From the NCBI GenBank assembly GCA_050945315.1, contig JBMNSS010000001.1, positions 1,620 to 65,619 of the forward strand: a DNA stretch of 64,000 nucleotides. The letters are read 5' to 3'. This stretch comes from Limnochordia bacterium (GTDB taxonomy: Bacteria > Bacillota > Limnochordia > DTU080). The notes beneath the pieces were generated by a model that ran no database searches, had not been told where the DNA came from, and saw only the letters and a program-made list of their open reading frames with translations. The position numbers were made by a program, and so were the translations under genes. Every line of letters starts with the position of its first letter. Within the stretch, counting starts at the first letter, position 1. Shown piece after piece: positions 1-64,000 of the stretch.

Positions 1-765
1 TTGTGTACGGGAGAGAATCCGGTTCTCGATCAGAGGGAGGACCGCGCCTGGGCTGAGCAGTTCGGCCACACGATCGTCCCTCCTAAGTCAGCTATCGTGG
101 CTTTACAGACGGAAGAGGATTGGCCCGCACGGGTGGCAGGTGCAGTATTGCGAGGGGTTGAGGTTATCGTCAGGGCTGCCGGTAAAGAGGTGACTCGATA
201 CAAAGAGGATGTGCTCTTCACGGATCTGGGCCTTGCCGGCCCCGCCATCCTCAAGATCGGAGAACAGGCTGTCGCCGCCCAAAACGGTTGCCCCGAACAG
301 GTGGTTATCGCCGTCCGTACGGATTCAGATCTGCAGGCAGATGACTGGGAGGCACGCTTGCAGATGGCCTTACGGGAGCACCCCCGGCAACTGCTCAAGA
401 GCCTCGTGGCGAGATGGTGGCCCGTATCTTTAGCTGAAGTACTTTTAGAGGTTCATTCCATCCCTCCAGAAGTCATGGCCAATCAGGTCACCAAAGCACA
501 TCGCCGCCAGACCGCTGAAATCCTTGATGAGTTTCAACTGCATCTGAAGAAAGATCCGGCACCGGAAACCGCTATGGTAACCACAGGTGGAGTCGATGTT
601 TCAGAAGTTGATCCCCATTCAATGCGGTCATTGAAGGCGAGCGGGCTTTATATCGCCGGCGAATTGCTGGACATAGATGGCGTAAACGAAGGCTACACAC
701 TTCAAGCCGCCTATTCCACCGGGTATGTGGCAGGTTGGGCCGCTGCCACTGATCCAGACGAATGA
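1..765 (+). CDS. HI0933/BaiN-family NAD(FAD)-utilizing flavoprotein, C-terminal part (5' end lies outside window)
   Basis: ORF runs from the window edge with no real start codon. C-terminal block TTGGVDVSEVDPHSMRSLKASGLYIAGELLDIDGVNEGYTLQAAYSTGYVAG is characteristic of the HI0933-like flavoprotein family. Confidence 0.7.
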   Translation: MCTGENPVLDQREDRAWAEQFGHTIVPPKSAIVALQTEEDWPARVAGAVLRGVEVIVRAAGKEVTRYKEDVLFTDLGLAGPAILKIGEQAVAAQNGCPEQVVIAVRTDSDLQADDWEARLQMALREHPRQLLKSLVARWWPVSLAEVLLEVHSIPPEVMANQVTKAHRRQTAEILDEFQLHLKKDPAPETAMVTTGGVDVSEVDPHSMRSLKASGLYIAGELLDIDGVNEGYTLQAAYSTGYVAGWAAATDPDE

Positions 766-780
766 TTCAGCGCAAACCGT

Positions 781-809
781 GCAGGGCCCCTATACCATTC
801 CGGCCCTGC
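781..809. terminator. GC-rich hairpin between convergent genes (possible bidirectional terminator, no clear U-tract)
   Basis: gcagggcc-13 nt loop-ggccctgc inverted repeat, sitting between the stop at 765 (+) and the stop at 820 (-). Confidence 0.35.
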
Positions 810-819
810 GCGTTGCTCA

Positions 820-1260
820 TCATCCTCTGATCTCCTTGGCGGCTTGGCGGGCCAGGGCATCACAGCGATTGTTCAATTCATCGTCTGCATGACCGGTCAC
901 TTTGATCCATGTGATGCTATGTTTCTCTGCTACGTCAAGCAGAGCCTTCCACAAATCCTGGTTCTCCACCGGGCTGCCGTTGGCAGTTCGCCACCCGTTT
1001 CTGCGCCACTTATCAAGCCATCCCTGTCGGAAAGCATTGATCAAATACGCACTGTCACTGTGCAACCGCACGCTGCACGACCATTTCAGCGCCTGTAGGG
1101 CCTTGAGTGCTGCGGTCAACTCCATGCGCTGGTTGGTCGAACGGGGCTCGTTGCCTACGATCTCTTTCGTGTGTTCTCCGCTGGAGAGAATGGCGGCCCA
1201 CCCTCCGGGCCCCGGATTGCCCAAACAGGCACCGTCTGTGTATATCACGACTTCGGTCAT
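820..1260 (-). CDS. rnhA: ribonuclease HI
   Basis: 146 aa. MTEVVIYTDGACLGNPGPGGWAAIL...TNQRMELTAALKAL...VTGHADDELNNRCDALA carries the canonical RNase H D/E/D/D catalytic motifs. Confidence 0.9.
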   Translation of the reverse strand: MTEVVIYTDGACLGNPGPGGWAAILSSGEHTKEIVGNEPRSTNQRMELTAALKALQALKWSCSVRLHSDSAYLINAFRQGWLDKWRRNGWRTANGSPVENQDLWKALLDVAEKHSITWIKVTGHADDELNNRCDALARQAAKEIRG

Positions 1261-1437
1261 TCATTAGTCCCCCCACTGTTCAAATCAGGTCGGTCTTTGA
1301 TTCTTGTTTCCTATTGCCAATGCCGGTTCCTTGTTGATCACAGCAAGCCCGCACGAATATGAGCGAGGATATTTAGCTCTCCGGGCGAAAGACTTATAGC
1401 AAGAAGGCACACGCGTTAATGAAAGGGGCACCCTGCC

Positions 1438-2931
1438 TTGCAGATTCACACGGTTTCTGACATAGATCTGGGCACAACCCAGGGTCAACGTACCTACCAA
1501 AGGACGGTTTTCTTACTTCTTTGGCTGGCTACCCGTCGGAGCATTCCCAACAGCTCCCTGTCCATTGAACACTCACTAAGCAATGGTGTCTACTGTGAGA
1601 TTCATGGTGACAAGCCTCTGACACCCCGAGATGTCTCGCTGGTAGAGCGCGACATGCGAGAGCTCGTCTCGGCCGCTCTTCCCATCACGGTTGTGGAATG
1701 CACGCCTGCTGAGGCTGTCAAGCTGCTTACTGCCAGCGATCAGCTGTCAGCGGCTGAACTCATGGCACAGCTTGATAGACCGGTGGTGTCTCTGGTACAT
1801 TGTGATGGAGTCTACAACTACTGCGACGGGCCTGTATTGTCCAATACTTCCCTTGTTCAGCATTTTAGCCTGCACTTCTATCTGCCTGGATTGATCGTGC
1901 AGATACCCGACGATCACACTGGACGTATCCCACAGTACAAGGAGCAACCAAAACTGGCCAGTGTCTTACGAGAATCGGAGCGCTGGGCCTCCATCTTGGA
2001 TGTGGATGATGTTGCAGCCTTGAACCGCGTGATCGAGGCGGGTGATGCGGGGGATCTCATCAGGGTTTCAGAAGCATTGCACGAGAAAAGAATAGCCGGT
2101 ATTGCAGACATGATCGCTCAGAATCCGGAGATACGTCTGATCACCATCGCCGGCCCGTCATCATCGGGGAAGACAACCTTTGCTCAGCGTCTGAAAATCC
2201 AACTCCGGGTAAACGGCCTCCATCCGATTACCATTTCCTTGGATGATTACTTTCTTAAGCGTTCTGAGACCCCCCTTGGCGATGACGGCAAGCCCGATTT
2301 CGAAAGCATCGAGGCTCTTGATCTCCCTTTGTTAGGTGATCATCTCAGCAGACTCGTGCAGGGTGATACTGTTGATGTGCCGATCTTTGATTTTCACACG
2401 GGTCAGCGTATGGCTGAGACCCGGAGGATGAGATCTGCTGCGGATCAACCGATCATCATCGAGGGCATCCATGGACTCAACGAACGTCTTACCTCCTCGA
2501 TCCCCAAAGGGAACAAGTTTAAGATCTATATCAGTGCGCTCACACAGCTCAATGTACACGATCAGGTACGCATACATACTACAGATGCCCGTCTCATAAG
2601 ACGTATGGTTCGCGATGCTCAGTTCCGCTCCCATCCGCCGGAGAAAACCCTGAGCATCTGGCCGCGCGTCAGAAACGGTGAAAAACGCTACATCTTCCCC
2701 TTCCAGGAAGAGGCTGATGTGATGTTCAACTCGGCTTTGGTATACGAGCTGGCGGTATTACGTACGTGCGCAGATCCACTGCTGCGGGCCATACCAACTG
2801 AGTCACCTGTGTCCGAATTGGCGAATCAGCTTCTGTGGCTCCTGGAACACTTCACGCCCTTGAGTGCTGACGAGATTCCCGCCAACTCTATCCTGCGCGA
2901 GTTCATCGGGCAGAGCTGTTTTACCGTGTAG
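1438..2931 (+). CDS. PRK/uridine-kinase family nucleoside kinase with N-terminal ThrRS-like (TGS/SAD-type) extension
   Basis: Walker A IAGPSSSGKTTFAQRL with a PRK-family core follows a ~200-aa N-terminal domain. A TTG start at 1438 is preceded by AAGGGG; the exact start is uncertain. Confidence 0.6.
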   Translation: MQIHTVSDIDLGTTQGQRTYQRTVFLLLWLATRRSIPNSSLSIEHSLSNGVYCEIHGDKPLTPRDVSLVERDMRELVSAALPITVVECTPAEAVKLLTASDQLSAAELMAQLDRPVVSLVHCDGVYNYCDGPVLSNTSLVQHFSLHFYLPGLIVQIPDDHTGRIPQYKEQPKLASVLRESERWASILDVDDVAALNRVIEAGDAGDLIRVSEALHEKRIAGIADMIAQNPEIRLITIAGPSSSGKTTFAQRLKIQLRVNGLHPITISLDDYFLKRSETPLGDDGKPDFESIEALDLPLLGDHLSRLVQGDTVDVPIFDFHTGQRMAETRRMRSAADQPIIIEGIHGLNERLTSSIPKGNKFKIYISALTQLNVHDQVRIHTTDARLIRRMVRDAQFRSHPPEKTLSIWPRVRNGEKRYIFPFQEEADVMFNSALVYELAVLRTCADPLLRAIPTESPVSELANQLLWLLEHFTPLSADEIPANSILREFIGQSCFTV

Positions 2932-2982
2932 ATGGGATCCCGGCTTTTCGTGTTTGTGAGTGAGCATGGTGGCAATCGGGTA

Positions 2983-3022
2983 GGATGACGCGCCATGGTC
3001 AGGTTAGCGTCATCCCTTTTTT
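2983..3022 (+). terminator. rho-independent terminator of the kinase gene
   Basis: ggatgacgc-15 nt loop-gcgtcatcc perfect 9-bp stem followed by TTTTTT (3017-3022), ~50 nt after the stop at 2931. Confidence 0.65.
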
Positions 3023-3083
3023 GGTGCGCACGGCATGGCGCATCTATAAGTCCCCAGTAAACGCGCTATGCCGGGCGCACCAA

Positions 3084-3116
3084 CGCAAAAGCGGGCGAGT
3101 CAGCAGACCCACCCGC
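3084..3116 (-). terminator. probable terminator of the hydrogenase operon (minus strand)
   Basis: On the minus strand, gcgggug-loop-cgcccgc (one G-U pair) is followed by UUUU, located 16-48 nt past the hydA stop at 3132. Confidence 0.45.
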
Positions 3117-3131
3117 TTGATCGATGTTTTC

Positions 3132-4898
3132 TTATCCAACTCGCGGAGGCATCAGAACGTAACTACGGTCTTTGTACTCCCGGTGCAAGAGGCGATGAGC
3201 TTCGGCAGAGTTGGGCTCCCCAAGACACTTCTCGTATAGCATCTTGATTTCCGGGTTCTCGTGCGAACGCCGTCGCGGCAGGTTCTTGTCAATCATATAG
3301 AGACTGTTCATCAGTCGATCCAGTGGCCACCCCTCGCCATAGGGCTGCCCGCCGCCGTTGATACAGCCTCCCGGACAAGCCATGACCTCGACCAGATGGT
3401 ACTCCTCCCAACCACCTTGGGCGAAGAAATTGCGAACGTTACGTAATCCGCTCAGCACCGCCACCTTGATCGTGATTCCGGCCACATCAACTTCGGTAGT
3501 CTTCACACCTTCCAGACCCCGAACCTCTTGGAAATCGGGATCGGCCAGTTCCTCATCTGTCACCATTTTATAGGCCGTACGCAATGCAGCCTCCGCCACA
3601 CCGCCGCTGGCTCCGAAGATTACCGCGGCCCCCGTGTAATCTCCGAGCACTCGATCGAATGGCATGGGTTCCAAGCTGGCCAAGTCGATGTACTCACGTT
3701 TGAACATCCGAATGAGTTCGCGGGTGGTCAGCACCACATTGACATCCCCGGGCGATACCTCGTTCAACTCCCATTTCTTGGCTGTACAGGGCATGAAAGA
3801 GACGACGAAAGAGTCTTTCTTGCTGGCACCTGAAGCATGCGCATACTCAGAGCGTAACAGAGCGCCCATCATCATCTGCGGAGACTTACAGGTCGAAAGG
3901 TGCTGAACCCGATCCGGATAGTACTCTTCCGCGAACTTAATCCATGCCGGGCAGCAGGAGGTCACCAGTGGGAAGGGGCCTCCGCTTTTTACTCGGCCGA
4001 CAAACTCTGCTGCCTCCTCCAGAATCGTGAGGTCAGCAGTGAAGTTCGTGTCAAAGACCTTGTCGAAACCGAGTCTCTTCAGTCCGGCTACCAGCTGTCC
4101 TTCGAAGTTCGTGCCAGGATCCATGCCGAAAGCTTGGGCTACACTGACTCGAACCGCCGGAGCTATCTGAGCCACTACATGTCTGTCCGGATCGGCCAAC
4201 GCGTCGTAAACCAGACAGGTGTCATCGCGCTCTACAAGGGCGGCCGTGGGGCAAACCCGCGTGCACTGTCCGCAATTCACACACTCAGACTCGCCTACTC
4301 CGGTGCCGAAAGCCACACCGATAACGGTTTCAAAGCCACGCTTTAGAGGCGTAATAGCGGCTACTGACTGCATGTCGTCACACACAGAGACGCAACGCTG
4401 GCACAACACACACTTCTCTGCGTCACGCACCAAGGAGAAGCTTGTTTCATCGCATTTTGCCAGTTGTCGTTGACCCCGGTAGCGGCGGTCGACACCGTAT
4501 TCGGCAGCCAGATCCTGCAGTTCGCATTCACCGTTGCGCTGACAGTAGAGACAATCTTCCGGATGATTGGCCAGAATCAGCTCCAAGACTACTTTGCGGG
4601 CCTGACGAATTCTGGGTGTCTGAGTGCGAACAACCATTCCCTCTGACACCGGTTGTGTACAAGAGGCCACCAGAGTGCGGCTGCCTTCTACTTCAACCAC
4701 ACACAGACGACAGGCACCGACTTCACGCAGGCCGTCCCAGTGACATAACGTCGGTACCGACACACCCGCTTCACGCAAGGCATACAACAGACTTTGATTG
4801 GCGTCTACCTCTACATCGCGTCCATCGACATTGATTGTCACCGGTTTTCGTTGTGTCACTTGATCAGTCACCGTGGTCCCGTTTCGAACCAGTTCCAT
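3132..4898 (-). CDS. hydA: [FeFe]-hydrogenase catalytic (large) subunit with N-terminal 2Fe-2S and 4Fe-4S ferredoxin-like domains
   Basis: H-cluster signatures TSCCPAW, FMPCTAKKWE and VEVMACPGGCINGGGQP, plus N-terminal Cys clusters. The start is moved to Met4 (MELV), which sits 9 nt after the GGGGAGG Shine-Dalgarno. Confidence 0.9.
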   Translation of the reverse strand: MELVRNGTTVTDQVTQRKPVTINVDGRDVEVDANQSLLYALREAGVSVPTLCHWDGLREVGACRLCVVEVEGSRTLVASCTQPVSEGMVVRTQTPRIRQARKVVLELILANHPEDCLYCQRNGECELQDLAAEYGVDRRYRGQRQLAKCDETSFSLVRDAEKCVLCQRCVSVCDDMQSVAAITPLKRGFETVIGVAFGTGVGESECVNCGQCTRVCPTAALVERDDTCLVYDALADPDRHVVAQIAPAVRVSVAQAFGMDPGTNFEGQLVAGLKRLGFDKVFDTNFTADLTILEEAAEFVGRVKSGGPFPLVTSCCPAWIKFAEEYYPDRVQHLSTCKSPQMMMGALLRSEYAHASGASKKDSFVVSFMPCTAKKWELNEVSPGDVNVVLTTRELIRMFKREYIDLASLEPMPFDRVLGDYTGAAVIFGASGGVAEAALRTAYKMVTDEELADPDFQEVRGLEGVKTTEVDVAGITIKVAVLSGLRNVRNFFAQGGWEEYHLVEVMACPGGCINGGGQPYGEGWPLDRLMNSLYMIDKNLPRRRSHENPEIKMLYEKCLGEPNSAEAHRLLHREYKDRSYVLMPPRVG

Positions 4899-4956
4899 AA
4901 AAGGCATCCTCCCCAGACCTGAAGATCACCCTAAACCCTGGTTTTTTCAACTCACG

Positions 4957-6900
4957 TCAGCCGGCGAGAGTTGTCTGAATACTACGACCCGTGATCGCAC
5001 CAAAGCTACAGACATCAGCACAATTGCCGCACCGGACACAAAGCTCTTGATCGATCACGTGTGGTTGACGTCTTTCGCCGCTGATGGCATCCGACGGACA
5101 CTCGCTCTTGCAGAGGCCGCAGCCGGTGCACTTCTCCGCGTCAATCACGTACGTCAGGAATTGTTTACATTGAGCGGCGGGACATATCTGATCGAGCAAG
5201 TGGGCTCGGTATTCATTCTCGAAGTGCTGCAGAGTCGATAGCACCGGATTCGGGGCCGTCTGACCCAGACCGCAGGCCGAGGTGTCTTTGATCACAGCCG
5301 CCAGTTCACGCAAAGCAGCCAAGAATCCCTCCGGATCAAAGGGTTCGTCCATGCCCAGCATGACTCGGATTTCAGTGGGAATATTCTCCGCTTCGGCATC
5401 GATCACGCGCTGGGGTGTGATAACCCGCTCAAGCATCTCATAAAGCCTTGTTGTCCCTTCTCTGCAGGGAGTGCATCGCCCACAAGACTCCGATTTTACG
5501 AAGCTCAAAAAGAACCGAGCGACCTCCACCATGCAGGTCTGGTCGTCCATAACCACAAGACCGCCTGAGCCCATCATCGCTCCGACCTTCAGCAAGGAGT
5601 CGTAATCGATGGGAGTGTCCAGGAGTCTGGCAGGTATACATCCACCGGAGGGGCCGCCTATTTGTGCCGCCTTGAATTCACGATTGTTGGCTACGCCGCC
5701 GCCCAGGTCATAGACGATCTCTCTCAAAGTAATCCCCATCGGTACTTCGATCAGGCCGCTGTTTTTCACTTTACCTGTCAATGAGAAGACCTTCGTCCCT
5801 TTGCTGCGCTCCGTGCCCACACCGGCAAACCATTCAGGCCCACGCGCAATGATATCCGGGACATTGGCCAAGGTCTCGACGTTGTTGATCAGTGTAGGGA
5901 ATCCCCAAAGCCCTTTGGACGACGGGAACGGTGGTTTGGGGCGGGGAATGCCTCGTTGGCCTTCGACGGAAGCCAGGAGTGCTGTCTCTTCGCCACAGAC
6001 GAACGCTCCGGCACCCATCTTAAGTTCAATGCTAAAGCTGAAGCCTGAACCCATGATGTTCTCGCCCAGGTAGCCGGCATTCTTCATCTGCTCAATGGCA
6101 TTCTTCAGTCTGGCGATCGCCAAGGGGTATTCGGCCCGGACGTATAGGTAGCCCTTTTGAGCCCCGATCGCATAGCCGGCAAGCAGCATGCCTTCCAAGA
6201 CGCGATGCGGATCTCCCTCCAGAAGACTGCGGTCCATGAACGCTCCCGGGTCGCCCTCATCGGCATTGCAGACAACGTATTTCTTCTCAGCTTTTTCCGC
6301 TGCAGTGAACTGCCACTTAAGGCCGGTGGGAAAACCTGCTCCGCCGCGTCCACGCAGTTGCGAGGCTTTCAACTGATCAATGACCCATTGCGTAGAATTC
6401 CCGACTGCCTTACGCAGGGCTTCATAGCCGCCCTCGGCAACGTATTCCTCCATGCTTTCAGGATCAATCCTGCCGCAATTGGCTAAGACACGCCGGCACT
6501 GCTTTGACAGAAAGGGCAGCTCCTCCATTGGAGGCACGGGCATTTGCTTGGCTTGTGCCTTGGGTTCGGGTTCGATCAAAGCCGTCATAGGCTCTTCTCC
6601 CAAAGCAGTTCCCAACAACATCTCGCCGGGAATGATCCCCTGACCCACATAGGAATCGATAATACGTATGAGGCCTTTCTTATCTACATTGCCGAAGGAC
6701 ACCCGGGAGAGTCCGGGAAGACGTACGTCCAGGATCGGTTCGCGTTCACAATAGCCCATGCATCCGACTGTCTTGACTTCAGCGTCCAGTCCACGACTCA
6801 CTATTTCAACCTGAAGTTGTTTGAGAATCTCATCCGCACCGGCAGCCAAGCCGCAGGTGCCCGCTCCGACATAGAAGACAATGCGACTCCCCTTTGACAT
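4957..6900 (-). CDS. hydB: NuoF-like flavoprotein subunit (FMN/NAD(P)H, 4Fe-4S) of multimeric [FeFe] hydrogenase
   Basis: GRGGAGFPTGLKW NADH/FMN-binding motif; N-terminal thioredoxin-like 2Fe-2S domain; C-terminal 2x CxxCxxCxxxCP ferredoxin. The ATG overlaps the hydC stop (TAATG). Confidence 0.9.
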   Translation of the reverse strand: MSKGSRIVFYVGAGTCGLAAGADEILKQLQVEIVSRGLDAEVKTVGCMGYCEREPILDVRLPGLSRVSFGNVDKKGLIRIIDSYVGQGIIPGEMLLGTALGEEPMTALIEPEPKAQAKQMPVPPMEELPFLSKQCRRVLANCGRIDPESMEEYVAEGGYEALRKAVGNSTQWVIDQLKASQLRGRGGAGFPTGLKWQFTAAEKAEKKYVVCNADEGDPGAFMDRSLLEGDPHRVLEGMLLAGYAIGAQKGYLYVRAEYPLAIARLKNAIEQMKNAGYLGENIMGSGFSFSIELKMGAGAFVCGEETALLASVEGQRGIPRPKPPFPSSKGLWGFPTLINNVETLANVPDIIARGPEWFAGVGTERSKGTKVFSLTGKVKNSGLIEVPMGITLREIVYDLGGGVANNREFKAAQIGGPSGGCIPARLLDTPIDYDSLLKVGAMMGSGGLVVMDDQTCMVEVARFFLSFVKSESCGRCTPCREGTTRLYEMLERVITPQRVIDAEAENIPTEIRVMLGMDEPFDPEGFLAALRELAAVIKDTSACGLGQTAPNPVLSTLQHFENEYRAHLLDQICPAAQCKQFLTYVIDAEKCTGCGLCKSECPSDAISGERRQPHVIDQELCVRCGNCADVCSFGAITGRSIQTTLAG

Positions 6901-7352
6901 TATCGCCGCCTCCGATACGAGTTAAGAATGCGTCTCAGCTCTTTGGGTGTGACTCGACCATGTACAGTATCATCGATGACAATGGCTGGGGCCATGCTGC
7001 AGGCTCCCAGACAAGCAACTACCTCAAGAGAGAACAAGCCGTCTTCGGTGGACTCACCTGGTTTTACGTTCAACTCGGTTTGGATGCGTTCGAGGAGATT
7101 GCCGGCGCCTTTGACGTGGCAGGCCGTGCCGTCACAGACCTTGATAGTGTGTTTTCCGGGGGGGCGAAGGTGGAAATGGTTGTAGAACGTGGCTACACCC
7201 ATGACCTGTGCAGGCGACAACCCCGTCTCAGCGGCCACCTCGGCGATGCGTTCGGCGGGTAGATAACCTTCCTCCTCTTGAATAGAGTGCAACTTTTCAA
7301 TAAGAGGTGCTCGCCGTTCAGCAGCCTTCATATCCAATTGGATATTCATCAT
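6900..7352 (-). CDS. hydC: NuoE-like 2Fe-2S subunit of multimeric [FeFe] hydrogenase
   Basis: 150 aa. CDGTACHVKGAGNLLERI...VVACLGACSMAPAIVIDD is the NuoE/24-kDa-family 2Fe-2S motif; a GAGGAGG Shine-Dalgarno precedes the start. Confidence 0.85.
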   Translation of the reverse strand: MMNIQLDMKAAERRAPLIEKLHSIQEEEGYLPAERIAEVAAETGLSPAQVMGVATFYNHFHLRPPGKHTIKVCDGTACHVKGAGNLLERIQTELNVKPGESTEDGLFSLEVVACLGACSMAPAIVIDDTVHGRVTPKELRRILNSYRRRR

Positions 7353-7409
7353 TTGGCCTCCTCAACTCTGTCTTTGTGATCTTTTTCACAATTCGATACC
7401 GCGATAAAG

Positions 7410-7440
7410 CCCCGCGCCTCACCGATGAGCGTTCGCGGGG
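7410..7440 (-). promoter_or_regulatory. hairpin in the 150-nt spacer upstream of hydC (terminator of the upstream gene or leader/attenuator)
   Basis: ccccgcg-17 nt-cgcgggg inverted repeat. On the minus strand it is followed by UUUAUCG, 66 nt after the stop of the Zn-ribbon ORF and ~60 nt before the hydC start. Confidence 0.3.
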
Positions 7441-7505
7441 ACTGCTGCCGCCGAAGGTATTTCGCTGTCCTTTCTTTGCCGATAGGTATAATGCGTCCCG
7501 GCATC

Positions 7506-7874
7506 TCATTCAGCATGATGTCGGCCTGGCTCTGTCACCGAACACACCATCATGTGAACAACCTTCCGCAATACCCAATCCAGCTGTTCCAGAAACCCCT
7601 GATCTGTAGGCTCTGTCTCGTCAAGCTGTGCTAAGACGGCCTCGATACACCTTTGCATAGTACTAAAGTGTCTATTCTCCGCCAGTGGTGATTCTTCCTG
7701 TAAAAGACCAGCATCTATTTCCTCTTCATGTGCGAGATCTCTGTCCGCGGAGTACGCTGGCCAGGGGCCCGGTCCGTGTCGGGCTCGCATTCTCTCCTTC
7801 CATAGCCTGTAACAGTCCGGGCAGAGCCCCGGTACCGGAAACCGATTCTCACGATGGCAATGTGGACACTTCAT
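7506..7874 (-). CDS. hypothetical Zn-ribbon protein
   Basis: 122 aa. N-terminal CPHC-x12-CPDC; GGAGG Shine-Dalgarno 7 nt before the ATG; no recognisable family. Confidence 0.5.
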   Translation of the reverse strand: MKCPHCHRENRFPVPGLCPDCYRLWKERMRARHGPGPWPAYSADRDLAHEEEIDAGLLQEESPLAENRHFSTMQRCIEAVLAQLDETEPTDQGFLEQLDWVLRKVVHMMVCSVTEPGRHHAE

Positions 7875-7947
7875 GTCCCTACCTCCACCGCTCCTTCTTG
7901 TATCTTACTCTCACGACATATCATATGCGCCTGCCTGCCCTGACTGG

Positions 7948-10900
7948 TCAGAAACCAGCACCGATGCCCCAATACAGACGCCATGGCTGTGTGCCGTCCA
8001 AAGAACGGGCCAGTCCCAGACGAAGATCGCCTCTGGTTAATCCGTATCCGAGGGTCATGGTCGTTCGGGCCTCGGCTCCGACGGCGGAGACCGTTTTGAA
8101 GTCTTCGGCCTTATTTCCCGCGATGCCGCTGTCACAGAACAATGCCCAGGACACACCGTCAACAAAAACGGGGCTGTCTTGGACACCACGTTGGATAGGA
8201 AAGGCCATATACTCGACCTCGATGCTGATTTTCCCGGCCTCCTGGCCTCGAACACAGGCTACGGGAAGACCGCGAATGGCCAGATCACCTTGTGAGCCTC
8301 CTAAGAAGAAACTATCTTCGGCGGTGCTGGCTACCGCACTTAAGTCTATCAACAGGCGCAACCGCTCCGACAGTCGCTGGTTCACGGCAAGAAACAGACC
8401 GCCAGCCGTGTGGCCTCCGCCCAAACCCTGCACACCGAAAAGCTGAAGATCGCTCACCCGCTGTTGGTGAGCGTCTCCTCCGACGCCCTGAAAGCGGATT
8501 CCTAATCCGAGCTCCGAGTGAAAGCCTTCATCTTTGTAGGCACCCAGCCACACAACTCCGCTGCTCGATAAGAGAAGACCGGGCTCATTCCAGGCAATGT
8601 AAAACTCCCCTGCATTCTCGGTCCATACTTCATTCACTTCTCCATCGCTGTGCAGGAAGGGTACCGGTGAGATCATCTTCTCTACTCTTGCCGGCTGAGG
8701 CGTCGACGCGTCATTGACTCGTGACAGAACACTGCCGGAAATGCTGAGGCCCAACACGGGTCCGTTGCCCAACACATCTGAGCGGTACTCGTACTCCGTG
8801 CGATAAGAGGCAGTCTCATCCCCAAAAGAAATACCCAATGCATAGGCATGCTGCCCCAGGGCGTCAGTACCTGATGTCGAACCGCCTGTCAGCCACTGGC
8901 CTTCCAGACCGCCCCACAAAGGAAGCCAATAACGTGGGGTAAGGCTCTCTGAAGCACGGTAAGGTCGGATGATGAAGTCCTGTGGATCGACCGGACGTGC
9001 CAGTTCTTGCCAAGCTTCTTTGTCTGAGTTCTCAAGACGGCTCTTGGGCACGAACGACCACGCGGCAGCATCATCGGACGGCAAGCGAATCACCCACTCG
9101 CTGATATCGATGTCTGCGGGGGCGACGATTTCCGGCTCAGCGGGCGCCGGCGGCGGACATAACACCCACTCTTCCGGGTTCAAGGGCAAGGTCGCCATCC
9201 GGTATCCATCTGCAGAATAGGCCGAGACGAGCAGACTGCCACCATCCGGAGAGACGGAGGGAGCAAAGAATCCATATAAGGCGCGAGTAACTTGATACTG
9301 ACTGCCATCGAGAACGTCATAGGCATGAATATTGTAGATCCCTGAGTGATCAGAGGAAAAAAACAGATAGCGCCCGTCAGGAGACCAGGACGGATCCAGT
9401 TTAACCGCCGCATCATGCGTCAACCTCACAGGCGCGGCGACTGGCACCGGGGTTTCCTGAAGCATTAGCGGCAATAAGAAGAGTTCAATATCACCTGAGT
9501 GAGTACGTCCTACAAAGGCCAGATTCTCCCCGTCAGGAGACCAGGCCAAGGAGAACACCTGATCCGGTTGTTCATCGCGCGGTCGGTCGATCTCGGGGCT
9601 CCACAACACCATCGGAGTCCCTTTTTCGAGGGCGGTTAGCAGGATTAGTGACCTGTCCTCCCGACGGGAAATGAAAGCGATCCATTCACCGTCCGGCGAC
9701 ACGGTCGGAGCGTAAGCTCGGTAACCGTGGGTCAGTCTCTCTTCCTTGCCCGACCGTATATTATAGATATAAAGATCGCTCGTCAGACCTCCTTGATGGT
9801 AATCCATCTTGCCATAGACCACACCCTGACCATCAGGTGTCCATGAAAGACCGCCTGAACGGGTGACCAGTCCGTTCACCAGCTTGCGCTCTTTGTCGCC
9901 GCCAACTGTCTGGCGCAGGCGTAACGACGGCAGTACGTTCCCCCCGGAACCGTAGACAATCGCCTTTCCGTCCGGGCTCCATACGGGCCACAAAACCATC
10001 TCTCCGGTGGCCGGTATTGTCTCCACTGCGGTGATAGAGCCCACAGCCTCTCGTTGCTGTGAATAGTGTTCAAAAAGGTCGTGTTGCCAATTCAGCCACA
10101 AATCGTCAAAAGGCACCTGAAACACTTCCTTGATGACTCCATTGGCACCAAGTGATTGTCGGCTGTGCAGGCGAAAGATCTCGTTGACGGAATCCTCCCC
10201 GTAATTGCGGGCCAGATAATCAATAAACGAGTAGCCGTAGAGGTAGACTGCCGGCCCGGGATTCCATCCGCTGAGTCTGTAGTTGCCAATGACTTGATCC
10301 CACGGCGGGATACGATTCTCCAGAACCGCCGCCCGGAGAAACATGTCATAGAAGGCACCGTCTCCCCTGCCATTACCCATCAATCCTTCAGCAAAGACAG
10401 CATGACCTTCAAGGAGAGCGTGGCCGAGAAGGCTGTTGGGTGTGCCGGCCCACGGCACTTTTCCGAAAAGCTTGCGGGCTCGGTCAGCGCCTTCTGAATG
10501 CATGTCGAGTTGAAGCACATGAGCATATTCATGCAGCAGCAGTTGTTCAAACCATTCAGAATGAGTCGGGGTCAATCCGGTGTCGTAGGAGATGGTATCC
10601 GGCAATACGGGGTGAATCGTAATGTGGTTGTAGGGCGTCACACGGGCGAAAGCGTTTGCCGCGTCTGTGATATCGGCAATGACCACATGGGTCTTCTCCT
10701 CCGGAAAGTACTGCATTTTAGGTACCAGGTTACGATGGGCGTCTTCCGCCGCTATAGCCACGCGGCGAGCAAGCTGCTCTTGCCCGGGGGGGAAGTGAAT
10801 CAGAAAGTGCGGACTCTCCAGGGTGAGCCATCCGCGGGCCGGCAAAGCCGGTGGTGGCATGGCCCGTGGCAATACCGACTCGGTTGCCATCGCTGTCACA

Positions 10901-11085
10901 GCTAAACACCAGATACAACATACCAGTGCCACGAAACACAATACATGACACCGAACACGGACTCTAAGGTGCGGATGGGAAGCCCCTGTCCACTTGTCGG
11001 CTCCTAAGTCAGCCCCTTTTTTCCTACAACTTGCGTTAGGCACCAGGTTCATCGCCATCGGCCCACCTCTCATCGCGACGGTCAC
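7948..11085 (-). CDS. large secreted multidomain protein: HExxH metallopeptidase-like domain + six PD40/TolB-type beta-propeller repeats + Gly/aromatic-rich beta-rich C-terminal domain
   Basis: Hydrophobic signal/anchor LCFVALVCCIWCLAVTAMA; LLHEYAHVLQ...EGHAVFAEG (HExxH plus downstream E). Repeated SPDG/WSPDG/WTPDG motifs (SPDGKAIVYG, WTPDGQGVVYG, SPDGEWIAFISRR, WSPDGENLAFVGR, WSPDGRYLFFSSD, SPDGGSLLVSAY). The C-terminal ~350 aa shows alternating beta-strand patterning, a VRGQ motif and ends ...YWGIGAGF. The GTG start overlaps the ADH stop (GTGA), so the true start may be internal. Confidence 0.7.
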   Translation of the reverse strand: MTVAMRGGPMAMNLVPNASCRKKGADLGADKWTGASHPHLRVRVRCHVLCFVALVCCIWCLAVTAMATESVLPRAMPPPALPARGWLTLESPHFLIHFPPGQEQLARRVAIAAEDAHRNLVPKMQYFPEEKTHVVIADITDAANAFARVTPYNHITIHPVLPDTISYDTGLTPTHSEWFEQLLLHEYAHVLQLDMHSEGADRARKLFGKVPWAGTPNSLLGHALLEGHAVFAEGLMGNGRGDGAFYDMFLRAAVLENRIPPWDQVIGNYRLSGWNPGPAVYLYGYSFIDYLARNYGEDSVNEIFRLHSRQSLGANGVIKEVFQVPFDDLWLNWQHDLFEHYSQQREAVGSITAVETIPATGEMVLWPVWSPDGKAIVYGSGGNVLPSLRLRQTVGGDKERKLVNGLVTRSGGLSWTPDGQGVVYGKMDYHQGGLTSDLYIYNIRSGKEERLTHGYRAYAPTVSPDGEWIAFISRREDRSLILLTALEKGTPMVLWSPEIDRPRDEQPDQVFSLAWSPDGENLAFVGRTHSGDIELFLLPLMLQETPVPVAAPVRLTHDAAVKLDPSWSPDGRYLFFSSDHSGIYNIHAYDVLDGSQYQVTRALYGFFAPSVSPDGGSLLVSAYSADGYRMATLPLNPEEWVLCPPPAPAEPEIVAPADIDISEWVIRLPSDDAAAWSFVPKSRLENSDKEAWQELARPVDPQDFIIRPYRASESLTPRYWLPLWGGLEGQWLTGGSTSGTDALGQHAYALGISFGDETASYRTEYEYRSDVLGNGPVLGLSISGSVLSRVNDASTPQPARVEKMISPVPFLHSDGEVNEVWTENAGEFYIAWNEPGLLLSSSGVVWLGAYKDEGFHSELGLGIRFQGVGGDAHQQRVSDLQLFGVQGLGGGHTAGGLFLAVNQRLSERLRLLIDLSAVASTAEDSFFLGGSQGDLAIRGLPVACVRGQEAGKISIEVEYMAFPIQRGVQDSPVFVDGVSWALFCDSGIAGNKAEDFKTVSAVGAEARTTMTLGYGLTRGDLRLGLARSLDGTQPWRLYWGIGAGF

Positions 11086-12230
11086 AAGAGCTCAGTCAAC
11101 AATGACTCTGCATCAGACTGGCTCACTGACCGGGGATTGGCTCGGGTAGAACCGGAAGGCAGCGCAGCTGCAGCCAGCTCCGTAATATGCTCAGGAATCA
11201 TACCTGCATCCCGCAGATTGGCGGGAATCTCCATCTTTTCGTTGAGTTGCTCTATGAAATCAATCAAAGACTCGGCAGCACGTGGATCGTCCCTATCGGC
11301 CAATCCAATGGCCGCGGCCAACTCTGCGTACCCCTGTCGGGCAACCGCCAGGTTGAACCGCATGACGTGGGGAAGCAAGATCGCGCATGCTCTGCCGTGA
11401 GGAATCCCATAGCGAATTCCCACCGGATGAGCAAGACCGTGCACCAGCCCCAATCTGGCATTGGTCAAGGCCACACCGGCTAAGTAGCTGCCTACAGCCG
11501 TGTTGCGGCGCGCTGTTAAGTCTCGACCATTGCGATAGACCGTCATCAAGCTTTCGCTAAGCAGACTGGTGGCCTGACGAGATAGGGCTTGTGTCACGGG
11601 GGTGGCTCCGAGCGAGACATGAGATTCTATGGCTTGGGTCAAGGCGTCCATGCCGGAAGCGGCGGTGACGTGCGGAGGGGCTGTCACATAAAGCTTCGGA
11701 TCAATCAGCACCGCCTGTGCATACCATCGTTCGCAACGCATGCTTTGCTTGAGGCCCCTGACGGGGTCACTGAGTACGCTGACGTGAGTGGCCTCCGAAC
11801 CCGTGCCGGCAGTGGTCGGCACAGCAATCCAGGGCAAAGCCTGCACATCACGAGGCCCCCGATATAGAGCCTCTTCCACTACTGACTCAGGGTCTGCGGT
11901 GTGGTGAAAAAGCCCGGCGATACACTTGCCCATGTCTAAGACACTGCCGCCGCCGATGGCTATCAGCGATGAACAAGAAGCCGCGCGAGCCTGGGCTAAA
12001 CCTCGGGCACACTCACTCAAAGTGGGTTCGCCGCCAGGCCCTTCGATGATCATCGCTGCAATACCCGCTTCTTGCAGGTTTTTTCGCACCTGGTCGGCGA
12101 TACCGTTAGAGATAGTATGGCGTCCCGCCACCAATGCAGCGACAGGGCCCAACGGTCGCACCAGCTTATCAAGCGTAGCTAGGGCATCTTCACCGACCTG
12201 CAGTTTTGGGATGAACGAATGGTACCACAC
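11082..12230 (-). CDS. iron-containing (group III) alcohol dehydrogenase
   Basis: AIGGGSVLDMGKCIAG and downstream His-rich metal motifs. The start is trimmed to a GTG (12228-12230) preceded by GGAGGGG, which avoids overlap with the upstream MscS-like gene; this gives 382 aa. Confidence 0.85.
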   Translation of the reverse strand: MWYHSFIPKLQVGEDALATLDKLVRPLGPVAALVAGRHTISNGIADQVRKNLQEAGIAAMIIEGPGGEPTLSECARGLAQARAASCSSLIAIGGGSVLDMGKCIAGLFHHTADPESVVEEALYRGPRDVQALPWIAVPTTAGTGSEATHVSVLSDPVRGLKQSMRCERWYAQAVLIDPKLYVTAPPHVTAASGMDALTQAIESHVSLGATPVTQALSRQATSLLSESLMTVYRNGRDLTARRNTAVGSYLAGVALTNARLGLVHGLAHPVGIRYGIPHGRACAILLPHVMRFNLAVARQGYAELAAAIGLADRDDPRAAESLIDFIEQLNEKMEIPANLRDAGMIPEHITELAAAALPSGSTRANPRSVSQSDAESLLTELL

Positions 12231-12255
12231 GATACTACCCCTCCGCTCCGGTGGC

Positions 12256-12813
12256 TTAGCTTCTGCCTTCTTCTTTTTGACGAGCCTTTGGAGGGCCCTT
12301 CTCAACAATAGTATAGGTCGCCGCATCGATATTGCGGTTCGGTATGGCATAAATCAGGCCGTCTTTGTCTTTGACCTTTGTCTTGCGCATAGACAGACGG
12401 ATGATCTCACCCTCCACACCCGCCGCACGGACCCTGGCCCCAATGACAAAGTCGTCGTCTGACAACAGGTAGATGCCTGCCAGTAGATCCTGGGATACCG
12501 TGTTAAGTCCGGTGGCCAGGGCCATGGCGACCAAAGCCACTGACCCGCCCAGAGCCAGCGAGACCTGAGTCAAACCCAAAGCGTTGAGTGTTGCTGAGAT
12601 CCCGATGACCCAACCGACGAAGCTGACACTCGAAGAAAGCAATGATTTTGCGGTAGCTTCCAAGTGAGCCAAGCTTGCGGCCGCGGCGAAGACCCGTTTC
12701 ATTAATCTGATGAGAATATAGGTAGCAACTAGGGTAATAAGAGCGCCCGGAATTCGGACAACATAACTGACTGTCTGTTGCAGCAGTTCGTTTGTCCAAC
12801 TCATATCTGACAT
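12256..12813 (-). CDS. short MscS-family mechanosensitive channel protein
   Basis: 185 aa. TM helices plus the MscS TM3/beta-domain core (LGLTQVSLALGGSVALVAMALATG...VIGARVRAAGVEGEIIRLSMRKTKVKDKDGLIYAIPN). GGAGG Shine-Dalgarno before the ATG. Shorter than canonical MscS. Confidence 0.7.
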   Translation of the reverse strand: MSDMSWTNELLQQTVSYVVRIPGALITLVATYILIRLMKRVFAAAASLAHLEATAKSLLSSSVSFVGWVIGISATLNALGLTQVSLALGGSVALVAMALATGLNTVSQDLLAGIYLLSDDDFVIGARVRAAGVEGEIIRLSMRKTKVKDKDGLIYAIPNRNIDAATYTIVEKGPPKARQKEEGRS

Positions 12814-12855
12814 CTGTACGCCTCCAGAAACGAAGAGACTGTCGTGATCCCAAAT

Positions 12856-13056
12856 CTAAAACAGGTGACGAAACATGTCGAGATCACCGTACTTACGCAA
12901 GAGAAGTTGCCTTTCGATTCGCTCTATCCAGCTCAGACGTATCGCATACGCAAAAGCCGTCGGAGATATGGCCAACAGCAAGCCCAATACCGGCGCAAGC
13001 ATAGAAAGACAGATCCAGCGAAGCACCGTCCTTCTATACTGAGATTCTGCGATCAT
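12856..13056 (-). CDS. possible small membrane protein
   Basis: One predicted TM helix (WICLSMLAPVLGLLLAISPTAFAYAI). The start is trimmed to an internal Met so that it does not overlap the upstream terminator hairpin. Weak call. Confidence 0.3.
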   Translation of the reverse strand: MIAESQYRRTVLRWICLSMLAPVLGLLLAISPTAFAYAIRLSWIERIERQLLLRKYGDLDMFRHLF

Positions 13057-13100
13057 AGCTGTTAACACCTCAGGTGAACGCGGGCGTGCTTCGTGCCCTT

Positions 13101-13132
13101 GGGCAGCCCGGTCCGCAAAGCGCCCGGGCTGC
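13101..13132 (-). terminator. stem-loop downstream of the sugar-phosphate isomerase gene
   Basis: ggcagcccgg-12 nt-ccgggctgcc perfect 10-bp stem, 23 nt past the stop at 13155; no strong U-tract. Confidence 0.4.
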
Positions 13133-13154
13133 CTTGCAGAACACTTCAAAGAGG

Positions 13155-13922
13155 TCAGCTTAGTCCCATAGCTTTCAGATTACGCAAGCTGATAGCCAGA
13201 CTCTCGAACGGGTCGCGTTGACAGATATCCTGCTCCACGATATACCACTCGACACCGGCCTCGGCTGCAGCTGAAAGGATGCGTGGCCAATTGAGGTTGC
13301 CTTCACCGACTTCCGTCATTATCTGCTGACGATTGGCGATCCCCATGTCTTTCAGGTGCAAGAGCTTGATCCGGCCCTTCAGGTCGAGAATCCACTGTGC
13401 AGGATCTCCTCCGCCGTGTTGGATCCAATAAGTGTCGATCTCGCCCAAGAAGTACTCAGGATCGCTGTCTTCGTAGAGGATGGACAGAGCCGTACGCCCG
13501 TCGAATTTTTCCAGTTCGAAACTGTGATTGTGATAGCTCCATGTAAAGCCGTGCTCAGCAAGTTTTGCAGCTACCTGCGAGGCCTCCCGGGCAAATTCCG
13601 CATAGCCGGCGGCTCCCTTTTCTCTGTATGAGCCGGGCAACCCGCCTATGGCTAAATTGCGGCATCCCAGTATGCGATGCTCTTCCATAACCTCATCCAT
13701 ATTGTCTCGCATTCGTTCATAACCGGTATGCGTGGCACAGACCTCCAGGTTTGCGTCGTCGAGCAACTTACGAAGTTCCTCAGGGTCAATCGGCCCATGC
13801 CCGGAGAGCTGAACCGCCTCCCAACCCATCTCGCGAATTTTCTTCAATGAAACCGCCATGTCTTCAGGTGTCTTCATGAACTGCCTGATCGTGTAGAGCT
13901 GTGCCGCCAATTTGGTTGCCAT
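13155..13922 (-). CDS. sugar phosphate isomerase/epimerase (xylose-isomerase-like TIM barrel)
   Basis: MATKLAAQLYTIRQF... is a typical AP-endonuclease-2/TIM-barrel-family N-terminus, with conserved E/H metal ligands. The start is set at a Met preceded by GGGAGGAG. Confidence 0.8.
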   Translation of the reverse strand: MATKLAAQLYTIRQFMKTPEDMAVSLKKIREMGWEAVQLSGHGPIDPEELRKLLDDANLEVCATHTGYERMRDNMDEVMEEHRILGCRNLAIGGLPGSYREKGAAGYAEFAREASQVAAKLAEHGFTWSYHNHSFELEKFDGRTALSILYEDSDPEYFLGEIDTYWIQHGGGDPAQWILDLKGRIKLLHLKDMGIANRQQIMTEVGEGNLNWPRILSAAAEAGVEWYIVEQDICQRDPFESLAISLRNLKAMGLS

Positions 13923-14019
13923 GGAGACTCCTCCCTCTTTGCAGGTTCTGTTTTTGTCATGTGGCATCACGCAAGTTATGCTTTAGGGACAGATCACAGA
14001 TTTCCTGCCTGAGACACGA

Positions 14020-15837
14020 TCAGTGTGAGCGAGATCGTTCGGACCGCCGCAAGACAGCTTTTCGGAGGCGAAACGCCTTCGGTGTCACCTCGAGCCATTC
14101 ATCCTCAGCCAGGTAGGCAAGGGTTTGTTCCAGGCTGAGGCGTTTTACGGGATTCAACTTGGCGGCAATCTCTGCGGTGCTGGCCCTGATATTGGTCACA
14201 TGCCTCTTCCTGCATACATTGATGTCCAGATCCTGAGCTCGGGAATGCTCGCCAACGATCATCCCCTCATAGACCTTCTCGCCGGGACTCACGAAAAGAA
14301 CACCGCGTTCTTGGGCATTCTCCAAGGCATAGGCGGTCACCTCTCCGGTCTCCCAGGCTACCAGGCTACCGGTTTGTCTGCCGGCGATACGTCCTTTGAA
14401 GGGCCCGTATCCGTGGAAGGTGTTATACATGATGCCATGCCCGCGAGTGGCGGTCAGCAACTCGGAAGTGAACCCGACAAGACCTCTCGCCGGCACCACG
14501 AACTCGAGTCTGGCATTGCCATTGGGAAGTTGTGAGACATCGCTCATCTCCCCTTTGCGTGCCCCGAGAAGCTCTATGACCACCCCCAGATGCTCCTGCG
14601 GCACCTCCACGCTCAGATCCTCAAGGGGTTCACAGTTCTTACCGTCTATCTCGCGCATGATCACCTCGGGTTTGGAGACCGAGAACTCATACCCTTCCCG
14701 GCGCATATTCTCTATCAAAATAGAGATATGCAACTCTCCGCGACCTGAAACTTGAAACGCATCAGGGCTCTCCGTCTCTTCTACGCGCAGTGCCGGATCA
14801 ATTCGTGCTTGGCGAAAGAGCCGCTCTCTCAAATGCCTTGACGTCAAGTATCGACCGTCCGTCCCCGCGAAGGGACTGTCGTTGACGCGAAAGATCACTG
14901 TCAGCGTTGGTTCGTCAACGCGCAGAGGAGGCAGGAATACCGGATGCTCAACCGAAGTGACGGTATCGCCGATGCGAATGTCATCAATGCCGGTCAAGGC
15001 TACGATTTCTCCGACATTCGCCTCCTCAACGGGAACCCGTCTCAGATGTTCAAACGTAAACACATTCGACAGCTTGGTCTGAATTGACTGCTGGCCGGGT
15101 CTTCCGACCACGACTGAGTCGGAAGCCAGTAACCGGCCGTTTAACACCCGTCCAATGGCGATTCGTCCCACATAGTCGTCGTAATCCAGCATAGCCACCT
15201 GGATCTGAAGCGGCAGATCATCTTGCCCTGACGGGGGCGGCACTGTATCGATCAGGCAGTCAAGAAGAGGCAGAATCTCACCGGTGGCGGATGCTACATC
15301 AGCCTGTGCGGTATGCAGATCAGCGTGAGCGACACCTGCCCGGCCGGAACCATATATGACCGGGAAATCCAGCTGATCGTCATCGGCTCCCAAAGCTATG
15401 AACAGATCCAATACGGCATCCAGTACACTTTCGGGTCGGGCGTCCGGGCGGTCGATTTTATTGATCATCAACACTATCTGTAAACGCTGCTCCAAAGCAT
15501 TCCTAAGCACGTAGCGCGTCTGAGGTTGCGGACCTTCGGCGGCATCTACCACTAACAACGCGCCATCCACCATTCCCAACACGCGCTGTACCTCACCCCC
15601 GAAGTCTACGTGCCCCGGAGTATCGACGATATTCAGCTTCACCCCACGATAGTAAGTCCCCGTGGTTTTGGCCAGTATGGTTATGCCCCGCTCTCGTTCA
15701 AGGGCATTGGAGTCCAGAATGCGGGAGCCTACCGTTTCACCCGCGCGAAACGCCCCGGTTTGCTTGAGAACGGCATCAACCAGGGTGGTCTTTCCGTGAT
15801 CTACGTGAGCGATGATGGCAATGTTTCTTAGTTCCAT
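14020..15837 (-). CDS. typA: translational GTPase TypA/BipA
   Basis: [22 protein letters not shown]1 motif, [13 protein letters not shown], and a BipA-specific C-terminal domain. The start is placed at the Met just before [12 protein letters not shown]. Confidence 0.9.
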
Positions 15838-16174
15838 GATTAATAGGCTAGCAGCACATGTACCGTCAGTCAAGCAAATCCGTGTGCGCTGTCAGTGATG
15901 TCCTGGCGTGAGTGAGAAGCTGAGGTGGATCACAGTGAAGGAGATCCAAAGGTTACTTGGGAAATATGTATTAGGTCGCTTGCCGGGAATCCGGGCTGTC
16001 CGGCAACTGATGCTATCAGCCTTGGGATCGGCGAACAGAATGCATGTTTCCTCAGACAACGGTTATATTACGAGAGGCTACCAGCCGACATTTTTTGGAA
16101 AGGTGGAATAATCTCTGCTGCCTTCCTATTCAACCCATAAGCCTATAAGAGTTGCCTGCCGGTCTGCAATTCTG

Positions 16175-16735
16175 ATGGTATGTTTAATCTTCCTTGTGAC
16201 CGTCGTCACGTGTTCAGCAACTCGTCTCGGTCAACGCATCCTGGGTTTCGGAGTCTGGGGCGCCGATGTTTTTGAACTCCAGATGCGTCTGCGAGATATG
16301 GGCTACGATGTAGTTGCTGACGGCCGATACGGACCGGCTACGAAGAATGCAGTCATGGCCTTCCAGCGTTCCAAAGGGATAAAGGTTGACGGCCTTGTGG
16401 GGACGGAGACCGCGGCTCATATCATCGCCCGTTGGGGGACCCTTAAGCATCACGTAAAACAAGGAGACGCCATCGCGAGCCTGACTCGACAGTATGGGGT
16501 CAGTGCTGCGGAGATCAGATTGCTGAACAATCTGTCCGATGATGTTATCCGCATTGGTCAGGTGCTCACCATTCCGGCTCCCCCGCAGTATCGCGTTCAA
16601 GAGGGTGACACAATCGAAAGGATCGCGGCTTTAAGCAACAGCAGCCCGGAAGAGCTGGCGGCCCTGAATCAATTGGATGCAATGACCGCGTTGCAGCCCG
16701 GGATGGTGCTGCGCTTGCCCAAGCCCAGTTACTGA
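16175..16735 (+). CDS. peptidoglycan-binding (PG_binding_1) + 2xLysM domain protein
   Basis: N-terminal hydrophobic segment; then GYDVVADGRYGPATKNAVMAFQRSKGIKVDGLVG (PG-binding), followed by two LysM repeats (VKQGDAIASLTRQYGVS...IGQVLTIP; VQEGDTIERIAAL...GMVLRLP). Confidence 0.7.
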   Translation: MVCLIFLVTVVTCSATRLGQRILGFGVWGADVFELQMRLRDMGYDVVADGRYGPATKNAVMAFQRSKGIKVDGLVGTETAAHIIARWGTLKHHVKQGDAIASLTRQYGVSAAEIRLLNNLSDDVIRIGQVLTIPAPPQYRVQEGDTIERIAALSNSSPEELAALNQLDAMTALQPGMVLRLPKPSY

Positions 16736-16748
16736 GCTTGGCATGAAG

Positions 16749-17408
16749 CTATGTAACCGGGCAGTAGCTTTCTTTTAGCAATCGCCAAGCCAGATCCCCC
16801 GCCGAAGCATCACGCAGGAGGCCGTAAAGCTTGTCCGCATGGGTCGTGGGAATCAGAATGCGCAACAATACGTCCGTCCCATACTCTGCCTGGGCTATGC
16901 GGATACCGTTTTCGATGAGTATTCGCTCCACCCGGCCCCACAGCGGGTAATCCACATTCAGCTCGTACTCGCCATGAAGCTTATATACAGCCTTGCCCGC
17001 CGCGGCAACAACCGCCGCGGCACTCCCGCCGTATGCCCTGACCAAACCTGCGGCTCCCAACAGGGTGCCACCAAAGTAGCGGGTAACGGTGATCAACGTA
17101 TTGCGCAGGTCCTCGCGTTCGATCACCTCGAGGATTGGGCGCCCGGCCGTTCCACCGGGTTCACCCGCGTCACTAAAGCGGACGACTTCAGCTGACAATC
17201 CGCAGCGATAAGCATAGCAAATATGCGAGGCATCAGGATAGCTTTCCTGCACGGAGCGTAGCGCTGAATTCACTTCCTCCACACTCTGCACCGGGAAGGC
17301 CTGGGCGATAAAGCGTGACTTTCGAATGATCAGTTCGGTGCTGCATTCTTTGGCCACACTCAGGTACTCGATGGGCCTACCGTCGCGGCCCTCTTTTGGT
17401 TTGCACAA
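16749..17408 (-). CDS. yigZ: YigZ/IMPACT-family protein (UPF0029)
   Basis: IIRKSRFIAQAFPV...HICYAY...GEPGGTAGRPILEV...TRYFGGTLLGAGGLVRAY. The start is trimmed to a TTG preceded by GGAGG, giving 219 aa. Confidence 0.8.
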   Translation of the reverse strand: MCKPKEGRDGRPIEYLSVAKECSTELIIRKSRFIAQAFPVQSVEEVNSALRSVQESYPDASHICYAYRCGLSAEVVRFSDAGEPGGTAGRPILEVIEREDLRNTLITVTRYFGGTLLGAAGLVRAYGGSAAAVVAAAGKAVYKLHGEYELNVDYPLWGRVERILIENGIRIAQAEYGTDVLLRILIPTTHADKLYGLLRDASAGDLAWRLLKESYCPVT

Positions 17409-17529
17409 ATAACTAACCTCCTGCGGTCTTGGGGTCTCTGGCCATTCGTCTACATAGGTATTCTGAGCGCGCACGTTGAACCCTTGGTACGAAACGAATG
17501 CTACTAAAGGAAGCAGGGGCGATGCTAGG

Positions 17530-18186
17530 TTGTCACACACGACCGTCACACTTACCTCTGATGAGAAAAAACGCATAAAGTCCATTCTGGATACGCTTGA
17601 AAGAGTCTATCCGGAGGCTGACTGTGAGCTGGAATACGATACCCCTTTTCAGCTGCTTGTGGCCACCATTCTGTCTGCTCAGAGTACGGACAAGCGCGTC
17701 AATATGGTAACGGCACGTCTATTTAAGGAGTATGGCACGCCGGAGGCGATGGCTGCCCTTGAGCCAGAAGAGCTTGAGCCCTGGATAAAAGAACTCGGGT
17801 TGTACCGCAACAAAGCCCGGCACATCGTGCATTCAGCTCGCATGATTGTAGAAGAACATCACGGGCAAGTGCCCAGTGGCCGCTCGGCGCTGCAGGCGCT
17901 GCCGGGTGTAGGACGAAAGACGGCCAATGTTGTTCTCAGTAACGCTTTTTCCATTCCTGCTTTGGCTGTCGATACGCATGTTTTTCGGGTGGCCAGACGT
18001 CTTGGCCTGGCGGTAACGAAGTCTCCCGAGCAGACGGAACGAGTTCTTATGCAGATCTTGCCTGAAGAATCGTGGAAGCAGGTGCATCATCGTCTAATCC
18101 GTCACGGACGTCAGGTCTGTACCGCTCGCAGTCCGGCATGCTCTGACTGCGAATTGCAGATCTACTGCCCCAGTGCGCAAGCGTGA
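17530..18186 (+). CDS. nth: endonuclease III
   Basis: HhH-GPD core with C-terminal 4Fe-4S cluster CTARSPACSDCELQIYC; the N-terminus RIKSILDTLERVYPEADCELEYDTPFQLLVATILSAQSTD matches Nth. Start is a TTG at 17530; an alternative TTG lies at 17476. Confidence 0.85.
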   Translation: MSHTTVTLTSDEKKRIKSILDTLERVYPEADCELEYDTPFQLLVATILSAQSTDKRVNMVTARLFKEYGTPEAMAALEPEELEPWIKELGLYRNKARHIVHSARMIVEEHHGQVPSGRSALQALPGVGRKTANVVLSNAFSIPALAVDTHVFRVARRLGLAVTKSPEQTERVLMQILPEESWKQVHHRLIRHGRQVCTARSPACSDCELQIYCPSAQA

Positions 18187-18510
18187 TGTGATATCGAGCA
18201 AGATGATGATCGCTGATCAGGCGATCGTCGTCTCCCGCCAAGGCTGTTGAGCACCATGGACGGTGTGAGCCCGCCAAATCACCATGGCGATAATCATGGC
18301 ACTTACGTGCCGGATGGTCGGCGGCGATTTTTTCGTTCACACACTTGACGTTGTGCGACGACAGTCGTAAGTGTAGCCGTCGGATCGCTGCAGTAAGCTG
18401 AATATTTGCCATGATACCGTGATCTTCTCCCCTACAGGGGTTGCGATATCAAAATATGCTCGCTCCCCAACCACGGCACGCTCCTAATGCACGCCCCGGT
18501 GTTTAAGCAG

Positions 18511-18534
18511 CAGAGCCCGCTTTCGCGGGCTCTG
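18511..18534 (-). terminator. perfect 10-bp stem-loop downstream of the small secreted-peptide gene
   Basis: cagagcccgc-tttc-gcgggctctg, 30 nt past the stop at 18564; weak U-tract. Confidence 0.4.
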
Positions 18535-18563
18535 TGGAAAAAGCCGAATCTTTACAGAGGACA

Positions 18564-18791
18564 TCAGTCCATATCCCAACTACCGCCCGGCAGCATTGGT
18601 CCGCTGCAAGTGGTAGACACCCCGCCACCCAGCGGCCCCCCGTCGAGCTCATTCCAACTACCACCGGGCAACATGGGACCGCTGTTTATGCTTATGCCGC
18701 CGTCAAAAGTCCCGTTGCCATCCCAGGCAAAAGCTGCACCGGAGAAAACCAACGTCAATGCCAGGGCTAGAACCATCAACGATCGCTTCAT
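18564..18791 (-). CDS. small secreted Gly-rich repeat peptide (Sec signal peptide + 53-aa mature part)
   Basis: MKRSLMVLALALTLVFSGAAFA signal with an AFA-W cleavage site. The mature region carries two SGPMLPGGSW(N/D) repeats. Strong GGGGAGGG Shine-Dalgarno 8 nt before the ATG. Confidence 0.55.
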   Translation of the reverse strand: MKRSLMVLALALTLVFSGAAFAWDGNGTFDGGISINSGPMLPGGSWNELDGGPLGGGVSTTCSGPMLPGGSWDMD

Positions 18792-18882
18792 AGTAAAACC
18801 CTCCCCTTGAGATTAACGCGCTTTCGCCAGCCCCCCGGTTGCAAACGAAAGCCTTGCCATCATTTGCATTATGGAATATCTG

Positions 18883-20382
18883 TCAGCTTTTGTAAAGACC
18901 TCGCGCGCTGTGCAAGTCCTCAAGGGTTGCAAGAAGATGAGGATCAAAGTGTTCCCGTGTACGGAGTATCTCTTGCATCGAGCGCTCGTGGAATCCATCC
19001 CCGTTTTTAATCTCACATTTGACTGCGTTTACATATCTTTCGACTAAGTTCAATATGCGTGATTCCATCGGTATGGCCTGTCCTTGCAGACCTTCCGGGT
19101 AGCCTGAACCGTCATAGTTTTCATGATGGTAACGTACGGCGCGCAGCACTTCATCAGGCACTCCAAACATGACCAACATCCGCTCGCTGATCTCAGGGTG
19201 ACTGTTTCCCGTTTTTTCAGAAGAATCTACATCGCTATCCGTGGTCAATCCCACATCCCGAAGGCGCGCCGCCGTCATAAGCCGGGAAAGACATGTCTCA
19301 CCTAAGCCTATCGCATCACCTAGCACCCGGGCGTAGTGGATCACAAGCTCAAGGGTGCGCAAAGACTCCGGATATAGGCTTTCCAGAGTATCCATAAGCC
19401 CCAGCAGAGTTGTGAGGTGACGCAAGAGCTCTTGATCATGCCATTCAACGACAATGCGTTCCCGCTGTAGATTCCGCCTGCGGATTACGTTGTTCAACTC
19501 TTCGGTGGCGAGTGCCCATTCGCGCCACATCTGACTTTGGGCGAAGTAGGTCGTGGCACGCTGAAGGTATCCCAAAGCGGTGCTTCGATCACCTTTCAGG
19601 GTAAAGATGGAGCCGAAAAGGCGGCACAATCGAGCTACTTCGGTCCGGTCCATCCAACCCATGTTATTCCACAAAATGTGAAGCGCGGCGCTTCCTTGGT
19701 GCAGAGCCTCAGGGACATCGCCCCGCTTGAAGTGCAAACGCCCCAACTCAGAACGCGCGTACGCCCTCAGTGCTACATCATGCACTGAATCCAAAGCGGA
19801 TAACGCGGCCTCCAAGAGCCGTTCAGCCGTGTCCAAATCGCCCTGCTCCATAGCAATAATCCCCAGATTGTTGAAACACATCCCCACTTCGGTGCGACTG
19901 CCCATTTTGGAGAACATATCAAGGGCGCATTCCAGATAACCGCGAGCCTGATTCCATTCCTCATGATTGAGCAGGCTGACACCTGCAACGAGTTTGACCG
20001 AAGCGTGCAAATCCAAAGGACCGTCCGAGGGAAAGAGCTTTACGGCTTCAAGAGACAACGGCAGTGCCAGATCTACATCCCCCATGCGCAAATAGCTGAG
20101 GGCAAGATTATTCAGCACTCGACTGTATTCAGGTTGCCTGTTGCCCACTTTGGCACAGAAGGTTTCTGCACCTCGAAAGTGATGGAGAGCTTTCGTATAA
20201 TCACGTAGTTCAAGAAAAAGAGATCCCAAGGCGTTATGGACGCGCACCCCATATCCGGCAGGCGATGAAGGTGATAACATGTCGTGCGCCTTCTCCCAGG
20301 CATCACGAGCCGCGAGCATAAGACCGCGACTGAAATAGGTGCACCCAAGAAGAAGGTGCCGTTCAATCTCTGCTACAGACAT
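18883..20382 (-). CDS. TPR-repeat protein with C-terminal degenerate HD-GYP domain
   Basis: N-terminal ~330 aa of TPR-like repeats. The C-terminus carries HHENYDGSGYPEGLQG (the HD-GYP signature), but the canonical LHDIGK is replaced by LRDVGL. The start is trimmed to an ATG preceded by GGGGTG. Confidence 0.75.
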   Translation of the reverse strand: MSVAEIERHLLLGCTYFSRGLMLAARDAWEKAHDMLSPSSPAGYGVRVHNALGSLFLELRDYTKALHHFRGAETFCAKVGNRQPEYSRVLNNLALSYLRMGDVDLALPLSLEAVKLFPSDGPLDLHASVKLVAGVSLLNHEEWNQARGYLECALDMFSKMGSRTEVGMCFNNLGIIAMEQGDLDTAERLLEAALSALDSVHDVALRAYARSELGRLHFKRGDVPEALHQGSAALHILWNNMGWMDRTEVARLCRLFGSIFTLKGDRSTALGYLQRATTYFAQSQMWREWALATEELNNVIRRRNLQRERIVVEWHDQELLRHLTTLLGLMDTLESLYPESLRTLELVIHYARVLGDAIGLGETCLSRLMTAARLRDVGLTTDSDVDSSEKTGNSHPEISERMLVMFGVPDEVLRAVRYHHENYDGSGYPEGLQGQAIPMESRILNLVERYVNAVKCEIKNGDGFHERSMQEILRTREHFDPHLLATLEDLHSARGLYKS

Positions 20383-20423
20383 AGCACACCCCGGCAAACG
20401 TGATTTTTGTGCGAATCTTGTCG

Positions 20424-20452
20424 TTGACAATTCCGAAAGCTCACTGTATAAT
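20424..20452 (+). promoter_or_regulatory. consensus sigma-A-type promoter
   Basis: TTGACA (20424-20429), 17-nt spacer, TATAAT (20447-20452), lying in the divergent intergenic region. Confidence 0.55.
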
Positions 20453-20508
20453 CCTTGTGTTTGTTGGCAAGGACACTAACTGAATCATGTACCCGGGAGG
20501 TGCTGGGG

Positions 20509-20730
20509 TTGAGCAAATTCAACCGCAGTGAAGATTGGTTTGGGTTTAGGAAAGACCCCTTTGAAGGCTTTCCGGATGACGATAACGACCTGTTCGAGTA
20601 TACACTGCGACTTCCGCATCCGCCTGACCGGGTAATACAATCCCTCCGTATTGTCGATGGTCAGCTGGTAGCAACCTACCGCTTCGTGTTTAGCGATCCC
20701 GACATGTTGTCTATTGACGATTACGACTGA
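20509..20730 (+). CDS. small acidic hypothetical protein
   Basis: 73 aa from a TTG preceded by GGAGGTG, downstream of the consensus promoter; sequence FEGFPDDDNDLFEY...; no family recognised. Confidence 0.45.
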   Translation: MSKFNRSEDWFGFRKDPFEGFPDDDNDLFEYTLRLPHPPDRVIQSLRIVDGQLVATYRFVFSDPDMLSIDDYD

Positions 20731-20740
20731 CATTTGTACG

Positions 20741-21397
20741 TCAACGGGATCGTGTTTCTTTTATGATCCTGACCAATGCCTTAGCTTTTTCCGTGATTGT
20801 ATCAAAACGACCGGCGGAGATCGCTTTCAGGTCTACCAAGGCCCCTCCTACTCCTACTGCCATAGCCCCTGCCTGAATGAATGCTGCGGCGTTCTCCGTG
20901 TTGATACCTCCCGTAGGAATCAAGGGGATTTGTGGCAGTGGGCCCCGTATTTGACGCAGGTACGAAGGGCCAAGGACTCCGGCCGGAAAGATTTTCACGG
21001 CGGAAGCCCCGGCAGAACACGCTTGGACGATTTCGGTGGGAGTCATGACTCCGGGAATGGCTGTCTTACCATACCTATTGGCCATAGCGATAACCTCTGT
21101 ATTCAACGCCGGCGAAAAAATGAACTGTGCCCCAGCCAAAATGGCCGCCCGCGCTGTTTCGGGATCCAATACCGTACCTGCCCCGATAAGAGCCTCCTCC
21201 CCCAGATCCGCGGTTACCTCTTCAATCATGCGCAAAGCCCCGGGAGCATCAACCGTAACCTCCAGGATGTCGACACCTCCCGCTTTTAGAGCCCGCGCTA
21301 CCTTAACGACCGTATCTGCCTGCATACCGCGCATCACCGCGATGACACCTGAGTGAGCAATACGTTGAAGATAAGCAGACGATGATCCAGAATGCAT
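20741..21397 (-). CDS. eda: 2-dehydro-3-deoxyphosphogluconate (KDPG)/4-hydroxy-2-oxoglutarate aldolase
   Basis: 218 aa. VIAVMRG...GGVDILEVT...GAGTVLDPETARAAILAGAQFIFSP...GVMTPTEI...GASAVKIFPA is a typical Eda TIM barrel with the Schiff-base Lys. Confidence 0.85.
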   Translation of the reverse strand: MHSGSSSAYLQRIAHSGVIAVMRGMQADTVVKVARALKAGGVDILEVTVDAPGALRMIEEVTADLGEEALIGAGTVLDPETARAAILAGAQFIFSPALNTEVIAMANRYGKTAIPGVMTPTEIVQACSAGASAVKIFPAGVLGPSYLRQIRGPLPQIPLIPTGGINTENAAAFIQAGAMAVGVGGALVDLKAISAGRFDTITEKAKALVRIIKETRSR

Positions 21398-21550
21398 ATT
21401 CTCTCTCCCTGGATTTCAGCTTTTGATCGTTCGTGGAGCTATTCGTTGTCGTGCTGCTTTCTCCTTGAGGCAGTTGATTGCCGGGAAGAAGGAAACGCGC
21501 TGGTCCCGCGGAAGACCATCTTACACACTGGGCACGAAGGAGCACGCGCC

Positions 21551-22819
21551 ATGGCTGCAGATACCTGGTATCATCGGGGCCCTGAAATGAGCCAACTCCC
21601 CTCCGGAAAGGAACCGCAACTGGGGCAAGCCGTGGGATCATCTAAAGATGAACCTCTGGGAATCTTCCTCTCCATGGAGGCCGCCGATCTCATTGGTAGG
21701 CACCTGATGAACGAGCCCGACAGAGAAGCGGGAGGCATACTGGTTGGGTATGTTGCTCAAAGCGATCGTCCTTTCGTTCTTGTCTCCGGTGCCATAGAAG
21801 CCCGTTATGCCGAGGTTGTCGGCGGCAGTATAGGGCTCAATGAACGTTCCTGGGAGTACATGCACACTCTGTGGAGCCGTGACTACCCCTCTGCCTTGGT
21901 CGTAGGATGTTTTCTCAGCCACCCCAATAGGGGGGTTGGGTTGACCAGCTACGATCGCTTCACCCAACATCGCTTTTTCAATCATCCGTGGCAAGTTGTG
22001 TTGGTCGTTGACACCGAACAAAACGTCTCGCAGTTCTACCGTTGGCGAGGAAGAGAGTTGCACCCCGTGGAAGGTTTCGTAATCTGGGACGCACGTAAAG
22101 AGCCCTTTGGTTCTTTGTTGGACCTTCAGGGTCCTTTTTATGGTTCCGGATGGCAGCGCCGATCGGAAGACGAGACGCGCAAACGCACACACCTTTTTGC
22201 ACCGACCAAAGCCTCTCCGGAAAGCAATGAGACTGAAGCACCTGAACCCAAACGCCTCCGCCCTCAGCCTCGACCCTCACCCCCCATCTTTCGTTTTTGG
22301 CCTATGATCTTGGCTGTATTGATGGTTTCCCTCTTGCTTTGGCCTCGCTTTCCTTGGAGTCTGACGCGTTTGTGGTTTTCGGGTACTCAGCTCCAGCAGG
22401 AGCTTCATGAGTTACAAGAGACGCTCCGACAGGCTCAACAAGAACAAGAATCAGGATTACAGTCAGAATCAGAGTCAGAATCAGATGAGCCCGATGTGGT
22501 TAACGACAATGCCTTAAGCTTTCAAATGGATACAACACAGTCGTCACAGTCGTCTTCGGACGCAGTCTCTTCCGGGACGACCTCCCAAATGACCTATCGC
22601 GTACGGCCGGGGGACACTCTATGGTCGATCAGTGAGAGACTCATGGGTGACCCTCGGGAGTACCGTCGCTTGGCCGTCATCAATCAGATTGAAGACCCTG
22701 CTCTCATACATCCCGGTACTGATCTGACTTTCCCTGATCCTGATTTCTCGCCGCATCACGACGAGGCTAGAACCAGCTTTGATGCTTCAAGCGAGCCGAC
22801 ACGGGTCAGTGGCCAGTAA
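21551..22819 (+). CDS. membrane protein: degenerate MPN/JAMM-like domain + TM helix + coiled-coil/acidic linker + C-terminal LysM
   Basis: EAGGILVGY...CFLSHPNRGVGLTSYD. The JAMM HxHx7Sx2D motif is degenerate: the first His is Leu and the Ser is Thr. A TM helix ILAVLMVSLLLW follows, then QLQQELHELQETLRQAQQEQES, then LysM YRVRPGDTLWSISERL...IHPGTDLTFP. Start ATG at 21551 follows AAGGAG. Confidence 0.65.
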   Translation: MAADTWYHRGPEMSQLPSGKEPQLGQAVGSSKDEPLGIFLSMEAADLIGRHLMNEPDREAGGILVGYVAQSDRPFVLVSGAIEARYAEVVGGSIGLNERSWEYMHTLWSRDYPSALVVGCFLSHPNRGVGLTSYDRFTQHRFFNHPWQVVLVVDTEQNVSQFYRWRGRELHPVEGFVIWDARKEPFGSLLDLQGPFYGSGWQRRSEDETRKRTHLFAPTKASPESNETEAPEPKRLRPQPRPSPPIFRFWPMILAVLMVSLLLWPRFPWSLTRLWFSGTQLQQELHELQETLRQAQQEQESGLQSESESESDEPDVVNDNALSFQMDTTQSSQSSSDAVSSGTTSQMTYRVRPGDTLWSISERLMGDPREYRRLAVINQIEDPALIHPGTDLTFPDPDFSPHHDEARTSFDASSEPTRVSGQ

Positions 22820-23325
22820 CGCCATAGAGCTCTTCCCAATATCATACGATGGGCGACAAAGCCGACGCGTGGGGTGCGACTGTCTTCGGAGTTGTTGCGG
22901 TTGTCGCCCAGTACAAAGACGTGGCCTTTGGGAACCGCGTAAGGACCGAAGTTGCCCAGGACAGAGGATTCCAGGTAGGGCTCGTCCAAAACAATGCCGT
23001 TAATATAGACTCGGCCATCACTGATCACAATCGTGTCACCGGGAACTCCTATCACTCTTTTTATATAAAGCTGCCTTTGCTCTCCGGACACCCGAAAAAC
23101 CACAACTTCACCTCGCCGCGGCGACCGCAGGCGGTAGGTAAGCCTGTCCACCAAAAGCCGTTCTCCTGAGCGAATAGTGGGCATCATCGAGGGCCCGTCG
23201 ACCGTAAAGGCCTTGAGAGCAAAGGCCATGATGCAGACAGAGAGTAAAAATGCGCCGGCTACCGTATGTGCAAAATCAAGTAGCCGACTGTTGGAGAAAC
23301 CGCGGAAAGCTCGATAAACAGGCAA
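22756..23325 (-). CDS. lepB: signal peptidase I
   Basis: TM anchor, catalytic box GPSMMPTI (Ser), RLxxP, GDNRNNSEDSR box; 189 aa. Confidence 0.85.
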   Translation of the reverse strand: MPVYRAFRGFSNSRLLDFAHTVAGAFLLSVCIMAFALKAFTVDGPSMMPTIRSGERLLVDRLTYRLRSPRRGEVVVFRVSGEQRQLYIKRVIGVPGDTIVISDGRVYINGIVLDEPYLESSVLGNFGPYAVPKGHVFVLGDNRNNSEDSRTPRVGFVAHRMILGRALWRYWPLTRVGSLEASKLVLASS

Positions 23326-23417
23326 GTACCACTGCCTCCCGTCAGAGTTGATCGCTCGCGCGACGGTGCGGATGCGTTTTCAATTCTTTTCAAAAGTGCG
23401 GCTCTCCTGCTTTTCTT

Positions 23418-24023
23418 TTACAGCTGCCAAAGGCAGCGGCTCATGATCTTCCGATAGATCCTGGAATTCTGCCGAAAAGACTCGTAATCCCGTTCGGCAA
23501 GAGCTTGATCGATCGCTGCCCTGGTCAAGATGGCTTGAACGGCCAGATCAATTTGTTCCCGAACGATCTCACGCAGCACGGCATCGACGTTGGCCACCGA
23601 CCTTTCAGGTAAGCTCGGGGATGACTCCAAGACATCCAGGTACCAAGCCGGCATCGATCCGCAGAATGAAAAAGTGACGTAAAGCTCACTTCGAAAGGTG
23701 CGTAAAGGCGCTATAGCCTCCATGGGCTCGTTAACACATAAATGACGTTCACGTCGCAGCCGGCGGATAAGCTCGCCGTTGACAATACGCACTTCCTCAC
23801 GTTGGTGAACTCCCAGTTCGAGTTCGAAGCCCACGCGAGGACTCCCTAACTCCGAAACAAGCATGGTGTTTGGTAAGTACTCCCGGTTCCGCACGAAGGT
23901 GATCCGCTTGAGAAGATCCGGCGTGTCTAGTATGAACTGCAGCAAATATTTGCTCATCGGATGCTTCAAAGGAGTGCGAATGAAGTTGCGGATAGCTAAC
24001 TCTTTTAGCTTCATCTTTCTCAC
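23418..24023 (-). CDS. hypothetical protein
   Basis: 201-aa ORF with no recognisable motif; coding-like composition. It lies downstream of lepB on the same strand. Confidence 0.45.
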   Translation of the reverse strand: MRKMKLKELAIRNFIRTPLKHPMSKYLLQFILDTPDLLKRITFVRNREYLPNTMLVSELGSPRVGFELELGVHQREEVRIVNGELIRRLRRERHLCVNEPMEAIAPLRTFRSELYVTFSFCGSMPAWYLDVLESSPSLPERSVANVDAVLREIVREQIDLAVQAILTRAAIDQALAERDYESFRQNSRIYRKIMSRCLWQL

Positions 24024-24131
24024 CCCGCTGTTGGTTCATTAGAATATATGGGCCAGGAGGGGTTTACATGCCTGCAGAAGTACCATGGAAAGGTATCTCG
24101 AAAGAGTAATCGTCAAGGCGGGAGGTAGTGC

Positions 24132-24890
24132 ATGCGCGTTACGTTCTTGGGAACAGGCACATCGCATGGCATCCCAGTGATAGGTTGTGACTGTTCCGTA
24201 TGTCGCTCGCCGCTGCCGGAGAATAATAGACTGAGATCAAGCATATGGTTGAATTTCGCCGAGCGGAACGTGGTGATTGATACCGGTCCTGAATTCCGAC
24301 TGCAAGCCCTGCGCCATGGGGTGCGCCGACTGGATGCCGTGCTTTTTAGCCACGCTCATGCTGATCACATTTTTGGCTTTGATGACATCCGCCGTTTTTG
24401 CCAACTACAGGGCGAAGCAATTTCGGTGTACGCCAGTCCGGAGACGCTTGACACGCTACGCTGTGCTTTTGGCTATATATTCGATCTTGATCGCAACGAT
24501 TGGACCATCCCCCGTGCGGTGCCACATGTAATTGATGGCCCTTTCTCCCTTTTTGGCCAAGACATCGAGCCATTGACGGTGTATCATGGCAAAGCATCGG
24601 TCACGGGTTTTCGTATCGGTGACTTCGCCTATGTCACCGATTGCAGCATGATCCCGGATCAGGCGATGGCTTCTCTGCAAAACCTGGAGGTGTTGGTGTT
24701 AGGTGCATTGCGATATAAGCCGCATCACACTCACTTCAGCATCGGGGAAGCGATTCAGGCCATCGAGACCCTACAGCCCAGACGCGCCTATCTCACACAT
24801 CTGTGTCACGAAGTGGACCATGCAGAGCTTCTCGCGTCATTACCCGCCGGTGTTCAGCCTGCTTATGACGGTTTGGTTGTTGATGTATGA
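24132..24890 (+). CDS. MBL-fold metallo-hydrolase (PhnP-like)
   Basis: LFSHAHADHIFG (HxHxDH) plus downstream His/Asp ligands; 252 aa; GGAGG Shine-Dalgarno. Confidence 0.85.
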   Translation: MRVTFLGTGTSHGIPVIGCDCSVCRSPLPENNRLRSSIWLNFAERNVVIDTGPEFRLQALRHGVRRLDAVLFSHAHADHIFGFDDIRRFCQLQGEAISVYASPETLDTLRCAFGYIFDLDRNDWTIPRAVPHVIDGPFSLFGQDIEPLTVYHGKASVTGFRIGDFAYVTDCSMIPDQAMASLQNLEVLVLGALRYKPHHTHFSIGEAIQAIETLQPRRAYLTHLCHEVDHAELLASLPAGVQPAYDGLVVDV

Positions 24891-24987
24891 TTGAGTGGCT
24901 TCGAACCGATTCGGACCCGACTGAGGCGTCTTATCAGTGAGCGGGAGCAATGGGCGCGACAACGGATAGAGACCGGGAGGGATCGAA

Positions 24988-26025
24988 GTGCCTAAGAGCC
25001 ATACACGTTTAGCTGCACTTCACATACCGCATGCGGATTCGGATGATTTGCATCGCGTCTGCGAGGTGTGCATGAACTTCTCGCCGACGATAGAACCCAC
25101 TCCTCCCCATGGTATCCTTGTCGACTTTTCCGGCAGTCGTCGTCCCGATCTTTTTTTGCTCCAAAGCGAAGCGGTTGCTGCTTGCCAAAAAAACGTATTT
25201 ATCAGCATGGCTTCTACAAGGTGGGTAGCCCGCTGCGCCGTCGCATATCTACAGCGGAAGTCTGCGAGCAGTTCTTTGCCAAAGCCTTTGACCATTGCCG
25301 ACAACGGCGAAAAAGGATTTTTGGCCCCTTTGTCCGTGAGATATCTGGCGCAGGGTGAGATTGCGGATGCCGAAAGGCTGATAGAGCGTCTTTTGGATTT
25401 GGGCATCTACACCTTTGATGATCTGGCAAGCGTACCACTCAAAGATCTCACCGCCCAATTTGGCACAGACCGGGGTCCTCTTTTGCACCGTTTGGCGACA
25501 GGGGTTGATCCCCGTACAGTTCGCCCCTTATACCCTCCGCGACAGGTGGTTGCTACATTCAGCGCGGCGCCTGACAGTCCCGGTATTTTAAACGCTTACG
25601 CGATCGATCAGGTATTGATTCATCTGAGCAATGAACTGGCCGCTGATTTGGCGCAACAAGGAATGGCAGCCCGGCGGATACGGCTTGAAATCACATGTCG
25701 GAAAGACGTTTTACACTTTTCTTGTTTTCTGCGGCAGCCTGCGTTTCAACAAGAAACCCTGCTGGAGGCGGCCAGGCGATTGTGGTCTTCGGCATCTGCC
25801 ATGGATCCCGTATTGGAGCTCAAGCTCTATGGTGAGAATCTCGAGCGTCCGCGAATTGAGCAAGCGGCCATATTTGACGCCCAAACAAGTATCAACAATG
25901 AGCTGGCAACTGTGGTGCGCGCCGTGCAAAACAGATTCGGTGTGCGAGCGCTGCAAAAAGCGAACCAACTCCCTCTTTCTCGCCGAGAGTTGGTTCGCTC
26001 AATGTGGGAACGCGAAAGACTGTGA
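24988..26025 (+). CDS. imuB: ImuB-like inactive Y-family DNA polymerase homologue (N-terminal polymerase-like part only)
   Basis: N-terminus LAALHIPHA...ILVDFSGS...; the FLAPLSVRYLAQGE and ERLLDLGIYTFDDLASVPLKDLTAQFG blocks parallel mycobacterial ImuB (FLAPLSIRQLA..., LWRMGLRTIGQFAQL...FG). It lacks the Y-family catalytic DMD/SIDE acidic residues. GTG start preceded by GGGAGGG. Only 345 aa. Confidence 0.65.
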   Translation: MPKSHTRLAALHIPHADSDDLHRVCEVCMNFSPTIEPTPPHGILVDFSGSRRPDLFLLQSEAVAACQKNVFISMASTRWVARCAVAYLQRKSASSSLPKPLTIADNGEKGFLAPLSVRYLAQGEIADAERLIERLLDLGIYTFDDLASVPLKDLTAQFGTDRGPLLHRLATGVDPRTVRPLYPPRQVVATFSAAPDSPGILNAYAIDQVLIHLSNELAADLAQQGMAARRIRLEITCRKDVLHFSCFLRQPAFQQETLLEAARRLWSSASAMDPVLELKLYGENLERPRIEQAAIFDAQTSINNELATVVRAVQNRFGVRALQKANQLPLSRRELVRSMWERERL

Positions 26026-26033
26026 ACAGCTAA

Positions 26034-27308
26034 TTAGCGACCTACTCCTTTGAGAAAGTAGACCGTGTCCAGGTGAACTCGCTCAGCAACATCCACAATG
26101 TCTTTTTTCGTTACACGCTTCAGGCGGACGATCAACTCCTCGGTTGTCTCTTTGACACCCTCCATTGACCCGCTCAGGTGCGTTATCATTTGCGCCAGAG
26201 GGTTATCTTGTGTCAGCAGAGCCTGTGCGATAAGCCTACTGCGTGTCGCATTCATCTCATCATCGGAGATGTCCCCTTGGCGGATGGCATCCACCTGCTT
26301 CAGCATTATCTCTAACGCTTGATCGTAATTTTTGGGATCAATACCGGCATATGCCAGCACATACCCCTTGTTTGCGTTGTAGCCTGAGCTCGCCTGATAG
26401 GCCAGGCTGGCCTTTTCACGCACATTGACAAACAGTTTTGAGTGCACGAAACCACCCAGAACACCGTTCAAAAAGTACATGGCACAGCGTTCAGCGTCCG
26501 AATAGGTAATGTCCGTACGGAAGCCGAGCACCAACCATCCCTGCCCCATCACTTCTTCATCAACGACTGTGCGAACCTGTGCTCTTCCGGGAAGGACTAC
26601 AGTCCTGGGCAGCGCTTTGGGAGCTCTCGTGGGTAAGGAAAAGCCACCTACCACTTTTTTCAGTTCATCGCGCTCCACATCGCCCACTATATAGATATCG
26701 ATAGGGGCCTCACGAATCTGTCTTGTGTGATTGCGCAGGAGAATCTGTGGTGTTAATTCCCGTACCTGTTCTTCCGTACCGAGTTCATGGAGCCGGAACG
26801 GTTCATCGCCGTACATTTCCTCGATACAGCGCAATATGGCCCATCTGGCCTTAACATTGATCAAAGAACGAATCCGTCCCACCTGCAATTGCTTCTCTTG
26901 CTCCACGTACTCGCCGGCCAACCCCCCGTTTTCTATGACGGGCGACAGAATCACTTCTCGTAATAGCCGCAAACCCTGACTCAAGATAGGCGTACCTACA
27001 TAGCGATCACCGGGGAGGTTGAGCAGAAACCAAGAAATCTGGCGATCCCCACGCTTTTGTACGCCCGTTCCCAGATGGGCTCCGTATAACGAGGCAAGTT
27101 CTCGCTCTAAAGCCATGGCTGTGGGCCATAGAGTGTTTCCCCGTCGCAGCACCCGGGGGAGAATACCCATCGCGGCCACATTCTCCGGTGAAAGCTCATT
27201 GTGGAAAAAGACAGCCGCGCTCGTACGTTTGAAGGTGGGCACAGCGTGCACAAAGAGCCGAACCTCCGGCCCCAGCGATATTTGTTGGAACCCTTGAGTC
27301 ATGCTCAT
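26034..27308 (-). CDS. M16-family peptidase, non-catalytic partner subunit
   Basis: Insulinase-fold pattern but no HxxEH; translationally coupled to the upstream M16 gene, whose stop is 2 nt before this start. Confidence 0.8.
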   Translation of the reverse strand: MSMTQGFQQISLGPEVRLFVHAVPTFKRTSAAVFFHNELSPENVAAMGILPRVLRRGNTLWPTAMALERELASLYGAHLGTGVQKRGDRQISWFLLNLPGDRYVGTPILSQGLRLLREVILSPVIENGGLAGEYVEQEKQLQVGRIRSLINVKARWAILRCIEEMYGDEPFRLHELGTEEQVRELTPQILLRNHTRQIREAPIDIYIVGDVERDELKKVVGGFSLPTRAPKALPRTVVLPGRAQVRTVVDEEVMGQGWLVLGFRTDITYSDAERCAMYFLNGVLGGFVHSKLFVNVREKASLAYQASSGYNANKGYVLAYAGIDPKNYDQALEIMLKQVDAIRQGDISDDEMNATRSRLIAQALLTQDNPLAQMITHLSGSMEGVKETTEELIVRLKRVTKKDIVDVAERVHLDTVYFLKGVGR

Positions 27309-27309
27309 A

Positions 27310-28608
27310 TCAGTGCCCTCCTTTCAGCGGCTCCACAATGGAAACCACACGATTATCTTCTCCGATGAGCTGCTCCAGACATTTCTGGGCATCCTCAAGA
27401 CGAACCTCATCAAGCAGCGTTCTCACATCCATAAGATCTAACTCGTTAAAACGATGAGTGATGTAAACACCGGCCAATTGCTCCGGATCATCTAGTAAAG
27501 CGGAAAAGGAACCTATTTCTTGGCGACGAACGGTCTCGAAGACTTCGGCCTGCAGACCTTCTTGGCAAGCTCGCCGCAGATTGGCGGTGATTTCCGTCAC
27601 AAAAGCGTCGACATCTTCTGTTTCGCCGCTGATCCATACATAACCGATACTCCGATACGACGAGTATCCGAAACGAAAATCTTCCGTGACGATGCCTTTT
27701 TCGTACAACTGCCAATAACCCGAGTTTACTTTTCCCAAGACCGCGCTCAAAGCGAGATCAGCGGCGATAAGCTGTTTATGATAGTCAGGGCTGTCAGCCG
27801 ATAAGGTGCCTTTGAATCCCATCATCACGAGAGGTCGGGAGACCTTGAGCTCAATTCTCGTCTCCGGATGGACTACGCTGTCTGGTTCCGCGGGAATAAC
27901 TCGGCTAATCGGTCCCCGTGGTGTGTAGTCTCTTGCCGCGAGATCCTTTTCCACCATTGAAAGCACCTCGGCAAAATCCAGCTCCCCGACCACAACGAGC
28001 ATCATGTTACTGGGATGGTAAAATGTATCGTGGCATTTGTAAAGAAGCTCCTTGTTGATACGGGCAATGGAATCGGGCGAGCCAATGGTTCGTATTCTGG
28101 CAGGATGCACATGGAACATGGATTCCATGAAGTTGTAGTAGACCATTCGCGAGGGACTGTCGAGTCCCGTTTGAATCTCTTGCCCGATGATCCCTTGCTC
28201 TTTGGCGACGCTTTCATCGGTGAAATACGGATTCTGCACGAAGTGGAGCAGCAGACTGAGTCCTTCGTTGAAGCGCTCTACCGTGGTAAAGTGGTACACC
28301 GTGTAATACGATCCCGTATAGGCGTTTGTAGTCATACCCATTTGCGAGAAACGCTGTGATACATCGGTGCCATCGGGTTCCTCGAACATCTTATGTTCGA
28401 GGAAGTGAGCAATACCGTCAGGGACATTCGTCGGTTGTGACTGTCCGGGTGTTATGAAGGTCGAATCCATGCCACCGTAATTTGTGGCCAGGGCGGCAAA
28501 TTTCTGTGCAAAGCCGGGTTTAGGAAGCAAGACCACGGTCAGCCCCGAAGGCAACCTGCGCTCCAGTACTTCCTGCCCCATCACCATCCTTTTCACATTC
28601 ACAAGCAA
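27310..28608 (-). CDS. M16-family zinc peptidase, catalytic subunit
   Basis: HFLEHKMFEE (HxxEH inverted zincin motif) with the downstream E ligand region. Confidence 0.85.
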   Translation of the reverse strand: MLVNVKRMVMGQEVLERRLPSGLTVVLLPKPGFAQKFAALATNYGGMDSTFITPGQSQPTNVPDGIAHFLEHKMFEEPDGTDVSQRFSQMGMTTNAYTGSYYTVYHFTTVERFNEGLSLLLHFVQNPYFTDESVAKEQGIIGQEIQTGLDSPSRMVYYNFMESMFHVHPARIRTIGSPDSIARINKELLYKCHDTFYHPSNMMLVVVGELDFAEVLSMVEKDLAARDYTPRGPISRVIPAEPDSVVHPETRIELKVSRPLVMMGFKGTLSADSPDYHKQLIAADLALSAVLGKVNSGYWQLYEKGIVTEDFRFGYSSYRSIGYVWISGETEDVDAFVTEITANLRRACQEGLQAEVFETVRRQEIGSFSALLDDPEQLAGVYITHRFNELDLMDVRTLLDEVRLEDAQKCLEQLIGEDNRVVSIVEPLKGGH

Positions 28609-28750
28609 CGTCTCCTCCTATATGTGTTCCGCTAAACCGTATAGTGCCTCTTCTAAAGAGGATTGACCCCAGTGATCTTTTCACGGTGTTTGGCTACAAC
28701 GGCGTCTATTCCCTTCAAAAATTTCCAGGATCCGGTCATGGCAGCTTACT

Positions 28751-28800
28751 TGACGCCCCCGAACACCTGTTGTATGATGAGCGCACCAAACACCTGTTCT
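28751..28800 (+). promoter_or_regulatory. sigma-A-type promoter with two tandem GAAC-N4-GTT-type boxes (putative LexA/SOS operator)
   Basis: TTGACG (28751-56), 16 nt, TATGAT (28773-78) with an upstream TG. CGAACACCTGTTGT (28760-73) fills the spacer, and a near-identical CAAACACCTGTTCT sits at 28787-28800. Confidence 0.5.
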
Positions 28801-28815
28801 TATGTGGGGGGTGTC

Positions 28816-29070
28816 ATGCCTTTGAGCAGACTCATCAATCAACGTATCAATGCAACTTCCGACCGTCATGGGGCCCCCTTGCGTTTTTCTTGGCATACCA
28901 ACTGGCATCGTGTCACGCGCATATATGAAACATGGCGTGATACCGGCAGCTGGTGGGAAGGTGAAGCCGAAAAGGTATTTTACCTGCTACAGACCGATGA
29001 CGGCGGTACCTACGAAGTATATTTTGACCTCCAAGAAAAATCATGGTACCTTTACAAAATCATTGATTGA
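28816..29070 (+). CDS. small protein resembling the ImuB C-terminal (DnaE2/ImuA-interaction) region
   Basis: 84 aa from an ATG preceded by GGGGGGTG. W/Y-rich block WHRVTRIYETWRDTGSWWEGEAEKVFYLLQTDDGGTYEVYFDLQEKSWYLYKIID matches the pattern recalled for ImuB C-termini. Its stop is 13 nt before the dnaE2 ATG. Confidence 0.45.
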   Translation: MPLSRLINQRINATSDRHGAPLRFSWHTNWHRVTRIYETWRDTGSWWEGEAEKVFYLLQTDDGGTYEVYFDLQEKSWYLYKIID

Positions 29071-29083
29071 GACGGTGTCATCC

Positions 29084-32000
29084 ATGTATGCTCACCTGCA
29101 TACTCATTCGCCATTCTCATTTCTTGACGGCGCAGCGTCTATGGAGTCATTGCTTACTCGCGCCGCGGAGATCGGATGCCGGGCATTGGCCGTTACTGAT
29201 CACAATAATCTTTCAGTCACAGTACGCTTCCATAAATTAGCTGCTGAGATAGGCATAAAACCCATTCAAGGATGTGAAATCACTATCGATAACGGTTGTC
29301 ACCTCACCCTTCTTTGTCAAAACCGTACGGGCTATGCCAATCTCTGCCGCTTGGTTACCCGAGCTCATCTTGACGCACCGCGTGGGTTACCCCAGGTCTC
29401 CCGCAGACTTTTGGAAGAGCACAGTGAGGGCCTCATCGCTTTGTCCGGATGTCGTCACGGCGAAGTTGCCGCTTTGATGTTGCAGGGTCAAAACCGGCAG
29501 GCGCTGGAGGCGGCTTCTGCTTATGCGTCTGCCTTTCCCGGACGTTTTTATATCGAGGTTCAAGATAATCTTCTCCCTCGCACCCGCTCGCTTAATCGTC
29601 ATTTGCGTGATCTGGCAGAATATCTTGATTTGCCCATGGTAGCTACCGCCAACGTACACTATGCTTACAAAGAACAATTTCCCGTTCACGACATACTTAC
29701 GTGCGTGCGTACTTTGACCTGTCTCCAAAGCATACATCCCGCGAGACGGCTCAATGCGGAAAACTATCTCCTCACGTCGGAAGAGATGGCGGATCGTTTT
29801 CGCGATTTTCCGCAAGCGTTACGCGGCACGCTTGAGATAGCTGACCTGTGTGAGACGGCCATTCCCTTGGGTGAGCGTCTGTTTCCTTTCTTCAACACAC
29901 CTGACGGCAGCAGTGCCATTCAGTTCTTGCGGCAACTCACGTTCCAAGGTGCACAAGAGCGTTACGGATCGGTTACGGCGGCCATACGCGAAAGATTGGA
30001 ACACGAATTACGTATCATCGCCGCTCTTGATGTGGCGGACTACTTTCTCGTCGCCTGGGATGTCGCCCGTTTTGCGCGTGAACGAGGCATCTGCTATGCG
30101 GGACGCGGCTCCGCTGCGGATTCGGCCGTTGTATATTGCCTTTATATAACAAATGTTGATGCCATCAGCAGAGGTTTGCTTTTTGAGCGGTTTCTCAGTT
30201 TGGAGCGGGCTCAACAGCCGGATATCGATATCGATTTTGATGCCCGTTACCGGGATGATATAGCGCGCTATGTCTACGCCAAATATGGCGAAGATCATGT
30301 CGCCTCCGTATGCACATATCATACCTATCATGCTCGTTCGGCTTTGCGGGACTTTGGCAAAGCCATGGGCCTTCCGCTTCAAGAAGTGGAAAAAGTGGCC
30401 AAGGCGTTTCCGCATGTCCCTGCAGATGGCATACGCAAAGCATTGATTCGCTATCCCGAGCTGCAAAACAGCGGCCTGTCTTTTGAGCGCTATGAGAAGC
30501 TCTTTGACCTTGTTGAACAGGTGGCCGGTTTTCCGCGCCATATCGGTACACACTTGGGCGGCTTGGTGATCAGTAACCGCCCCCTGGTAGAAGTGAGCCC
30601 ATTGCAGATGGCCGCCAAGGGCATGCGCATCATTCAATTCGACAAAGATGACATAGAAGAACTGGGACTGATGAAACTGGATCTACTGTCACTGCGCACC
30701 TTGTCAGCCGTTCAGACTGCTATAAAAGACATTAACACCAAACAGACAGCTACAGGTGAGCCTCTCGTAGAATACGCCACAATCCCACTGGACGATGCTT
30801 ACACGTATGCAGCCCTCAATCATGGAGAGAGCATTGGTGCTTTTCAACTGGAGAGTCCCGCGCAAAGAGCGTTGCAGAGCCGCTTGGGGGCAGAAAACAT
30901 AGAAGACATTGTGGCCAGCATTGCTCTGATTCGTCCCGGACCCATACAGGGGAATATGGTCGAGCCTTTTATCGCTTACAGGAACGGCCATTGTGCTGTC
31001 AGTTACGTTCATCCTGACTTGGAGCCCATTCTCGCCAAGACCTATGGTGTCGTTCTTTTCCAGGAGCAGGTGATCGAGATTGCGGTCAAGATCGCCGGCT
31101 TCAGCCCCGGTGAGGCCGATCAGCTGCGCAAAGCGATGACTCATTTTCGCTCACAAAAAAAGATGGATCAGCTTGGACGGGAGTTCATAGCCAAGGCCAC
31201 AAAGCGCGGTGTTGACCAAGAGGTGGCCGAAACTCTGTATTCTTACATTGTCAGCTATGCAGGTTATGGTTTTTGCGAAGCTCATGCCGCGGCTTTTTCC
31301 GATACAGCCTATAAAACGGCCTATCTGGTAACTCATTACCCGGCTGAGTTTTTTGCAGCCATTCTCAGTCACCAGCCAATGGGCTATTATCCGCCGGCTA
31401 CGATCGTTGCAGAAGCCAAACGCCGAGGTGTGCGCATTCTGCCTCCGGACGTGAACAGAAGCGGGCTGCGCTTCACCGTAGAGAACGGAGCCATCAGGGT
31501 CTCATTGACACAGGTGAAAGGTTCATCACCTGCCATAGCTCGATCAGTGATCTCCTCCAGAGCGGAAAGCCCGTTTCAATCCTTCAGGGACTTTTGCCGA
31601 CGCGTTCATCTCCCGCGCGATGTCATAAAAAACTTGATTCAGGCGGGAGCATTTGATACGTTGTATGCCAACAGGCGCCAGTTGCTCTGGCAGCTCCAAG
31701 AGACTCTGGCCATGTCCGGAGAAAAGGGGCAACCTGCATTGCCTTTCGGATCGGAGCGCGGCGAGATCCGCCAAGAGCTATCTGATTATCCGGCGTTTGA
31801 AAAAGCGATACATGAGGTGACTCTGCTCGGGTTCTCTCCCGAAAAGCATCTTATGCAATTTTTCCGTCCGCAACTGGTGCAACGCGGCATAAAAACCTGC
31901 GGTGAAATAAGCAGTGGTCACGTGGAAGGTGCGGTTGGGGTAGCGGGCATAGTGATTCGCCCACACCGACCTCCGACCAAGAGCGGACGCACCGTAGTCT

Positions 32001-32179
32001 TCCTCGGTTTGGAAGACGAGTTCGGCCTTTGCGATATCACCATATTTGAAGATGTCTACAAGCGATATGCACGCGAGATCTTCCATTCTCCGGCGTTGAC
32101 GGTGTGGGGGCGCATCTCGCGACGTGGGAAAGGGATCAGTGTGATCGCCGACCGTGTTAAACCTCTGCTGATCGGGTGA
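29084..32179 (+). CDS. dnaE2: DnaE-type DNA polymerase III alpha, short (DnaE2/ImuC-like, 1031 aa)
   Basis: PHP domain starts MYAHLHTHSPFSFLDGAA; polymerase palm/fingers motifs are present. The ~1030-aa length suggests an error-prone DnaE2 rather than the replicative DnaE1. The in-frame 78-codon upstream extension (from 28850) is rejected because the PHP domain begins at the Met. Confidence 0.85.
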   Translation: MYAHLHTHSPFSFLDGAASMESLLTRAAEIGCRALAVTDHNNLSVTVRFHKLAAEIGIKPIQGCEITIDNGCHLTLLCQNRTGYANLCRLVTRAHLDAPRGLPQVSRRLLEEHSEGLIALSGCRHGEVAALMLQGQNRQALEAASAYASAFPGRFYIEVQDNLLPRTRSLNRHLRDLAEYLDLPMVATANVHYAYKEQFPVHDILTCVRTLTCLQSIHPARRLNAENYLLTSEEMADRFRDFPQALRGTLEIADLCETAIPLGERLFPFFNTPDGSSAIQFLRQLTFQGAQERYGSVTAAIRERLEHELRIIAALDVADYFLVAWDVARFARERGICYAGRGSAADSAVVYCLYITNVDAISRGLLFERFLSLERAQQPDIDIDFDARYRDDIARYVYAKYGEDHVASVCTYHTYHARSALRDFGKAMGLPLQEVEKVAKAFPHVPADGIRKALIRYPELQNSGLSFERYEKLFDLVEQVAGFPRHIGTHLGGLVISNRPLVEVSPLQMAAKGMRIIQFDKDDIEELGLMKLDLLSLRTLSAVQTAIKDINTKQTATGEPLVEYATIPLDDAYTYAALNHGESIGAFQLESPAQRALQSRLGAENIEDIVASIALIRPGPIQGNMVEPFIAYRNGHCAVSYVHPDLEPILAKTYGVVLFQEQVIEIAVKIAGFSPGEADQLRKAMTHFRSQKKMDQLGREFIAKATKRGVDQEVAETLYSYIVSYAGYGFCEAHAAAFSDTAYKTAYLVTHYPAEFFAAILSHQPMGYYPPATIVAEAKRRGVRILPPDVNRSGLRFTVENGAIRVSLTQVKGSSPAIARSVISSRAESPFQSFRDFCRRVHLPRDVIKNLIQAGAFDTLYANRRQLLWQLQETLAMSGEKGQPALPFGSERGEIRQELSDYPAFEKAIHEVTLLGFSPEKHLMQFFRPQLVQRGIKTCGEISSGHVEGAVGVAGIVIRPHRPPTKSGRTVVFLGLEDEFGLCDITIFEDVYKRYAREIFHSPALTVWGRISRRGKGISVIADRVKPLLIG

Positions 32180-32260
32180 AGTAACGTCGTACAGGCGTGT
32201 CGGCGGCCCGCTTCGGGTGGACCGCCGATATCATCATTGCGTCACATCCAGGGCAGCGAT

Positions 32261-33088
32261 CTAATACACACCTATTTCACGCAAGTATTCAAGGGAGCGC
32301 TGGACCCGGCCGTGATGCAAATCCAAAGTCCGCTCCTCGCCCTCGATTCCTTCCAGCTCCAGGCTGAAGGGACCGTAGAATCCGGCCTGATCAAAGACTC
32401 GGAAGATGGCGGGAAAGTCAATGCTTCCCTCACCCAAGGCCGGGAAGTACCAGTCCTTATGTCTGCGGCGACTGTCCTTGAGATGGGCATGCACCACGTA
32501 CTCAACCAATCCCTCAAGTTCGGCTACGATGTCAATGTCTTCGTTGTAGTAATACAGATTGGCGGTGTCAAAATTGATCCGGATATTACTGTGCTTCAGA
32601 TCGCGCATGGTCTGCAGTCCCCCTGCCGCATCGGGAACCAGGGGCGGATGAGTCTCCAGACAGATGATCATCCCACGAACCAGGGCATACTCGGCCAGCT
32701 TCAGAAGGTTATCATAGACCGTGGATGAACGTTCCGGTGCTGAAACCGTATAAAAACGCACTCCGAGTTCTTCGGCGATGTCCATCTGCCGCTTAAGAAT
32801 CTCAACGCCTTCGTCGGTGCGAAGGTCACCGTGGCCAAAGGCTGAGATAATGCGTATTTCATGCTCTTTCGCCAGATTCTTAAACTCCTCCAACTGTTCA
32901 GGTGTAGTGCGTTCGCCGATCATGCTGAGAGGATGTCCTCCCGGCAAAGGCTTCACATCCGGAGCCGGCACTGACCACAATCCGAGTTCCATGTGTTTCA
33001 AACCCAGTTTCGCCGCTCCCAGCAAGGTTTCCCTGGCACCAAACCGTCCATAGGAATTGGTGAACACTTCAAAGACGCGCTGCAACAT
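32261..33088 (-). CDS. sugar phosphate isomerase/epimerase (xylose-isomerase-like TIM barrel)
   Basis: 275 aa with TIM-barrel family His/Glu/Asp metal ligands; second paralogue in the window (compare 13155-13922). Confidence 0.8.
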   Translation of the reverse strand: MLQRVFEVFTNSYGRFGARETLLGAAKLGLKHMELGLWSVPAPDVKPLPGGHPLSMIGERTTPEQLEEFKNLAKEHEIRIISAFGHGDLRTDEGVEILKRQMDIAEELGVRFYTVSAPERSSTVYDNLLKLAEYALVRGMIICLETHPPLVPDAAGGLQTMRDLKHSNIRINFDTANLYYYNEDIDIVAELEGLVEYVVHAHLKDSRRRHKDWYFPALGEGSIDFPAIFRVFDQAGFYGPFSLELEGIEGEERTLDLHHGRVQRSLEYLREIGVY

Positions 33089-33264
33089 ATATCCCCCTAT
33101 TCTCGCTCTGGACTCATGTCTATTCTTTCGTCAATCCTATCTGGGCTCCTTGTTATTCACGCCAAGCAAAGCGAAGCATCTCACTCAGGGGCAGGAATAC
33201 TCCGCTGTTTCAGCGAACAGGAGTCACGAATAAAGCCCTATTGTCTAGGAGGCTTGAGTCGTCT

Positions 33265-34002
33265 ATGGTGCTCATGTCGAATAACAGGCGGACACCCTTC
33301 GCTTGCCACATTGCTTTTCTCCTCTGTGTGCTTATCATCGCCATTAGTATGCCTTTGCTTGCTGCGACGCGGGCACCGGCTACAAGCAAGGCTATGCCTA
33401 CCCGAAATGCTCCGAGCATAGCCGCCATATTACATAACGTTGAGAACTGTTTTTCCGAAATCAAGGATCTCACCGGTGTCGTCGACCTTGAGCAGTACAG
33501 CACTGATGGTTCGGTCGTTCAAGTTCAGACGACGGTTCAGGCTGTATTACCCAGCTTATTGCGCTTGGACTTCGTAAAGCCGGAGACTTTTGCGGGCACG
33601 TTTTACGTCCTCGACCGTAACACAAATCAGATAATGCAGTATTCACCCATCACCGAGCAGGTGATCGTCTCCTCCATAGAGCAGACACTGTCCGAGCGAT
33701 TTGTGCCTACAACTGTAGAGCAGTTGTTCAGCCTTCCCTCACCTGAAGACTACAACCTTAGCGTGCTTTCCACCGAACAGCATTTGGTCGGTGTCTTGGC
33801 CAAGGCCAAGAACGATCCCGCGTCTCCTTACTTCCATTTTTGGATCGACCAAGACACCTGGATAGTCTCGAGAATGCACGTTTTTGAAGCTCAGGGGCAA
33901 CCCCTTTTCACGATTCGGCTGCGTGATGTCAAGATCAACCGCAGTCTTGTCGAGGCTCAACTGAAGAGACTGCCTGCCGGAGCCGTCACGGTCTATCGTT
34001 GA
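33265..34002 (+). CDS. secreted LolA-like/DUF4367-like protein
   Basis: Signal peptide HIAFLLCVLIIAISMPLLAA, then an all-beta LolA-like pattern; AGGAGG Shine-Dalgarno 9 nt before the ATG at 33265. Confidence 0.5.
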   Translation: MVLMSNNRRTPFACHIAFLLCVLIIAISMPLLAATRAPATSKAMPTRNAPSIAAILHNVENCFSEIKDLTGVVDLEQYSTDGSVVQVQTTVQAVLPSLLRLDFVKPETFAGTFYVLDRNTNQIMQYSPITEQVIVSSIEQTLSERFVPTTVEQLFSLPSPEDYNLSVLSTEQHLVGVLAKAKNDPASPYFHFWIDQDTWIVSRMHVFEAQGQPLFTIRLRDVKINRSLVEAQLKRLPAGAVTVYR

Positions 34003-34042
34003 GTGCATAGCTGAGTACATATACGAAGGGAATCCTGCAAGG

Positions 34043-37000
34043 ATGAGCATCAGTCAAACCGTCGTTCGACGCCCAGTGGCGGTAGCCATGGGCGTTGCAG
34101 TCATTCTTCTGTTGGGTATTCTGTCGCTCACGCGTCTGGAGTTGGATCTCCTCCCCAATTTGAGCCTGCCTATCGTCGGAGTGATCACCGTATATCCGGG
34201 GGCAGCCCCGAGTGCAGTTGAAGGGGATATCACTACCCCGATGGAAGCGGCCGTGGCTACCGTCTCAGGGCTGAAATCGTTGGAAAGCTATAGCATGGAG
34301 AATGCATCCGTGATAGTGGCCAATTTTGGCTGGGGCGTGGATTCGATGCAGGCCATCAATGATATCAAGACCCAGCTGGCCACTGTGACCCATCTGTTAC
34401 CTGCTGATGCCATGGAACCTGTGGTGACCAACGTTGATCCACGTATGCTTCCCGTCATGAAGATTGGCGTCACAGGCCTTGATGATATCACAGCTCTCAC
34501 CAAAGCGGCTGAGGAGCATCTCATAGGTCGGATCGAGCAAATCCCGGGAGTGGCCAGAGTAGGCCTTGCCGCCGGAGTACGTCCTGAAATCTCCGTGTTT
34601 TTTGATACAGAAGCACTGCGAGCGAGCAACACCCCTCCGGCGATGCTCTACGAGCTTCTCAGACAGCAAAACGCTCTTATACCCGCCGGTGTCTTGGAGG
34701 ACAACAGCGTTCGCTACCATGTAAGAGTCGGCAATCCTCTAAGCAGCGTGGAAGAGATTCGCGATCTGGTTATAGGGGAGAAAAAAACGGCGGGAGTTGA
34801 GGCCGTCGGACTCGCCGCCCTTATTCCTCAGATGCTGTTTCTGAAAGACGTGGCCACTGTTGTAGAGGGAACCAGCCCACAGGAGTCCTATGCACGGGTA
34901 GACGGTGAGCCGGCTGTCATTTTACAGGTCTACAAACAATCAGGTGCGGGCAGTGTTTCCGTGTCTCGGGCTGTGCGAAGTGCATTGGCAGAGCTCAATC
35001 AAGACATGGATCACGAGATTCAGTTGTGGGTAGTGGGCGATCAATCAGAGTTCATCATAGACGCGCTGAACAACGTGAGAGATGCCGCCATAGTAGGCGC
35101 CGTGTTGGCGGTGGCGGTGCTCCTTCTGTTTCTGCGCAGTCTGCGCAGCATCCTAGTGGTAGCCATCTCTATTCCCCTGTCTATAGTGGCCGCTCTGATC
35201 ATGATGTACGCCAGTGATCTCACCCTCAACCTGCTTAGCATGGGAGGACTTGCCCTGGGCATTGGGTCCTTGGTCGACAACTCGATTGTCGTCCTTGAGA
35301 GTATAATGCGGCACCGACAACAAGGTCTGAGCGCCCAAAAAGCGGCTGAGATCGGCACCTCCAAGGTTGCTCTGGCTATATCAGCCGGAACCGTGACGAC
35401 CGTAGTGGTCTTTTTGCCCCTGGCCTTCCTGGAGTCTACCGCGGGCCGATGGTTCCGCGATACGGCCTTGACTGTCACCTTTTCTCTGCTGGCGTCTATG
35501 CTGGTGGCCGTTACCGTGGTTCCTGCCGCAGCCGGACGTTTCCTGAGAAAACCGTTGCGCCATACTGCGGACGAAACCTCCTTCGGGTGGATTGAACGGT
35601 TGAAAGAAAGGTATCTGCGAAGTCTCAGTCGGCTGCTGAATCGTCCGGTTTGGCTTTGGGCTTTGGCGTTGGTGATGGTCGTCGCCGGTTTGAGCGCTCC
35701 CCGCTATATGCCTTTGGAGCTTCTGCCTAGCGTAGACGGAGGGGCGATCAACGCCACTTTAACCATGCCGGCCGGAACGCCGATTCGAGTGACCAACGGT
35801 GTTGCCGGGCAAATCGAAAAGACCGTGACTCAAATCGAGGATGTCATCTCTGTGTGGTCTCAGTTGGGCCAAGACAGCGATGATGTCGTCCAGCTTTTCT
35901 ACGGAACCGGGCCGCATGTGGCCAAGATGCAGTTTCTCTTGCAGCCAAGAATGCAGCGGGAACGATCCATAGGAGACATCGCCGATGAGATAAGGCAAGC
36001 GGTCGAGGGAATCGACTTGTTGGGCGGTCATCTGAGTATTAGTACGGAGCGCATGACAGATGCCCTCGGTGAGGCTTTCTCTCCCGGGGTCACCATTCAG
36101 GTGAGCGGAAAGGATCTTGATGCTCTCGAAACTCAGGCCGATCGCATAGCTCAGGGCTTGAAAGATGCAGGCGGATTTACCGAGATCACTACATCGGTAG
36201 ATCAAAGGCAACCCGAGTTGCTTTTTACCGTCGACCGGACAAAAGCACTCCTGGGCAGTATGACTACCAATGTCGTAGGGATAACCCTTCGCGGGGCCTT
36301 GAGCGGTCTTGAAGCCACTCGCATACAGCGCAACGGAGAGAGCATCCCGGTTGTTTTGCGAGCAAAGCCGGAAGAAGTCGATGGCATTGAGGCCCTTCTT
36401 CAGATGTCTATCCAGGGAGTCTCGGGCACCGGACAAGATCCTGTGCCTGCGGTGCGTTTCGGGCGGGTGGCCACCGCGGAAGAGACCACAGGACCGGTGA
36501 CAATTCAGCATGTTGATCGTGTGAGAACGGTAACCGTCCACGCTCGTCTGGACGGAATAGACTTGAGTGAAGCAAAACGGAGAGTCTCGGACATCATCGA
36601 CGGTCTTGAGGTTCCTGCACAGATCGGTGTCCGTCTCGCCGGAGTTCATGATACCATCCAGGAAGCTGTAGATGAGCTCACATGGGTGCTCATGCTGGCC
36701 ATTCTGTTGGTATACATGGTAATGGCCGCTCAGTTTGAATCGCTCTTGTATCCGTTGATCGTCATGATTGCCGTTCCGCTTGGCCTGGGAGGCGGCCTTG
36801 TCTGTCTGTGGATTTCAGGTCAAAGCATTGGTGTCTCCGGGCTGATGGGCTTGATAGTCCTGACGGGTGTTGTGGTGAACAACGGCATCGTTATGGTCGA
36901 TGCGGCCAACCAGGCGCGGCGCGACGGAGCTGATCTTGATCAGGCCGTTCTCATGGCCGCCGAGCAGAGATTGCGACCGATTCTCATGACCTCCTTGACC

Positions 37001-37186
37001 ACCATCTTTGGCTTGATACCTCTTGCGTTGGGCTACGGAGAAGGGACCGAGTTGCAGAGACCATTGGCCATCGCCTATATGGGAGGAATGGTCTTTTCGA
37101 CACTGCTTACTCTGTTTCTCGTCCCCTCCGCCTATCGTCTGCTCACGCTTCGTCGGGCTGAGACTCCGAGTCAGGAGACTCTGTGA
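34043..37186 (+). CDS. RND-superfamily efflux transporter permease (AcrB/SwrC-like)
   Basis: 1047 aa with 12 TM helices, two large periplasmic loops and an AcrB-family internal repeat. Confidence 0.9.
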   Translation: MSISQTVVRRPVAVAMGVAVILLLGILSLTRLELDLLPNLSLPIVGVITVYPGAAPSAVEGDITTPMEAAVATVSGLKSLESYSMENASVIVANFGWGVDSMQAINDIKTQLATVTHLLPADAMEPVVTNVDPRMLPVMKIGVTGLDDITALTKAAEEHLIGRIEQIPGVARVGLAAGVRPEISVFFDTEALRASNTPPAMLYELLRQQNALIPAGVLEDNSVRYHVRVGNPLSSVEEIRDLVIGEKKTAGVEAVGLAALIPQMLFLKDVATVVEGTSPQESYARVDGEPAVILQVYKQSGAGSVSVSRAVRSALAELNQDMDHEIQLWVVGDQSEFIIDALNNVRDAAIVGAVLAVAVLLLFLRSLRSILVVAISIPLSIVAALIMMYASDLTLNLLSMGGLALGIGSLVDNSIVVLESIMRHRQQGLSAQKAAEIGTSKVALAISAGTVTTVVVFLPLAFLESTAGRWFRDTALTVTFSLLASMLVAVTVVPAAAGRFLRKPLRHTADETSFGWIERLKERYLRSLSRLLNRPVWLWALALVMVVAGLSAPRYMPLELLPSVDGGAINATLTMPAGTPIRVTNGVAGQIEKTVTQIEDVISVWSQLGQDSDDVVQLFYGTGPHVAKMQFLLQPRMQRERSIGDIADEIRQAVEGIDLLGGHLSISTERMTDALGEAFSPGVTIQVSGKDLDALETQADRIAQGLKDAGGFTEITTSVDQRQPELLFTVDRTKALLGSMTTNVVGITLRGALSGLEATRIQRNGESIPVVLRAKPEEVDGIEALLQMSIQGVSGTGQDPVPAVRFGRVATAEETTGPVTIQHVDRVRTVTVHARLDGIDLSEAKRRVSDIIDGLEVPAQIGVRLAGVHDTIQEAVDELTWVLMLAILLVYMVMAAQFESLLYPLIVMIAVPLGLGGGLVCLWISGQSIGVSGLMGLIVLTGVVVNNGIVMVDAANQARRDGADLDQAVLMAAEQRLRPILMTSLTTIFGLIPLALGYGEGTELQRPLAIAYMGGMVFSTLLTLFLVPSAYRLLTLRRAETPSQETL

Positions 37187-37261
37187 GCGGTCTGAACGCA
37201 TTCACGGCACCGTAGAGAATGTCTGCGGGACAGATGTCGACTCTCACCGTGAGGTGTGCAC

Positions 37262-38233
37262 ATGGATGTCTTCTTAGCTGTCGATGGCGGCGGTACGAAT
37301 ACGCGTTGCGTGATCGCCAGCGATGCGTCAGATTTTCTGGTCAGCGTCAGCGGTGGCCCCACTGCGATCGCGCACGGTTTGGATGCAGCGCTGACCGCCT
37401 TGTTGGCAGTCGTGGAAAAGGCTCTCAACGAGGCGGTCAGTCAACAACAAGGGCATGATACGACTCCTGTTGTTCTGCAGGGGGCCTGTCTTGGCGTCAG
37501 TGGCATCAGCACGACTGATGCCGGTCTAAAAGTCCAACAGGCCCTGGTGCGTTTTCTGCAAGAACGCGGACACCCACTTCCGCCGTGGGCCGTCCGCGTT
37601 GTGTCTGACAGTGAGATCGCCTTAGTCGGAGCCTTGAGCGGCAGACCCGGGATCGTACTTATCGTAGGAACCGGAGCCACAGCGGTGGGACGAGATCCCC
37701 AGGGAGCGTTTTTTCGCGCTGATGGGTGGGGATGGCTACTTGGAGATGCCGGAAGCGGCTATGCCATCGGACGCTCCGCATTGCGCTCCGCTTTTGCCGG
37801 TCTTGACGGAAGAAAAGCCGAGACGCGTCTGATCTCGGCCATCCCGGCCCACTTCGGTGTCACGCGTCTTGAAGACATAGTACCCCATGTCTATTTTGAA
37901 GCATGGCCTCCGGCGAAGATCGCCACCCTCACTCCGTTGGTGGCCCGGCTCGCTGATGAAGGAGATGCGATAAGTAGGCAAATACTGTCTGAAGCGGGTG
38001 TGGCACTGGCTGAGTCCGTGTGTGCCGTGAGACGACGCCTCACGTTCGGACCACATGTGGATGTCAGCTATCAGGGCAGCGTCATCCGAAAGATCCCCTT
38101 GATTCGTCAAATCCTACATGACACTCTCCGCCAAGAAGCACCAGGCTCCAGACTGATCGCTCCTGAGCGGGAACCAATAGAGGGCGCTCTGTTACTCGCT
38201 CGAGAGGTTATGCCGGCGGGATATCAGGGGTAA
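37262..38233 (+). CDS. BadF/BadG/BcrA/BcrD-type ATPase (N-acetylglucosamine-kinase-like)
   Basis: DVFLAVDGGGTNTRCV phosphate-1 motif, GTGA...G adenosine motif. Confidence 0.75.
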   Translation: MDVFLAVDGGGTNTRCVIASDASDFLVSVSGGPTAIAHGLDAALTALLAVVEKALNEAVSQQQGHDTTPVVLQGACLGVSGISTTDAGLKVQQALVRFLQERGHPLPPWAVRVVSDSEIALVGALSGRPGIVLIVGTGATAVGRDPQGAFFRADGWGWLLGDAGSGYAIGRSALRSAFAGLDGRKAETRLISAIPAHFGVTRLEDIVPHVYFEAWPPAKIATLTPLVARLADEGDAISRQILSEAGVALAESVCAVRRRLTFGPHVDVSYQGSVIRKIPLIRQILHDTLRQEAPGSRLIAPEREPIEGALLLAREVMPAGYQG

Positions 38234-39527
38234 ACGGCATCGACAACTCTCCCGCCGCGCTGAATTGCCAGGGCGTGGGTCTGCTCAATGTCTCTATGTC
38301 AGGGCGTTGCCGCAACTCCTCCCATACAGCGATCGATACAAACATCTGATCCAGTTCCAGAGTGCTCGACACGCGTATGATGCGGGCCGCTTCAGTATCC
38401 GGTTGCCAGGCACACCGCAGGCCGACCTCTATGGCCTCGCGATCTGTGGGCATGGAAACAGGCAGACGGGCGCGTTCTAAGAAGGTTGAGGTAACAGTGT
38501 TGATGTAGGTGGTCTTTTCATCAATCTTTGCCCGCAGACGCTCCGTAATGACATCTGCCAGTCCAACACCCGTCGCGTTGCCATGAGATGCGGCAGAAAG
38601 ATCCAGGACCACTACACGGCTGATGCGGGGTGACTCGAAGTCGGCTTCCCCCGCTATGCCGAGACGCCCAATGACATTGGTATCCATCCCGGATCCACTG
38701 ATGTCTTTTCCCATCTTGTCTACCACTAACAGATCAAGTTGTTCTACGGGTAAGCGAGCCATATGAGCCCGGGCCAGGTTCATAAGCTCTTTTTCGCCTT
38801 CGGGAAGGTGGTCCGCATCCAGCGCCCGAATGATCGCCGGCCGGCCAGAAGCGTTTTCGATGATGGCGATACTGGGCAACACATTGACTTGGCTGAGGAT
38901 CATTTTGGCGGCCTCGGGCACCATTTCTTTGAGTCCTCGAACCCCGTAGGCATGGATCGCCTGGGCTCCGCGAGCTTTGCCAAGACCAATAACCAGCATT
39001 TTGATCAGTCCGCTGCCCAAATCCCCTGCAAAATCCGTATGCGGTTTTACTCGATTGACGAGTACTACACCGTCCATTTCCATGGCTTGGCGGGCGAAAC
39101 AGACAGGCGGTCCGCCGGGAATCGTCCCCAACTCTACGACGTCCATGCTCGCCATGATAGGCGCGCCCATGCTTTGTTCTGTAATGCTCGCCTCAGCCAA
39201 GACGGCTGTCTGCCCTTCACTGGTGGCACCACCGTGACTGCCCATGGCGGGAATGATAACGGGATCAGCTCCCACTGTCTTTAGGGCGTCTATGACCCCC
39301 TTCACGACATGCGCATAGGAGCCGATACCTCGGGATCCGCAAGCCACGGCAATTCGGTCCCCGGGATTTACCTTGGCGGCAATCCCCGCCTGACGCAGTG
39401 CCTCACCGGCAACCGCCTCGGGATTGTCCACATGTGTTGCTGCGTTGTGATGCTGTCCGATCCTCACCATGGGAGGCAGCTGAATCTCACTCATCGTGGG
39501 AGCGACATCCTTTCTGAACCCGGTCAT
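38208..39527 (-). CDS. LarA-like (DUF2088, lactate-racemase family) protein, putative
   Basis: RIAVACGSRG...IIPAMGSHGG...KPHTDFAG...GSG pattern loosely parallels LarA. The 3' end overlaps the convergent BadF gene by 26 nt. Confidence 0.45.
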   Translation of the reverse strand: MTGFRKDVAPTMSEIQLPPMVRIGQHHNAATHVDNPEAVAGEALRQAGIAAKVNPGDRIAVACGSRGIGSYAHVVKGVIDALKTVGADPVIIPAMGSHGGATSEGQTAVLAEASITEQSMGAPIMASMDVVELGTIPGGPPVCFARQAMEMDGVVLVNRVKPHTDFAGDLGSGLIKMLVIGLGKARGAQAIHAYGVRGLKEMVPEAAKMILSQVNVLPSIAIIENASGRPAIIRALDADHLPEGEKELMNLARAHMARLPVEQLDLLVVDKMGKDISGSGMDTNVIGRLGIAGEADFESPRISRVVVLDLSAASHGNATGVGLADVITERLRAKIDEKTTYINTVTSTFLERARLPVSMPTDREAIEVGLRCAWQPDTEAARIIRVSSTLELDQMFVSIAVWEELRQRPDIETLSRPTPWQFSAAGELSMPFTPDIPPA

Positions 39528-39831
39528 TGTGTAGACGGCGACGGCAATCTGCTATCTCTCTTGTAAGCATGTCCAATTGTCTGCCCAGGGCATCCAACAC
39601 ACGCAGGTCCATACTCTCTTGCTCCTGGCACCATGCTCCCAAGAAACTCAGGCATTCAGATAACCACCTTTGAGTCTCCTCGAGAGTTGTCGCACTCCCA
39701 TGCATCCTCGGTGCAACATCCACCAGTCTTGGCCGGTGGACAACGTGGCAAGCGCAGTAGGGGCACCGTTCCGTCTTACCTTCCTGATATAGGGTTCGAA
39801 ATGATCCCAGGCACTGCGGACATATGATCAT
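39487..39831 (-). CDS. hypothetical Zn-ribbon protein
   Basis: CPQC...CPYC; start uncertain (the ORF could extend to 39969); it lies upstream of, and overlaps, the LarA-like gene. Confidence 0.35.
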   Translation of the reverse strand: MIICPQCLGSFRTLYQEGKTERCPYCACHVVHRPRLVDVAPRMHGSATTLEETQRWLSECLSFLGAWCQEQESMDLRVLDALGRQLDMLTREIADCRRRLHNDRVQKGCRSHDE

Positions 39832-40016
39832 TCTCAACGATACTGCACCTCGGACTCTTGGTCTCGGCAAATATCGACTCTTCTCGGACTCTGGTACAGT
39901 GCCAGCATACCATGACGCAACCTCAGCGAAAAGGGCGGACTTCGCATGCCCGCATCTCAGATACCCCATACTATCCTGAGAAGCATCTACAGGTTGAGTC
40001 TTGGGAGGCGAGCTGC

Positions 40017-42392
40017 ATGAGGTGGTGGCGTGTTTTCAGGACTCTCGCGCTGCTGCTTCTCATCCCGGTCGTCGCCTGGATCGCAGTGGCTGCAGTACGC
40101 GTGATGCAGCTTGATCCTGAGGCTGAATGGGAGGCTGCCACACTCTTCGATCGCAACGGTGAGCCGATCGCCGTACTGGGCACCAAGAAGCAGGCCTTTA
40201 CCCCTCTGACGGAGATTTCTGCCGAGATGCAACAGGCCATTGTGGCCATTGAGGACAGCCGTTTTTTCCTGCACCCGGGTTTTGACCTCAAGGGGGTGGT
40301 TCGCGCTCTGTGGGTGGACCTCAAGACTGGCCGACGTGCTCAAGGAGCCAGCACCATCACTCAGCAGTTGGTCAGAGTGCTGTATCTGTCACCGGAAAAG
40401 ACGATACAAAGAAAGCTCAGCGAAGTAGTATTGGCCGTATTGCTCGAAATACGCTTCTCGAAGAGTCGCATCTTGGAGATATACCTGAATACGATCTACT
40501 TTGGCGAAGGCGCTCATGGCATTGCCGACGCTGCCCTTACTTATTTCGGAAAGCAGCCATCAGAGTTGACCCTTTCTGATGCGGCTCTTCTTGCCGGACT
40601 TCCTAAAGCGCCCTCTACACTCAGTCCGTATCGGAATCCTGAGGGGGCACTCTCCCGTCGGAACCTTGTTCTGGATCGGATGGCCGAGCTCGGTTATATT
40701 ACGCCGCAACAAGCCGCCACAGCCAAGGATGAATCCCTAGATCTGGCCGGACTGCGCGGTGGTTTAGCCCCCTACTTCGTCGATTATGTTGCCTCTCAGC
40801 TCATTGAGAGCTACGGTGCTGCGGCGGTTCATCGCGGAGGCCTGCGCGTGCACACCACGCTTGACTTGAAGATGCAAAAAGCGGCGCGGAATGCTTTGGG
40901 GCAGACACAAGGAGCTATTGTAGCCATCGACGTGACGGACGGTGCAATTCGTAGCATGGTAGGCGGGCGAGACTACGTGGAGAGCCAGTTTAACCGAGCG
41001 ACGCAGGCCGTTCGCCAGCCAGGATCAGCCTTTAAACCTTTTGTTTATGCTGTAGCTTTGGAGAGAGGGCTGCCCATGAATCACCTGCTTGTAGATCATC
41101 CGGGAGACTTCAATGGCTATCGTCCGGAGAATTTCAAGGGGGAGTATTGGGGTACGGTGACGCTCAAATTCGCGTTGACTCGTTCGCTTAATACCGCCTC
41201 GGTACGGCTCTTGCGATACGTCGGCGTTGATGCTGCCATAGAGATGGCACAAAGATTGGGTATCAGCACCCTGCTTCTCCCCGATGATCGGAATCTCGCT
41301 TTAGTGTTAGGCGGTTTGACAAAGGGGGTGACGCCTTTGGAAATGACCGCTGCCTACGCTGTTTTCGCCAACGGCGGCTTCTACAACAAACCATATGCCA
41401 TTGAGAAGGTCTACGATGCCCGAGGTCGTCTCATTTTTCGTCATCGGGCTCATCCGCGGCGAGTACTAAGTGAAGAAGTGGCGTATCTAATGACAAACAT
41501 GTTGCAGTCGGTAGTAGAGTACGGAACGGGTACGGCGGCTAATATCGGTCGCCCGCAGGCAGGCAAGACCGGCACGACGAATAACACTTTGAGTGCCTGG
41601 TTTGCAGGTTACACACCGCAATTGGCAGCGACCGTATATGTCGGCCATGACACTCGCCAACCCCTTAATATGGGTGGGGGCAGTCTTGCCGCTCCCATTT
41701 GGGCCAAGTTCGCGATGGATGCTTTAAGCGACGAGCCTGTGCTCGGCTTTCCTGTACCGATGGGTATTCAAACCAACGTTACGGTCGATCCTTTTACCGG
41801 CAGGATTGCGGGCGAAAAATGCAACCTGCAAGAGCGCTCTGCCTTTCTCCCAGGTACTTTGCCCACCCAATTCGCCCCTTGCTATTGGAATGCTGCAGCT
41901 CAACCCAAACCCTATCGCGTCGGTGCGGGCGATTCGCCCCAGGCCCTCACTCATTGGCCCGGAGGCTTATTCGGTGACGATCCGATGTCATTGCCAACGG
42001 GCCTGCTCTACCCGCTGGATTTCATGGAAGCACCCACTCCCCCGCTTCTGCAATTCGAATCCCAGCCTTTGTTGCCAACGGAAGAGGCGAGCAAGAGCGA
42101 AGAAGTATCGGCTCCGTTGATTCCCCGTGCCGCGTTGTCACCCGAGCCTCCTACGGTTACACAACCGCGCCCTCGATCGAATGAGCCTCAACCCGCTGTT
42201 GACACCCCTGCGTCGGAGTCAGTGATGGATGTTGCCGTTGAGGTATCGGACGGTGTAGTCAATGCGGCCGTTACCGACAACTCTGATCGGGAGACAACTG
42301 CTGAGGAGGATCATGACGCCGAAGAAGATGAAGATGATTATAATGATGACAACAATGATAAAGATGAAGTGTTAGAGGAGGCAGAGCTCTGA
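40017..42392 (+). CDS. class A penicillin-binding protein (transglycosylase + transpeptidase), PBP1A
   Basis: N-terminal TM anchor; GT51 motifs (EDSRFFLHPGFD, RKL...IYLNTIYFG); transpeptidase motifs SAFKPF, SLN and KTGT. GGGAGG Shine-Dalgarno before the ATG at 40017. Long acidic C-terminal tail. Confidence 0.9.
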   Translation: MRWWRVFRTLALLLLIPVVAWIAVAAVRVMQLDPEAEWEAATLFDRNGEPIAVLGTKKQAFTPLTEISAEMQQAIVAIEDSRFFLHPGFDLKGVVRALWVDLKTGRRAQGASTITQQLVRVLYLSPEKTIQRKLSEVVLAVLLEIRFSKSRILEIYLNTIYFGEGAHGIADAALTYFGKQPSELTLSDAALLAGLPKAPSTLSPYRNPEGALSRRNLVLDRMAELGYITPQQAATAKDESLDLAGLRGGLAPYFVDYVASQLIESYGAAAVHRGGLRVHTTLDLKMQKAARNALGQTQGAIVAIDVTDGAIRSMVGGRDYVESQFNRATQAVRQPGSAFKPFVYAVALERGLPMNHLLVDHPGDFNGYRPENFKGEYWGTVTLKFALTRSLNTASVRLLRYVGVDAAIEMAQRLGISTLLLPDDRNLALVLGGLTKGVTPLEMTAAYAVFANGGFYNKPYAIEKVYDARGRLIFRHRAHPRRVLSEEVAYLMTNMLQSVVEYGTGTAANIGRPQAGKTGTTNNTLSAWFAGYTPQLAATVYVGHDTRQPLNMGGGSLAAPIWAKFAMDALSDEPVLGFPVPMGIQTNVTVDPFTGRIAGEKCNLQERSAFLPGTLPTQFAPCYWNAAAQPKPYRVGAGDSPQALTHWPGGLFGDDPMSLPTGLLYPLDFMEAPTPPLLQFESQPLLPTEEASKSEEVSAPLIPRAALSPEPPTVTQPRPRSNEPQPAVDTPASESVMDVAVEVSDGVVNAAVTDNSDRETTAEEDHDAEEDEDDYNDDNNDKDEVLEEAEL

Positions 42393-42394
42393 CC

Positions 42395-43501
42395 TCAAGC
42401 TTCAGCCGCTGTCTCGATTCGTAGTCTGGCGCCGGTAAGCTGCCCAATGGGATCGGCAATGAAGTCCTGTAAGATATGACATGCCGCCCCGATCAACTCG
42501 GCCTCTTGGCCAAGCTCTGAGGTGCGAAAAACGACCTGTTGATACACTTCTTTCTGTTGATTGATTACATCGCAATTCATGAGAACCGCCAGAAGCTCGG
42601 GCAACTGACTCACATTGGATCCGCCTACCACGACCGCTTCCGGATCGTATAGCCCCATAGCGAGGGCTATGGTCACGGCCAGACTCTCCAATGACTCCGG
42701 GGATAGAGGAGCGTCCGCCGTGGGTGGGCAGTCCCGTGGGCATTGGAGCTTCGGAAGAAGACCCGACAAGCCGTGTGTCCCCCGATACAGTCGTCGTTCC
42801 GTCACCAGAGCCACGGACCAGGGATGATCCACTGAGACGAATGCCATCGACGACAGCTCACGTCCCACCCCATACCACGCCTCAGCCAGAGCGCATGCGC
42901 GCACCGGCAGATCAACCTTAACCGGGATCTGCAGATCATCCGACAGACCATGGGTCAGGTTGGCATGTGAGGGCGAAACGATGCAGAATCCTACCAGGGG
43001 TTGCCCCTGGATAGCCGCGAAGTCGACCAGGCGCTTAGCCAGTTGTTCACAAGCCCGCGATGCATCGGTGTAGGGTTCATCCACATGCCAACGCACTTGG
43101 GCCGTCAAATTGAGCAGAGCCCCTTGGATGCGGCTTTGTCCCACCGAAAGAGCTCCCAGCCAACAGGCATCCGCGTTCAGACGAAGAAGCGTACGTCTGC
43201 GCCCGCCTTGTGATGCGACACTGCCTGACTCACGAACAAGCCCATGGTGGATGAGTTCGTTGACGAGATTGGTGATGGTGGAGGAGGTTAAACCCGTTAG
43301 GGAAGAGATAGCGATGCGAGATATGGGTTCGAGACGAATAATGGTTTCCAAAACCGTAGACAGATTTCTGGATTTTACATGCGTCAGGTTTTGCCCTTTT
43401 CGAATTCCATTCAAGATTGCACCTGCTTCTTCCGCTACTGTCTTCCTCGCGCCATTTTCAAGGGCCCGGGGATCGCCCGGGCCCGATAGTTCCATGGTCA
43501 T
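42395..43501 (-). CDS. ROK-family transcriptional regulator (NagC/XylR-like)
   Basis: N-terminal wHTH (SRIAISSLTGLTSSTITNLVNELIHHGLV) plus a ROK sugar-kinase-like domain; start uncertain. Confidence 0.7.
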   Translation of the reverse strand: MTMELSGPGDPRALENGARKTVAEEAGAILNGIRKGQNLTHVKSRNLSTVLETIIRLEPISRIAISSLTGLTSSTITNLVNELIHHGLVRESGSVASQGGRRRTLLRLNADACWLGALSVGQSRIQGALLNLTAQVRWHVDEPYTDASRACEQLAKRLVDFAAIQGQPLVGFCIVSPSHANLTHGLSDDLQIPVKVDLPVRACALAEAWYGVGRELSSMAFVSVDHPWSVALVTERRLYRGTHGLSGLLPKLQCPRDCPPTADAPLSPESLESLAVTIALAMGLYDPEAVVVGGSNVSQLPELLAVLMNCDVINQQKEVYQQVVFRTSELGQEAELIGAACHILQDFIADPIGQLTGARLRIETAAEA

Positions 43502-43514
43502 GATGCTGACTTGA

Positions 43515-43916
43515 TCAACGCTTGGAGAACTGAGGTGCCTTACGGGCTTTCTTAAGACCGTATTTGACACGCTCCTTCATCCGCGGATCGCGAGTAAGCA
43601 GTCCTGCGTGCTTGAGAGGTTTGCGATATTCCTCATCGACCTCTAGCAAGGCTCGCGCGATGCCGTGTCGTACGGCTCCTGCCTGACCCGCCAGTCCTCC
43701 GCCATGCACTCTAACAATGACATCGTAACGACCTTCTACCTCAGCGACCTGCAAGGGGGTGCGTACGACCAATTGCAGAGTGGGACGACCGAAGTAGTCC
43801 TCCAACTCCCGACCATTGATCAGGATGCGGCCACTGCCGGGCTTGATTCTGACACGTGCGACCGCTTTCTTGCGGCGTCCGGAAGCAGAATAATGATCAA
43901 CTACAGGTACCGCCAA
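43515..43916 (-). CDS. rpsI: 30S ribosomal protein S9
   Basis: [23 protein letters not shown]...[11 protein letters not shown]. Confidence 0.95.
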
Positions 43917-43922
43917 AATCTG

Positions 43923-44366
43923 TTACCTCCCCTCGGCCACCAAAGGTTGCGGTTTTTGTGCTTCATGTGGATGATCGGGTCCGACGTATACTTTCAATTT
44001 CTTCAACTGCCGCCGGCCCAGAGAATTGTGCGGAAGCATTCCCCGCACCGCCAGCTCTACCATCTTTTCCGGATGCTTGGCCAGCATACTGGATGCTGGC
44101 ACCGCCTTCAATCCTCCCGGATGCTGGCTATGTCTATAGTAGAGCTTCTTCTCCAACTTATTTCCGCTGAGTTCCACCTTATCAGCGTTTATGACGATGA
44201 CATAGTCACCGCAGTCAATATGCGGCGTATATTCCGGCTTATGCTTACCTCGCAACACATTGGCCACTTGAGTAGCCAAGCGACCAAGTCGTTGACCGGC
44301 AGCATCGATCACATACCATGTCTTCTCCAGATCAGCTTCCTTCGCCATGAAGGTCCGCTGCTGCAT
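43923..44366 (-). CDS. rplM: 50S ribosomal protein L13
   Basis: [35 protein letters not shown]; start at the ATG preceded by GGGAGG. Confidence 0.95.
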
Positions 44367-44494
44367 GCGCCATCCTCCCAAAGCTAGGCAGATATCTTGC
44401 CTATATGGTACACGTACTTCACGTCAAGCTCGGTGGAGGCGGCCAGCGGGGAGACCGTCATCCTCGTTGCTTGCGCTATAGGAAACCACAGATC

Positions 44495-44523
44495 ATTGTA
44501 AAACAATAACCCTAGCTAGTCAA
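44495..44523 (-). promoter_or_regulatory. putative sigma-A promoter of rplM-rpsI with a ~120-nt leader
   Basis: Minus strand: TTGACT, 17 nt, TACAAT. The long 5' leader before the rplM Shine-Dalgarno is consistent with an L13-leader autoregulatory element. Confidence 0.45.
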
Positions 44524-44575
44524 GCCTGTCGACAACTCTCCTTCGATTTGCCCCATATGTCGGTAAGCACGGATG

Positions 44576-45880
44576 TCAAGACAGCTTCCTGAGCAGTCTA
44601 ACGGAAGCGGCAACAATAAGATCTCCGGCCTCGGGTGCGGAGCGGCTGCCGCGACACAGAGTAGGCTCATAGCCGCCTTTTTCAATGGCCTCAGCCGTAG
44701 GTACGTAGCCGATGTTGCCATTGGCCAACGAGACCACCATCGTTGCCGGAAACGGCGAGTTCTGCTTGATGTCCAGCCCAAGGGCACAGAACTTCTGACC
44801 CGGACTTGATGCGATCGCCAATCCACCCAGACGCAAACAGATGATCTCACAGCGCGCCGTCCCATGCTCTTCTATGTACTCCTGCAGCTGCAATCGTTCG
44901 CGGGCAAAGACAACCTCGCGAGAGTAATCGTCGGGCGAAGCCGCCTGTACTGTGATTCTGTCTTGTGCCAGTTGCTCTACGTCGGGCTTGCGGAACGGGA
45001 TGTCGATTATCTCTGAGGCGACCTCCAAGGGTGTATCATCGGCGAAAGGCATATCGGCCAGCAGTTTTAGCGATTCACCGGTCAGCTTGCTTGCAAAGCG
45101 TCTGATCACCGGCTCTCCCTTCTGCGGGTGCGCAAAACCCTTATCGCGATTGACTTGCGTGACATCTCCCATGGCTCCGTTCAAAAAGACCAAGGGTGCT
45201 CCTGTGACGTGCTGAAGCTGATCGCTCCAGGCACCCGGGTAGTCAGCGGAAAAGGCTCTGCCTCCCCTCAGGGTGCAGTGACAGGTGAAATTGCCTACAA
45301 AACCGAGCATATGTCCATCAAGATCACGTGCGGCCAGCAAGATCACTTGTGGATCATCAGGACCGGCACGCCCGATGACCGCCTCGTCGTCAGGATTCGC
45401 ATGAGTAGCATGAGTGCCGTCTTTCAGCACCCAACGACGATTCCAGGCCAAACCCGATGCCTCTCCTACCGCCCACCCCAACTCACAGGGCACACATCTC
45501 GCATGAGCCAGGGCAACGGCGCTTGCGATCTGTTGGATAATATGCTGTCTGTAGTGATCGTTTGAATCCGTGCCCAGTACGTCGTTGGCCGGTCCTCCGG
45601 TGTGCGTGTGACTGGCGGCAATGACGATATTGGCACTCGGAACAGCGCACAGAGCTTCCGCTTGTTGACGAGCCTCAAGCACGTCTTCAGTCGACAAAGA
45701 GACCGCATCAACACCAACGATAGCCAAAGCTGTGTCCTCGTTACGAATCACTGCAGCACGGGCTCGCAGAGGATCGTTTACACCGGTTGAAGCGATGGGA
45801 GAGAAACCACCGGGAATATGAGCACCTACTGGCGGGGTTATGTCGGTAACGGCAAAACCTGCCTCAATCATCAATATCAC
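44576..45880 (-). CDS. neutral/alkaline ceramidase-like N-terminal-domain protein
   Basis: N-terminal block GAHIPGGFSPIASTGVNDPLRARAAVI...IVIAASHTHTGGP typical of the Ceramidase_alk family; translationally coupled to truA (ATGA overlap). Confidence 0.65.
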   Translation of the reverse strand: MILMIEAGFAVTDITPPVGAHIPGGFSPIASTGVNDPLRARAAVIRNEDTALAIVGVDAVSLSTEDVLEARQQAEALCAVPSANIVIAASHTHTGGPANDVLGTDSNDHYRQHIIQQIASAVALAHARCVPCELGWAVGEASGLAWNRRWVLKDGTHATHANPDDEAVIGRAGPDDPQVILLAARDLDGHMLGFVGNFTCHCTLRGGRAFSADYPGAWSDQLQHVTGAPLVFLNGAMGDVTQVNRDKGFAHPQKGEPVIRRFASKLTGESLKLLADMPFADDTPLEVASEIIDIPFRKPDVEQLAQDRITVQAASPDDYSREVVFARERLQLQEYIEEHGTARCEIICLRLGGLAIASSPGQKFCALGLDIKQNSPFPATMVVSLANGNIGYVPTAEAIEKGGYEPTLCRGSRSAPEAGDLIVAASVRLLRKLS

Positions 45881-46650
45881 CTCGCGGGATCGTTGTTGTG
45901 TGTGTCTGCGTCATCATAGACGACCTCCAGAAGACACAGCCCCAATCCGGGCACCGTCGGACCTGCCAAGTGACGCTGTCCGCTCATGAGGACTTCCTTA
46001 ACCCATTTCGGTGGTTGTTTGGACTTCCCTACCTCCAAGAGCGTGCCGACAATAATGCGCATCATATTGTACAGGAAGCCATCAGCACACGCCGTTATGT
46101 GGATCATGTCTCCGCAGCGCTCAACTCGCAATTCATACAGGGTGCGGACGGTAGTCTCCACTTCGCTGCCCACCGAACGAAAGGCCGCAAAATCATGCTT
46201 TCCTTCGAGCCATGAGGCGGCCTCAGACATAGCTTTGACATCGAGAGTACGATACACTCGATAAGCATAGCGTCGCATAAAGACGCAAGGCACGGGTCCG
46301 TTGTCAATCACATATTGATAGCGTTTCTTCGTCGCCCAGTATTGAGAGTGAAAATCAGGATGTACGACGCTGGCATCACGTACTACTATGTCTCGTGCCA
46401 ATACAGAATTGAGTGCGTGAGGCCAGCGTTCAACGGGGATCGTCCCGGATGTACGTATGTTGATGACTTGGCCCAGAGCGTGCACCCCGGCATCTGTACG
46501 CCCGGCGCCGATGACCCGCAAGCGTTCTCCGGTCAGTTTGTGGATTGCGGTCTCCAGTGACCTTTGAACAGTCGGCACATCGGGCCCTTGATCTTGAAAA
46601 CCGTGATAGGCGGTCCCATCATATGAGAGTGTCATCTTTATGTTGCGCAT
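45877..46650 (-). CDS. truA: tRNA pseudouridine(38-40) synthase
   Basis: MTLSYDGTAYHGFQ...RTDAGVHALGQV (catalytic Asp). Confidence 0.9.
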   Translation of the reverse strand: MRNIKMTLSYDGTAYHGFQDQGPDVPTVQRSLETAIHKLTGERLRVIGAGRTDAGVHALGQVINIRTSGTIPVERWPHALNSVLARDIVVRDASVVHPDFHSQYWATKKRYQYVIDNGPVPCVFMRRYAYRVYRTLDVKAMSEAASWLEGKHDFAAFRSVGSEVETTVRTLYELRVERCGDMIHITACADGFLYNMMRIIVGTLLEVGKSKQPPKWVKEVLMSGQRHLAGPTVPGLGLCLLEVVYDDADTHNNDPAR

Positions 46651-46663
46651 CAGCATCACCTAC

Positions 46664-48823
46664 TCATAGCAGTGCTGAAGCGACCGTGAGAAACAGAGCC
46701 ATGGCTAACACTAACAAGTCCTGGCTCCCCAACGCCTGTTGCTTCTCCTCGGTTCGGTGCGCTCCATAACCGCGCATCACCAGAGCCTCGGCCAAAGCAT
46801 CCGCTCGGCGCCACACACCTGCCAGGAGCGGAATCACTAGAGTAACCAATCTGCGATAGAGACCAATGAACCCCGTCTGCAAGTTAGCGCCCCGGGCGGC
46901 TTGGGCCAGTTGTAGCCATGTGGCTTCCGTTCTTACGATAGGTACGAAACGAAAGGCGATCAAGATACCCATACCGAGGCGATCGGGATCAACTCCGGGG
47001 ATCCGGCGCAGCAAGTGGCGAAGACCCCGTACCAAATGATCGGGCTTCGTAGACAATGTCAGCCAACCTACGCTGCTTATCAGCAAAAGCATCTTGGCCG
47101 CCGACCATAGAACCGCATGCAACGTCCCCGTATAATATCTCCAGCTGCCCAGTGTGAAAAGCAGATGCCCCCCGTCTCCCTCGCTGCTAAGCAAGACGGC
47201 AAGACAGGCCAGAGGAAGAAAAGGGCGTATGAAGCGGAAGAAGGACCTCACAGACACCCCCATCAGTCCATAGATCAAGATGAGGCCCCCCGCGGCAATA
47301 GCCAGGGCTTGCCAATCGCCGACAAGTGTAGCCGCTAGGGTCAGGAGGCCGGCAGCCAGGATCTTAGTCCGCGGATCCAGATCGGCGAGCAGGCAAGACC
47401 GGGCATTCTGCATCGCGGTACTTGTGGCGGGTGGCGGGATCCTATCCTCATCACGTAGCACTCGGTGTTCATCAGCCCACTTATCTACGAACTCCTGATC
47501 GTGGGTGGCAACACAACAAGATGCTCCGGTGATCCGAAGATAGTGATCGATGCCACTCATGAGTTGCATGGCAGCCCCCCTATGAAGGCCGACAGTAGGC
47601 TCATCGAGAAAAAAGCAGGGTGTTCCGGCGGCCAAGACAGACGCCAAAACCACCAACCGCTGCTCACCGCCACTCAGAGAAAAGGGATTGCGGCAGCCCA
47701 CGGTCTCGGGATCCAGACCGACACAGCGCAAAGCCATAGCAGCCATCTGCCGGGCTTCTGACCGCGGTCTGCCCAGGTTAAGAGGGGCATACATCACTTC
47801 ATTCCATACTGTATCTGCAAATATCTGTCGCTCCGGATGTTGCAGGGCCATGCTGACTTGACTCTGCAGCCAACGTCTGTCGGCAGCGGTCGCGATCCTC
47901 CGCTCTCCGTAGCACAACACACCGCGCTCCGTCGGCAACAGGCCCGCCAAACGAAGAAGAAGAGTGCTCTTGCCAACCCCGGATTTGCCGACAATAGCCA
48001 TCTTAGATCCAGGCGGAATGACTATCGACAGATCCTGCCCACATGATTCTCCATCCTGCGATGATCCGGAAAGCTCCAGACGCAACTGAGAAGGGGCGCA
48101 TCCAGGTTGGCAGCCACTTGATGCTTCAGGCCAGGGACTTGGGCGATCGCACAGCACCTCAGTAACTGTGGGTGCAGATAAAACATCCTTCGGGTCTCCC
48201 TGAGCGATGATTCGACCTTTTCGAACAGCTACGCTATGAGTGGCTAAGCCAGCTTCGCTGAGGTTGTGAGTGATGTAGATGACCGCAAGATCATAGGTAG
48301 CCATGACCTCCCGAAGTGTCTTGAGAAACAGCTGACGACACTCGTCATCCAGCATACTGGTGGGCTCATCCAGAACCAGCAATGAAGGTCGCATGGCCAA
48401 CAGCCCGGCCAGTACCACCCTTTGACACTCCCCCCCCGATAGACAAAGCGGGTCGCGCTCCATATACGTGGCGTCCAAACCGACTGCTTCCAGGCTTTCC
48501 GTCACACGGACCTCCAGCTCCACTCCGCTCAGGCCATGATTGGCGGGACCAAAGGCAACATCTTCGCCCACCGTTGAGGCTACGATAGAGTTGGTAGCAT
48601 CTTGAGACATCCAACCCAAGCAAAGGCCCTCTTGTCGGTAGATCTCTCCCTCAACCGGTGCCAGCAGTCCGGCAACTAGGCGACCCAAGGTCGACTTGCC
48701 GCTACCAGAGGGCCCAACTACGCTGACCCACTCTCCGCGTTTGACTTCTAAGCTCACGTCGGACAACGCCGGCTGTGGCGAATCCGGATAGCCGAAGGAT
48801 ACGTTTTGCAGGCGTACAAGCAA
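46664..48823 (-). CDS. ecfA: ECF transporter energizing module fused in one polypeptide: EcfA1-EcfA2-EcfT
   Basis: Two complete ABC ATPase domains (Walker A GPSGSGKST and GKSGVGKST; signatures LSGGECQRV and LSGGEQRLV; Walker B LLVLDEPT and FFLDEPT). A C-terminal ~240-aa EcfT/CbiQ-like TM domain begins LDPRTKIL. One uninterrupted frame of 719 aa. Confidence 0.8.
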   Translation of the reverse strand: MLVRLQNVSFGYPDSPQPALSDVSLEVKRGEWVSVVGPSGSGKSTLGRLVAGLLAPVEGEIYRQEGLCLGWMSQDATNSIVASTVGEDVAFGPANHGLSGVELEVRVTESLEAVGLDATYMERDPLCLSGGECQRVVLAGLLAMRPSLLVLDEPTSMLDDECRQLFLKTLREVMATYDLAVIYITHNLSEAGLATHSVAVRKGRIIAQGDPKDVLSAPTVTEVLCDRPSPWPEASSGCQPGCAPSQLRLELSGSSQDGESCGQDLSIVIPPGSKMAIVGKSGVGKSTLLLRLAGLLPTERGVLCYGERRIATAADRRWLQSQVSMALQHPERQIFADTVWNEVMYAPLNLGRPRSEARQMAAMALRCVGLDPETVGCRNPFSLSGGEQRLVVLASVLAAGTPCFFLDEPTVGLHRGAAMQLMSGIDHYLRITGASCCVATHDQEFVDKWADEHRVLRDEDRIPPPATSTAMQNARSCLLADLDPRTKILAAGLLTLAATLVGDWQALAIAAGGLILIYGLMGVSVRSFFRFIRPFLPLACLAVLLSSEGDGGHLLFTLGSWRYYTGTLHAVLWSAAKMLLLISSVGWLTLSTKPDHLVRGLRHLLRRIPGVDPDRLGMGILIAFRFVPIVRTEATWLQLAQAARGANLQTGFIGLYRRLVTLVIPLLAGVWRRADALAEALVMRGYGAHRTEEKQQALGSQDLLVLAMALFLTVASALL

Positions 48824-48858
48824 ACTCGATCATCCGCCCTTAGCGAATATTCTCCGCA

Positions 48859-48895
48859 CAAAAACGGAAAAGGAGCGCGTAGAACCCCGCGCCCC
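48859..48895 (-). terminator. rho-independent terminator after rplQ
   Basis: Minus strand: ggggcgcg-8 nt-cgcgcucc stem, then UUUUCCGUUUUUG, 25 nt past the rplQ stop. Confidence 0.6.
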
Positions 48896-48919
48896 TGCCC
48901 AGTTAAGCGGCGGCAAATA

Positions 48920-49258
48920 CTACACCAATTCGACCAGGGCGATAGGTGCAGCGTCACCACGACGGACTCCAAGCTTAAGCACACGGGTGTATCCCCCGTT
49001 GCGTTCGGTGTACCTTGGGGCCACCTCGTCAAACAACTTCTGAACTGCTTCAGGCTTAGTCAAGAAAGCGGCTGCCTGTCGTCGAGCATGTAGATCGCCG
49101 CGTTTTCCCAAGGTAATCATCTTATCTACCAAAGGTTTGACCGCCTTGGCTTTACTCTCGGTGGTCTGTATTCTTCCGTTCATTACCACCGCAGTTACCA
49201 GGCTGCGGAAAAGGGCACGCCTGTGGGCCTGGGTCCGGCCCAGCTTGTGCTGCCTCAT
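48920..49258 (-). CDS. rplQ: 50S ribosomal protein L17
   Basis: [20 protein letters not shown]...; start at the Met preceded by GGGAGG. Confidence 0.95.
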
Positions 49259-49337
49259 ACAAGAAACCTCCCAGCAAACCGTAGTCACATAAGGCCTCAC
49301 GGCGAACCATCTTCCTGCCGAGCCTTTTTCGAAAAGC

Positions 49338-50279
49338 TTAGTCGTCCGACTCCCGCAAGGACAGGTTCAGGGCCGCGAGTTTCTCTTTGACTTCTTGTAA
49401 CGACTTCTTGCCTAGATTCCGTACCTTCATCATATCTTCTTCGGTACGGCGTGTAAGCTCTTCCACGGTGTTGATTCCCGCTCGCTTCAGGCAGTTGTAG
49501 GAACGAACGGAGAGGTCGAGTTCTTCGATGGTCATCTCCATCAAACGATCCTTCTCTTCCTCTTCCTTTTCGACCATGATCTCCAGATCGCTGGCGCTCT
49601 CGGTCAAATCCATGAACAAGCGTAGGTGCTCGATCACGATTTTGGCTGAAAGACTGACTGCTTCATTCGGAGCGATACTCCCATCCGTCCATACTTCAAG
49701 AATAAGACGGTCGAAGTCTGTGCGTTGTCCGACGCGAGTACTCTCCACTTGGTAGCTCACTTTGGTGACCGGACTGAAAATCGAGTCAACGGGGATCACA
49801 CCGATGGCGTGATTCTCACCTTTGTTACTCTCCGCCGAGACATAGCCTCTGCCGCGTTCCAGAGTCATTTCGAGTTCGAGGCGGCCACCGCGATCCAAAG
49901 TAGCGATGTGAAGATCGGGATTCAAAATCTCTACCTGGCTGGGAACTTCAATATCAGCCGCACGGACTTCGCCCTCTTGCGTGGCCACGATACGCGCCGT
50001 AACGGGCTCGTCACTGTGCAGTTTCAAAAGTAAGTTCTTCAGGTTCAAAATGATCTCCGTGGTATCCTCGACAACCCCGGGGATAGTCGAGAACTCATGG
50101 AGAACACCGTCGATCCGTACGGAAGTTACCGCGGCCCCGGGAAGCGAGGAAAGCAGAACGCGCCGCAATGAATTGCCAAGCGTGTTTCCGAAACCTCGCT
50201 CCAGAGGTTCCACAACGAATCTGCCGTAATTTCCGTCGAGCTCCGTTGTCTCTATTCTCGGCTTCTCAATCTCAAGCAT
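49338..50279 (-). CDS. rpoA: DNA-directed RNA polymerase alpha subunit
   Basis: [14 protein letters not shown]...[17 protein letters not shown]; alpha NTD and CTD. Confidence 0.95.
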
Positions 50280-50375
50280 CGCCTAAGACCCCCTTCAAAC
50301 GTCCATCTGATGACGCCGAGTCCAGCGGCGCCAACCGTCCCTGGCTGGCCTAGTGTTTGAGTGGCTGCCGAGACA

Positions 50376-51002
50376 CTAACGAGAGTAGTGCTCTACAATC
50401 AGGTGTTCCTGAACGGCCAGATCCATCTGTTCACGCGTCGGAACGGCCAGTACCTTACCGGTCTGTTGTTCCCAGTCAACTTCCAGCCATTCCGGAAGGC
50501 CCCTTGATGAAGCGGCTTCGATACTGCTCTTGACGAGAGGGATATTCCGGCTGCCTTCCTTGACAGCTACGATATCTCCCGCACGGACTTCATAGGACGG
50601 GATGTCCACTTTACGTCCGTTGACTCGAATGTGCCCGTGCAAGACGAGTTGACGAGCGGCCGGACGTGACGGAGAAAAGCCCATGCGGTAAACAATGTTG
50701 TCCAGCCGGCATTCGAGGATCTGCAACAGGTTTTCGCCTGTGACGCCTTGCCGTCGATTGGCCACATCAAAGTAGCGCTCAAACTGTCTCTCAAGAACTC
50801 CATACATACGGCGCAGTTTCTGCTTCTCGCGCAGATGGATTCCGTACTCAGTCACCTTTCTGCGCCCTTGCCCATGCTGCCCCGGTGGATACGTACGTCT
50901 GTCAACCGGGCACTTGTTGGTGTAGCACTTCTCACCTTTTAGGAAGAGCTTTTCGCCCTCCCGTCTGCAGAGCCGACACACAGCATCTTTATATCGTGCC
51001 AT
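50376..51002 (-). CDS. rpsD: 30S ribosomal protein S4
   Basis: [26 protein letters not shown] (Zn-binding N-terminus) and an S4 domain. Confidence 0.95.
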
Positions 51003-51041
51003 ATTCCTTTTGTCACACCTCCTGCATAAATCCGCTGTCAG

Positions 51042-51437
51042 TTACACGCGACGCCGCTTTGGAGGACGGCAACCGTTGTGGGGGATGGGGGTGACATCTT
51101 TGATCAGGCTAACCTCTAGGCCCGCTGCTTGAAGCGAACGAATAGCTGTCTCGCGCCCTGCACCCGGTCCCTTCACATAGACCTCAACTTCACGCATGCC
51201 GTGATCCATAGCCGCCCGGGCGGCCGCTTCGGCTGCCATGCCCGCGGCAAAAGGCGTGCTCTTGCGCGAACCCTTAAAACCCTGGGTTCCTGAAGTAGCC
51301 CAAGAGATGACAGCGCCTTGCCTGTCCGTGATAGTAACCGTTGTGTTGTTAAAGGTCGATTTAATGTGAGCAATGCCCACCGGAATGTTCTTGCGTTCAC
51401 GCCTTCTGGGCCTAGCGCCACGTCTTGGTCTGGCCAA
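51042..51437 (-). CDS. rpsK: 30S ribosomal protein S11
   Basis: [18 protein letters not shown]...[13 protein letters not shown]. Confidence 0.95.
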
Positions 51438-51449
51438 TTATCTTCCCTC

Positions 51450-51824
51450 CTAACTGCTTCTGCGCTTTCCGCCTACACTACGTGAAGGTCCTTTACGCGT
51501 CCGCGCGTTCGTCCGCGTTCTCTGACCCCGACTAGGCAAACCGCGTCTGTGTCTTAGTCCTCTGTAGCTGCCGATGTCGATCAGGCGTTTAACGTCCATC
51601 TGAACCCTGCGCCGCAGATCCCCTTCGACAACGTAGTCGTGGTCTATTACTTCGCGCAGGCGTGCAGTCTCATCTTCTGTAAGGTCGCGTACTCTGGTTT
51701 CCGGGTTGATTCCGGTCTTTTCAAGGATTTCCTTGGACCGACTGAGCCCAATGCCGTAAATGTATGTCAGAGCGACCTCGACTCTCTTATCGCGCGGTAG
51801 GTCTACCCCCGCAATACGTGCCAC
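51450..51824 (-). CDS. rpsM: 30S ribosomal protein S13
   Basis: [26 protein letters not shown]. Confidence 0.95.
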
Positions 51825-51842
51825 GCATTTCCACCCCCGCTA

Positions 51843-51956
51843 TTAGCCTTGCACCTGCTTGTGTTTCGGATTCTCGCAAATCACTCGGACTTTACCTTTG
51901 CGACGTATGACTGTGCACTTGTCGCAGATCGGTTTCACGGAAGCTCGAACCTTCAC
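51843..51956 (-). CDS. rpmJ: 50S ribosomal protein L36 (Zn-ribbon form)
   Basis: Not in the ORF track because it is under 60 aa. Translating the minus strand gives [37 protein letters not shown], with a GTG start after AAGGAGG. Confidence 0.85.
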
Positions 51957-52003
51957 AACCGACGCCTCCTTATATGGATACCAGCAACTGCGGTAGTCGT
52001 CAT

Positions 52004-52222
52004 CTATCTTTTACGGTAGGTGATACGACCGCGGCTCAAATCGTAGGGCGACAACTCAACAGTCACTGTGTCTCCGGGCAAAATACGAATGAAATTCATC
52101 CGCATTTTACCTGAAATATGAGCCAGGACTTCGTGACCGTTATCCAACTCCACGCGAAACATAGCATTTGGCAACGCTTCGGCCACTGTGCCCTCCATTT
52201 CAATGACATCCTGTTTCGCCAA
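52004..52222 (-). CDS. infA: translation initiation factor IF-1
   Basis: [40 protein letters not shown]...; start trimmed to a TTG after AAGGGGG, giving 72 aa. Confidence 0.9.
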
Positions 52223-52300
52223 CGTCGAACACCCCCTTAGGATTACGCTAGATGTCTTACGCGCACACTCAAACATTTTATCACATATGAGTGTAGCCCG

Positions 52301-53056
52301 CTACAACAGATCCATCACCGTTAGAATCTCAGGTTCGCCTTCAGTCACCGCCACAGTGTGTTCGAAATGCGCTGACAACCGCGAATCACAAGTGACGACG
52401 GTCCATCCGTCATCGAGCACTGTCACATCCGGTGCACCTGCATTGACCATAGGCTCAATCGCCAGGCACATCCCCGCTCGAAGGCGTGGACCTCGCCCGG
52501 GCGGACCGAAGTTTGGAATCTGAGGTGCCTCATGCATTGCCATGCCGATTCCATGGCCTACGAAGTCCCTGACCACGGAAAAACCCGAACTTTCAACGTG
52601 CGTCTGCACCGCATGTGAGATATCCGATAGGCGATTTCCCACTCGCGCTTGAGCAATGCCGCGGTACAGAGCTTCCTTTGTGACATCCAGCAATCGCTGA
52701 GCCTCTGCACTGATCTCGCCTACTCCGTAAGTCACAGCCGCGTCGCCATGGAATCCGTCGACAATTGCACCGATATCTATACCGATGATATCCCCATCCT
52801 GCAGAACCTGCTCGCTGGGTATACCATGTACCACTACTTCATTTACCGATGTGCAAATGCTCGCCGGGAAGCCCTGGTACCCCTTGAATGAAGGAACGAC
52901 TCCCTCTTTCATGAAGAAGCTGTACACCGCTTCGTCAAGCTCGGAGGTCCGGACGCCAGGTTTGATCAGTTCAGCCAGGAGTTGATGGGCCCTGGCCACG
53001 GCACGGCCTGCGCGCCTCATCCGCTCTAGCTCATCGCCAGACTTAATGAATATCAT
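52301..53056 (-). CDS. map: type I methionine aminopeptidase
   Basis: Pita-bread fold with metal ligands D, D, H, E, E in conserved context. Confidence 0.95.
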   Translation of the reverse strand: MIFIKSGDELERMRRAGRAVARAHQLLAELIKPGVRTSELDEAVYSFFMKEGVVPSFKGYQGFPASICTSVNEVVVHGIPSEQVLQDGDIIGIDIGAIVDGFHGDAAVTYGVGEISAEAQRLLDVTKEALYRGIAQARVGNRLSDISHAVQTHVESSGFSVVRDFVGHGIGMAMHEAPQIPNFGPPGRGPRLRAGMCLAIEPMVNAGAPDVTVLDDGWTVVTCDSRLSAHFEHTVAVTEGEPEILTVMDLL

Positions 53057-53736
53057 TTGTCCACCTCATGCGTAATCGCATCGCAGGGCTTGGACGTCTT
53101 GATGATTCCCATCCTCGCCAGTCGCTGGCATATCTGCATAAACACCCGATCTATCGGCTGGAGACCGTTGACCGGAACCAAACGTCCCTGCTCCCTATAG
53201 TAATCGACTACAGGTTGTGTCTGTACCATGTACACCTCGAGACGATGCCGTGCGATCTCCGGAGTGTCATCCGGACGTTGTATCAGGGGCCCTCCACACT
53301 CCTTGCAGACCTCAGATCCCGGATCACCGGTGCTTCCGCATTGACTACATACTTTACGGTTCGCGATCCTGCGAATAGCCTCCGCCTCAGAAATCTGGAT
53401 GTTGATGGCCGCGTCGATCGCCATGTGCATCGAGGCCAAAGCGGCATCAAGGTCTTCCGCTTGAGGCACCGTACGGGGAAAGCCGTCCAATATAAATCCA
53501 TGACGACAATCCTCTTGGCTCAATCTCTCCTTGACGATTTCTGCGGCCACACCGTCAGGAACTAGCTCCCCTCTGTCAATGTACCATCTAGCCCTTCGGC
53601 CCAGGTCATTGTTCAGCTGCATGGCGGCCCGAAACATACTTCCCGTCGATATGTGTGGGATGGAGAATGTCTGGGCCAAGAGCCTTCCATGGGTCCCCTT
53701 ACCTGCCGCCGGCAGACCCAACATTACCAAACGCAT
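53053..53736 (-). CDS. adk: adenylate kinase (Zn-lid form)
   Basis: P-loop GLPAAGKGT; ISTGSMFRAA; lid CSQCGSTGDPGSEVCKECGG. Confidence 0.9.
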   Translation of the reverse strand: MRLVMLGLPAAGKGTHGRLLAQTFSIPHISTGSMFRAAMQLNNDLGRRARWYIDRGELVPDGVAAEIVKERLSQEDCRHGFILDGFPRTVPQAEDLDAALASMHMAIDAAINIQISEAEAIRRIANRKVCSQCGSTGDPGSEVCKECGGPLIQRPDDTPEIARHRLEVYMVQTQPVVDYYREQGRLVPVNGLQPIDRVFMQICQRLARMGIIKTSKPCDAITHEVDK

Positions 53737-53753
53737 GCCAATGCTCCCCCGTC

Positions 53754-55022
53754 TTATTTCATGAAGCCTTCGTAGTGCCGCAACAACAAGTGCGCTTCTA
53801 TCTGCTTCATTGTGTCGAGGGCCACGCCAACCACGATCAGCATGCCTGTGCCCCCGAAGAACATGAACTGGGACGGCATGCGCGTGATAGCAGACATTAT
53901 GGTCGGCAACACGGCGATTACCGCCAAGAACAGAGCACCGAACAGCGTGATCCGGGTCAACACCCGATCAAGGTACTCCGCGGTAGGTCGTCCCGGCCGC
54001 AAGCCTGGGATAAACCCGCCATTCTTTCTCATGTTTCCCGCTATCTCTACAGGGTTGAACGTCACTGCCGTGTAGAAATAGGTGAAGAAGACCACCAGAG
54101 CTACATAGACCAGATTATAGCCTATGGTACCGTAGCCCAAGAACCGTGAGATGGCCCCCAAGGCCGGCGCGAACTGAGCCAGCGTCAGAGGAAATGTCAA
54201 AACGGAGTTGGCAAAGATCACAGGTATTACACCGGCCTGGTTGATCCGCAGAGGGATATGCGTAGACTGACCGCCATACATCCTACGCCCGACAACCTTC
54301 TTGGCGTATTGTACGGGAATTCTCCGCTGCCCCTCTTGAACGATCACGACACCGGCGATCACCACGACAGTCAACACGAGAAACAGAATGAAACTCAATG
54401 GGTTGATTCCGCCCCTACCGACACTCTGTGCGGCCTGCACAAATCCTTGAGGTAGACGAGCGATGATCCCGGTGAAAATGATCAGTGAGACTCCGTTACC
54501 CAGTCCTTTCTGAGAGATCTTCTCACCCAGCCACATGAGGAAGACCGTGCCTGCCGTTAGCGTAACCACGATCAGTGACATGGTGAAGAAGTTCGGATTG
54601 GCGACCACACCCATGTTGCGGGCCAGTGCCGTAATACTGATGGCTTGAATGAGCCCCAAAACCACCGTTCCGTAACGCGTGTACTGCTGTAACCGCTTGC
54701 GCCCCTCTACACCTTCTTTGGCCATCTCTTCTAGTTGCGGAATGACAACCTGGAGCAGCTGGACAATGATCGAAGCTGTAATGTAGGGGTTAACCCCCAT
54801 GGCAAAGATGGTAAAACGTCCCAGTGCTCCGCCGGAGAATAGGTCAAGGAAACCGAAAATGTTTCCCTGACCTACACCCAGACTCTCGGCCAATGCACTG
54901 GCATCCACCCCCGGCACCGGGACGTGCGACCCCAATCGAAAGACCGCAAGCAGCGCCGCCGTATATAGGATCTTGGCGCGTAGATCGCCGATCCTTAGTG
55001 CATTGCGGAGGGCCTTCAGCAC
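53754..55022 (-). CDS. secY: preprotein translocase subunit SecY
   Basis: 10 TM helices with SecY signature regions. Confidence 0.95.
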   Translation of the reverse strand: MLKALRNALRIGDLRAKILYTAALLAVFRLGSHVPVPGVDASALAESLGVGQGNIFGFLDLFSGGALGRFTIFAMGVNPYITASIIVQLLQVVIPQLEEMAKEGVEGRKRLQQYTRYGTVVLGLIQAISITALARNMGVVANPNFFTMSLIVVTLTAGTVFLMWLGEKISQKGLGNGVSLIIFTGIIARLPQGFVQAAQSVGRGGINPLSFILFLVLTVVVIAGVVIVQEGQRRIPVQYAKKVVGRRMYGGQSTHIPLRINQAGVIPVIFANSVLTFPLTLAQFAPALGAISRFLGYGTIGYNLVYVALVVFFTYFYTAVTFNPVEIAGNMRKNGGFIPGLRPGRPTAEYLDRVLTRITLFGALFLAVIAVLPTIMSAITRMPSQFMFFGGTGMLIVVGVALDTMKQIEAHLLLRHYEGFMK

Positions 55023-55466
55023 TTAGATCACCTCTATCGTGCCGCCAGCCGCCGCGATCTTTTCGGCCGCCGACTTACTGAATGCATGAGCTTTTACCGT
55101 AAGCGCGCTGTCGATCTCACCGTCTCCTAAGACCTTTACGCCGCTCCCGAGACTCTTGATCAGTCTCGTCTCTACGAGCAGTTCAGGCGTCACTACAGTA
55201 CCCGGCTCAAAACCGGCCAACTGCCCTACATTCACGAGAGCGAATTCCTTACTGAACGGATAGTTGCTGAAGCCGCGCTTAGGCAGTCGCTGCTGCAACG
55301 GACGTTGTCCGCCTTCAAAACCGCGCCCTTTGGTACCTCCGGAACGTGAGCCCTGTCCCTTTTGGCCACGTCCGCTGGTCTTTCCGTGGCCGGATCCTAT
55401 GCCGCGCCCCACACGCGTCCGGCTCTTCTTTGCCCCGGGATTTGGCCCAATCTCGTGCAATCTCAC
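55023..55466 (-). CDS. rplO: 50S ribosomal protein L15
   Basis: [37 protein letters not shown]; GTG start after GGGGGTG. Confidence 0.9.
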
Positions 55467-55535
55467 GTTGCACACCCCCTGATTCTAAAAGAGCACCGCG
55501 CATCCCCCGGATCAAGGGGGTCCTCGCGATGTTTG

Positions 55536-55718
55536 CTATGACTCTTCAACCTCAACCAGATGACGCACTTTGAAAATCATACCGCGTACGCTCGGGTTGT
55601 CTTCCTTCTCGATTGTGGAATACAGTTTACGAAAGCCCAGGGCTTTCAAAGTATCCTTCTGGTCTTGCGGACAACCAATGCCGCTTCTTTTCCACGTGAT
55701 CCTCAACTTCCCGGACAC
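55536..55718 (-). CDS. rpmD: 50S ribosomal protein L30
   Basis: [28 protein letters not shown]. Confidence 0.9.
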
Positions 55719-55747
55719 AACTGAAACCCCCTTACACCGCTGCGCCG

Positions 55748-56263
55748 CTAGCCAATGATCTCCTGTACCGCCTTTCCGCGGGTACCGGCGATCTCTTCAG
55801 GCGTTCGCAGTTCAGTCAAAGCCTTCATGGTCGCTCGTACTACGTTGAGCGGATTGCTGCTGCCAAGCGACTTGGTTAGGACATCACGCACGCCTGCAGC
55901 TTCCACTACGGCACGAACGGCACCGCCGGCGATTACTCCTGTTCCCTCTGAGGCAGGCCGCAGGAGGACCCTTGCCCCACCGTATCGTGTGGTGATGGGG
56001 TGAGGAATCGTATGGCCGGCCAAAGGCACCGCGATCATGCTCTTCTTTGCGTCGTCAACGGCCTTGCGTATGGCATCAGAAATCTCCTTGGCCTTACCGG
56101 TACCCGCACCGACATGGCCACGCCCGTCTCCGACCACTACGACGGCAGCGAAACTGCGTGTGCGGCCCCCCTTAGCGGTCTTAGATACGGGGTTGATGCT
56201 GACTACCTTCTCTTCGAGTTCTCCAAGCGTATCGGCATCTACGCGCCGCGAACTCAATGACAC
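55748..56263 (-). CDS. rpsE: 30S ribosomal protein S5
   Basis: [48 protein letters not shown] start preferred; an alternative ATG at 56290 would add 9 aa. Confidence 0.9.
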
Positions 56264-56296
56264 CTTCTCACGCCCCTTTGCTAACTCCATACGACT

Positions 56297-56662
56297 CTAA
56301 AACTCTAATCCTTCACTGCGCGCTCCCTCGGCCAGAGCGGCGACGCGACCGTGATACGCGTTGCCCCCGCGATCGAAGACAACCCGTCTGATGCCTTGTT
56401 CCAGGGCGCGCCGAGCTATGACTTCGCCAACCGTACGAGCAGCTTGGCGATCTTTGGTGCTCTTCAGATCCTTACTCACTTCATCTTCCAAGGTCGATGC
56501 CGCTACTAGGGTATGGCCCTTGCTGTCATCGATTATCTGCGCGTGGATATGATGAAGGCTTCGATACACCGCCAGTCTCGGCTTCTCGGCTGTACCGGCG
56601 ATGCGCTTGCGCAGACGCTTCTGTCTTTTAATCCGTTGTGCTTTGCGATCTATCTCCGCCAT
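56297..56662 (-). CDS. rplR: 50S ribosomal protein L18
   Basis: [18 protein letters not shown]... Confidence 0.95.
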
Positions 56663-56684
56663 CGTTCCTTCACTCCCGACCGAG

Positions 56685-57233
56685 CTAGTTATCGCTCACC
56701 CTGCCAGCCTTACCGGCTTTTCTTCTAATTCGCTCGTTGGCATATCGAATTCCCTTGCCAAGATAGGGCTCAGGAGGACGTACGAAGCGAATATCTGCAG
56801 CCACAGCTCCAACAGCCTCTTTGTCAATGCCACGAACACTGATCCGGGTCGGTGCCGGCACGTCAATCTCTACACCGTCACGCGGTTCGATCTCCACCGG
56901 ATGCGAATAGCCGACCTGAAGCACGAGCTTGGTGCCTTGCTTGCTGGCCCGATAACCTACTCCGCTGATTTCGAGATCCTTTACGAAGCCGTTGGTCACG
57001 CCCTCAATCATGTTGCTGATCAATGTACGTGTCAGACCGTGCAAGGCGCGATGCCTTTTCTCATCTGAGGGGCGGCTTACAATGATCTCACCGTCGACGA
57101 GCTCTATCTTCATCTCGGGATGTAGCTCTCTGTTCAGCTGACCTTTGGGTCCTTTTACCTGCACCCGATTGCCTTTGATATCTATCTCAACCCCGGCAGG
57201 AACGGGGATCGGCTTCTTCCCGATTCTCGACAC
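56685..57233 (-). CDS. rplF: 50S ribosomal protein L6
   Basis: [30 protein letters not shown]; GTG start after AGGGAGG. Confidence 0.9.
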
Positions 57234-57258
57234 GACGATCCTCCCTTTCTGGGCAAGG

Positions 57259-57657
57259 TTACCAGACGTAACAAATAACCTCGCCGCCCACACCGGCCTT
57301 CCGTGCAGTTCGATCAGTCATAACTCCCTGGGATGTCGACAGCACTGCGCAGCCAAGGCCTCCCAGCACTCGGGGAATCTCCTCATGTCTGGCATACACC
57401 CGCAGACCAGGCTTACTGATACGCTTGATACCGGAAATGGCCTTCTGCTTATTGGGGCCGTACTTCAGAAACACTCGAATCATGCTACGCCCATCTTCAT
57501 CCACGATCTTGCAATCCCGGATATAGCCCTCTTCTTTGAGGACTCTGGCAAGCTCCTGCTTCAAGCGGGAAGCCGGAATGTCAACCTGATCGTGGTTGGC
57601 AGAGCTGGCGTTGCGTATACGCGTCAGCATGTCGGCGATTGGATCAGTCATCACCAT
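57259..57657 (-). CDS. rpsH: 30S ribosomal protein S8
   Basis: [17 protein letters not shown]. Confidence 0.95.
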
Positions 57658-57684
57658 CTACATCGCTCCCCCCTTCGAACGCAC

Positions 57685-57870
57685 CTACCAACTAGCCTTC
57701 GTTACTCCTGGGATCTGGCCCTGATGGGCTAGCTCCCTAAAGCAAATACGGCACATCTGAAAATCTCGAATAAAGCCCCGCGGACGACCACAAATGCGGC
57801 AACGATTTGTATGGCGAACCGCGTACTTAAGCGATCCCTTTTTTCTGACGATCTTCGATTTCTTGGCCAC
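57685..57870 (-). CDS. rpsN: 30S ribosomal protein S14 type Z (Zn-ribbon)
   Basis: 61 aa; [20 protein letters not shown] (C4). Confidence 0.95.
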
Positions 57871-57887
57871 GCTAAGCCTCCTTTGAA

Positions 57888-58430
57888 CTACGCGCTACGG
57901 AAAGGCATACCCAACGCCCGAAGCAGCTCATAGCCTTCCTCATCCGTCTTGGCCGTTGTCACAATAACAATATCCATGCCCCTGATCTTATCGATCTTGT
58001 CATAGTCGATTTCAGGGAAGACAAGCTGTTCCCGTAGCCCCAGAGAGTAGTTCCCTCGACCGTCAAAGCTCCTCGGCGAAAGGCCGCGAAAATCCCTGAT
58101 CCTCGGCAGGGTGACATTAATAAGTTTGTCGAGGAAATCATACATCCGTTTTCCGCGCAGCGTAACTTTGGCGCCGATCCTCATGCCGGTGCGAATTTTG
58201 AAGGCCGCCACCGACTTCTTAGCCTTAGTGACGACAGGCCTTTGACCTGTTATCGCCATCAGATCCGCGACCGCCCCGTCGAGAGCCTTGGGCTCTGCCA
58301 CCGCGTCTCCCACACCCATGTTGATGACTACCTTGCTTAGCGTGGGGACCTCGTTCACGTTCTCATAGCCAAAGTGCTCCTTGAGAGCAGGCTTCACTTC
58401 ATTTTCCAGTTTCTCTTTTAGGCGAGCCAA
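57888..58430 (-). CDS. rplE: 50S ribosomal protein L5
   Basis: [29 protein letters not shown]. Confidence 0.95.
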
Positions 58431-58450
58431 CCGTTGCCCCCCTTTCCCGG

Positions 58451-58774
58451 TTAGTCAATGTCTTTGCCACAGCGCTTGCATACACGCGTTACGCTACCAT
58501 CTGTCCCTCGTGACCGGCCGACTCGTGTCGCCTCATTGCAGTTGGGACATACGAGCATCACATTCGATATATGCACGGGTCCGGGGCGACTGACAATTCC
58601 CCCCTCGGGGTTAGCCTGTGAGGGACGTGTATGACGCTTTACGATGTTAATCCCCTCAACTACAACTCGTTGCGACGCACGGTCGACACTCAATACAGCC
58701 CCTGTCTTGCCGGCGTCTTCGCCGCTGACCACTTTCACGGTGTCGCCCTTGCGTACGTGCGCCTTTAACACCAA
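58451..58774 (-). CDS. rplX: 50S ribosomal protein L24 (uL24) with C-terminal C4 motif
   Basis: KOW domain [17 protein letters not shown]; the C-terminus carries CPNC...CKRC where Firmicutes L24 has D/K/K/S. Confidence 0.9.
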
Positions 58775-58808
58775 CGGTACTCCTCCTTAACAAAACGGCG
58801 TCGGCTTC

Positions 58809-59177
58809 TCAAAGGACTTCCGGTGCGAGACTCACTATGCGCATGAAGTCCCGTTCACGCAACTCGCGAGCCACCGGGCCGAAAATACGAGTTCCTCTCG
58901 GCGCGTTCTGTTCGTTGATGACGACGGCCGCGTTTTCGTCAAAGCGAATATAGGAGCCATCCCGTCTGCCGGTGATCGCCTTGGTCCGTACAATAACGGC
59001 TCTGACGATCTCGCCCTTCTTGACCACGCCCCCGGGCGTTGCCTCCTTGACGGAAGCGACGATCACATCGCCTACTCGGGCATAGCGACGACGGGACCCG
59101 CCCAGTACTCTGATGCACAACAGTTCTTTCGCACCGGTATTGTCAGCTACTTTGACCCGCGATTCTTGCTGTATCAT
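58809..59177 (-). CDS. rplN: 50S ribosomal protein L14
   Basis: [28 protein letters not shown]. Confidence 0.95.
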
Positions 59178-59207
59178 CTTGTTCGCCCCCTTGGTTCCGA
59201 CGACTGG

Positions 59208-59474
59208 CTAGCGGGCTTTCTCCAAAACCTGGACGATGCGCCACCGCTTATCTTTCGATAGAGGGCGAGTTTCCATGACTCGTACCCGATCGCCAGTATT
59301 TGTTATATTCCCCTCGTCATGTGCCTTGAGTTTGACCGTTTGTCGCATCGTCTTCCGGTAGAGCGGGTGTTGAACCAGGCGCTCCACGGCGACGACGCGC
59401 GTCTTGTCCATTTTGTCAGACACTACAACCCCGACGCGAGTCTTACGCTGTTTGCGAACTGAAGTGTCGCTCAT
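59208..59474 (-). CDS. rpsQ: 30S ribosomal protein S17
   Basis: [23 protein letters not shown]; start at the Met after AGAAGGAGG. Confidence 0.9.
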
Positions 59475-59487
59475 AAGGCCCCTCCTT

Positions 59488-59691
59488 CTACCCCCGCCCA
59501 ACGCCGAGCTGTCGCTCGCGCATGACCGTCTTTATCCGGGCAATGTCCCTGCGTACCAGCCGAAACCGCGCCGGATTGTCCAGCTGACCCGTGACCGCTT
59601 GAAAGCGCAAGTTAAACAACTCTTCCTTCAGATCGGCCAGGCGCCCATCCAGTTCAGATTCCGTGAGTTCTCTCAGTTCCTCAGCTTTCAA
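59488..59691 (-). CDS. rpmC: 50S ribosomal protein L29
   Basis: [31 protein letters not shown]. Confidence 0.95.
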
Positions 59692-60134
59692 TGTCCGTCA
59701 CCACCCGCGGCTTCTTCGGCTGCGACCATTTCCCGTTTGACAATCTTCGTCTTGATGGGGAGTTTATGCGCAGCAAGACGAAGCGCCTCTCTGGATAACT
59801 CCTCGTCAACTCCGCCAATTTCAAACATCACCCGACCGGGCTTCACTACGGCAACCCAGTACTCAGGTGCTCCTTTCCCGCTTCCCATGCGGGTCTCAGC
59901 GGGCTTTGCCGTCACGGGCTTGTCCGGGAAAATCTTCACCCAGACCCTGCCGCCACGTCTGATGTGACGGGTCATGGCAACACGGGCTGCCTCAATCTGG
60001 GTATTCGTAATCCATCCGGGTTCGAGCGCTTGCAGGCCGAACTCACCAAGGGTAACGCTCGAACCGCGCTCGGCCCTGCCCTTCATGCGACCGCGCTGAA
60101 CCTTGCGGCGCCTGACCCTTTTGGGCATGAGCAT
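59688..60134 (-). CDS. rplP: 50S ribosomal protein L16
   Basis: [19 protein letters not shown]. Confidence 0.95.
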
Positions 60135-60136
60135 GG

Positions 60137-60805
60137 CTATTCCCCTCCCTGCGCGGTCCTCGCCTCAGTACTCTTCTGCGGCAGGACCTCGCCCTTGTAT
60201 ATCCAGACCTTTACGCCGATACGACCATAGGTAGTGCGAGCTTCCGAGAAACCATAGTCAATGTCGCCACGCAGCGTGTGTAAAGGCACAGATCCCTCAT
60301 TGGTCCACTCGGTACGGGCGATTTCAGCTCCGCCCAAGCGACCGGACACTTGAATCCTGATTCCTTTGGCGCCCATACGCATGGCACGCTGCTGAGCTTG
60401 ACGCATGGCCCGGCGGAACGAAATGCGTCGTTCTAACTGGAAAGCCACATTCTCAGCCACAAGCTGGGCATCCAGCTCCGCCTGCTTGATCTCAACAATG
60501 TTAATCTGGACCTGTCTGTCGGTCATGCGCTCCAACTCGGCCCGAAGCTTTTCAACCTCGGCGCCGCCGCGACCGATTACCATGCCAGGTCGTGCGGTGT
60601 GAATTGTTATTCGGGTGCGGTTGGCAGCCCGCTCTATCTCTGTTCGAGAAACGCCTGCCGTAAAGAAGCGTTCCTTGATCATCCGTCGGATCATCAAGTC
60701 TTCGTGCAGGAGGTCGCTGAACTCCTTACGACCAGCGTACCATTTGCCCTCCCAGTCCTTGATGATGCCAAGCCGCAACCCGTATGGGTGTACTTTTTGA
60801 CCCAC
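60137..60805 (-). CDS. rpsC: 30S ribosomal protein S3
   Basis: [24 protein letters not shown]; KH domain. Confidence 0.95.
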
Positions 60806-60849
60806 GCGTTGCTCCCCCTTCTGACGTCACTGTCGACGCCGCTGTCCAA

Positions 60850-61185
60850 TTAGTCTTGTTCACGCAATACAACCGTAATATGGCTGGTGCGCTTGCGAAT
60901 CCGAGTAGCCATTCCCCTGGCTCGCGGCCGGATTCTTTTCAATGTGGCACCTTCGTCCACATAGACCTCAGCAACAATCATGTCTTCCGGATCGAGACTG
61001 TAATTGTTTAGGGCATTGGCCCCCGCAGAACGCACTATCTTTTCGACGTCTTCACAGGCGCGCCGGGGCGTAAGACCCAGGATGACTAAAGCCTCACGAT
61101 ACGTCCTACCCCGAATCAGATCGACGACAGCCCGCGCCTTGCGGGGTGAGACACGCAGGAATCTTCCAACTGCTCTCACTTCCAT
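60850..61185 (-). CDS. rplV: 50S ribosomal protein L22
   Basis: [26 protein letters not shown]; an alternative ATG at 61203 would add 6 aa. Confidence 0.9.
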
Positions 61186-61206
61186 AGCCAGACTCTCCCT
61201 CAATAC

Positions 61207-61491
61207 CTACTTCAGGGCCGTAGAACGGACCGTGTGCGAACCGTGCCCCCGAAATGTTCGCGTGGGAGCAAACTCACCCAACTTGTGTCCAACCATCTCT
61301 TCGGAAATATAGATCGGTACATGTCGTCGTCCATCGTGAACGGCAATGGTATGCCCGACCATCGCCGGGAATATCGTCGAATCACGCGACCACGTTCTTA
61401 TGACCCGCTTGTTGCCGGATTCATTCATCTGTTCAATCTTAGCCATCAGACTAGGATGAACATAGGGTCCCTTCTTAAGCGAACGCCCCAA
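61207..61491 (-). CDS. rpsS: 30S ribosomal protein S19
   Basis: [15 protein letters not shown]... Confidence 0.95.
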
Positions 61492-61539
61492 AGACCACTC
61501 CTCCTCTACTCAGATAGTGCTGAGCGTCGATCAGCCCGT

Positions 61540-62373
61540 TTAGCTCTGCTTGCGTCGACGGACAATCAAGCGATCCGATTTCTTACCTTTCTTCCGCGTA
61601 CGGGCTCCCAGTGTGGGTTTACCCCACGGCGTGAGCGGCCCGGGCAGCCCCACAGGAGCCTTACCCTCACCACCGCCGTGGGGATGGTCTACCGGGTTCA
61701 TAGCCAGGCCGCGTGTCTGCGGTCGGATGCCACGGTAGCGAGTCTTCCCCGCTTTTCCGACGGTGATGTTTTCATGATCCGTATTCCCAACTTGTCCAAT
61801 GGTCGCCCGGCACTCAACCAACACCATCCGAAATTCACCCGAAGGCAGACGTAACGTTGCGTAACGCCCTTCTCGAGCCATCACTTGCGCCGAAGTCCCC
61901 GCTGAGCGGGCGAGTTGCGCTCCGCGACCAGGATACAATTCGATATTGTGCACGGTGGTTCCCACTGGAATATTGGCCAATGGGAGTGCATTGCCAACTT
62001 TGATATCAGCGTCCGGCCCGGACACAATGGTCTGACCGACCTCTAAACCCAAGGGCGCAATGATGTAGCGCTTTTCTCCATCCGCATAGTGGATGAGAGC
62101 AATGCGTGCTGAACGATTCGGATCGTACTCAATGCTGGCTACGCGACCGGGGACACCGTCTTTGTCCCGACGGAAATCAATGATCCGGTACTTGCGCTTC
62201 ACCCCACCGCCGCGATGACGAGCGGTCGCACGGCCGGTGTTGTTGCGCCCTCCGCTCGACTTCAAAGGGACAGTGAGTGACTTCTCGGGTTTGGACCGTG
62301 TTAGCTCCTCAAACGTGCTAACGGACATATCCCGGCGGCCGGGCGTTGTAGGTTTATATATCTTCACGGGCAT
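61540..62373 (-). CDS. rplB: 50S ribosomal protein L2
   Basis: [18 protein letters not shown]...GRNNTGRAT. Confidence 0.95.
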
Positions 62374-62384
62374 GGTAACTCCCC

Positions 62385-62672
62385 CTATAGCCCTTCAAAG
62401 ATCTCGATGCTGTCGCCCTCGCGCAATGTCACAACAGCCTTTTTGCGCTCCGGACGTCGACCCTCAAACCGGCCCATCCTCCGTAGCTTACCGGGACAAC
62501 GCATCGTATTCACCGCCACTACCTTGACGTCAAACAACTCTTCAATCGCATCGCGAATCTGTGACTTATTCGCCCGCACGTCAACTTCAAAGGTATACTT
62601 GTTCAGCGGGAGAAGATCGGTCATGGTCTTCTCCGTAATCACCGGGCGTATGACGATATCTCTGGCATTCAT
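62385..62672 (-). CDS. rplW: 50S ribosomal protein L23
   Basis: [16 protein letters not shown]. Confidence 0.95.
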
Positions 62673-63292
62673 CGGGCTAACGCCTCCTCGAGCTGATTCA
62701 CCGCGTCGCGCGTGATCATCAGCTTATCATGACGCAGCACGGTATACGCATTGAGTGCCTCGGCTCGACTCAGCACAACACCCGGTATGTTGCGCGCAGA
62801 CAAGATCAGGTTTGCATTTGCCTCCGGCGTCACCACCAGGGCCTTTCCAGCCTGAAAAGTGTCCAAAACCTGCGCCATAAGCTTCGTCTTCGGCTCCGGT
62901 ATCTGCAAATCATCGAGAACAACAAGATCTCCCGATGCCACCTTAGCCGACAGCGCTGATCGCAATGCCGCTCTGCGAGCCTTCTTAGGCATCGCCTGGC
63001 GCCACTCGCGGGGCTGTGGTCCAAACACTACACCGCCCCCTCGCCACAGTGGCGATCTGACGCTGCCGTGGCGTGCGCGACCGGTTCCCTTCTGGCGCCA
63101 AGGTTTGCGACCCCCTCCGCGAACTGCTCCGCGGTTTTTCGCGCTCGCCGTGCCTTGGCGTCTATTGGCTTCATACATCAATACTGCCTGGTGCAGGAGG
63201 GCCTGATTTATCTCGGCTCCAAACACCTCGTCGTTCAGATCTATTTCACCGACCTGTCGGCCTTCCATATCGTAAACGGCCACCTTAGGCAC
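62669..63292 (-). CDS. rplD: 50S ribosomal protein L4
   Basis: [24 protein letters not shown]; GTG start after AGAGGAGG. Confidence 0.9.
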
Positions 63293-63334
63293 TGTCGGGC
63301 CTCCTCTTCTCACAGATGCGTCTGGATAGCGGAA

Positions 63335-63976
63335 TTAGCGCTTGTGTTTTACAGTCTCCTTCACCATCAACAAGCCCCCGTTGGGACCTGGCACGGAACC
63401 CTTAACCAGAAGCAGATTACGCTCCGCGTCTATCTTTACTATCTGTAACCCTTGCACTGTGCGCCGCTCGCCACCCATACGGCCCGGCAATTTCCGCCCT
63501 TTGAAGACTCGAGCCGGGTCAACAGCTCCCAAGGTTCCCACACTCCGATGGAAATGAGACCCGTGCCCCTTGGGGCCGCGCCGGAAGTTGTGACGCTTGA
63601 TAACTCCCGCAAAGCCCTTGCCTTTTGTGATGCCTACGACATCCACGTACTCACCTGCGGTGAATACCTCTTCGACCCTCAGCTCATCACCCACTTCAAG
63701 AGCCTTCATGAACTCAGAGTCGTCGATGCGAAACTCTCTCAATGCTTTTGCCGGAACCACTTGTGCTTTGGCAAAGTGACCGCGCAAAGGCTGATTCACA
63801 TTCTTCAGCTTGTCACCGATACCCAACTGAACGGCACCGTAGCCGTCCGTTTCCGGTGTCTTCTTCTGCACCACGCGCACCGGCCCGGCCAGAATAACCG
63901 TCACCGGTACAGCATGACCATCGTCGGTGAAAAGCTGGGTCATCCCGATTTTGTACCCCAGTGTTCCCTTTGGCAT
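63335..63976 (-). CDS. rplC: 50S ribosomal protein L3
   Basis: MPKGTLGYKIGMTQLFTDDG; GGGGGA Shine-Dalgarno. The rpsJ stop (TAG at 63995-63997) and the rest of rpsJ lie beyond the window. Confidence 0.95.
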   Translation of the reverse strand: MPKGTLGYKIGMTQLFTDDGHAVPVTVILAGPVRVVQKKTPETDGYGAVQLGIGDKLKNVNQPLRGHFAKAQVVPAKALREFRIDDSEFMKALEVGDELRVEEVFTAGEYVDVVGITKGKGFAGVIKRHNFRRGPKGHGSHFHRSVGTLGAVDPARVFKGRKLPGRMGGERRTVQGLQIVKIDAERNLLLVKGSVPGPNGGLLMVKETVKHKR

Positions 63977-64000
63977 CCGTGTTCCCCCTAACGCCTATAA

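Follow-up and report, generated by a model that had tools for sequence, protein, structure and literature searches.

DnaE2 cassettes drive mutagenesis induced by DNA damage and, where their hosts are pathogens, the emergence of resistance to drugs. In the canonical ImuA(ImuA′)–ImuB–DnaE2 mutasome of Mycobacterium tuberculosis, Caulobacter, and Pseudomonas, ImuB carries a clamp motif, RecA-NT, and the ImuB-C domain after a dead Y-family domain; both DnaE2 and ImuA are bound by its C-terminal region. According to its published description, ImuB-C spans about 80 residues, is mainly beta in structure, has a conserved C-terminal tryptophan, and shows no pattern of catalytic residues; standalone forms that adjoin DnaE2 also exist, some accompanied by an inactive DinB and some not (PMC3765255). 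The operon of Kyrpidia tusciae combines an inactive Y-family polymerase (iPolY), a standalone ImuB-C, and DnaE2 (PMC6511836), and the "DnaE2X" module has been interpreted as a split ImuB in which, in structural models, ImuB-C forms an interface with the PHP domain (PMC12926913). Published work suggests that RecA replaces ImuA in the split module. In Deinococcus deserti, the cassette is under the control of RecA/LexA, and ImuY, DnaE2, and RecA are all needed for UV mutagenesis; the study contains no ImuB-C knockout (PMC8072749). Among the versions of the split module, genetic evidence exists only for the Deinococcus imuY–imuB-C–dnaE2 cassette. A further variant, the lexA–imuB-C–polY arrangement of Geobacter sulfurreducens (GSU0042-like; PMC6511836, PMC3765255), has a standalone ImuB-C that is SOS controlled and shares its transcription unit with a translesion polymerase.

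The window, that is, the whole 64,000-nucleotide stretch of DNA analyzed, encodes the same three components as the iPolY–ImuB-C–DnaE2 operons of K. tusciae, of the "DnaE2X" type, and of Syntrophomonas wolfei (Swol_1669) (PMC3765255, PMC6511836, PMC12926913): a predicted dead Y-family protein that contains a RecA-NT motif, a roughly 80-residue ImuB-C protein, and a probable DnaE2. The features of the locus are:

24988 to 26025, plus strand: predicted inactive Y-family polymerase homologue (iPolY/ImuY-like, the "N-terminal half" of a split ImuB), 345 aa, from Pfam, AF2, and motifs; referred to below as the scaffold
25861 to 25878: clamp-binding-like motif QAAIFD of the scaffold, from motif comparison
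25900 to 25956 (aa 305–323): RecA-NT-like motif ELATVVRAVQNRFGVRALQ of the scaffold, from motif comparison
25969 to 26022: conserved C-terminal tail LPLSRRELVRSMWERERL of the scaffold, family pattern RRE..L..WDPWR, from motif comparison
26034 to 28608, minus strand: two M16 peptidase genes
28750 to 28778, plus strand: sigma-70-like promoter TTGACG-17-TATGAT of the imuB-C–dnaE2 unit, from a 10/12 match and conserved hexamers
28760 to 28773, no strand assigned: LexA-like (Cheo-type) box 1, CGAACACCTGTTGT, within the promoter spacer and adjoining the −10 hexamer, one mismatch to GAAC-N4-GTTC
28787 to 28800, no strand assigned: LexA-like box 2, CAAACACCTGTTCT, just 3′ of the −10 hexamer and near the expected transcription start, one core mismatch
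28806 to 28813, plus strand: ribosome-binding site GGGGGGTG, read directly from the sequence
28816 to 29070, plus strand: imuB-C, standalone ImuB C-terminal domain protein (DUF6504), 84 aa, from Pfam PF20114, family clusters, dN/dS, and an AF2 model
29071 to 29083, plus strand: 13-nt spacer between imuB-C and dnaE2, with GGTG 6 nt before the ATG, from the sequence
29084 to 32179, plus strand: dnaE2, predicted error-prone C-family DNA polymerase, 1031 aa, from Pfam domains, NCBIfam, and relatives

As in the iPolY–ImuB-C–DnaE2 operons, imuB-C directly precedes dnaE2, predicted LexA-type boxes are present, and there is no neighboring imuA. Unlike in those operons, the scaffold gene lies outside the operon, 2.8 kb upstream and past the two M16 genes; the LexA-like boxes, with one mismatch each, precede imuB-C rather than the Y-family gene; and the Y-family protein is N-terminally reduced. 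The three cassette genes thus do not form one operon: the components are present, but their order is atypical. The Deinococcus cassettes likewise have an ImuB-C gene of about 80 codons beside or between the inactive Y-family gene and dnaE2, and likewise lack imuA; their genes are contiguous with lexA in the operon, whereas the cassette in the window is split and no recA, lexA, or imuA was found among the window ORFs scanned (all except about 14 smaller ORFs, mostly at 53–64 kb). Relative to the canonical mutasome, the window encodes the same ImuB modules, but on two polypeptides.

The 84-codon frame is a conserved gene whose product is an ImuB-C (DUF6504) protein and corresponds to the C-terminal domain of the ImuB scaffold in detached form. 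Over residues 13–83, the product matches Pfam DUF6504 (PF20114) with 40.3 bits (gathering score 24.2; E = 4e-10), and precomputed PF20114 matches exist for its close relatives as well. With a limit of E ≤ 1e-3, a profile search with the protein retrieved 368 representative clusters. Of the 150 that were listed, almost all are proteins of about 80 aa (75–95 aa). The three long matches among these 150 carry the domain at the extreme C terminus of ImuB-like Y-family proteins, with profile E values of 2e-7 to 1.5e-11 and with IMS and/or IMS_C (Pfam) in each:

P0143, 480 aa: profile match at residues 405–476, Pfam DUF6504 29.7 bits (cut-off 24.2)
P0045, 403 aa: profile match at residues 324–397, Pfam DUF6504 24.2 bits (cut-off 24.2)
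P0073, 398 aa: profile match at residues 321–394, Pfam DUF6504 23.9 bits (cut-off 24.2)

The original prediction had proposed a small protein accessory to a translesion polymerase, with a YolD-like protein and a C-terminal fragment of ImuB as the two options, and these matches bear out the ImuB option. NCBIfam contains no model that matches the protein, and searches of PDB sequences with narrow and broad family profiles returned nothing meaningful. In its AF2 model (pLDDT 89.3), the protein is all beta with six strands, which, together with its length and C-terminal tryptophan, fits the traits described for ImuB-C. Most of the residues that are conserved have aromatic or acidic side chains (W40, W46, W47, E50, W77, D84), and no set of catalytic residues is evident among them. 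W46, W47, W77, and D84 are invariant in the family and all present here, W77 being invariant in 60 sequences. The C-terminal aspartate is found in 60/60 standalone proteins and is absent from the three fused ImuB-like proteins examined. Standalone ImuB-C proteins have already been published (Aravind 2013; Timinskas and Venclovas 2019; NAR 2026), and the protein described here is an ordinary member of a described mutagenesis cassette.

At the level of the reading frame, the coordinates given originally all proved correct, including the ribosome-binding site, the promoter, the 13-nt gap, and the observation that a mechanical ORF list contains only a 135-aa ORF with a TTG start at this place (28663..29070). 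Initiation at ATG 28816 yields the 84-aa product MPLSRLINQ...LYKIID, with TGA at 29068–29070, and the N terminus of the family (MSRLI...) aligns with the beginning of this frame. The start codon itself could be the TTG at 28822, giving 82 aa, because L010, a 71%-identical relative, lacks the ATG and retains the equivalent TTG well spaced from its ribosome-binding site, where GAGGTG is aligned. In the window, GGGGGGTG is separated by 2 nt from ATG 28816 and by 8 nt from TTG 28822. The frame had been called unannotated, which is accurate for the ORF track consulted at the time; it does not apply to public gene calls, which list exactly the same 84-aa product on a Logan contig, so this gene was not one that gene callers had missed. 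An NCBI metagenome-assembled genome also contains an 84-aa "hypothetical protein" that is 88% identical.

The dnaE2 product contains the Pfam domains PHP (from residue 4 counted from ATG 29084), DNA_pol3_alpha, finger, HHH_6, and OB. Its best NCBIfam model is NF004225, "error-prone DNA polymerase," with 923.8 bits, just below the cut-off of 939, compared to 903 bits for the DnaE1 model. Homologues in relatives are also 1031 aa long and begin at the same ATG. The close spacing of imuB-C and dnaE2 suggests that the two are cotranslated. In a genome locus search based on a 10-sequence family alignment, 51 of 54 evaluable genomes have dnaE2 immediately 3′ of imuB-C in the same orientation, with a median gap of 42 nt (n = 51). 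The nearest loci come from Limnochordia, Syntrophomonadaceae, Thermincola, Symbiobacterium, and Ammonifex.

The scaffold is predicted to be a catalytically dead Y-family protein and the partner of ImuB-C. Pfam assigns IMS_C and IMS_HHH_1 to it, and the 50 best PDB matches of its AF2 model (pLDDT 86.4) are all Y-family polymerases, the top one with E = 1e-18. Its active site was compared with three Y-family proteins that have the full IMS set and intact DLDAF/SIDEAFLD motifs, two of them labeled Pol IV. About 68 residues are deleted relative to these proteins, all three catalytic carboxylates (Asp, Asp, Glu) are missing, and the positions of DLDAF and SIDEAFLD are either deleted or read PPHGILVD. 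The segment ELATVVRAVQNRFGVRALQ aligns with an L..a...l..rFG motif of 43 homologues and of Pol IV-type proteins and is helical in the AF2 model (H301–317); its RecA-NT character was assessed visually by comparison with the motif given in PMC6511836. In 43 of 59 genomes, the gene immediately preceding imuB-C is a homologue of the scaffold gene; seven more have a shorter ORF at this place, four of them with IMS_C. In the window, a gene for a protein with a metallo-beta-lactamase fold precedes the scaffold gene.

The sequence upstream of imuB-C contains two predicted LexA-like boxes that overlap the promoter, from which SOS (LexA) control of the imuB-C–dnaE2 unit is inferred. The promoter is the best promoter-like match (10/12) in the 9.5 kb scanned (24000–33500), and its −35 and −10 hexamers are conserved in L001, L003, L004, L007, and L010, the last of which is unrelated in sequence 5′ of the −35 hexamer. 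The window has just two exact copies of AACACCTGTT, one of them in box 1, which is conserved in L001 and degenerate in L010. Box 2 is kept in 5/5 aligned relatives, including L010, with at most one base different, and its inner sequence CGAACACCTGTTCG recurs in the perfect boxes that head the operon in L061 and L065. No exact GAAC-N4-GTTC core occurs in the entire 64-kb window, and when two mismatches are allowed, shuffled sequence matches the 14-nt consensus at least as often as the window does; the assignment of the boxes therefore relies on their position, duplication, and conservation and on the related operons. In 39 of 59 genomes, the 1.5 kb upstream of imuB-C include a perfect GAAC-N4-GTTC sequence, mostly at a distance of about 1.0–1.4 kb, where the upstream Y-family gene starts. 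Searches upstream of the scaffold gene and of the preceding metallo-beta-lactamase-fold gene found no box-like sequence. Because there is no such box and because 2.8 kb and two opposite-strand genes separate the scaffold gene from imuB-C, coregulation of the two is not evident.

Based on these data, the locus very probably represents a split-ImuB mutagenesis module in which a standalone ImuB-C gene operates together with the scaffold and dnaE2. ImuB-C itself is most likely a small adaptor that docks on DnaE2's PHP domain and links it to a scaffold of dead polymerase, RecA, and clamp. DNA damage would lead to RecA-stimulated cleavage of LexA and to de-repression of the promoter at 28750–28778, where the boxes are seen; ImuB-C and DnaE2, whose genes are 13 nt apart, would then be produced from a single transcript. 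ImuB-C would bridge the DnaE2 PHP domain and the scaffold, as judged from published AlphaFold models of ImuB and of such modules. The dead polymerase would contribute its beta-clamp motif, a RecA-binding RecA-NT helix, and its conserved tail, all three recognizable as motifs with presumed binding functions, and DnaE2 would take over at stalled forks for error-prone copying of damaged DNA.

A different function has been attributed to the domain, namely that ImuB-C mainly senses or binds damaged DNA and guides repair enzymes to lesions (Aravind et al. 2013) rather than serving as a DnaE2 adaptor. Standalone ImuB-C genes also adjoin genes for Pol IV, Ku/ligase, the SplB photolyase, and SRAP (PMC3765255), so the partner of ImuB-C is not always DnaE2, and three of the loci collected here (L013, L040, and L065) have imuB-C without a neighboring dnaE2. 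The family is not basic, however, with a median pI of 6.7 and 33 of 60 members acidic (the window protein has a pI of 5.9 and a net charge of −2), and the prevalence of dnaE2 as the next gene in this subfamily and the placement of ImuB-C on the DnaE2 PHP domain in published complex models (PMC12926913) both argue for the adaptor. A primary role in damage sensing is therefore considered unlikely, and the two roles are in any case mutually compatible. UmuD′ of Pol V and YolD/YqjX are likewise small, beta-rich accessories of SOS-induced mutagenic polymerases that use RecA. A YolD/UmuD′-type subunit, as in Gram-positive Pol V-like systems, would suit a small, beta-rich protein whose gene neighbors that of a translesion polymerase in a genome of Bacillota type. 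It is nevertheless extremely improbable that imuB-C encodes one: DUF6504 is the sole Pfam match, with no match to YolD (PF08863) or Peptidase_S24 at E ≤ 1, which removes the YolD-like option proposed originally; the partners are DnaE2 and a dead Y-family protein rather than an active YqjW/UvrX polymerase; and the ImuB-C barrel is reported to be dissimilar to the SH3-like barrel of UmuD′/YqjX (PMC12926913), in keeping with a different family and fold.

Two other explanations concern the integrity of the gene rather than the function of its product. The 84-aa ORF could be a decaying remnant (pseudogene) of a full-length imuB, left when a rearrangement brought in the M16 peptidase genes. The separation of scaffold and imuB-C by two opposite-strand genes is confined to this lineage, and fused forms exist elsewhere, such as P0045, P0073, and P0143. 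Across 59 clade genomes, however, the rule is a standalone imuB-C with its own start and ribosome-binding site, usually overlapping or abutting the upstream Y-family gene, and the term "fragment," in the sense of a broken piece, does not describe it. The frame is of full length with every invariant residue intact, the scaffold gene ends in the normal conserved tail of its family without truncation, and dN/dS amounts to 0.11 in the comparison with an 88%-identical relative and to 0.15 in that with the 71%-identical one, with differences mainly at third codon positions. Such values indicate continuing selection, and no frameshifts, stops, or dN/dS near 1 were seen in imuB-C of close relatives, making decay very unlikely. 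The same values bear on the suggestion that the frame is not translated separately, being a chance ORF in the dnaE2 leader or a part of DnaE2 initiated at ATG 28850. The dnaE2 frame is indeed open back to 28850 in the window, and chance ORFs of similar size are numerous: 66 ORFs of at least 50 aa occur within 10 kb, so that a length of 84 codons alone is not significant. Against this stand the purifying selection on the frame, contrary to the noncoding substitution pattern that the original prediction had named as a refutation, and its DUF6504 membership. The longer DnaE2, also raised there, conflicts with a stop in the dnaE2 frame of L001 upstream of the position equivalent to ATG 29084, with the PHP domain that begins at residue 4 from this ATG, and with the uniform start of DnaE2 in relatives. 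In addition, Rfam contains no element that matches within 28400–29300. The absence of separate translation can thus be regarded as next to impossible.

Within the split-ImuB reading, a more specific proposal joins three elements and is at present tentative, on balance improbable as a whole. The cassette would consist of two separately controlled units, in which the scaffold, having no LexA box, would be constitutive and only ImuB-C and DnaE2 would be damage induced, resulting in a two-tier control of assembly. The tail LPLSRRELVRSMWERERL would be a docking peptide for free ImuB-C, and the invariant C-terminal aspartate of ImuB-C would be a functional contact, for example, with the metal site of the DnaE2 PHP domain.

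More generally, the main value of the analysis lies in correct annotation, including that of the 345-aa Y-family-like gene 2.8 kb upstream, which should be read as the partner scaffold. The locus leaves the current picture of DnaE2 cassettes unchanged, and its local twist is one of gene order only. As a naturally uncoupled arrangement, it could help to distinguish the role of the scaffold from that of the small subunit.

The two M16 genes intervene between the scaffold gene and imuB-C–dnaE2 in all close relatives as well. They were considered as functional partners of imuB-C and rejected because they are missing from 49/49 more distant loci (L011–L067) and are a further 3.5 kb away in L010. 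The presence of metallopeptidases near some imuB-C genes has been noted by Aravind et al.

The 84-codon ORF directly upstream of dnaE2 is a real, conserved gene, referred to here as imuB-C. As originally predicted, it extends from an ATG at 28816 to a TGA at 29068-29070 (plus strand) and encodes the 84-residue product MPLSRLINQRINATSDRHGAPLRFSWHTNWHRVTRIYETWRDTGSWWEGEAEKVFYLLQTDDGGTYEVYFDLQEKSWYLYKIID, read from the sequence. GGGGGGTG lies ahead of the ATG at 28806-28813, and 13 nt separate the stop codon from the ATG of dnaE2 at 29084. Since as many as 66 ORFs of 50 aa or longer occur within 10 kb, the reality of imuB-C must rest on evidence other than size. The original prediction had made the gene depend on conservation of its frame in related genomes, and the comparison showed coding selection: dN/dS is 0.11 relative to L001 (an 88% identical relative) and 0.15 relative to L010 (71% identical), with codon differences mostly at third positions. 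Such small proteins had been thought easily missed, but gene callers do find this one, the exact 84-aa product being a called gene on a Logan contig. No Rfam family matched 28400-29300.

When 60 sequences are aligned, the N-terminus of the family (MSRLI...) falls at the proposed start. The true start may nevertheless be at 28822, yielding 82 aa, because L010 lacks the ATG and keeps the TTG equivalent to 28822, 8 nt after a conserved GAGGTG/GGGGTG. The public 143-aa call in the 71% relative, P0002 (L007 232-663 / L010 7818-8249), extends too far at the 5' end; a TTG start, with a product of about 82 aa, is indicated by the conserved ribosome-binding site and by the family alignment. The 135-aa ORF within which the frame had been displayed is present in a mechanical ORF list (28663..29070, TTG start); its extension crosses the promoter and is non-coding, because the sequence upstream of the -35 element is unrelated in L010. 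The same list contains a long dnaE2 ORF, in a different frame from the 135-aa ORF, that is open from 28850. Translation of dnaE2 from that position, named at the outset as the competing possibility, is excluded by a stop in the dnaE2 frame of L001 upstream of 29084, by a PHP domain that begins at residue 4 counted from the ATG at 29084, and by the DnaE2 proteins of relatives, which are 1031 aa long from the same ATG. The gene dnaE2 itself (29084..32179, plus strand) encodes the full DnaE domain set (Pfam), and among NCBIfam models it best matches "error-prone DNA polymerase," scoring just under the cut-off.

The imuB-C product matches Pfam DUF6504 (PF20114) with E = 4e-10 and 40.3 bits (cut-off, 24.2). 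A word-indexed search returned three close relatives; one of them, labelled "hypothetical protein" in an NCBI Firmicutes metagenome-assembled genome, is also 84 aa long and is 88% identical. When 1.84 billion representatives were searched exhaustively with a profile, 368 clusters matched at E <= 1e-3; among the 150 listed, nearly all are 75-95 aa long. The three long proteins among these 150, P0143 (480 aa), P0045 (403 aa), and P0073 (398 aa), match the profile only at their extreme C-termini and carry Pfam IMS and/or IMS_C together with DUF6504, which reaches its cut-off or misses it by at most 0.3 bits; this predicted domain set is the ImuB architecture. The position of the match at the C-terminus of ImuB-type proteins indicates that the window protein is, as judged from sequence, a standalone form of the ImuB C-terminal domain, for which Aravind et al. 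2013 (PMC3765255) introduced the name ImuB-C. Of the two identities proposed originally, the ImuB C-terminal one is therefore correct; Pfam gave no YolD or S24 signal in the product, and DUF6504 instead. A confident AF2 model (pLDDT 89.3) has six beta strands, consistent with a 2026 survey in which ImuB-C is a beta-barrel whose fold is novel and differs from the SH3-like barrel of UmuD'/YqjX (PMC12926913). The 60-sequence alignment shows no variation at W46, W47, W77, or the final residue, D84. The Asp at codon 84 (29065-29067) precedes the stop in 60 of 60 standalone proteins and is absent from the three fused ImuB-type proteins, suggesting that the free C-terminus of ImuB-C may be functionally important.

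A second component of the module lies further upstream, together with the following features.

24988..26025, plus strand: scaffold gene, a Y-family homologue (iPolY / ImuY-like) of 345 aa
Scaffold C-terminus: clamp-binding-like motif, QAAIFD
Scaffold C-terminus: RecA-NT-like helix, ELATVVRAVQNRFGVRALQ
25969-26022, last 18 codons of the scaffold gene: conserved tail, LPLSRRELVRSMWERERL, family pattern RRE..L..WDPWR
26034..28608, minus strand: two M16 peptidase genes, between the scaffold gene and imuB-C-dnaE2
28760-28773: LexA-like box 1, CGAACACCTGTTGT, one mismatch in the 8-base core
28787-28800: LexA-like box 2, CAAACACCTGTTCT, one mismatch in the 8-base core

The scaffold protein contains Pfam IMS_C and a Y-family thumb domain, and the best 50 PDB matches listed for its AF2 model (pLDDT 86.4) are all Y-family polymerases (best E = 1e-18). 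It was aligned with three Y-family proteins, two labelled Pol IV, that carry the complete set of IMS domains and have kept the DLDAF and SIDEAFLD motifs intact. Relative to these, it has lost the first catalytic Asp motif and about 68 residues of the fingers region, and the SIDEAFLD position reads PPHGILVD; the protein is catalytically dead. The tail follows the RecA-NT motif. It is strongly conserved where a dead Y-family protein occurs alongside a standalone ImuB-C, and is missing from three active Pol IV-type proteins and from the fused ImuB-like P0143 when these are aligned with the scaffold. It could be a docking site for free ImuB-C.

A genome-collection scan yielded 60 loci, and imuB-C is clear in 59 of them. 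Nearly all come from Bacillota-type genomes (Limnochordia, Syntrophomonadaceae, Thermincola, Symbiobacterium, Ammonifex, Phosphitispora), and those nearest to the window are "Clostridia bacterium DTU080" (88%) and a Limnochordia genome (71%). Of the 54 loci that are long enough to show it, 51 have dnaE2 after imuB-C on the same strand (median gap, 42 nt), and a homologue of the window's dead Y-family gene lies directly upstream of imuB-C, often overlapping it, in 43/59. Seven more loci (L015, L029, L034, L038, L040, L041, and L046) have an upstream ORF of only 167-192 aa, which in four matches IMS_C, the Y-family little-finger domain, and nothing else; these ORFs represent scaffolds reduced to an extreme degree or else genes with a frameshift. 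A perfect GAAC-N4-GTTC box occurs within 1.5 kb upstream of imuB-C in 39/59 loci, in most of them about 1.0-1.4 kb away, at the start of the Y-family gene. Box position and gene order thus define the usual arrangement as LexA box, iPolY, imuB-C, dnaE2.

The two opposite-strand M16 genes stand between the Y-family gene and imuB-C-dnaE2 in the window and in all of its close relatives (L001-L010), but only in this lineage; they were treated as bystanders because the more distant loci L011-L067 do not have them. The predicted promoter was found upstream of imuB-C: TTGACG-17-TATGAT (28750-28778) is the best promoter-like site in the 9.5 kb scanned. The LexA-like boxes are non-significant on consensus statistics alone; AACACCTGTT has exactly two copies in the window, one in each box, and in L061 and L065 perfect boxes that share this inner sequence stand at the head of the operon. 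Conservation of both promoter hexamers (-35 and -10) and of the downstream box reaches as far as L010, in which the flanking sequence is unrelated. In L010, imuB-C is preceded by an extra inserted 3.5 kb (4469-8000) that includes a gene for a helix-turn-helix protein, yet the promoter and downstream box are retained. No LexA-type box was evident before the scaffold gene, which may be co-transcribed with a metallo-beta-lactamase-fold gene (24132-24890) rather than with imuB-C-dnaE2. The metallo-beta-lactamase-fold gene, on the same strand as the scaffold gene and 97 nt upstream of it, is conserved in relatives; its precomputed Pfam matches there include Anti-Pycsar_Apyc1. L023, a Thermincola ferriacetica MAG, has a perfect box, CGAACATACGTTCG, 52 nt before imuB-C (about 7950) and its Y-family homologue (170-1129) about 7 kb away; the uncoupling found in the window seems to have arisen here independently.

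The original observation is upheld, in that the ORF is real and its ImuB C-terminal identity right; imuB-C is an additional member of a known family within a known module type, from which a lineage-specific change in gene order is the sole departure. imuB-C and dnaE2 are tightly linked, and the boxes at their promoter are operator-like. By analogy with published systems, ImuB-C would bind the PHP domain of DnaE2; ImuB-C/PHP is the most extensive ImuB-DnaE2 interface in M. tuberculosis mutasome models, and confident complex models were obtained for all 11 module types (PMC12926913). ImuB-C has also been viewed as a sensor of damaged DNA (PMC3765255), a role not favoured here given the near-neutral or acidic charge of the family. 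In the preferred scheme of polymerase assembly, the scaffold would bind the beta clamp and, via RecA-NT, RecA, replacing ImuA (PMC6511836), and free ImuB-C would, in our own proposal, dock on its conserved tail. UV mutagenesis in Deinococcus, where the order is imuY-imuB-C-dnaE2, requires ImuY, DnaE2, and RecA (PMC8072749).

Elsewhere, the scanned window contains ordinary chromosomal genes (hydrogenase, BipA, penicillin-binding protein, rpoA, ribosomal protein S4, adk, and map), with no recA, lexA, or imuA among the ORFs scanned. A xylose-isomerase-like TIM-barrel gene (AP_endonuc_2; 32261-33088, minus strand) converges on the end of dnaE2, an adjacency kept in all close relatives and in L013. 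The AP_endonuc_2 family includes endonuclease IV, and a repair-related link is possible. imuB-C lacks an adjacent dnaE2 in L013, L040, and L065. The order in L013 (47-1860) is iPolY, imuB-C, and then directly the same AP_endonuc_2 gene (61% identity), as if dnaE2 had been cleanly lost.

Follow-up and report, generated by a model that had tools for sequence, protein, structure and literature searches.

A predicted single-chain EcfA1-EcfA2-EcfT energizing module in the rplQ-truA slot of a Limnochordia bacterium

ECF transporters attract study both as targets for antibiotics and because of their unusual toppling mechanism. The canonical group II EcfA-EcfA'-EcfT module of Lactobacillales (PDB 4HUQ, 4HZU, 4RFS, 5JSZ, 5D3M, 8BMP and others) consists of three polypeptides encoded in the rplQ-ecf-truA slot. 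In the A-A' dimer, each EcfA/EcfA' subunit contributes two C-terminal helices to a four-helix bundle (PMC4245157). Fusions of the two ATPases are known, as an earlier note on this DNA had stated, and are described in reviews; one example is the tandem ATPase at locus L041. Only such A1-A2 fusions, and no A-A-T fusion, were described in the literature searched, which did not include Rodionov et al. 2009 (J Bacteriol 191:42). The window analyzed here is a 64-kb stretch (64,000 nucleotides) of a contig from a Limnochordia bacterium. It encodes the same three domains as the canonical module, in the same order and in the same slot, but as one polypeptide that is ~124 aa shorter in total.

The earlier note had described one uninterrupted 719-codon frame in which two full ABC ATPase domains, each with its own motif set, run into an EcfT/CbiQ-type domain beginning with LDPRTK, and all of these elements were recovered (Table 1). 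The two junctions, which it had placed at about 47.4 and 48.1 kb, agree with the positions of linkers 2 and 1, respectively. The protein is identical to NCBI entry MGI6081279.1 from a Limnochordia MAG. Pfam detected two ABC_tran domains (E = 8.6e-46), and the top NCBIfam matches were ECF_ATPase_2 and ECF_ATPase_1. The score for the cbiO subfamily model TIGR01166 exceeded its cut-off (228.6 versus 211.8); the equivalogs TIGR04521 (325.7 versus 330) and TIGR04520 (297.3 versus 315) were top matches slightly under their cut-offs, spanning only profile positions 2-237 of 279. In a PDB sequence search, EcfA1 chains were the best hits (E = 2e-42). Each NBD contains Walker A (GPSGSGKS at residue 37 in NBD1, GKSGVGKS at 279 in NBD2), a Q-loop, the LSGGE signature (128 and 383), Walker B with the catalytic Glu (LDEP, 150-154 and 405-409) and an H-loop (His186 and His441).

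Table 1. Features of the fusion locus (window coordinates; residues refer to the fusion protein)
Feature	Coordinates	Strand	Remarks
ecfA1-ecfA2-ecfT fusion ORF	46664..48823	-	719 aa, TTG start, stop codon 46664-46666
NBD1, EcfA1-like	48149..48823	-	residues 1-225, catalytic motifs complete
Linker 1	48086..48148	-	residues 226-246, rich in Pro, Gly, Ser, Cys
NBD2, EcfA2-like	47444..48085	-	residues 247-460, catalytic motifs complete
Linker 2	47381..47443	-	residues 461-481, Pro-rich; connects NBD2 with the T-domain TM1; includes Met471
EcfT/CbiQ domain	46667..47380	-	residues 482-719, LDPRTK at its start
rplQ (L17), upstream neighbor	48920..49300	-	real start probably near 49258; orthologues called at 112 aa
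truA, downstream neighbor	45877..46659	-	start 5 nt past the fusion stop codon
Ceramidase_alk-like gene	44576..45880	-	between truA and rplM; 4-nt overlap with truA; context, outside the module
Terminator-like hairpin (consensus scan only)	48861..48896	-	9-bp stem, 7 G-C pairs, then TTTTCCGTTTT; separates the rplQ stop from the fusion start

The membrane part matched Pfam CbiQ over residues 479-690 (E = 4.7e-26, 92.2 bits versus a cut-off of 25), covering profile positions 5-213 of 216. It starts with LDPRTK at residues 482-487 and contains an N-terminal TM bundle followed by coupling helices with two X-Arg-X motifs, FRF at 624-626 and ARG at 643-645 (second coupling-helix motif). The PDB EcfT chains 4hzu_T and 4huq_T matched this domain with E values of ~7e-18 (best 6.5e-18), with A(L/F)RF(V/I)P and ARG aligned.

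Structure prediction, which the earlier note had proposed as a check, yielded confident domains joined by disordered linkers. The AF2 model of the fusion reached a pLDDT of 87.4 and a pTM of 0.83, with disorder confined to the linkers. In the T domain, it predicts TM1-4 at residues 484-591, three coupling helices (CH1-3) at 594-605, 613-643 and 652-683, and TM5 at 700-718. Each modeled NBD superposes on EcfA chains at 1.6-2.0 Å (34-37% identity), and the T domain aligns to EcfT of the L. brevis and L. delbrueckii complexes. The NBD pair superposes on 8wdb_D, the ATP-bound Mtb DppD with naturally fused tandem NBDs (TMt 0.76). As this best match of the pair is an ATP-bound chain, the predicted NBDs form a canonical closed head-to-tail dimer.

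The gene order is rpsM-rpsK-rpsD-rpoA-rplQ-[fusion ORF]-truA. The flanking rplQ and truA genes agree with the rplQ-ecf-truA-rplM slot proposed earlier, but a ceramidase-like gene separates truA from rplM-rpsI. This gene also occurs in the orthologous loci L003-L005 and L103. An Rfam scan of the region from 40 to 64 kb gave no match at gathering thresholds. No S-component gene was found in the 64-kb window, where a 12-TM protein and SecY account for all further multi-TM ORFs. The shared-module (group II) use of the fusion is thus suggested by gene position only, that is, by its place in the rplQ-truA slot with no S-component-like multi-TM ORF in this window.

The structurally more interesting feature, absent from the earlier note, is not the fusion itself but the deletion of the ATPase tails. 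NBD1 retains only a short helix of its C-terminal tail (residues 218-225), and its segment between Walker A and the Q-loop is ~15 aa shorter than usual. NBD2 stops just past the strand EHRVL (452-456), without a final core strand and without any of the C-terminal helical tail (~65-75 aa). The C-terminal strand of NBD2 was placed by local alignment and AF2 secondary structure, as it is misplaced by MAFFT. The D-loop of NBD2 reads GLH in place of GLD, with His414 replacing Asp, and the T domain lacks the usual 12-15 N-terminal residues. The distance from Walker B of A2 to DPR of T is 69-78 aa here versus 133-146 aa in unfused sets, and from Walker B of A1 to Walker A of A2 it is 131-136 aa versus 154-163 aa. 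Most or all of the paired C-terminal helices typical of EcfA/EcfA' subunits are therefore missing. At 719 aa versus about 843, this is the most compact version of the module retrieved.

The same frame was recovered from independent data. A Logan contig assembled independently from SRR31066337 (L103) matched at 100% identity along 3,551 bp, a stretch that contains the complete 2,160-nt ORF. The earlier note had called for a comparison of orthologous loci; three orthologues (P0002, P0003 and P0004), 59-77% identical, occupy the same slot and keep the single frame across both junctions. The orthologue samples number at least five (SRR15686344, SRR15686337, SRR31128747, SRR31061296 and JGI 3300065966). 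Across the orthologue alignment, 49-59% of columns were invariant in the domains versus 4-5% in the linkers, where indels among orthologues were codon multiples and in frame. The dN/dS ratios were 0.095-0.154 for NBD1, NBD2 and the T domain and 0.54-1.29 for linker 1, at dS of about 1-1.6. These values indicate strong purifying selection on all three domains. One observation counts against the fusion: on another NCBI contig (2.43 Mb), residues 471-719 were called as a separate protein of 249 aa (P0271), and in that genome either the allele may be split or one assembly may contain an indel. In the P0003 cluster, one contig is frameshifted (P0273 and P0278), with the shift within the NBD2 core.

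We consider it highly probable that the ORF is a selectively maintained fusion of the ancestral slot operon, comprising the whole ECF energizing module in one chain. In a Limnochordia lineage, in-frame deletions at the two cistron boundaries would have merged the ancestral ecfA1-ecfA2-ecfT operon of the rplQ-truA slot into one gene. Its product would be a polypeptide of ~79 kDa representing the entire energizing module of an ECF (type III ABC) importer. Its transport function, for which the dN/dS of 0.10-0.15 and the confident model are indirect support, its S-component partners and the compensation for its lost tails are inferred. By homology to solved ECF complexes, NBD1 and NBD2 would form a head-to-tail ATP sandwich, with putative ATPase activity at the site that the NBD2 D-loop contacts, and the T domain would insert its two long coupling helices, each bearing a conserved Arg motif, into the grooves of both NBDs. 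Closure driven by ATP would then be passed to a separately encoded S-component docked on the T domain, which would topple and release a vitamin or metal substrate. The covalent tether probably compensates for the lost non-covalent NBD interface, the four-helix bundle, and probably fixes a 1:1:1 stoichiometry.

The fused gene might instead yield separate subunits, through internal initiation (e.g., at Met471 or Leu247) or through proteolysis of the linkers. Linker 1, which replaces ~25-30 aa of EcfA1 tail together with the intercistronic junction, has a block-mean pLDDT of 56 (residues 231-240) and no predicted secondary structure across residues 226-246; in the surrounding region (217-268), 5% of columns are invariant and indels are in frame. 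Linker 2 has a pLDDT below 50 at residues 466-476 and 4% invariant columns in residues 458-481. Such disorder and near-neutral evolution would accommodate separate products, a TTG or GTG codon still stands at the ancestral A2 start position in the window and in L001, and P0271 begins exactly at Met471. However, a conserved Shine-Dalgarno sequence with a start codon was absent from both junctions across the window, L001 and L003. Met471 itself is not conserved, being Val in P0002 and lying in different sequence in P0003, and free subunits would cope less well without the dimerizing tails and the N-terminus of T. We regard separate subunits as unlikely and favor a single working chain.

Sequence comparisons place the origin of the fusion in the shared-module rplQ-truA slot itself, independently of other A-A-T fusions. 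Its T domain scored 78-88 bits (40-43% identity) against unfused EcfTs of this slot, whereas T domains from other fusions gave at most 63 bits. Among 1.84 billion representatives, its nearest relatives were stand-alone EcfTs of 256-264 aa. Loci were retrieved for three of these nearest stand-alone EcfTs, and all three precede truA; one of them, L091, shows separate A1 and A2 genes upstream (A1 273 aa, A2 283 aa, T 256 aa); its identity is 38-40%, and its NBD1 segment is unusually short as well. A half-way state, with A1 of 234-238 aa followed by an A2-T protein of 519 aa, was found in the same slot in L092-L094. The free-standing A1 of L094 also lacks the tail, so tail loss does not strictly depend on covalent A1-A2 linkage, and the proposal that it does is weakened. 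Three separate cistrons, which the earlier note had taken as the norm in Bacillota, were present in most slots sampled. None of the ~44 sampled Bacillota loci with an EcfT in the rplQ-truA slot had the T domain fused to an ATPase; in the rpoA-anchored contig scan, none of the matches listed was closer than 75% rpoA identity, and the species representative and close Limnochordia were probably missed.

Replacement of the native operon by a horizontally gained A-A-T gene of the Bifidobacterium type is very unlikely. Many collinear A-A-T proteins are indeed alignable over their full length at 28-31% identity, and these also have a shortened A2 tail. Nevertheless, the T domain is nearer to the unfused Bacillota EcfTs of the slot, the NBD1 deletion is common to the unfused L091, a half-fused state is present in the same slot, and the Bifidobacterium-type genes adjoin an S-component gene elsewhere in the genome.

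We give equally little credence to a decaying, non-functional remnant of a module heading for loss, although the missing terminal strand and tail of NBD2, the Asp-to-His change in its D-loop, the shortened β-subdomain of NBD1 and the lack of a nearby S-component gene could all be read in this way. Against decay, the catalytic motif sets of the two NBDs are complete, as are the two Arg motifs of the coupling helices, purifying selection has been strong over dS of ~1-1.6, the AF2 model is confident, and the same tail shortening occurs in other A-A-T fusions (84-96 aa from Walker B of A2 to DPR).

The fusion is genuine: the frameshift artefact raised in the earlier note, in which separate cistrons would have lost two stops through sequencing or assembly errors, could draw on the separately called P0271 and on the three-cistron norm of the slot, but is essentially refuted because an independent contig is identical, four lineages (59-78% identity, at least five samples) keep the frame, and all three domains, past both junctions (dN/dS ~0.1-0.15), are under purifying selection, while the junctions lack ~25-30 and 65-75 codons relative to unfused relatives and are not simple read-through.

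The maintained single-chain module can tentatively be taken further. It is possible, at somewhat less than even chances, that in a small clade of Limnochordia, separately from the actinobacterial fusions, a minimal single-chain ECF module arose by steps that relatives still display, from A1|A2|T through tail-less A1|A2-T to A1-A2-T, and that this module works without the four-helix bundle and with an asymmetric D-loop. If so, the bundle would be mainly an assembly device, replaceable by covalent linkage or by anchoring to T, and the fusion would give structural studies and engineering of ECF transporters a compact, naturally stoichiometric scaffold. The locus would serve as a natural experiment on whether the ATPase four-helix bundle is needed for the catalytic cycle or for assembly only. 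A natural single-chain module sets the A:A':T stoichiometry and would ease expression for biochemistry and cryo-EM. The three organizational states in one conserved slot would represent a clean case of translationally coupled cistrons (4-nt overlap) fusing step by step. The new elements are the in-place origin in the ribosomal slot, the most compact form, the loss of bundle helices and the NBD2 D-loop His. The practical significance is moderate: public databases already contain the architecture, and there is no sign of a new transport principle.

The single-chain A-A-T layout is rare but not unprecedented. The earlier note had called it uncommon, which holds for this slot and for the nearest T-domain cluster representatives (triple fusions in only 2 of 150); elsewhere in public data, however, such proteins are numerous, and 37 of the best 120 database homologues are collinear A-A-T chains. 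Compared with the canonical group II module, the fusion lacks most or all of the four-helix-bundle helices, the last NBD2 strand and 12-15 aa at the EcfT N-terminus, and has His instead of Asp in the NBD2 D-loop. The Bifidobacterium-type "ECF transport system permease/ATP-binding protein" is also a collinear A-A-T chain with a short A2 tail, as in P0012 (B. commune, 811 aa), P0005 (885 aa) and an ENA group of 771-785 aa. These proteins are 50-165 aa longer than the fusion and keep 40-75 aa between the NBDs. At the two loci examined, they lie outside the ribosomal slot and immediately follow an S-component gene, with which they make up a dedicated pair. Their T domain is more distant from that of the fusion than those of unfused Bacillota EcfTs, which argues for an independent origin.

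Partial fusions, namely EcfA1-EcfA2 tandem ATPases (L041) and A2-T proteins (P0125 = HHW10579.1 and L092-L094), share the slot and the domain families but join two of the three domains. The fusion protein completes this series, in which L094 already combines a tail-less A1 with the A2-T junction. For the NBD pair, the best whole-chain structural match is found in M. tuberculosis DppD/OppD (8WDB, 8J5R), which are type I importer subunits with naturally fused tandem NBDs. These belong to another ABC importer class, have no fused EcfT-type membrane domain and are 22-26% identical to the fusion.

The gene downstream of rplQ had been read in the earlier note as one uninterrupted frame in which two complete ABC ATPase domains run into an EcfT/CbiQ-type domain, and this EcfA1-EcfA2-EcfT fusion proved to be real. 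Pfam recovered two ABC_tran domains (EcfA1-like NBD1 and EcfA2-like NBD2) and CbiQ at residues 479–690 (T domain); the top NCBIfam matches were two ECF ATPase equivalogs. Each ATPase half contains Walker A, the Q-loop, LSGGE, a Walker B that includes the catalytic Glu, and the H-loop His, and the T domain begins with LDPRTK (482–487) and carries an ARG motif at 643–645. The protein is identical to NCBI MGI6081279.1 from a Limnochordia MAG. At the D-loop Asp position of NBD2 it has His414 (GLH versus GLD), which is invariant across all four fused orthologues and replaced by Asp in unfused relatives (loci L091, L094, L006 and others). The substitution may introduce functional asymmetry between the two ATP sites.

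Features of the fusion locus (window coordinates)
Feature	Position	Strand	Remarks
ecfA1-ecfA2-ecfT fusion ORF	46664-48823	-	719 codons, TTG start
His414 codon	47582-47584	-	D-loop of NBD2
Ceramidase-like gene	44576-45880	-	434 aa; weak N-terminal Ceramidase_alk match, 32.4 bits (cut-off 32.1)
Strong terminator-like hairpin and T-run	48861-48896 (hairpin 48896-48871)	-	rplQ/fusion gene gap; consensus scan
Best promoter-like site of the region	44495-44523	-	TTGACT-17-TACAAT, just upstream of rplM
rplQ as mechanically listed	48920-49300	-	126 aa, GTG start

The frame recurred in a Logan contig, assembled independently from SRR31066337, which matched the window at 100% identity across 3,551 bp; this stretch contains the complete 2,160-nt ORF. 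Comparison with orthologous loci, proposed earlier as a check, revealed three further lineages, represented by proteins P0002 (77% identity), P0003 (62%) and P0004 (59%), with the same unbroken architecture in the same rpoA-rplQ-gene-truA slot (sources SRR15686344, SRR15686337, SRR31128747, SRR31061296 and JGI 3300065966). Among the four fused sequences, invariant columns accounted for 49–59% of the domains versus 4–5% of the linkers, and linker indels were codon multiples. The dN/dS ratio (Nei-Gojobori, versus two orthologues, dS ~1–1.6) was 0.095–0.154 for NBD1, NBD2 and T and 0.54–1.29 for linker 1, between the two NBDs. Consequently, the gene is not a product of a sequencing or assembly frameshift, the alternative considered in the earlier note, nor is it a pseudogene, with which the conservation pattern, in-frame linker indels and dN/dS are incompatible. 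A single frameshifted contig was found in the P0003 cluster; its shift lies within the NBD2 core, away from the domain borders. In another assembly, apparently of the same organism, a 249-aa protein (P0271) identical to residues 471–719 is called separately on a 2,432,881-bp NCBI contig; the separate call could reflect an indel, differing gene prediction or a genuine split.

The fusion gene is preceded by rpsM-rpsK-rpsD-rpoA-rplQ and followed by truA, a ceramidase-like gene and rplM-rpsI. The rplQ and truA flanks of the previously described rplQ-ecf-truA-rplM slot were therefore confirmed, but truA does not directly precede rplM: the ceramidase-like gene, missed earlier, intervenes and overlaps truA by 4 nt. 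It also occurs in orthologous loci L003–L005 and on the Logan contig; L090 (truA-rplM-rpsI) lacks it, as do L092–L094, in which truA is followed by an RNase H gene. Since a terminator-like hairpin lies upstream of the fusion gene and the gap remaining between them yielded no promoter-like site, ecf-truA expression may depend on terminator read-through. No Rfam family reached the gathering score on either strand of window 40000–64000, including any ribosomal-protein leader in the ribosomal cluster. Two contigs with an identical rpoA protein (L097, L100) have rplQ called at 112 aa, 14 aa shorter than the listed ORF, whose Pfam L17 match starts at residue 30; the actual start is probably near 49258.

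Fusion was accompanied by a marked loss of sequence: the protein has 719 aa versus about 843 aa for concatenated unfused sets in the alignment. The distance from Walker B of A1 to Walker A of A2 was 131–136 aa in the window clade, 154–163 aa in unfused sets and 138–186 aa in other fusions of two ATPases and T in one chain (A-A-T); a value of 122 aa for L006 was excluded as a probable motif-regex artefact. From Walker B of A2 to the DPR motif of T, the corresponding values were 69–78, 133–146 and 84–96 aa, the last for fusions with a locatable DPR motif. Only one short helix follows the NBD1 core, NBD2 ends immediately past strand EHRVL (452–456), and the T domain lacks the first 12–15 residues of a usual EcfT. 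Upon dimerisation in solved ECF complexes, each ATPase contributes two C-terminal helices to a four-helix bundle (PMC4245157); this bundle cannot form in the fusion protein. The AF2 model (55-sequence alignment; pLDDT 87.4, pTM 0.83) had low confidence in the linkers (block-mean pLDDT 56 at 231–240; <50 at 466–476) and in the NBD2-start loop 255–262 (<50), and its T domain displayed the helix pattern TM1-4, CH1-3, TM5. The best whole-chain Foldseek match was ATP-bound M. tuberculosis DppD, a naturally fused tandem NBD subunit (TMt 0.76), and by sequence the T domain matched the EcfT chains of 4HZU, 4HUQ and 5D3M.

The fusion protein would energize an ECF importer as a single-chain module, working like canonical EcfAA'T. 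Because the 64-kb window has no S-component-like ORF, the S-components served are most likely encoded elsewhere in the genome. Covalent linkage probably replaces the lost ATPase–ATPase tail interface and guarantees stoichiometry; compensation by tethering is weakened as an idea by the free A1 of L094, which is already tail-less. Separate subunits might also arise from the single frame, possibly by proteolysis within the linkers; their production by internal initiation is not supported, as no combination of Shine-Dalgarno and start codon is conserved at either junction.

The T domain was closer to unfused slot EcfTs of Bacillota (78–88 bits) than to T of other fusions (≤63 bits). Its nearest relatives among the matches listed are stand-alone EcfTs (40–43% identity), and in all three loci fetched for them (L090, L091, L095) the gene immediately precedes truA. 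L091 encodes A1, A2 and T of 273, 283 and 256 aa, with a 4-nt T/A2 overlap; its A1, like NBD1 of the fusion protein, has an unusually short segment between Walker A and the Q-loop. Loci L092–L094 (positions 5288–7560), which include Bacillota NCBI MAG GCA_012840225.1 (protein HHW10579.1), represent a half-fused, intermediate state of the slot: a free EcfA1 of 234–238 aa that lacks the tail overlaps a 519-aa EcfA2-EcfT fusion by 4 nt. Pairwise identity among the separate, half-fused and fully fused states is similar (38–41%), so they illustrate a route while leaving the order of events unproven. The evidence favours local, independent fusion over gain of a Bifidobacterium-type gene.

With rpoA as anchor, none of ~44 listed Bacillota loci with EcfT in the slot had a T-ATPase fusion, and one, L041 from an Eubacteriales MAG (positions 11514–13523), had an EcfA1-EcfA2 fusion (~670 aa stop-to-stop), with EcfT encoded separately behind it. 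Rossellomorea sp. AcN35-11 (complete genome; L021, 12444–13317) has ecfA2 broken into two ORFs of 166 and 158 aa stop-to-stop, which suggests a frameshift or pseudogene. Bacillota-type rpoA loci were also seen under the names 'Candidatus Bathyarchaeia archaeon' (L016, with ecfA1-ecfA2-ecfT; rpoA 69% identical to the window) and 'Lutibacter sp. B2' (L085; 65%), probably contaminating contigs within those assemblies.

When the T domain alone was searched exhaustively against 1.84 billion cluster representatives, the fused clade fell into one 50%-identity cluster; of the remaining 149 representatives listed, 140 were stand-alone proteins (≤300 aa), three were A-T fusions and one was another A-A-T. 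The earlier view that A-A-T fusions are uncommon thus holds in the slot and among the nearest T representatives, but not among the best full-length homologues, 37 of 120 of which are collinear A-A-T proteins (Bifidobacterium, Zhihengliuella and many metagenomic proteins, 771–885 aa). Databases thus already contain the architecture as such; one of these proteins, P0008, is named 'energy-coupling factor transport system permease/ATP-binding protein' in IMG. The ECF reviews consulted describe A1-A2 fusions only, and as far as checked A-A-T is uncharacterised. In both Bifidobacterium-type loci examined, an S-component gene lies directly ahead of the A-A-T gene as a dedicated pair; the fusion described here evolved independently and forms a new variant of this database-known architecture, unusual in its compactness.
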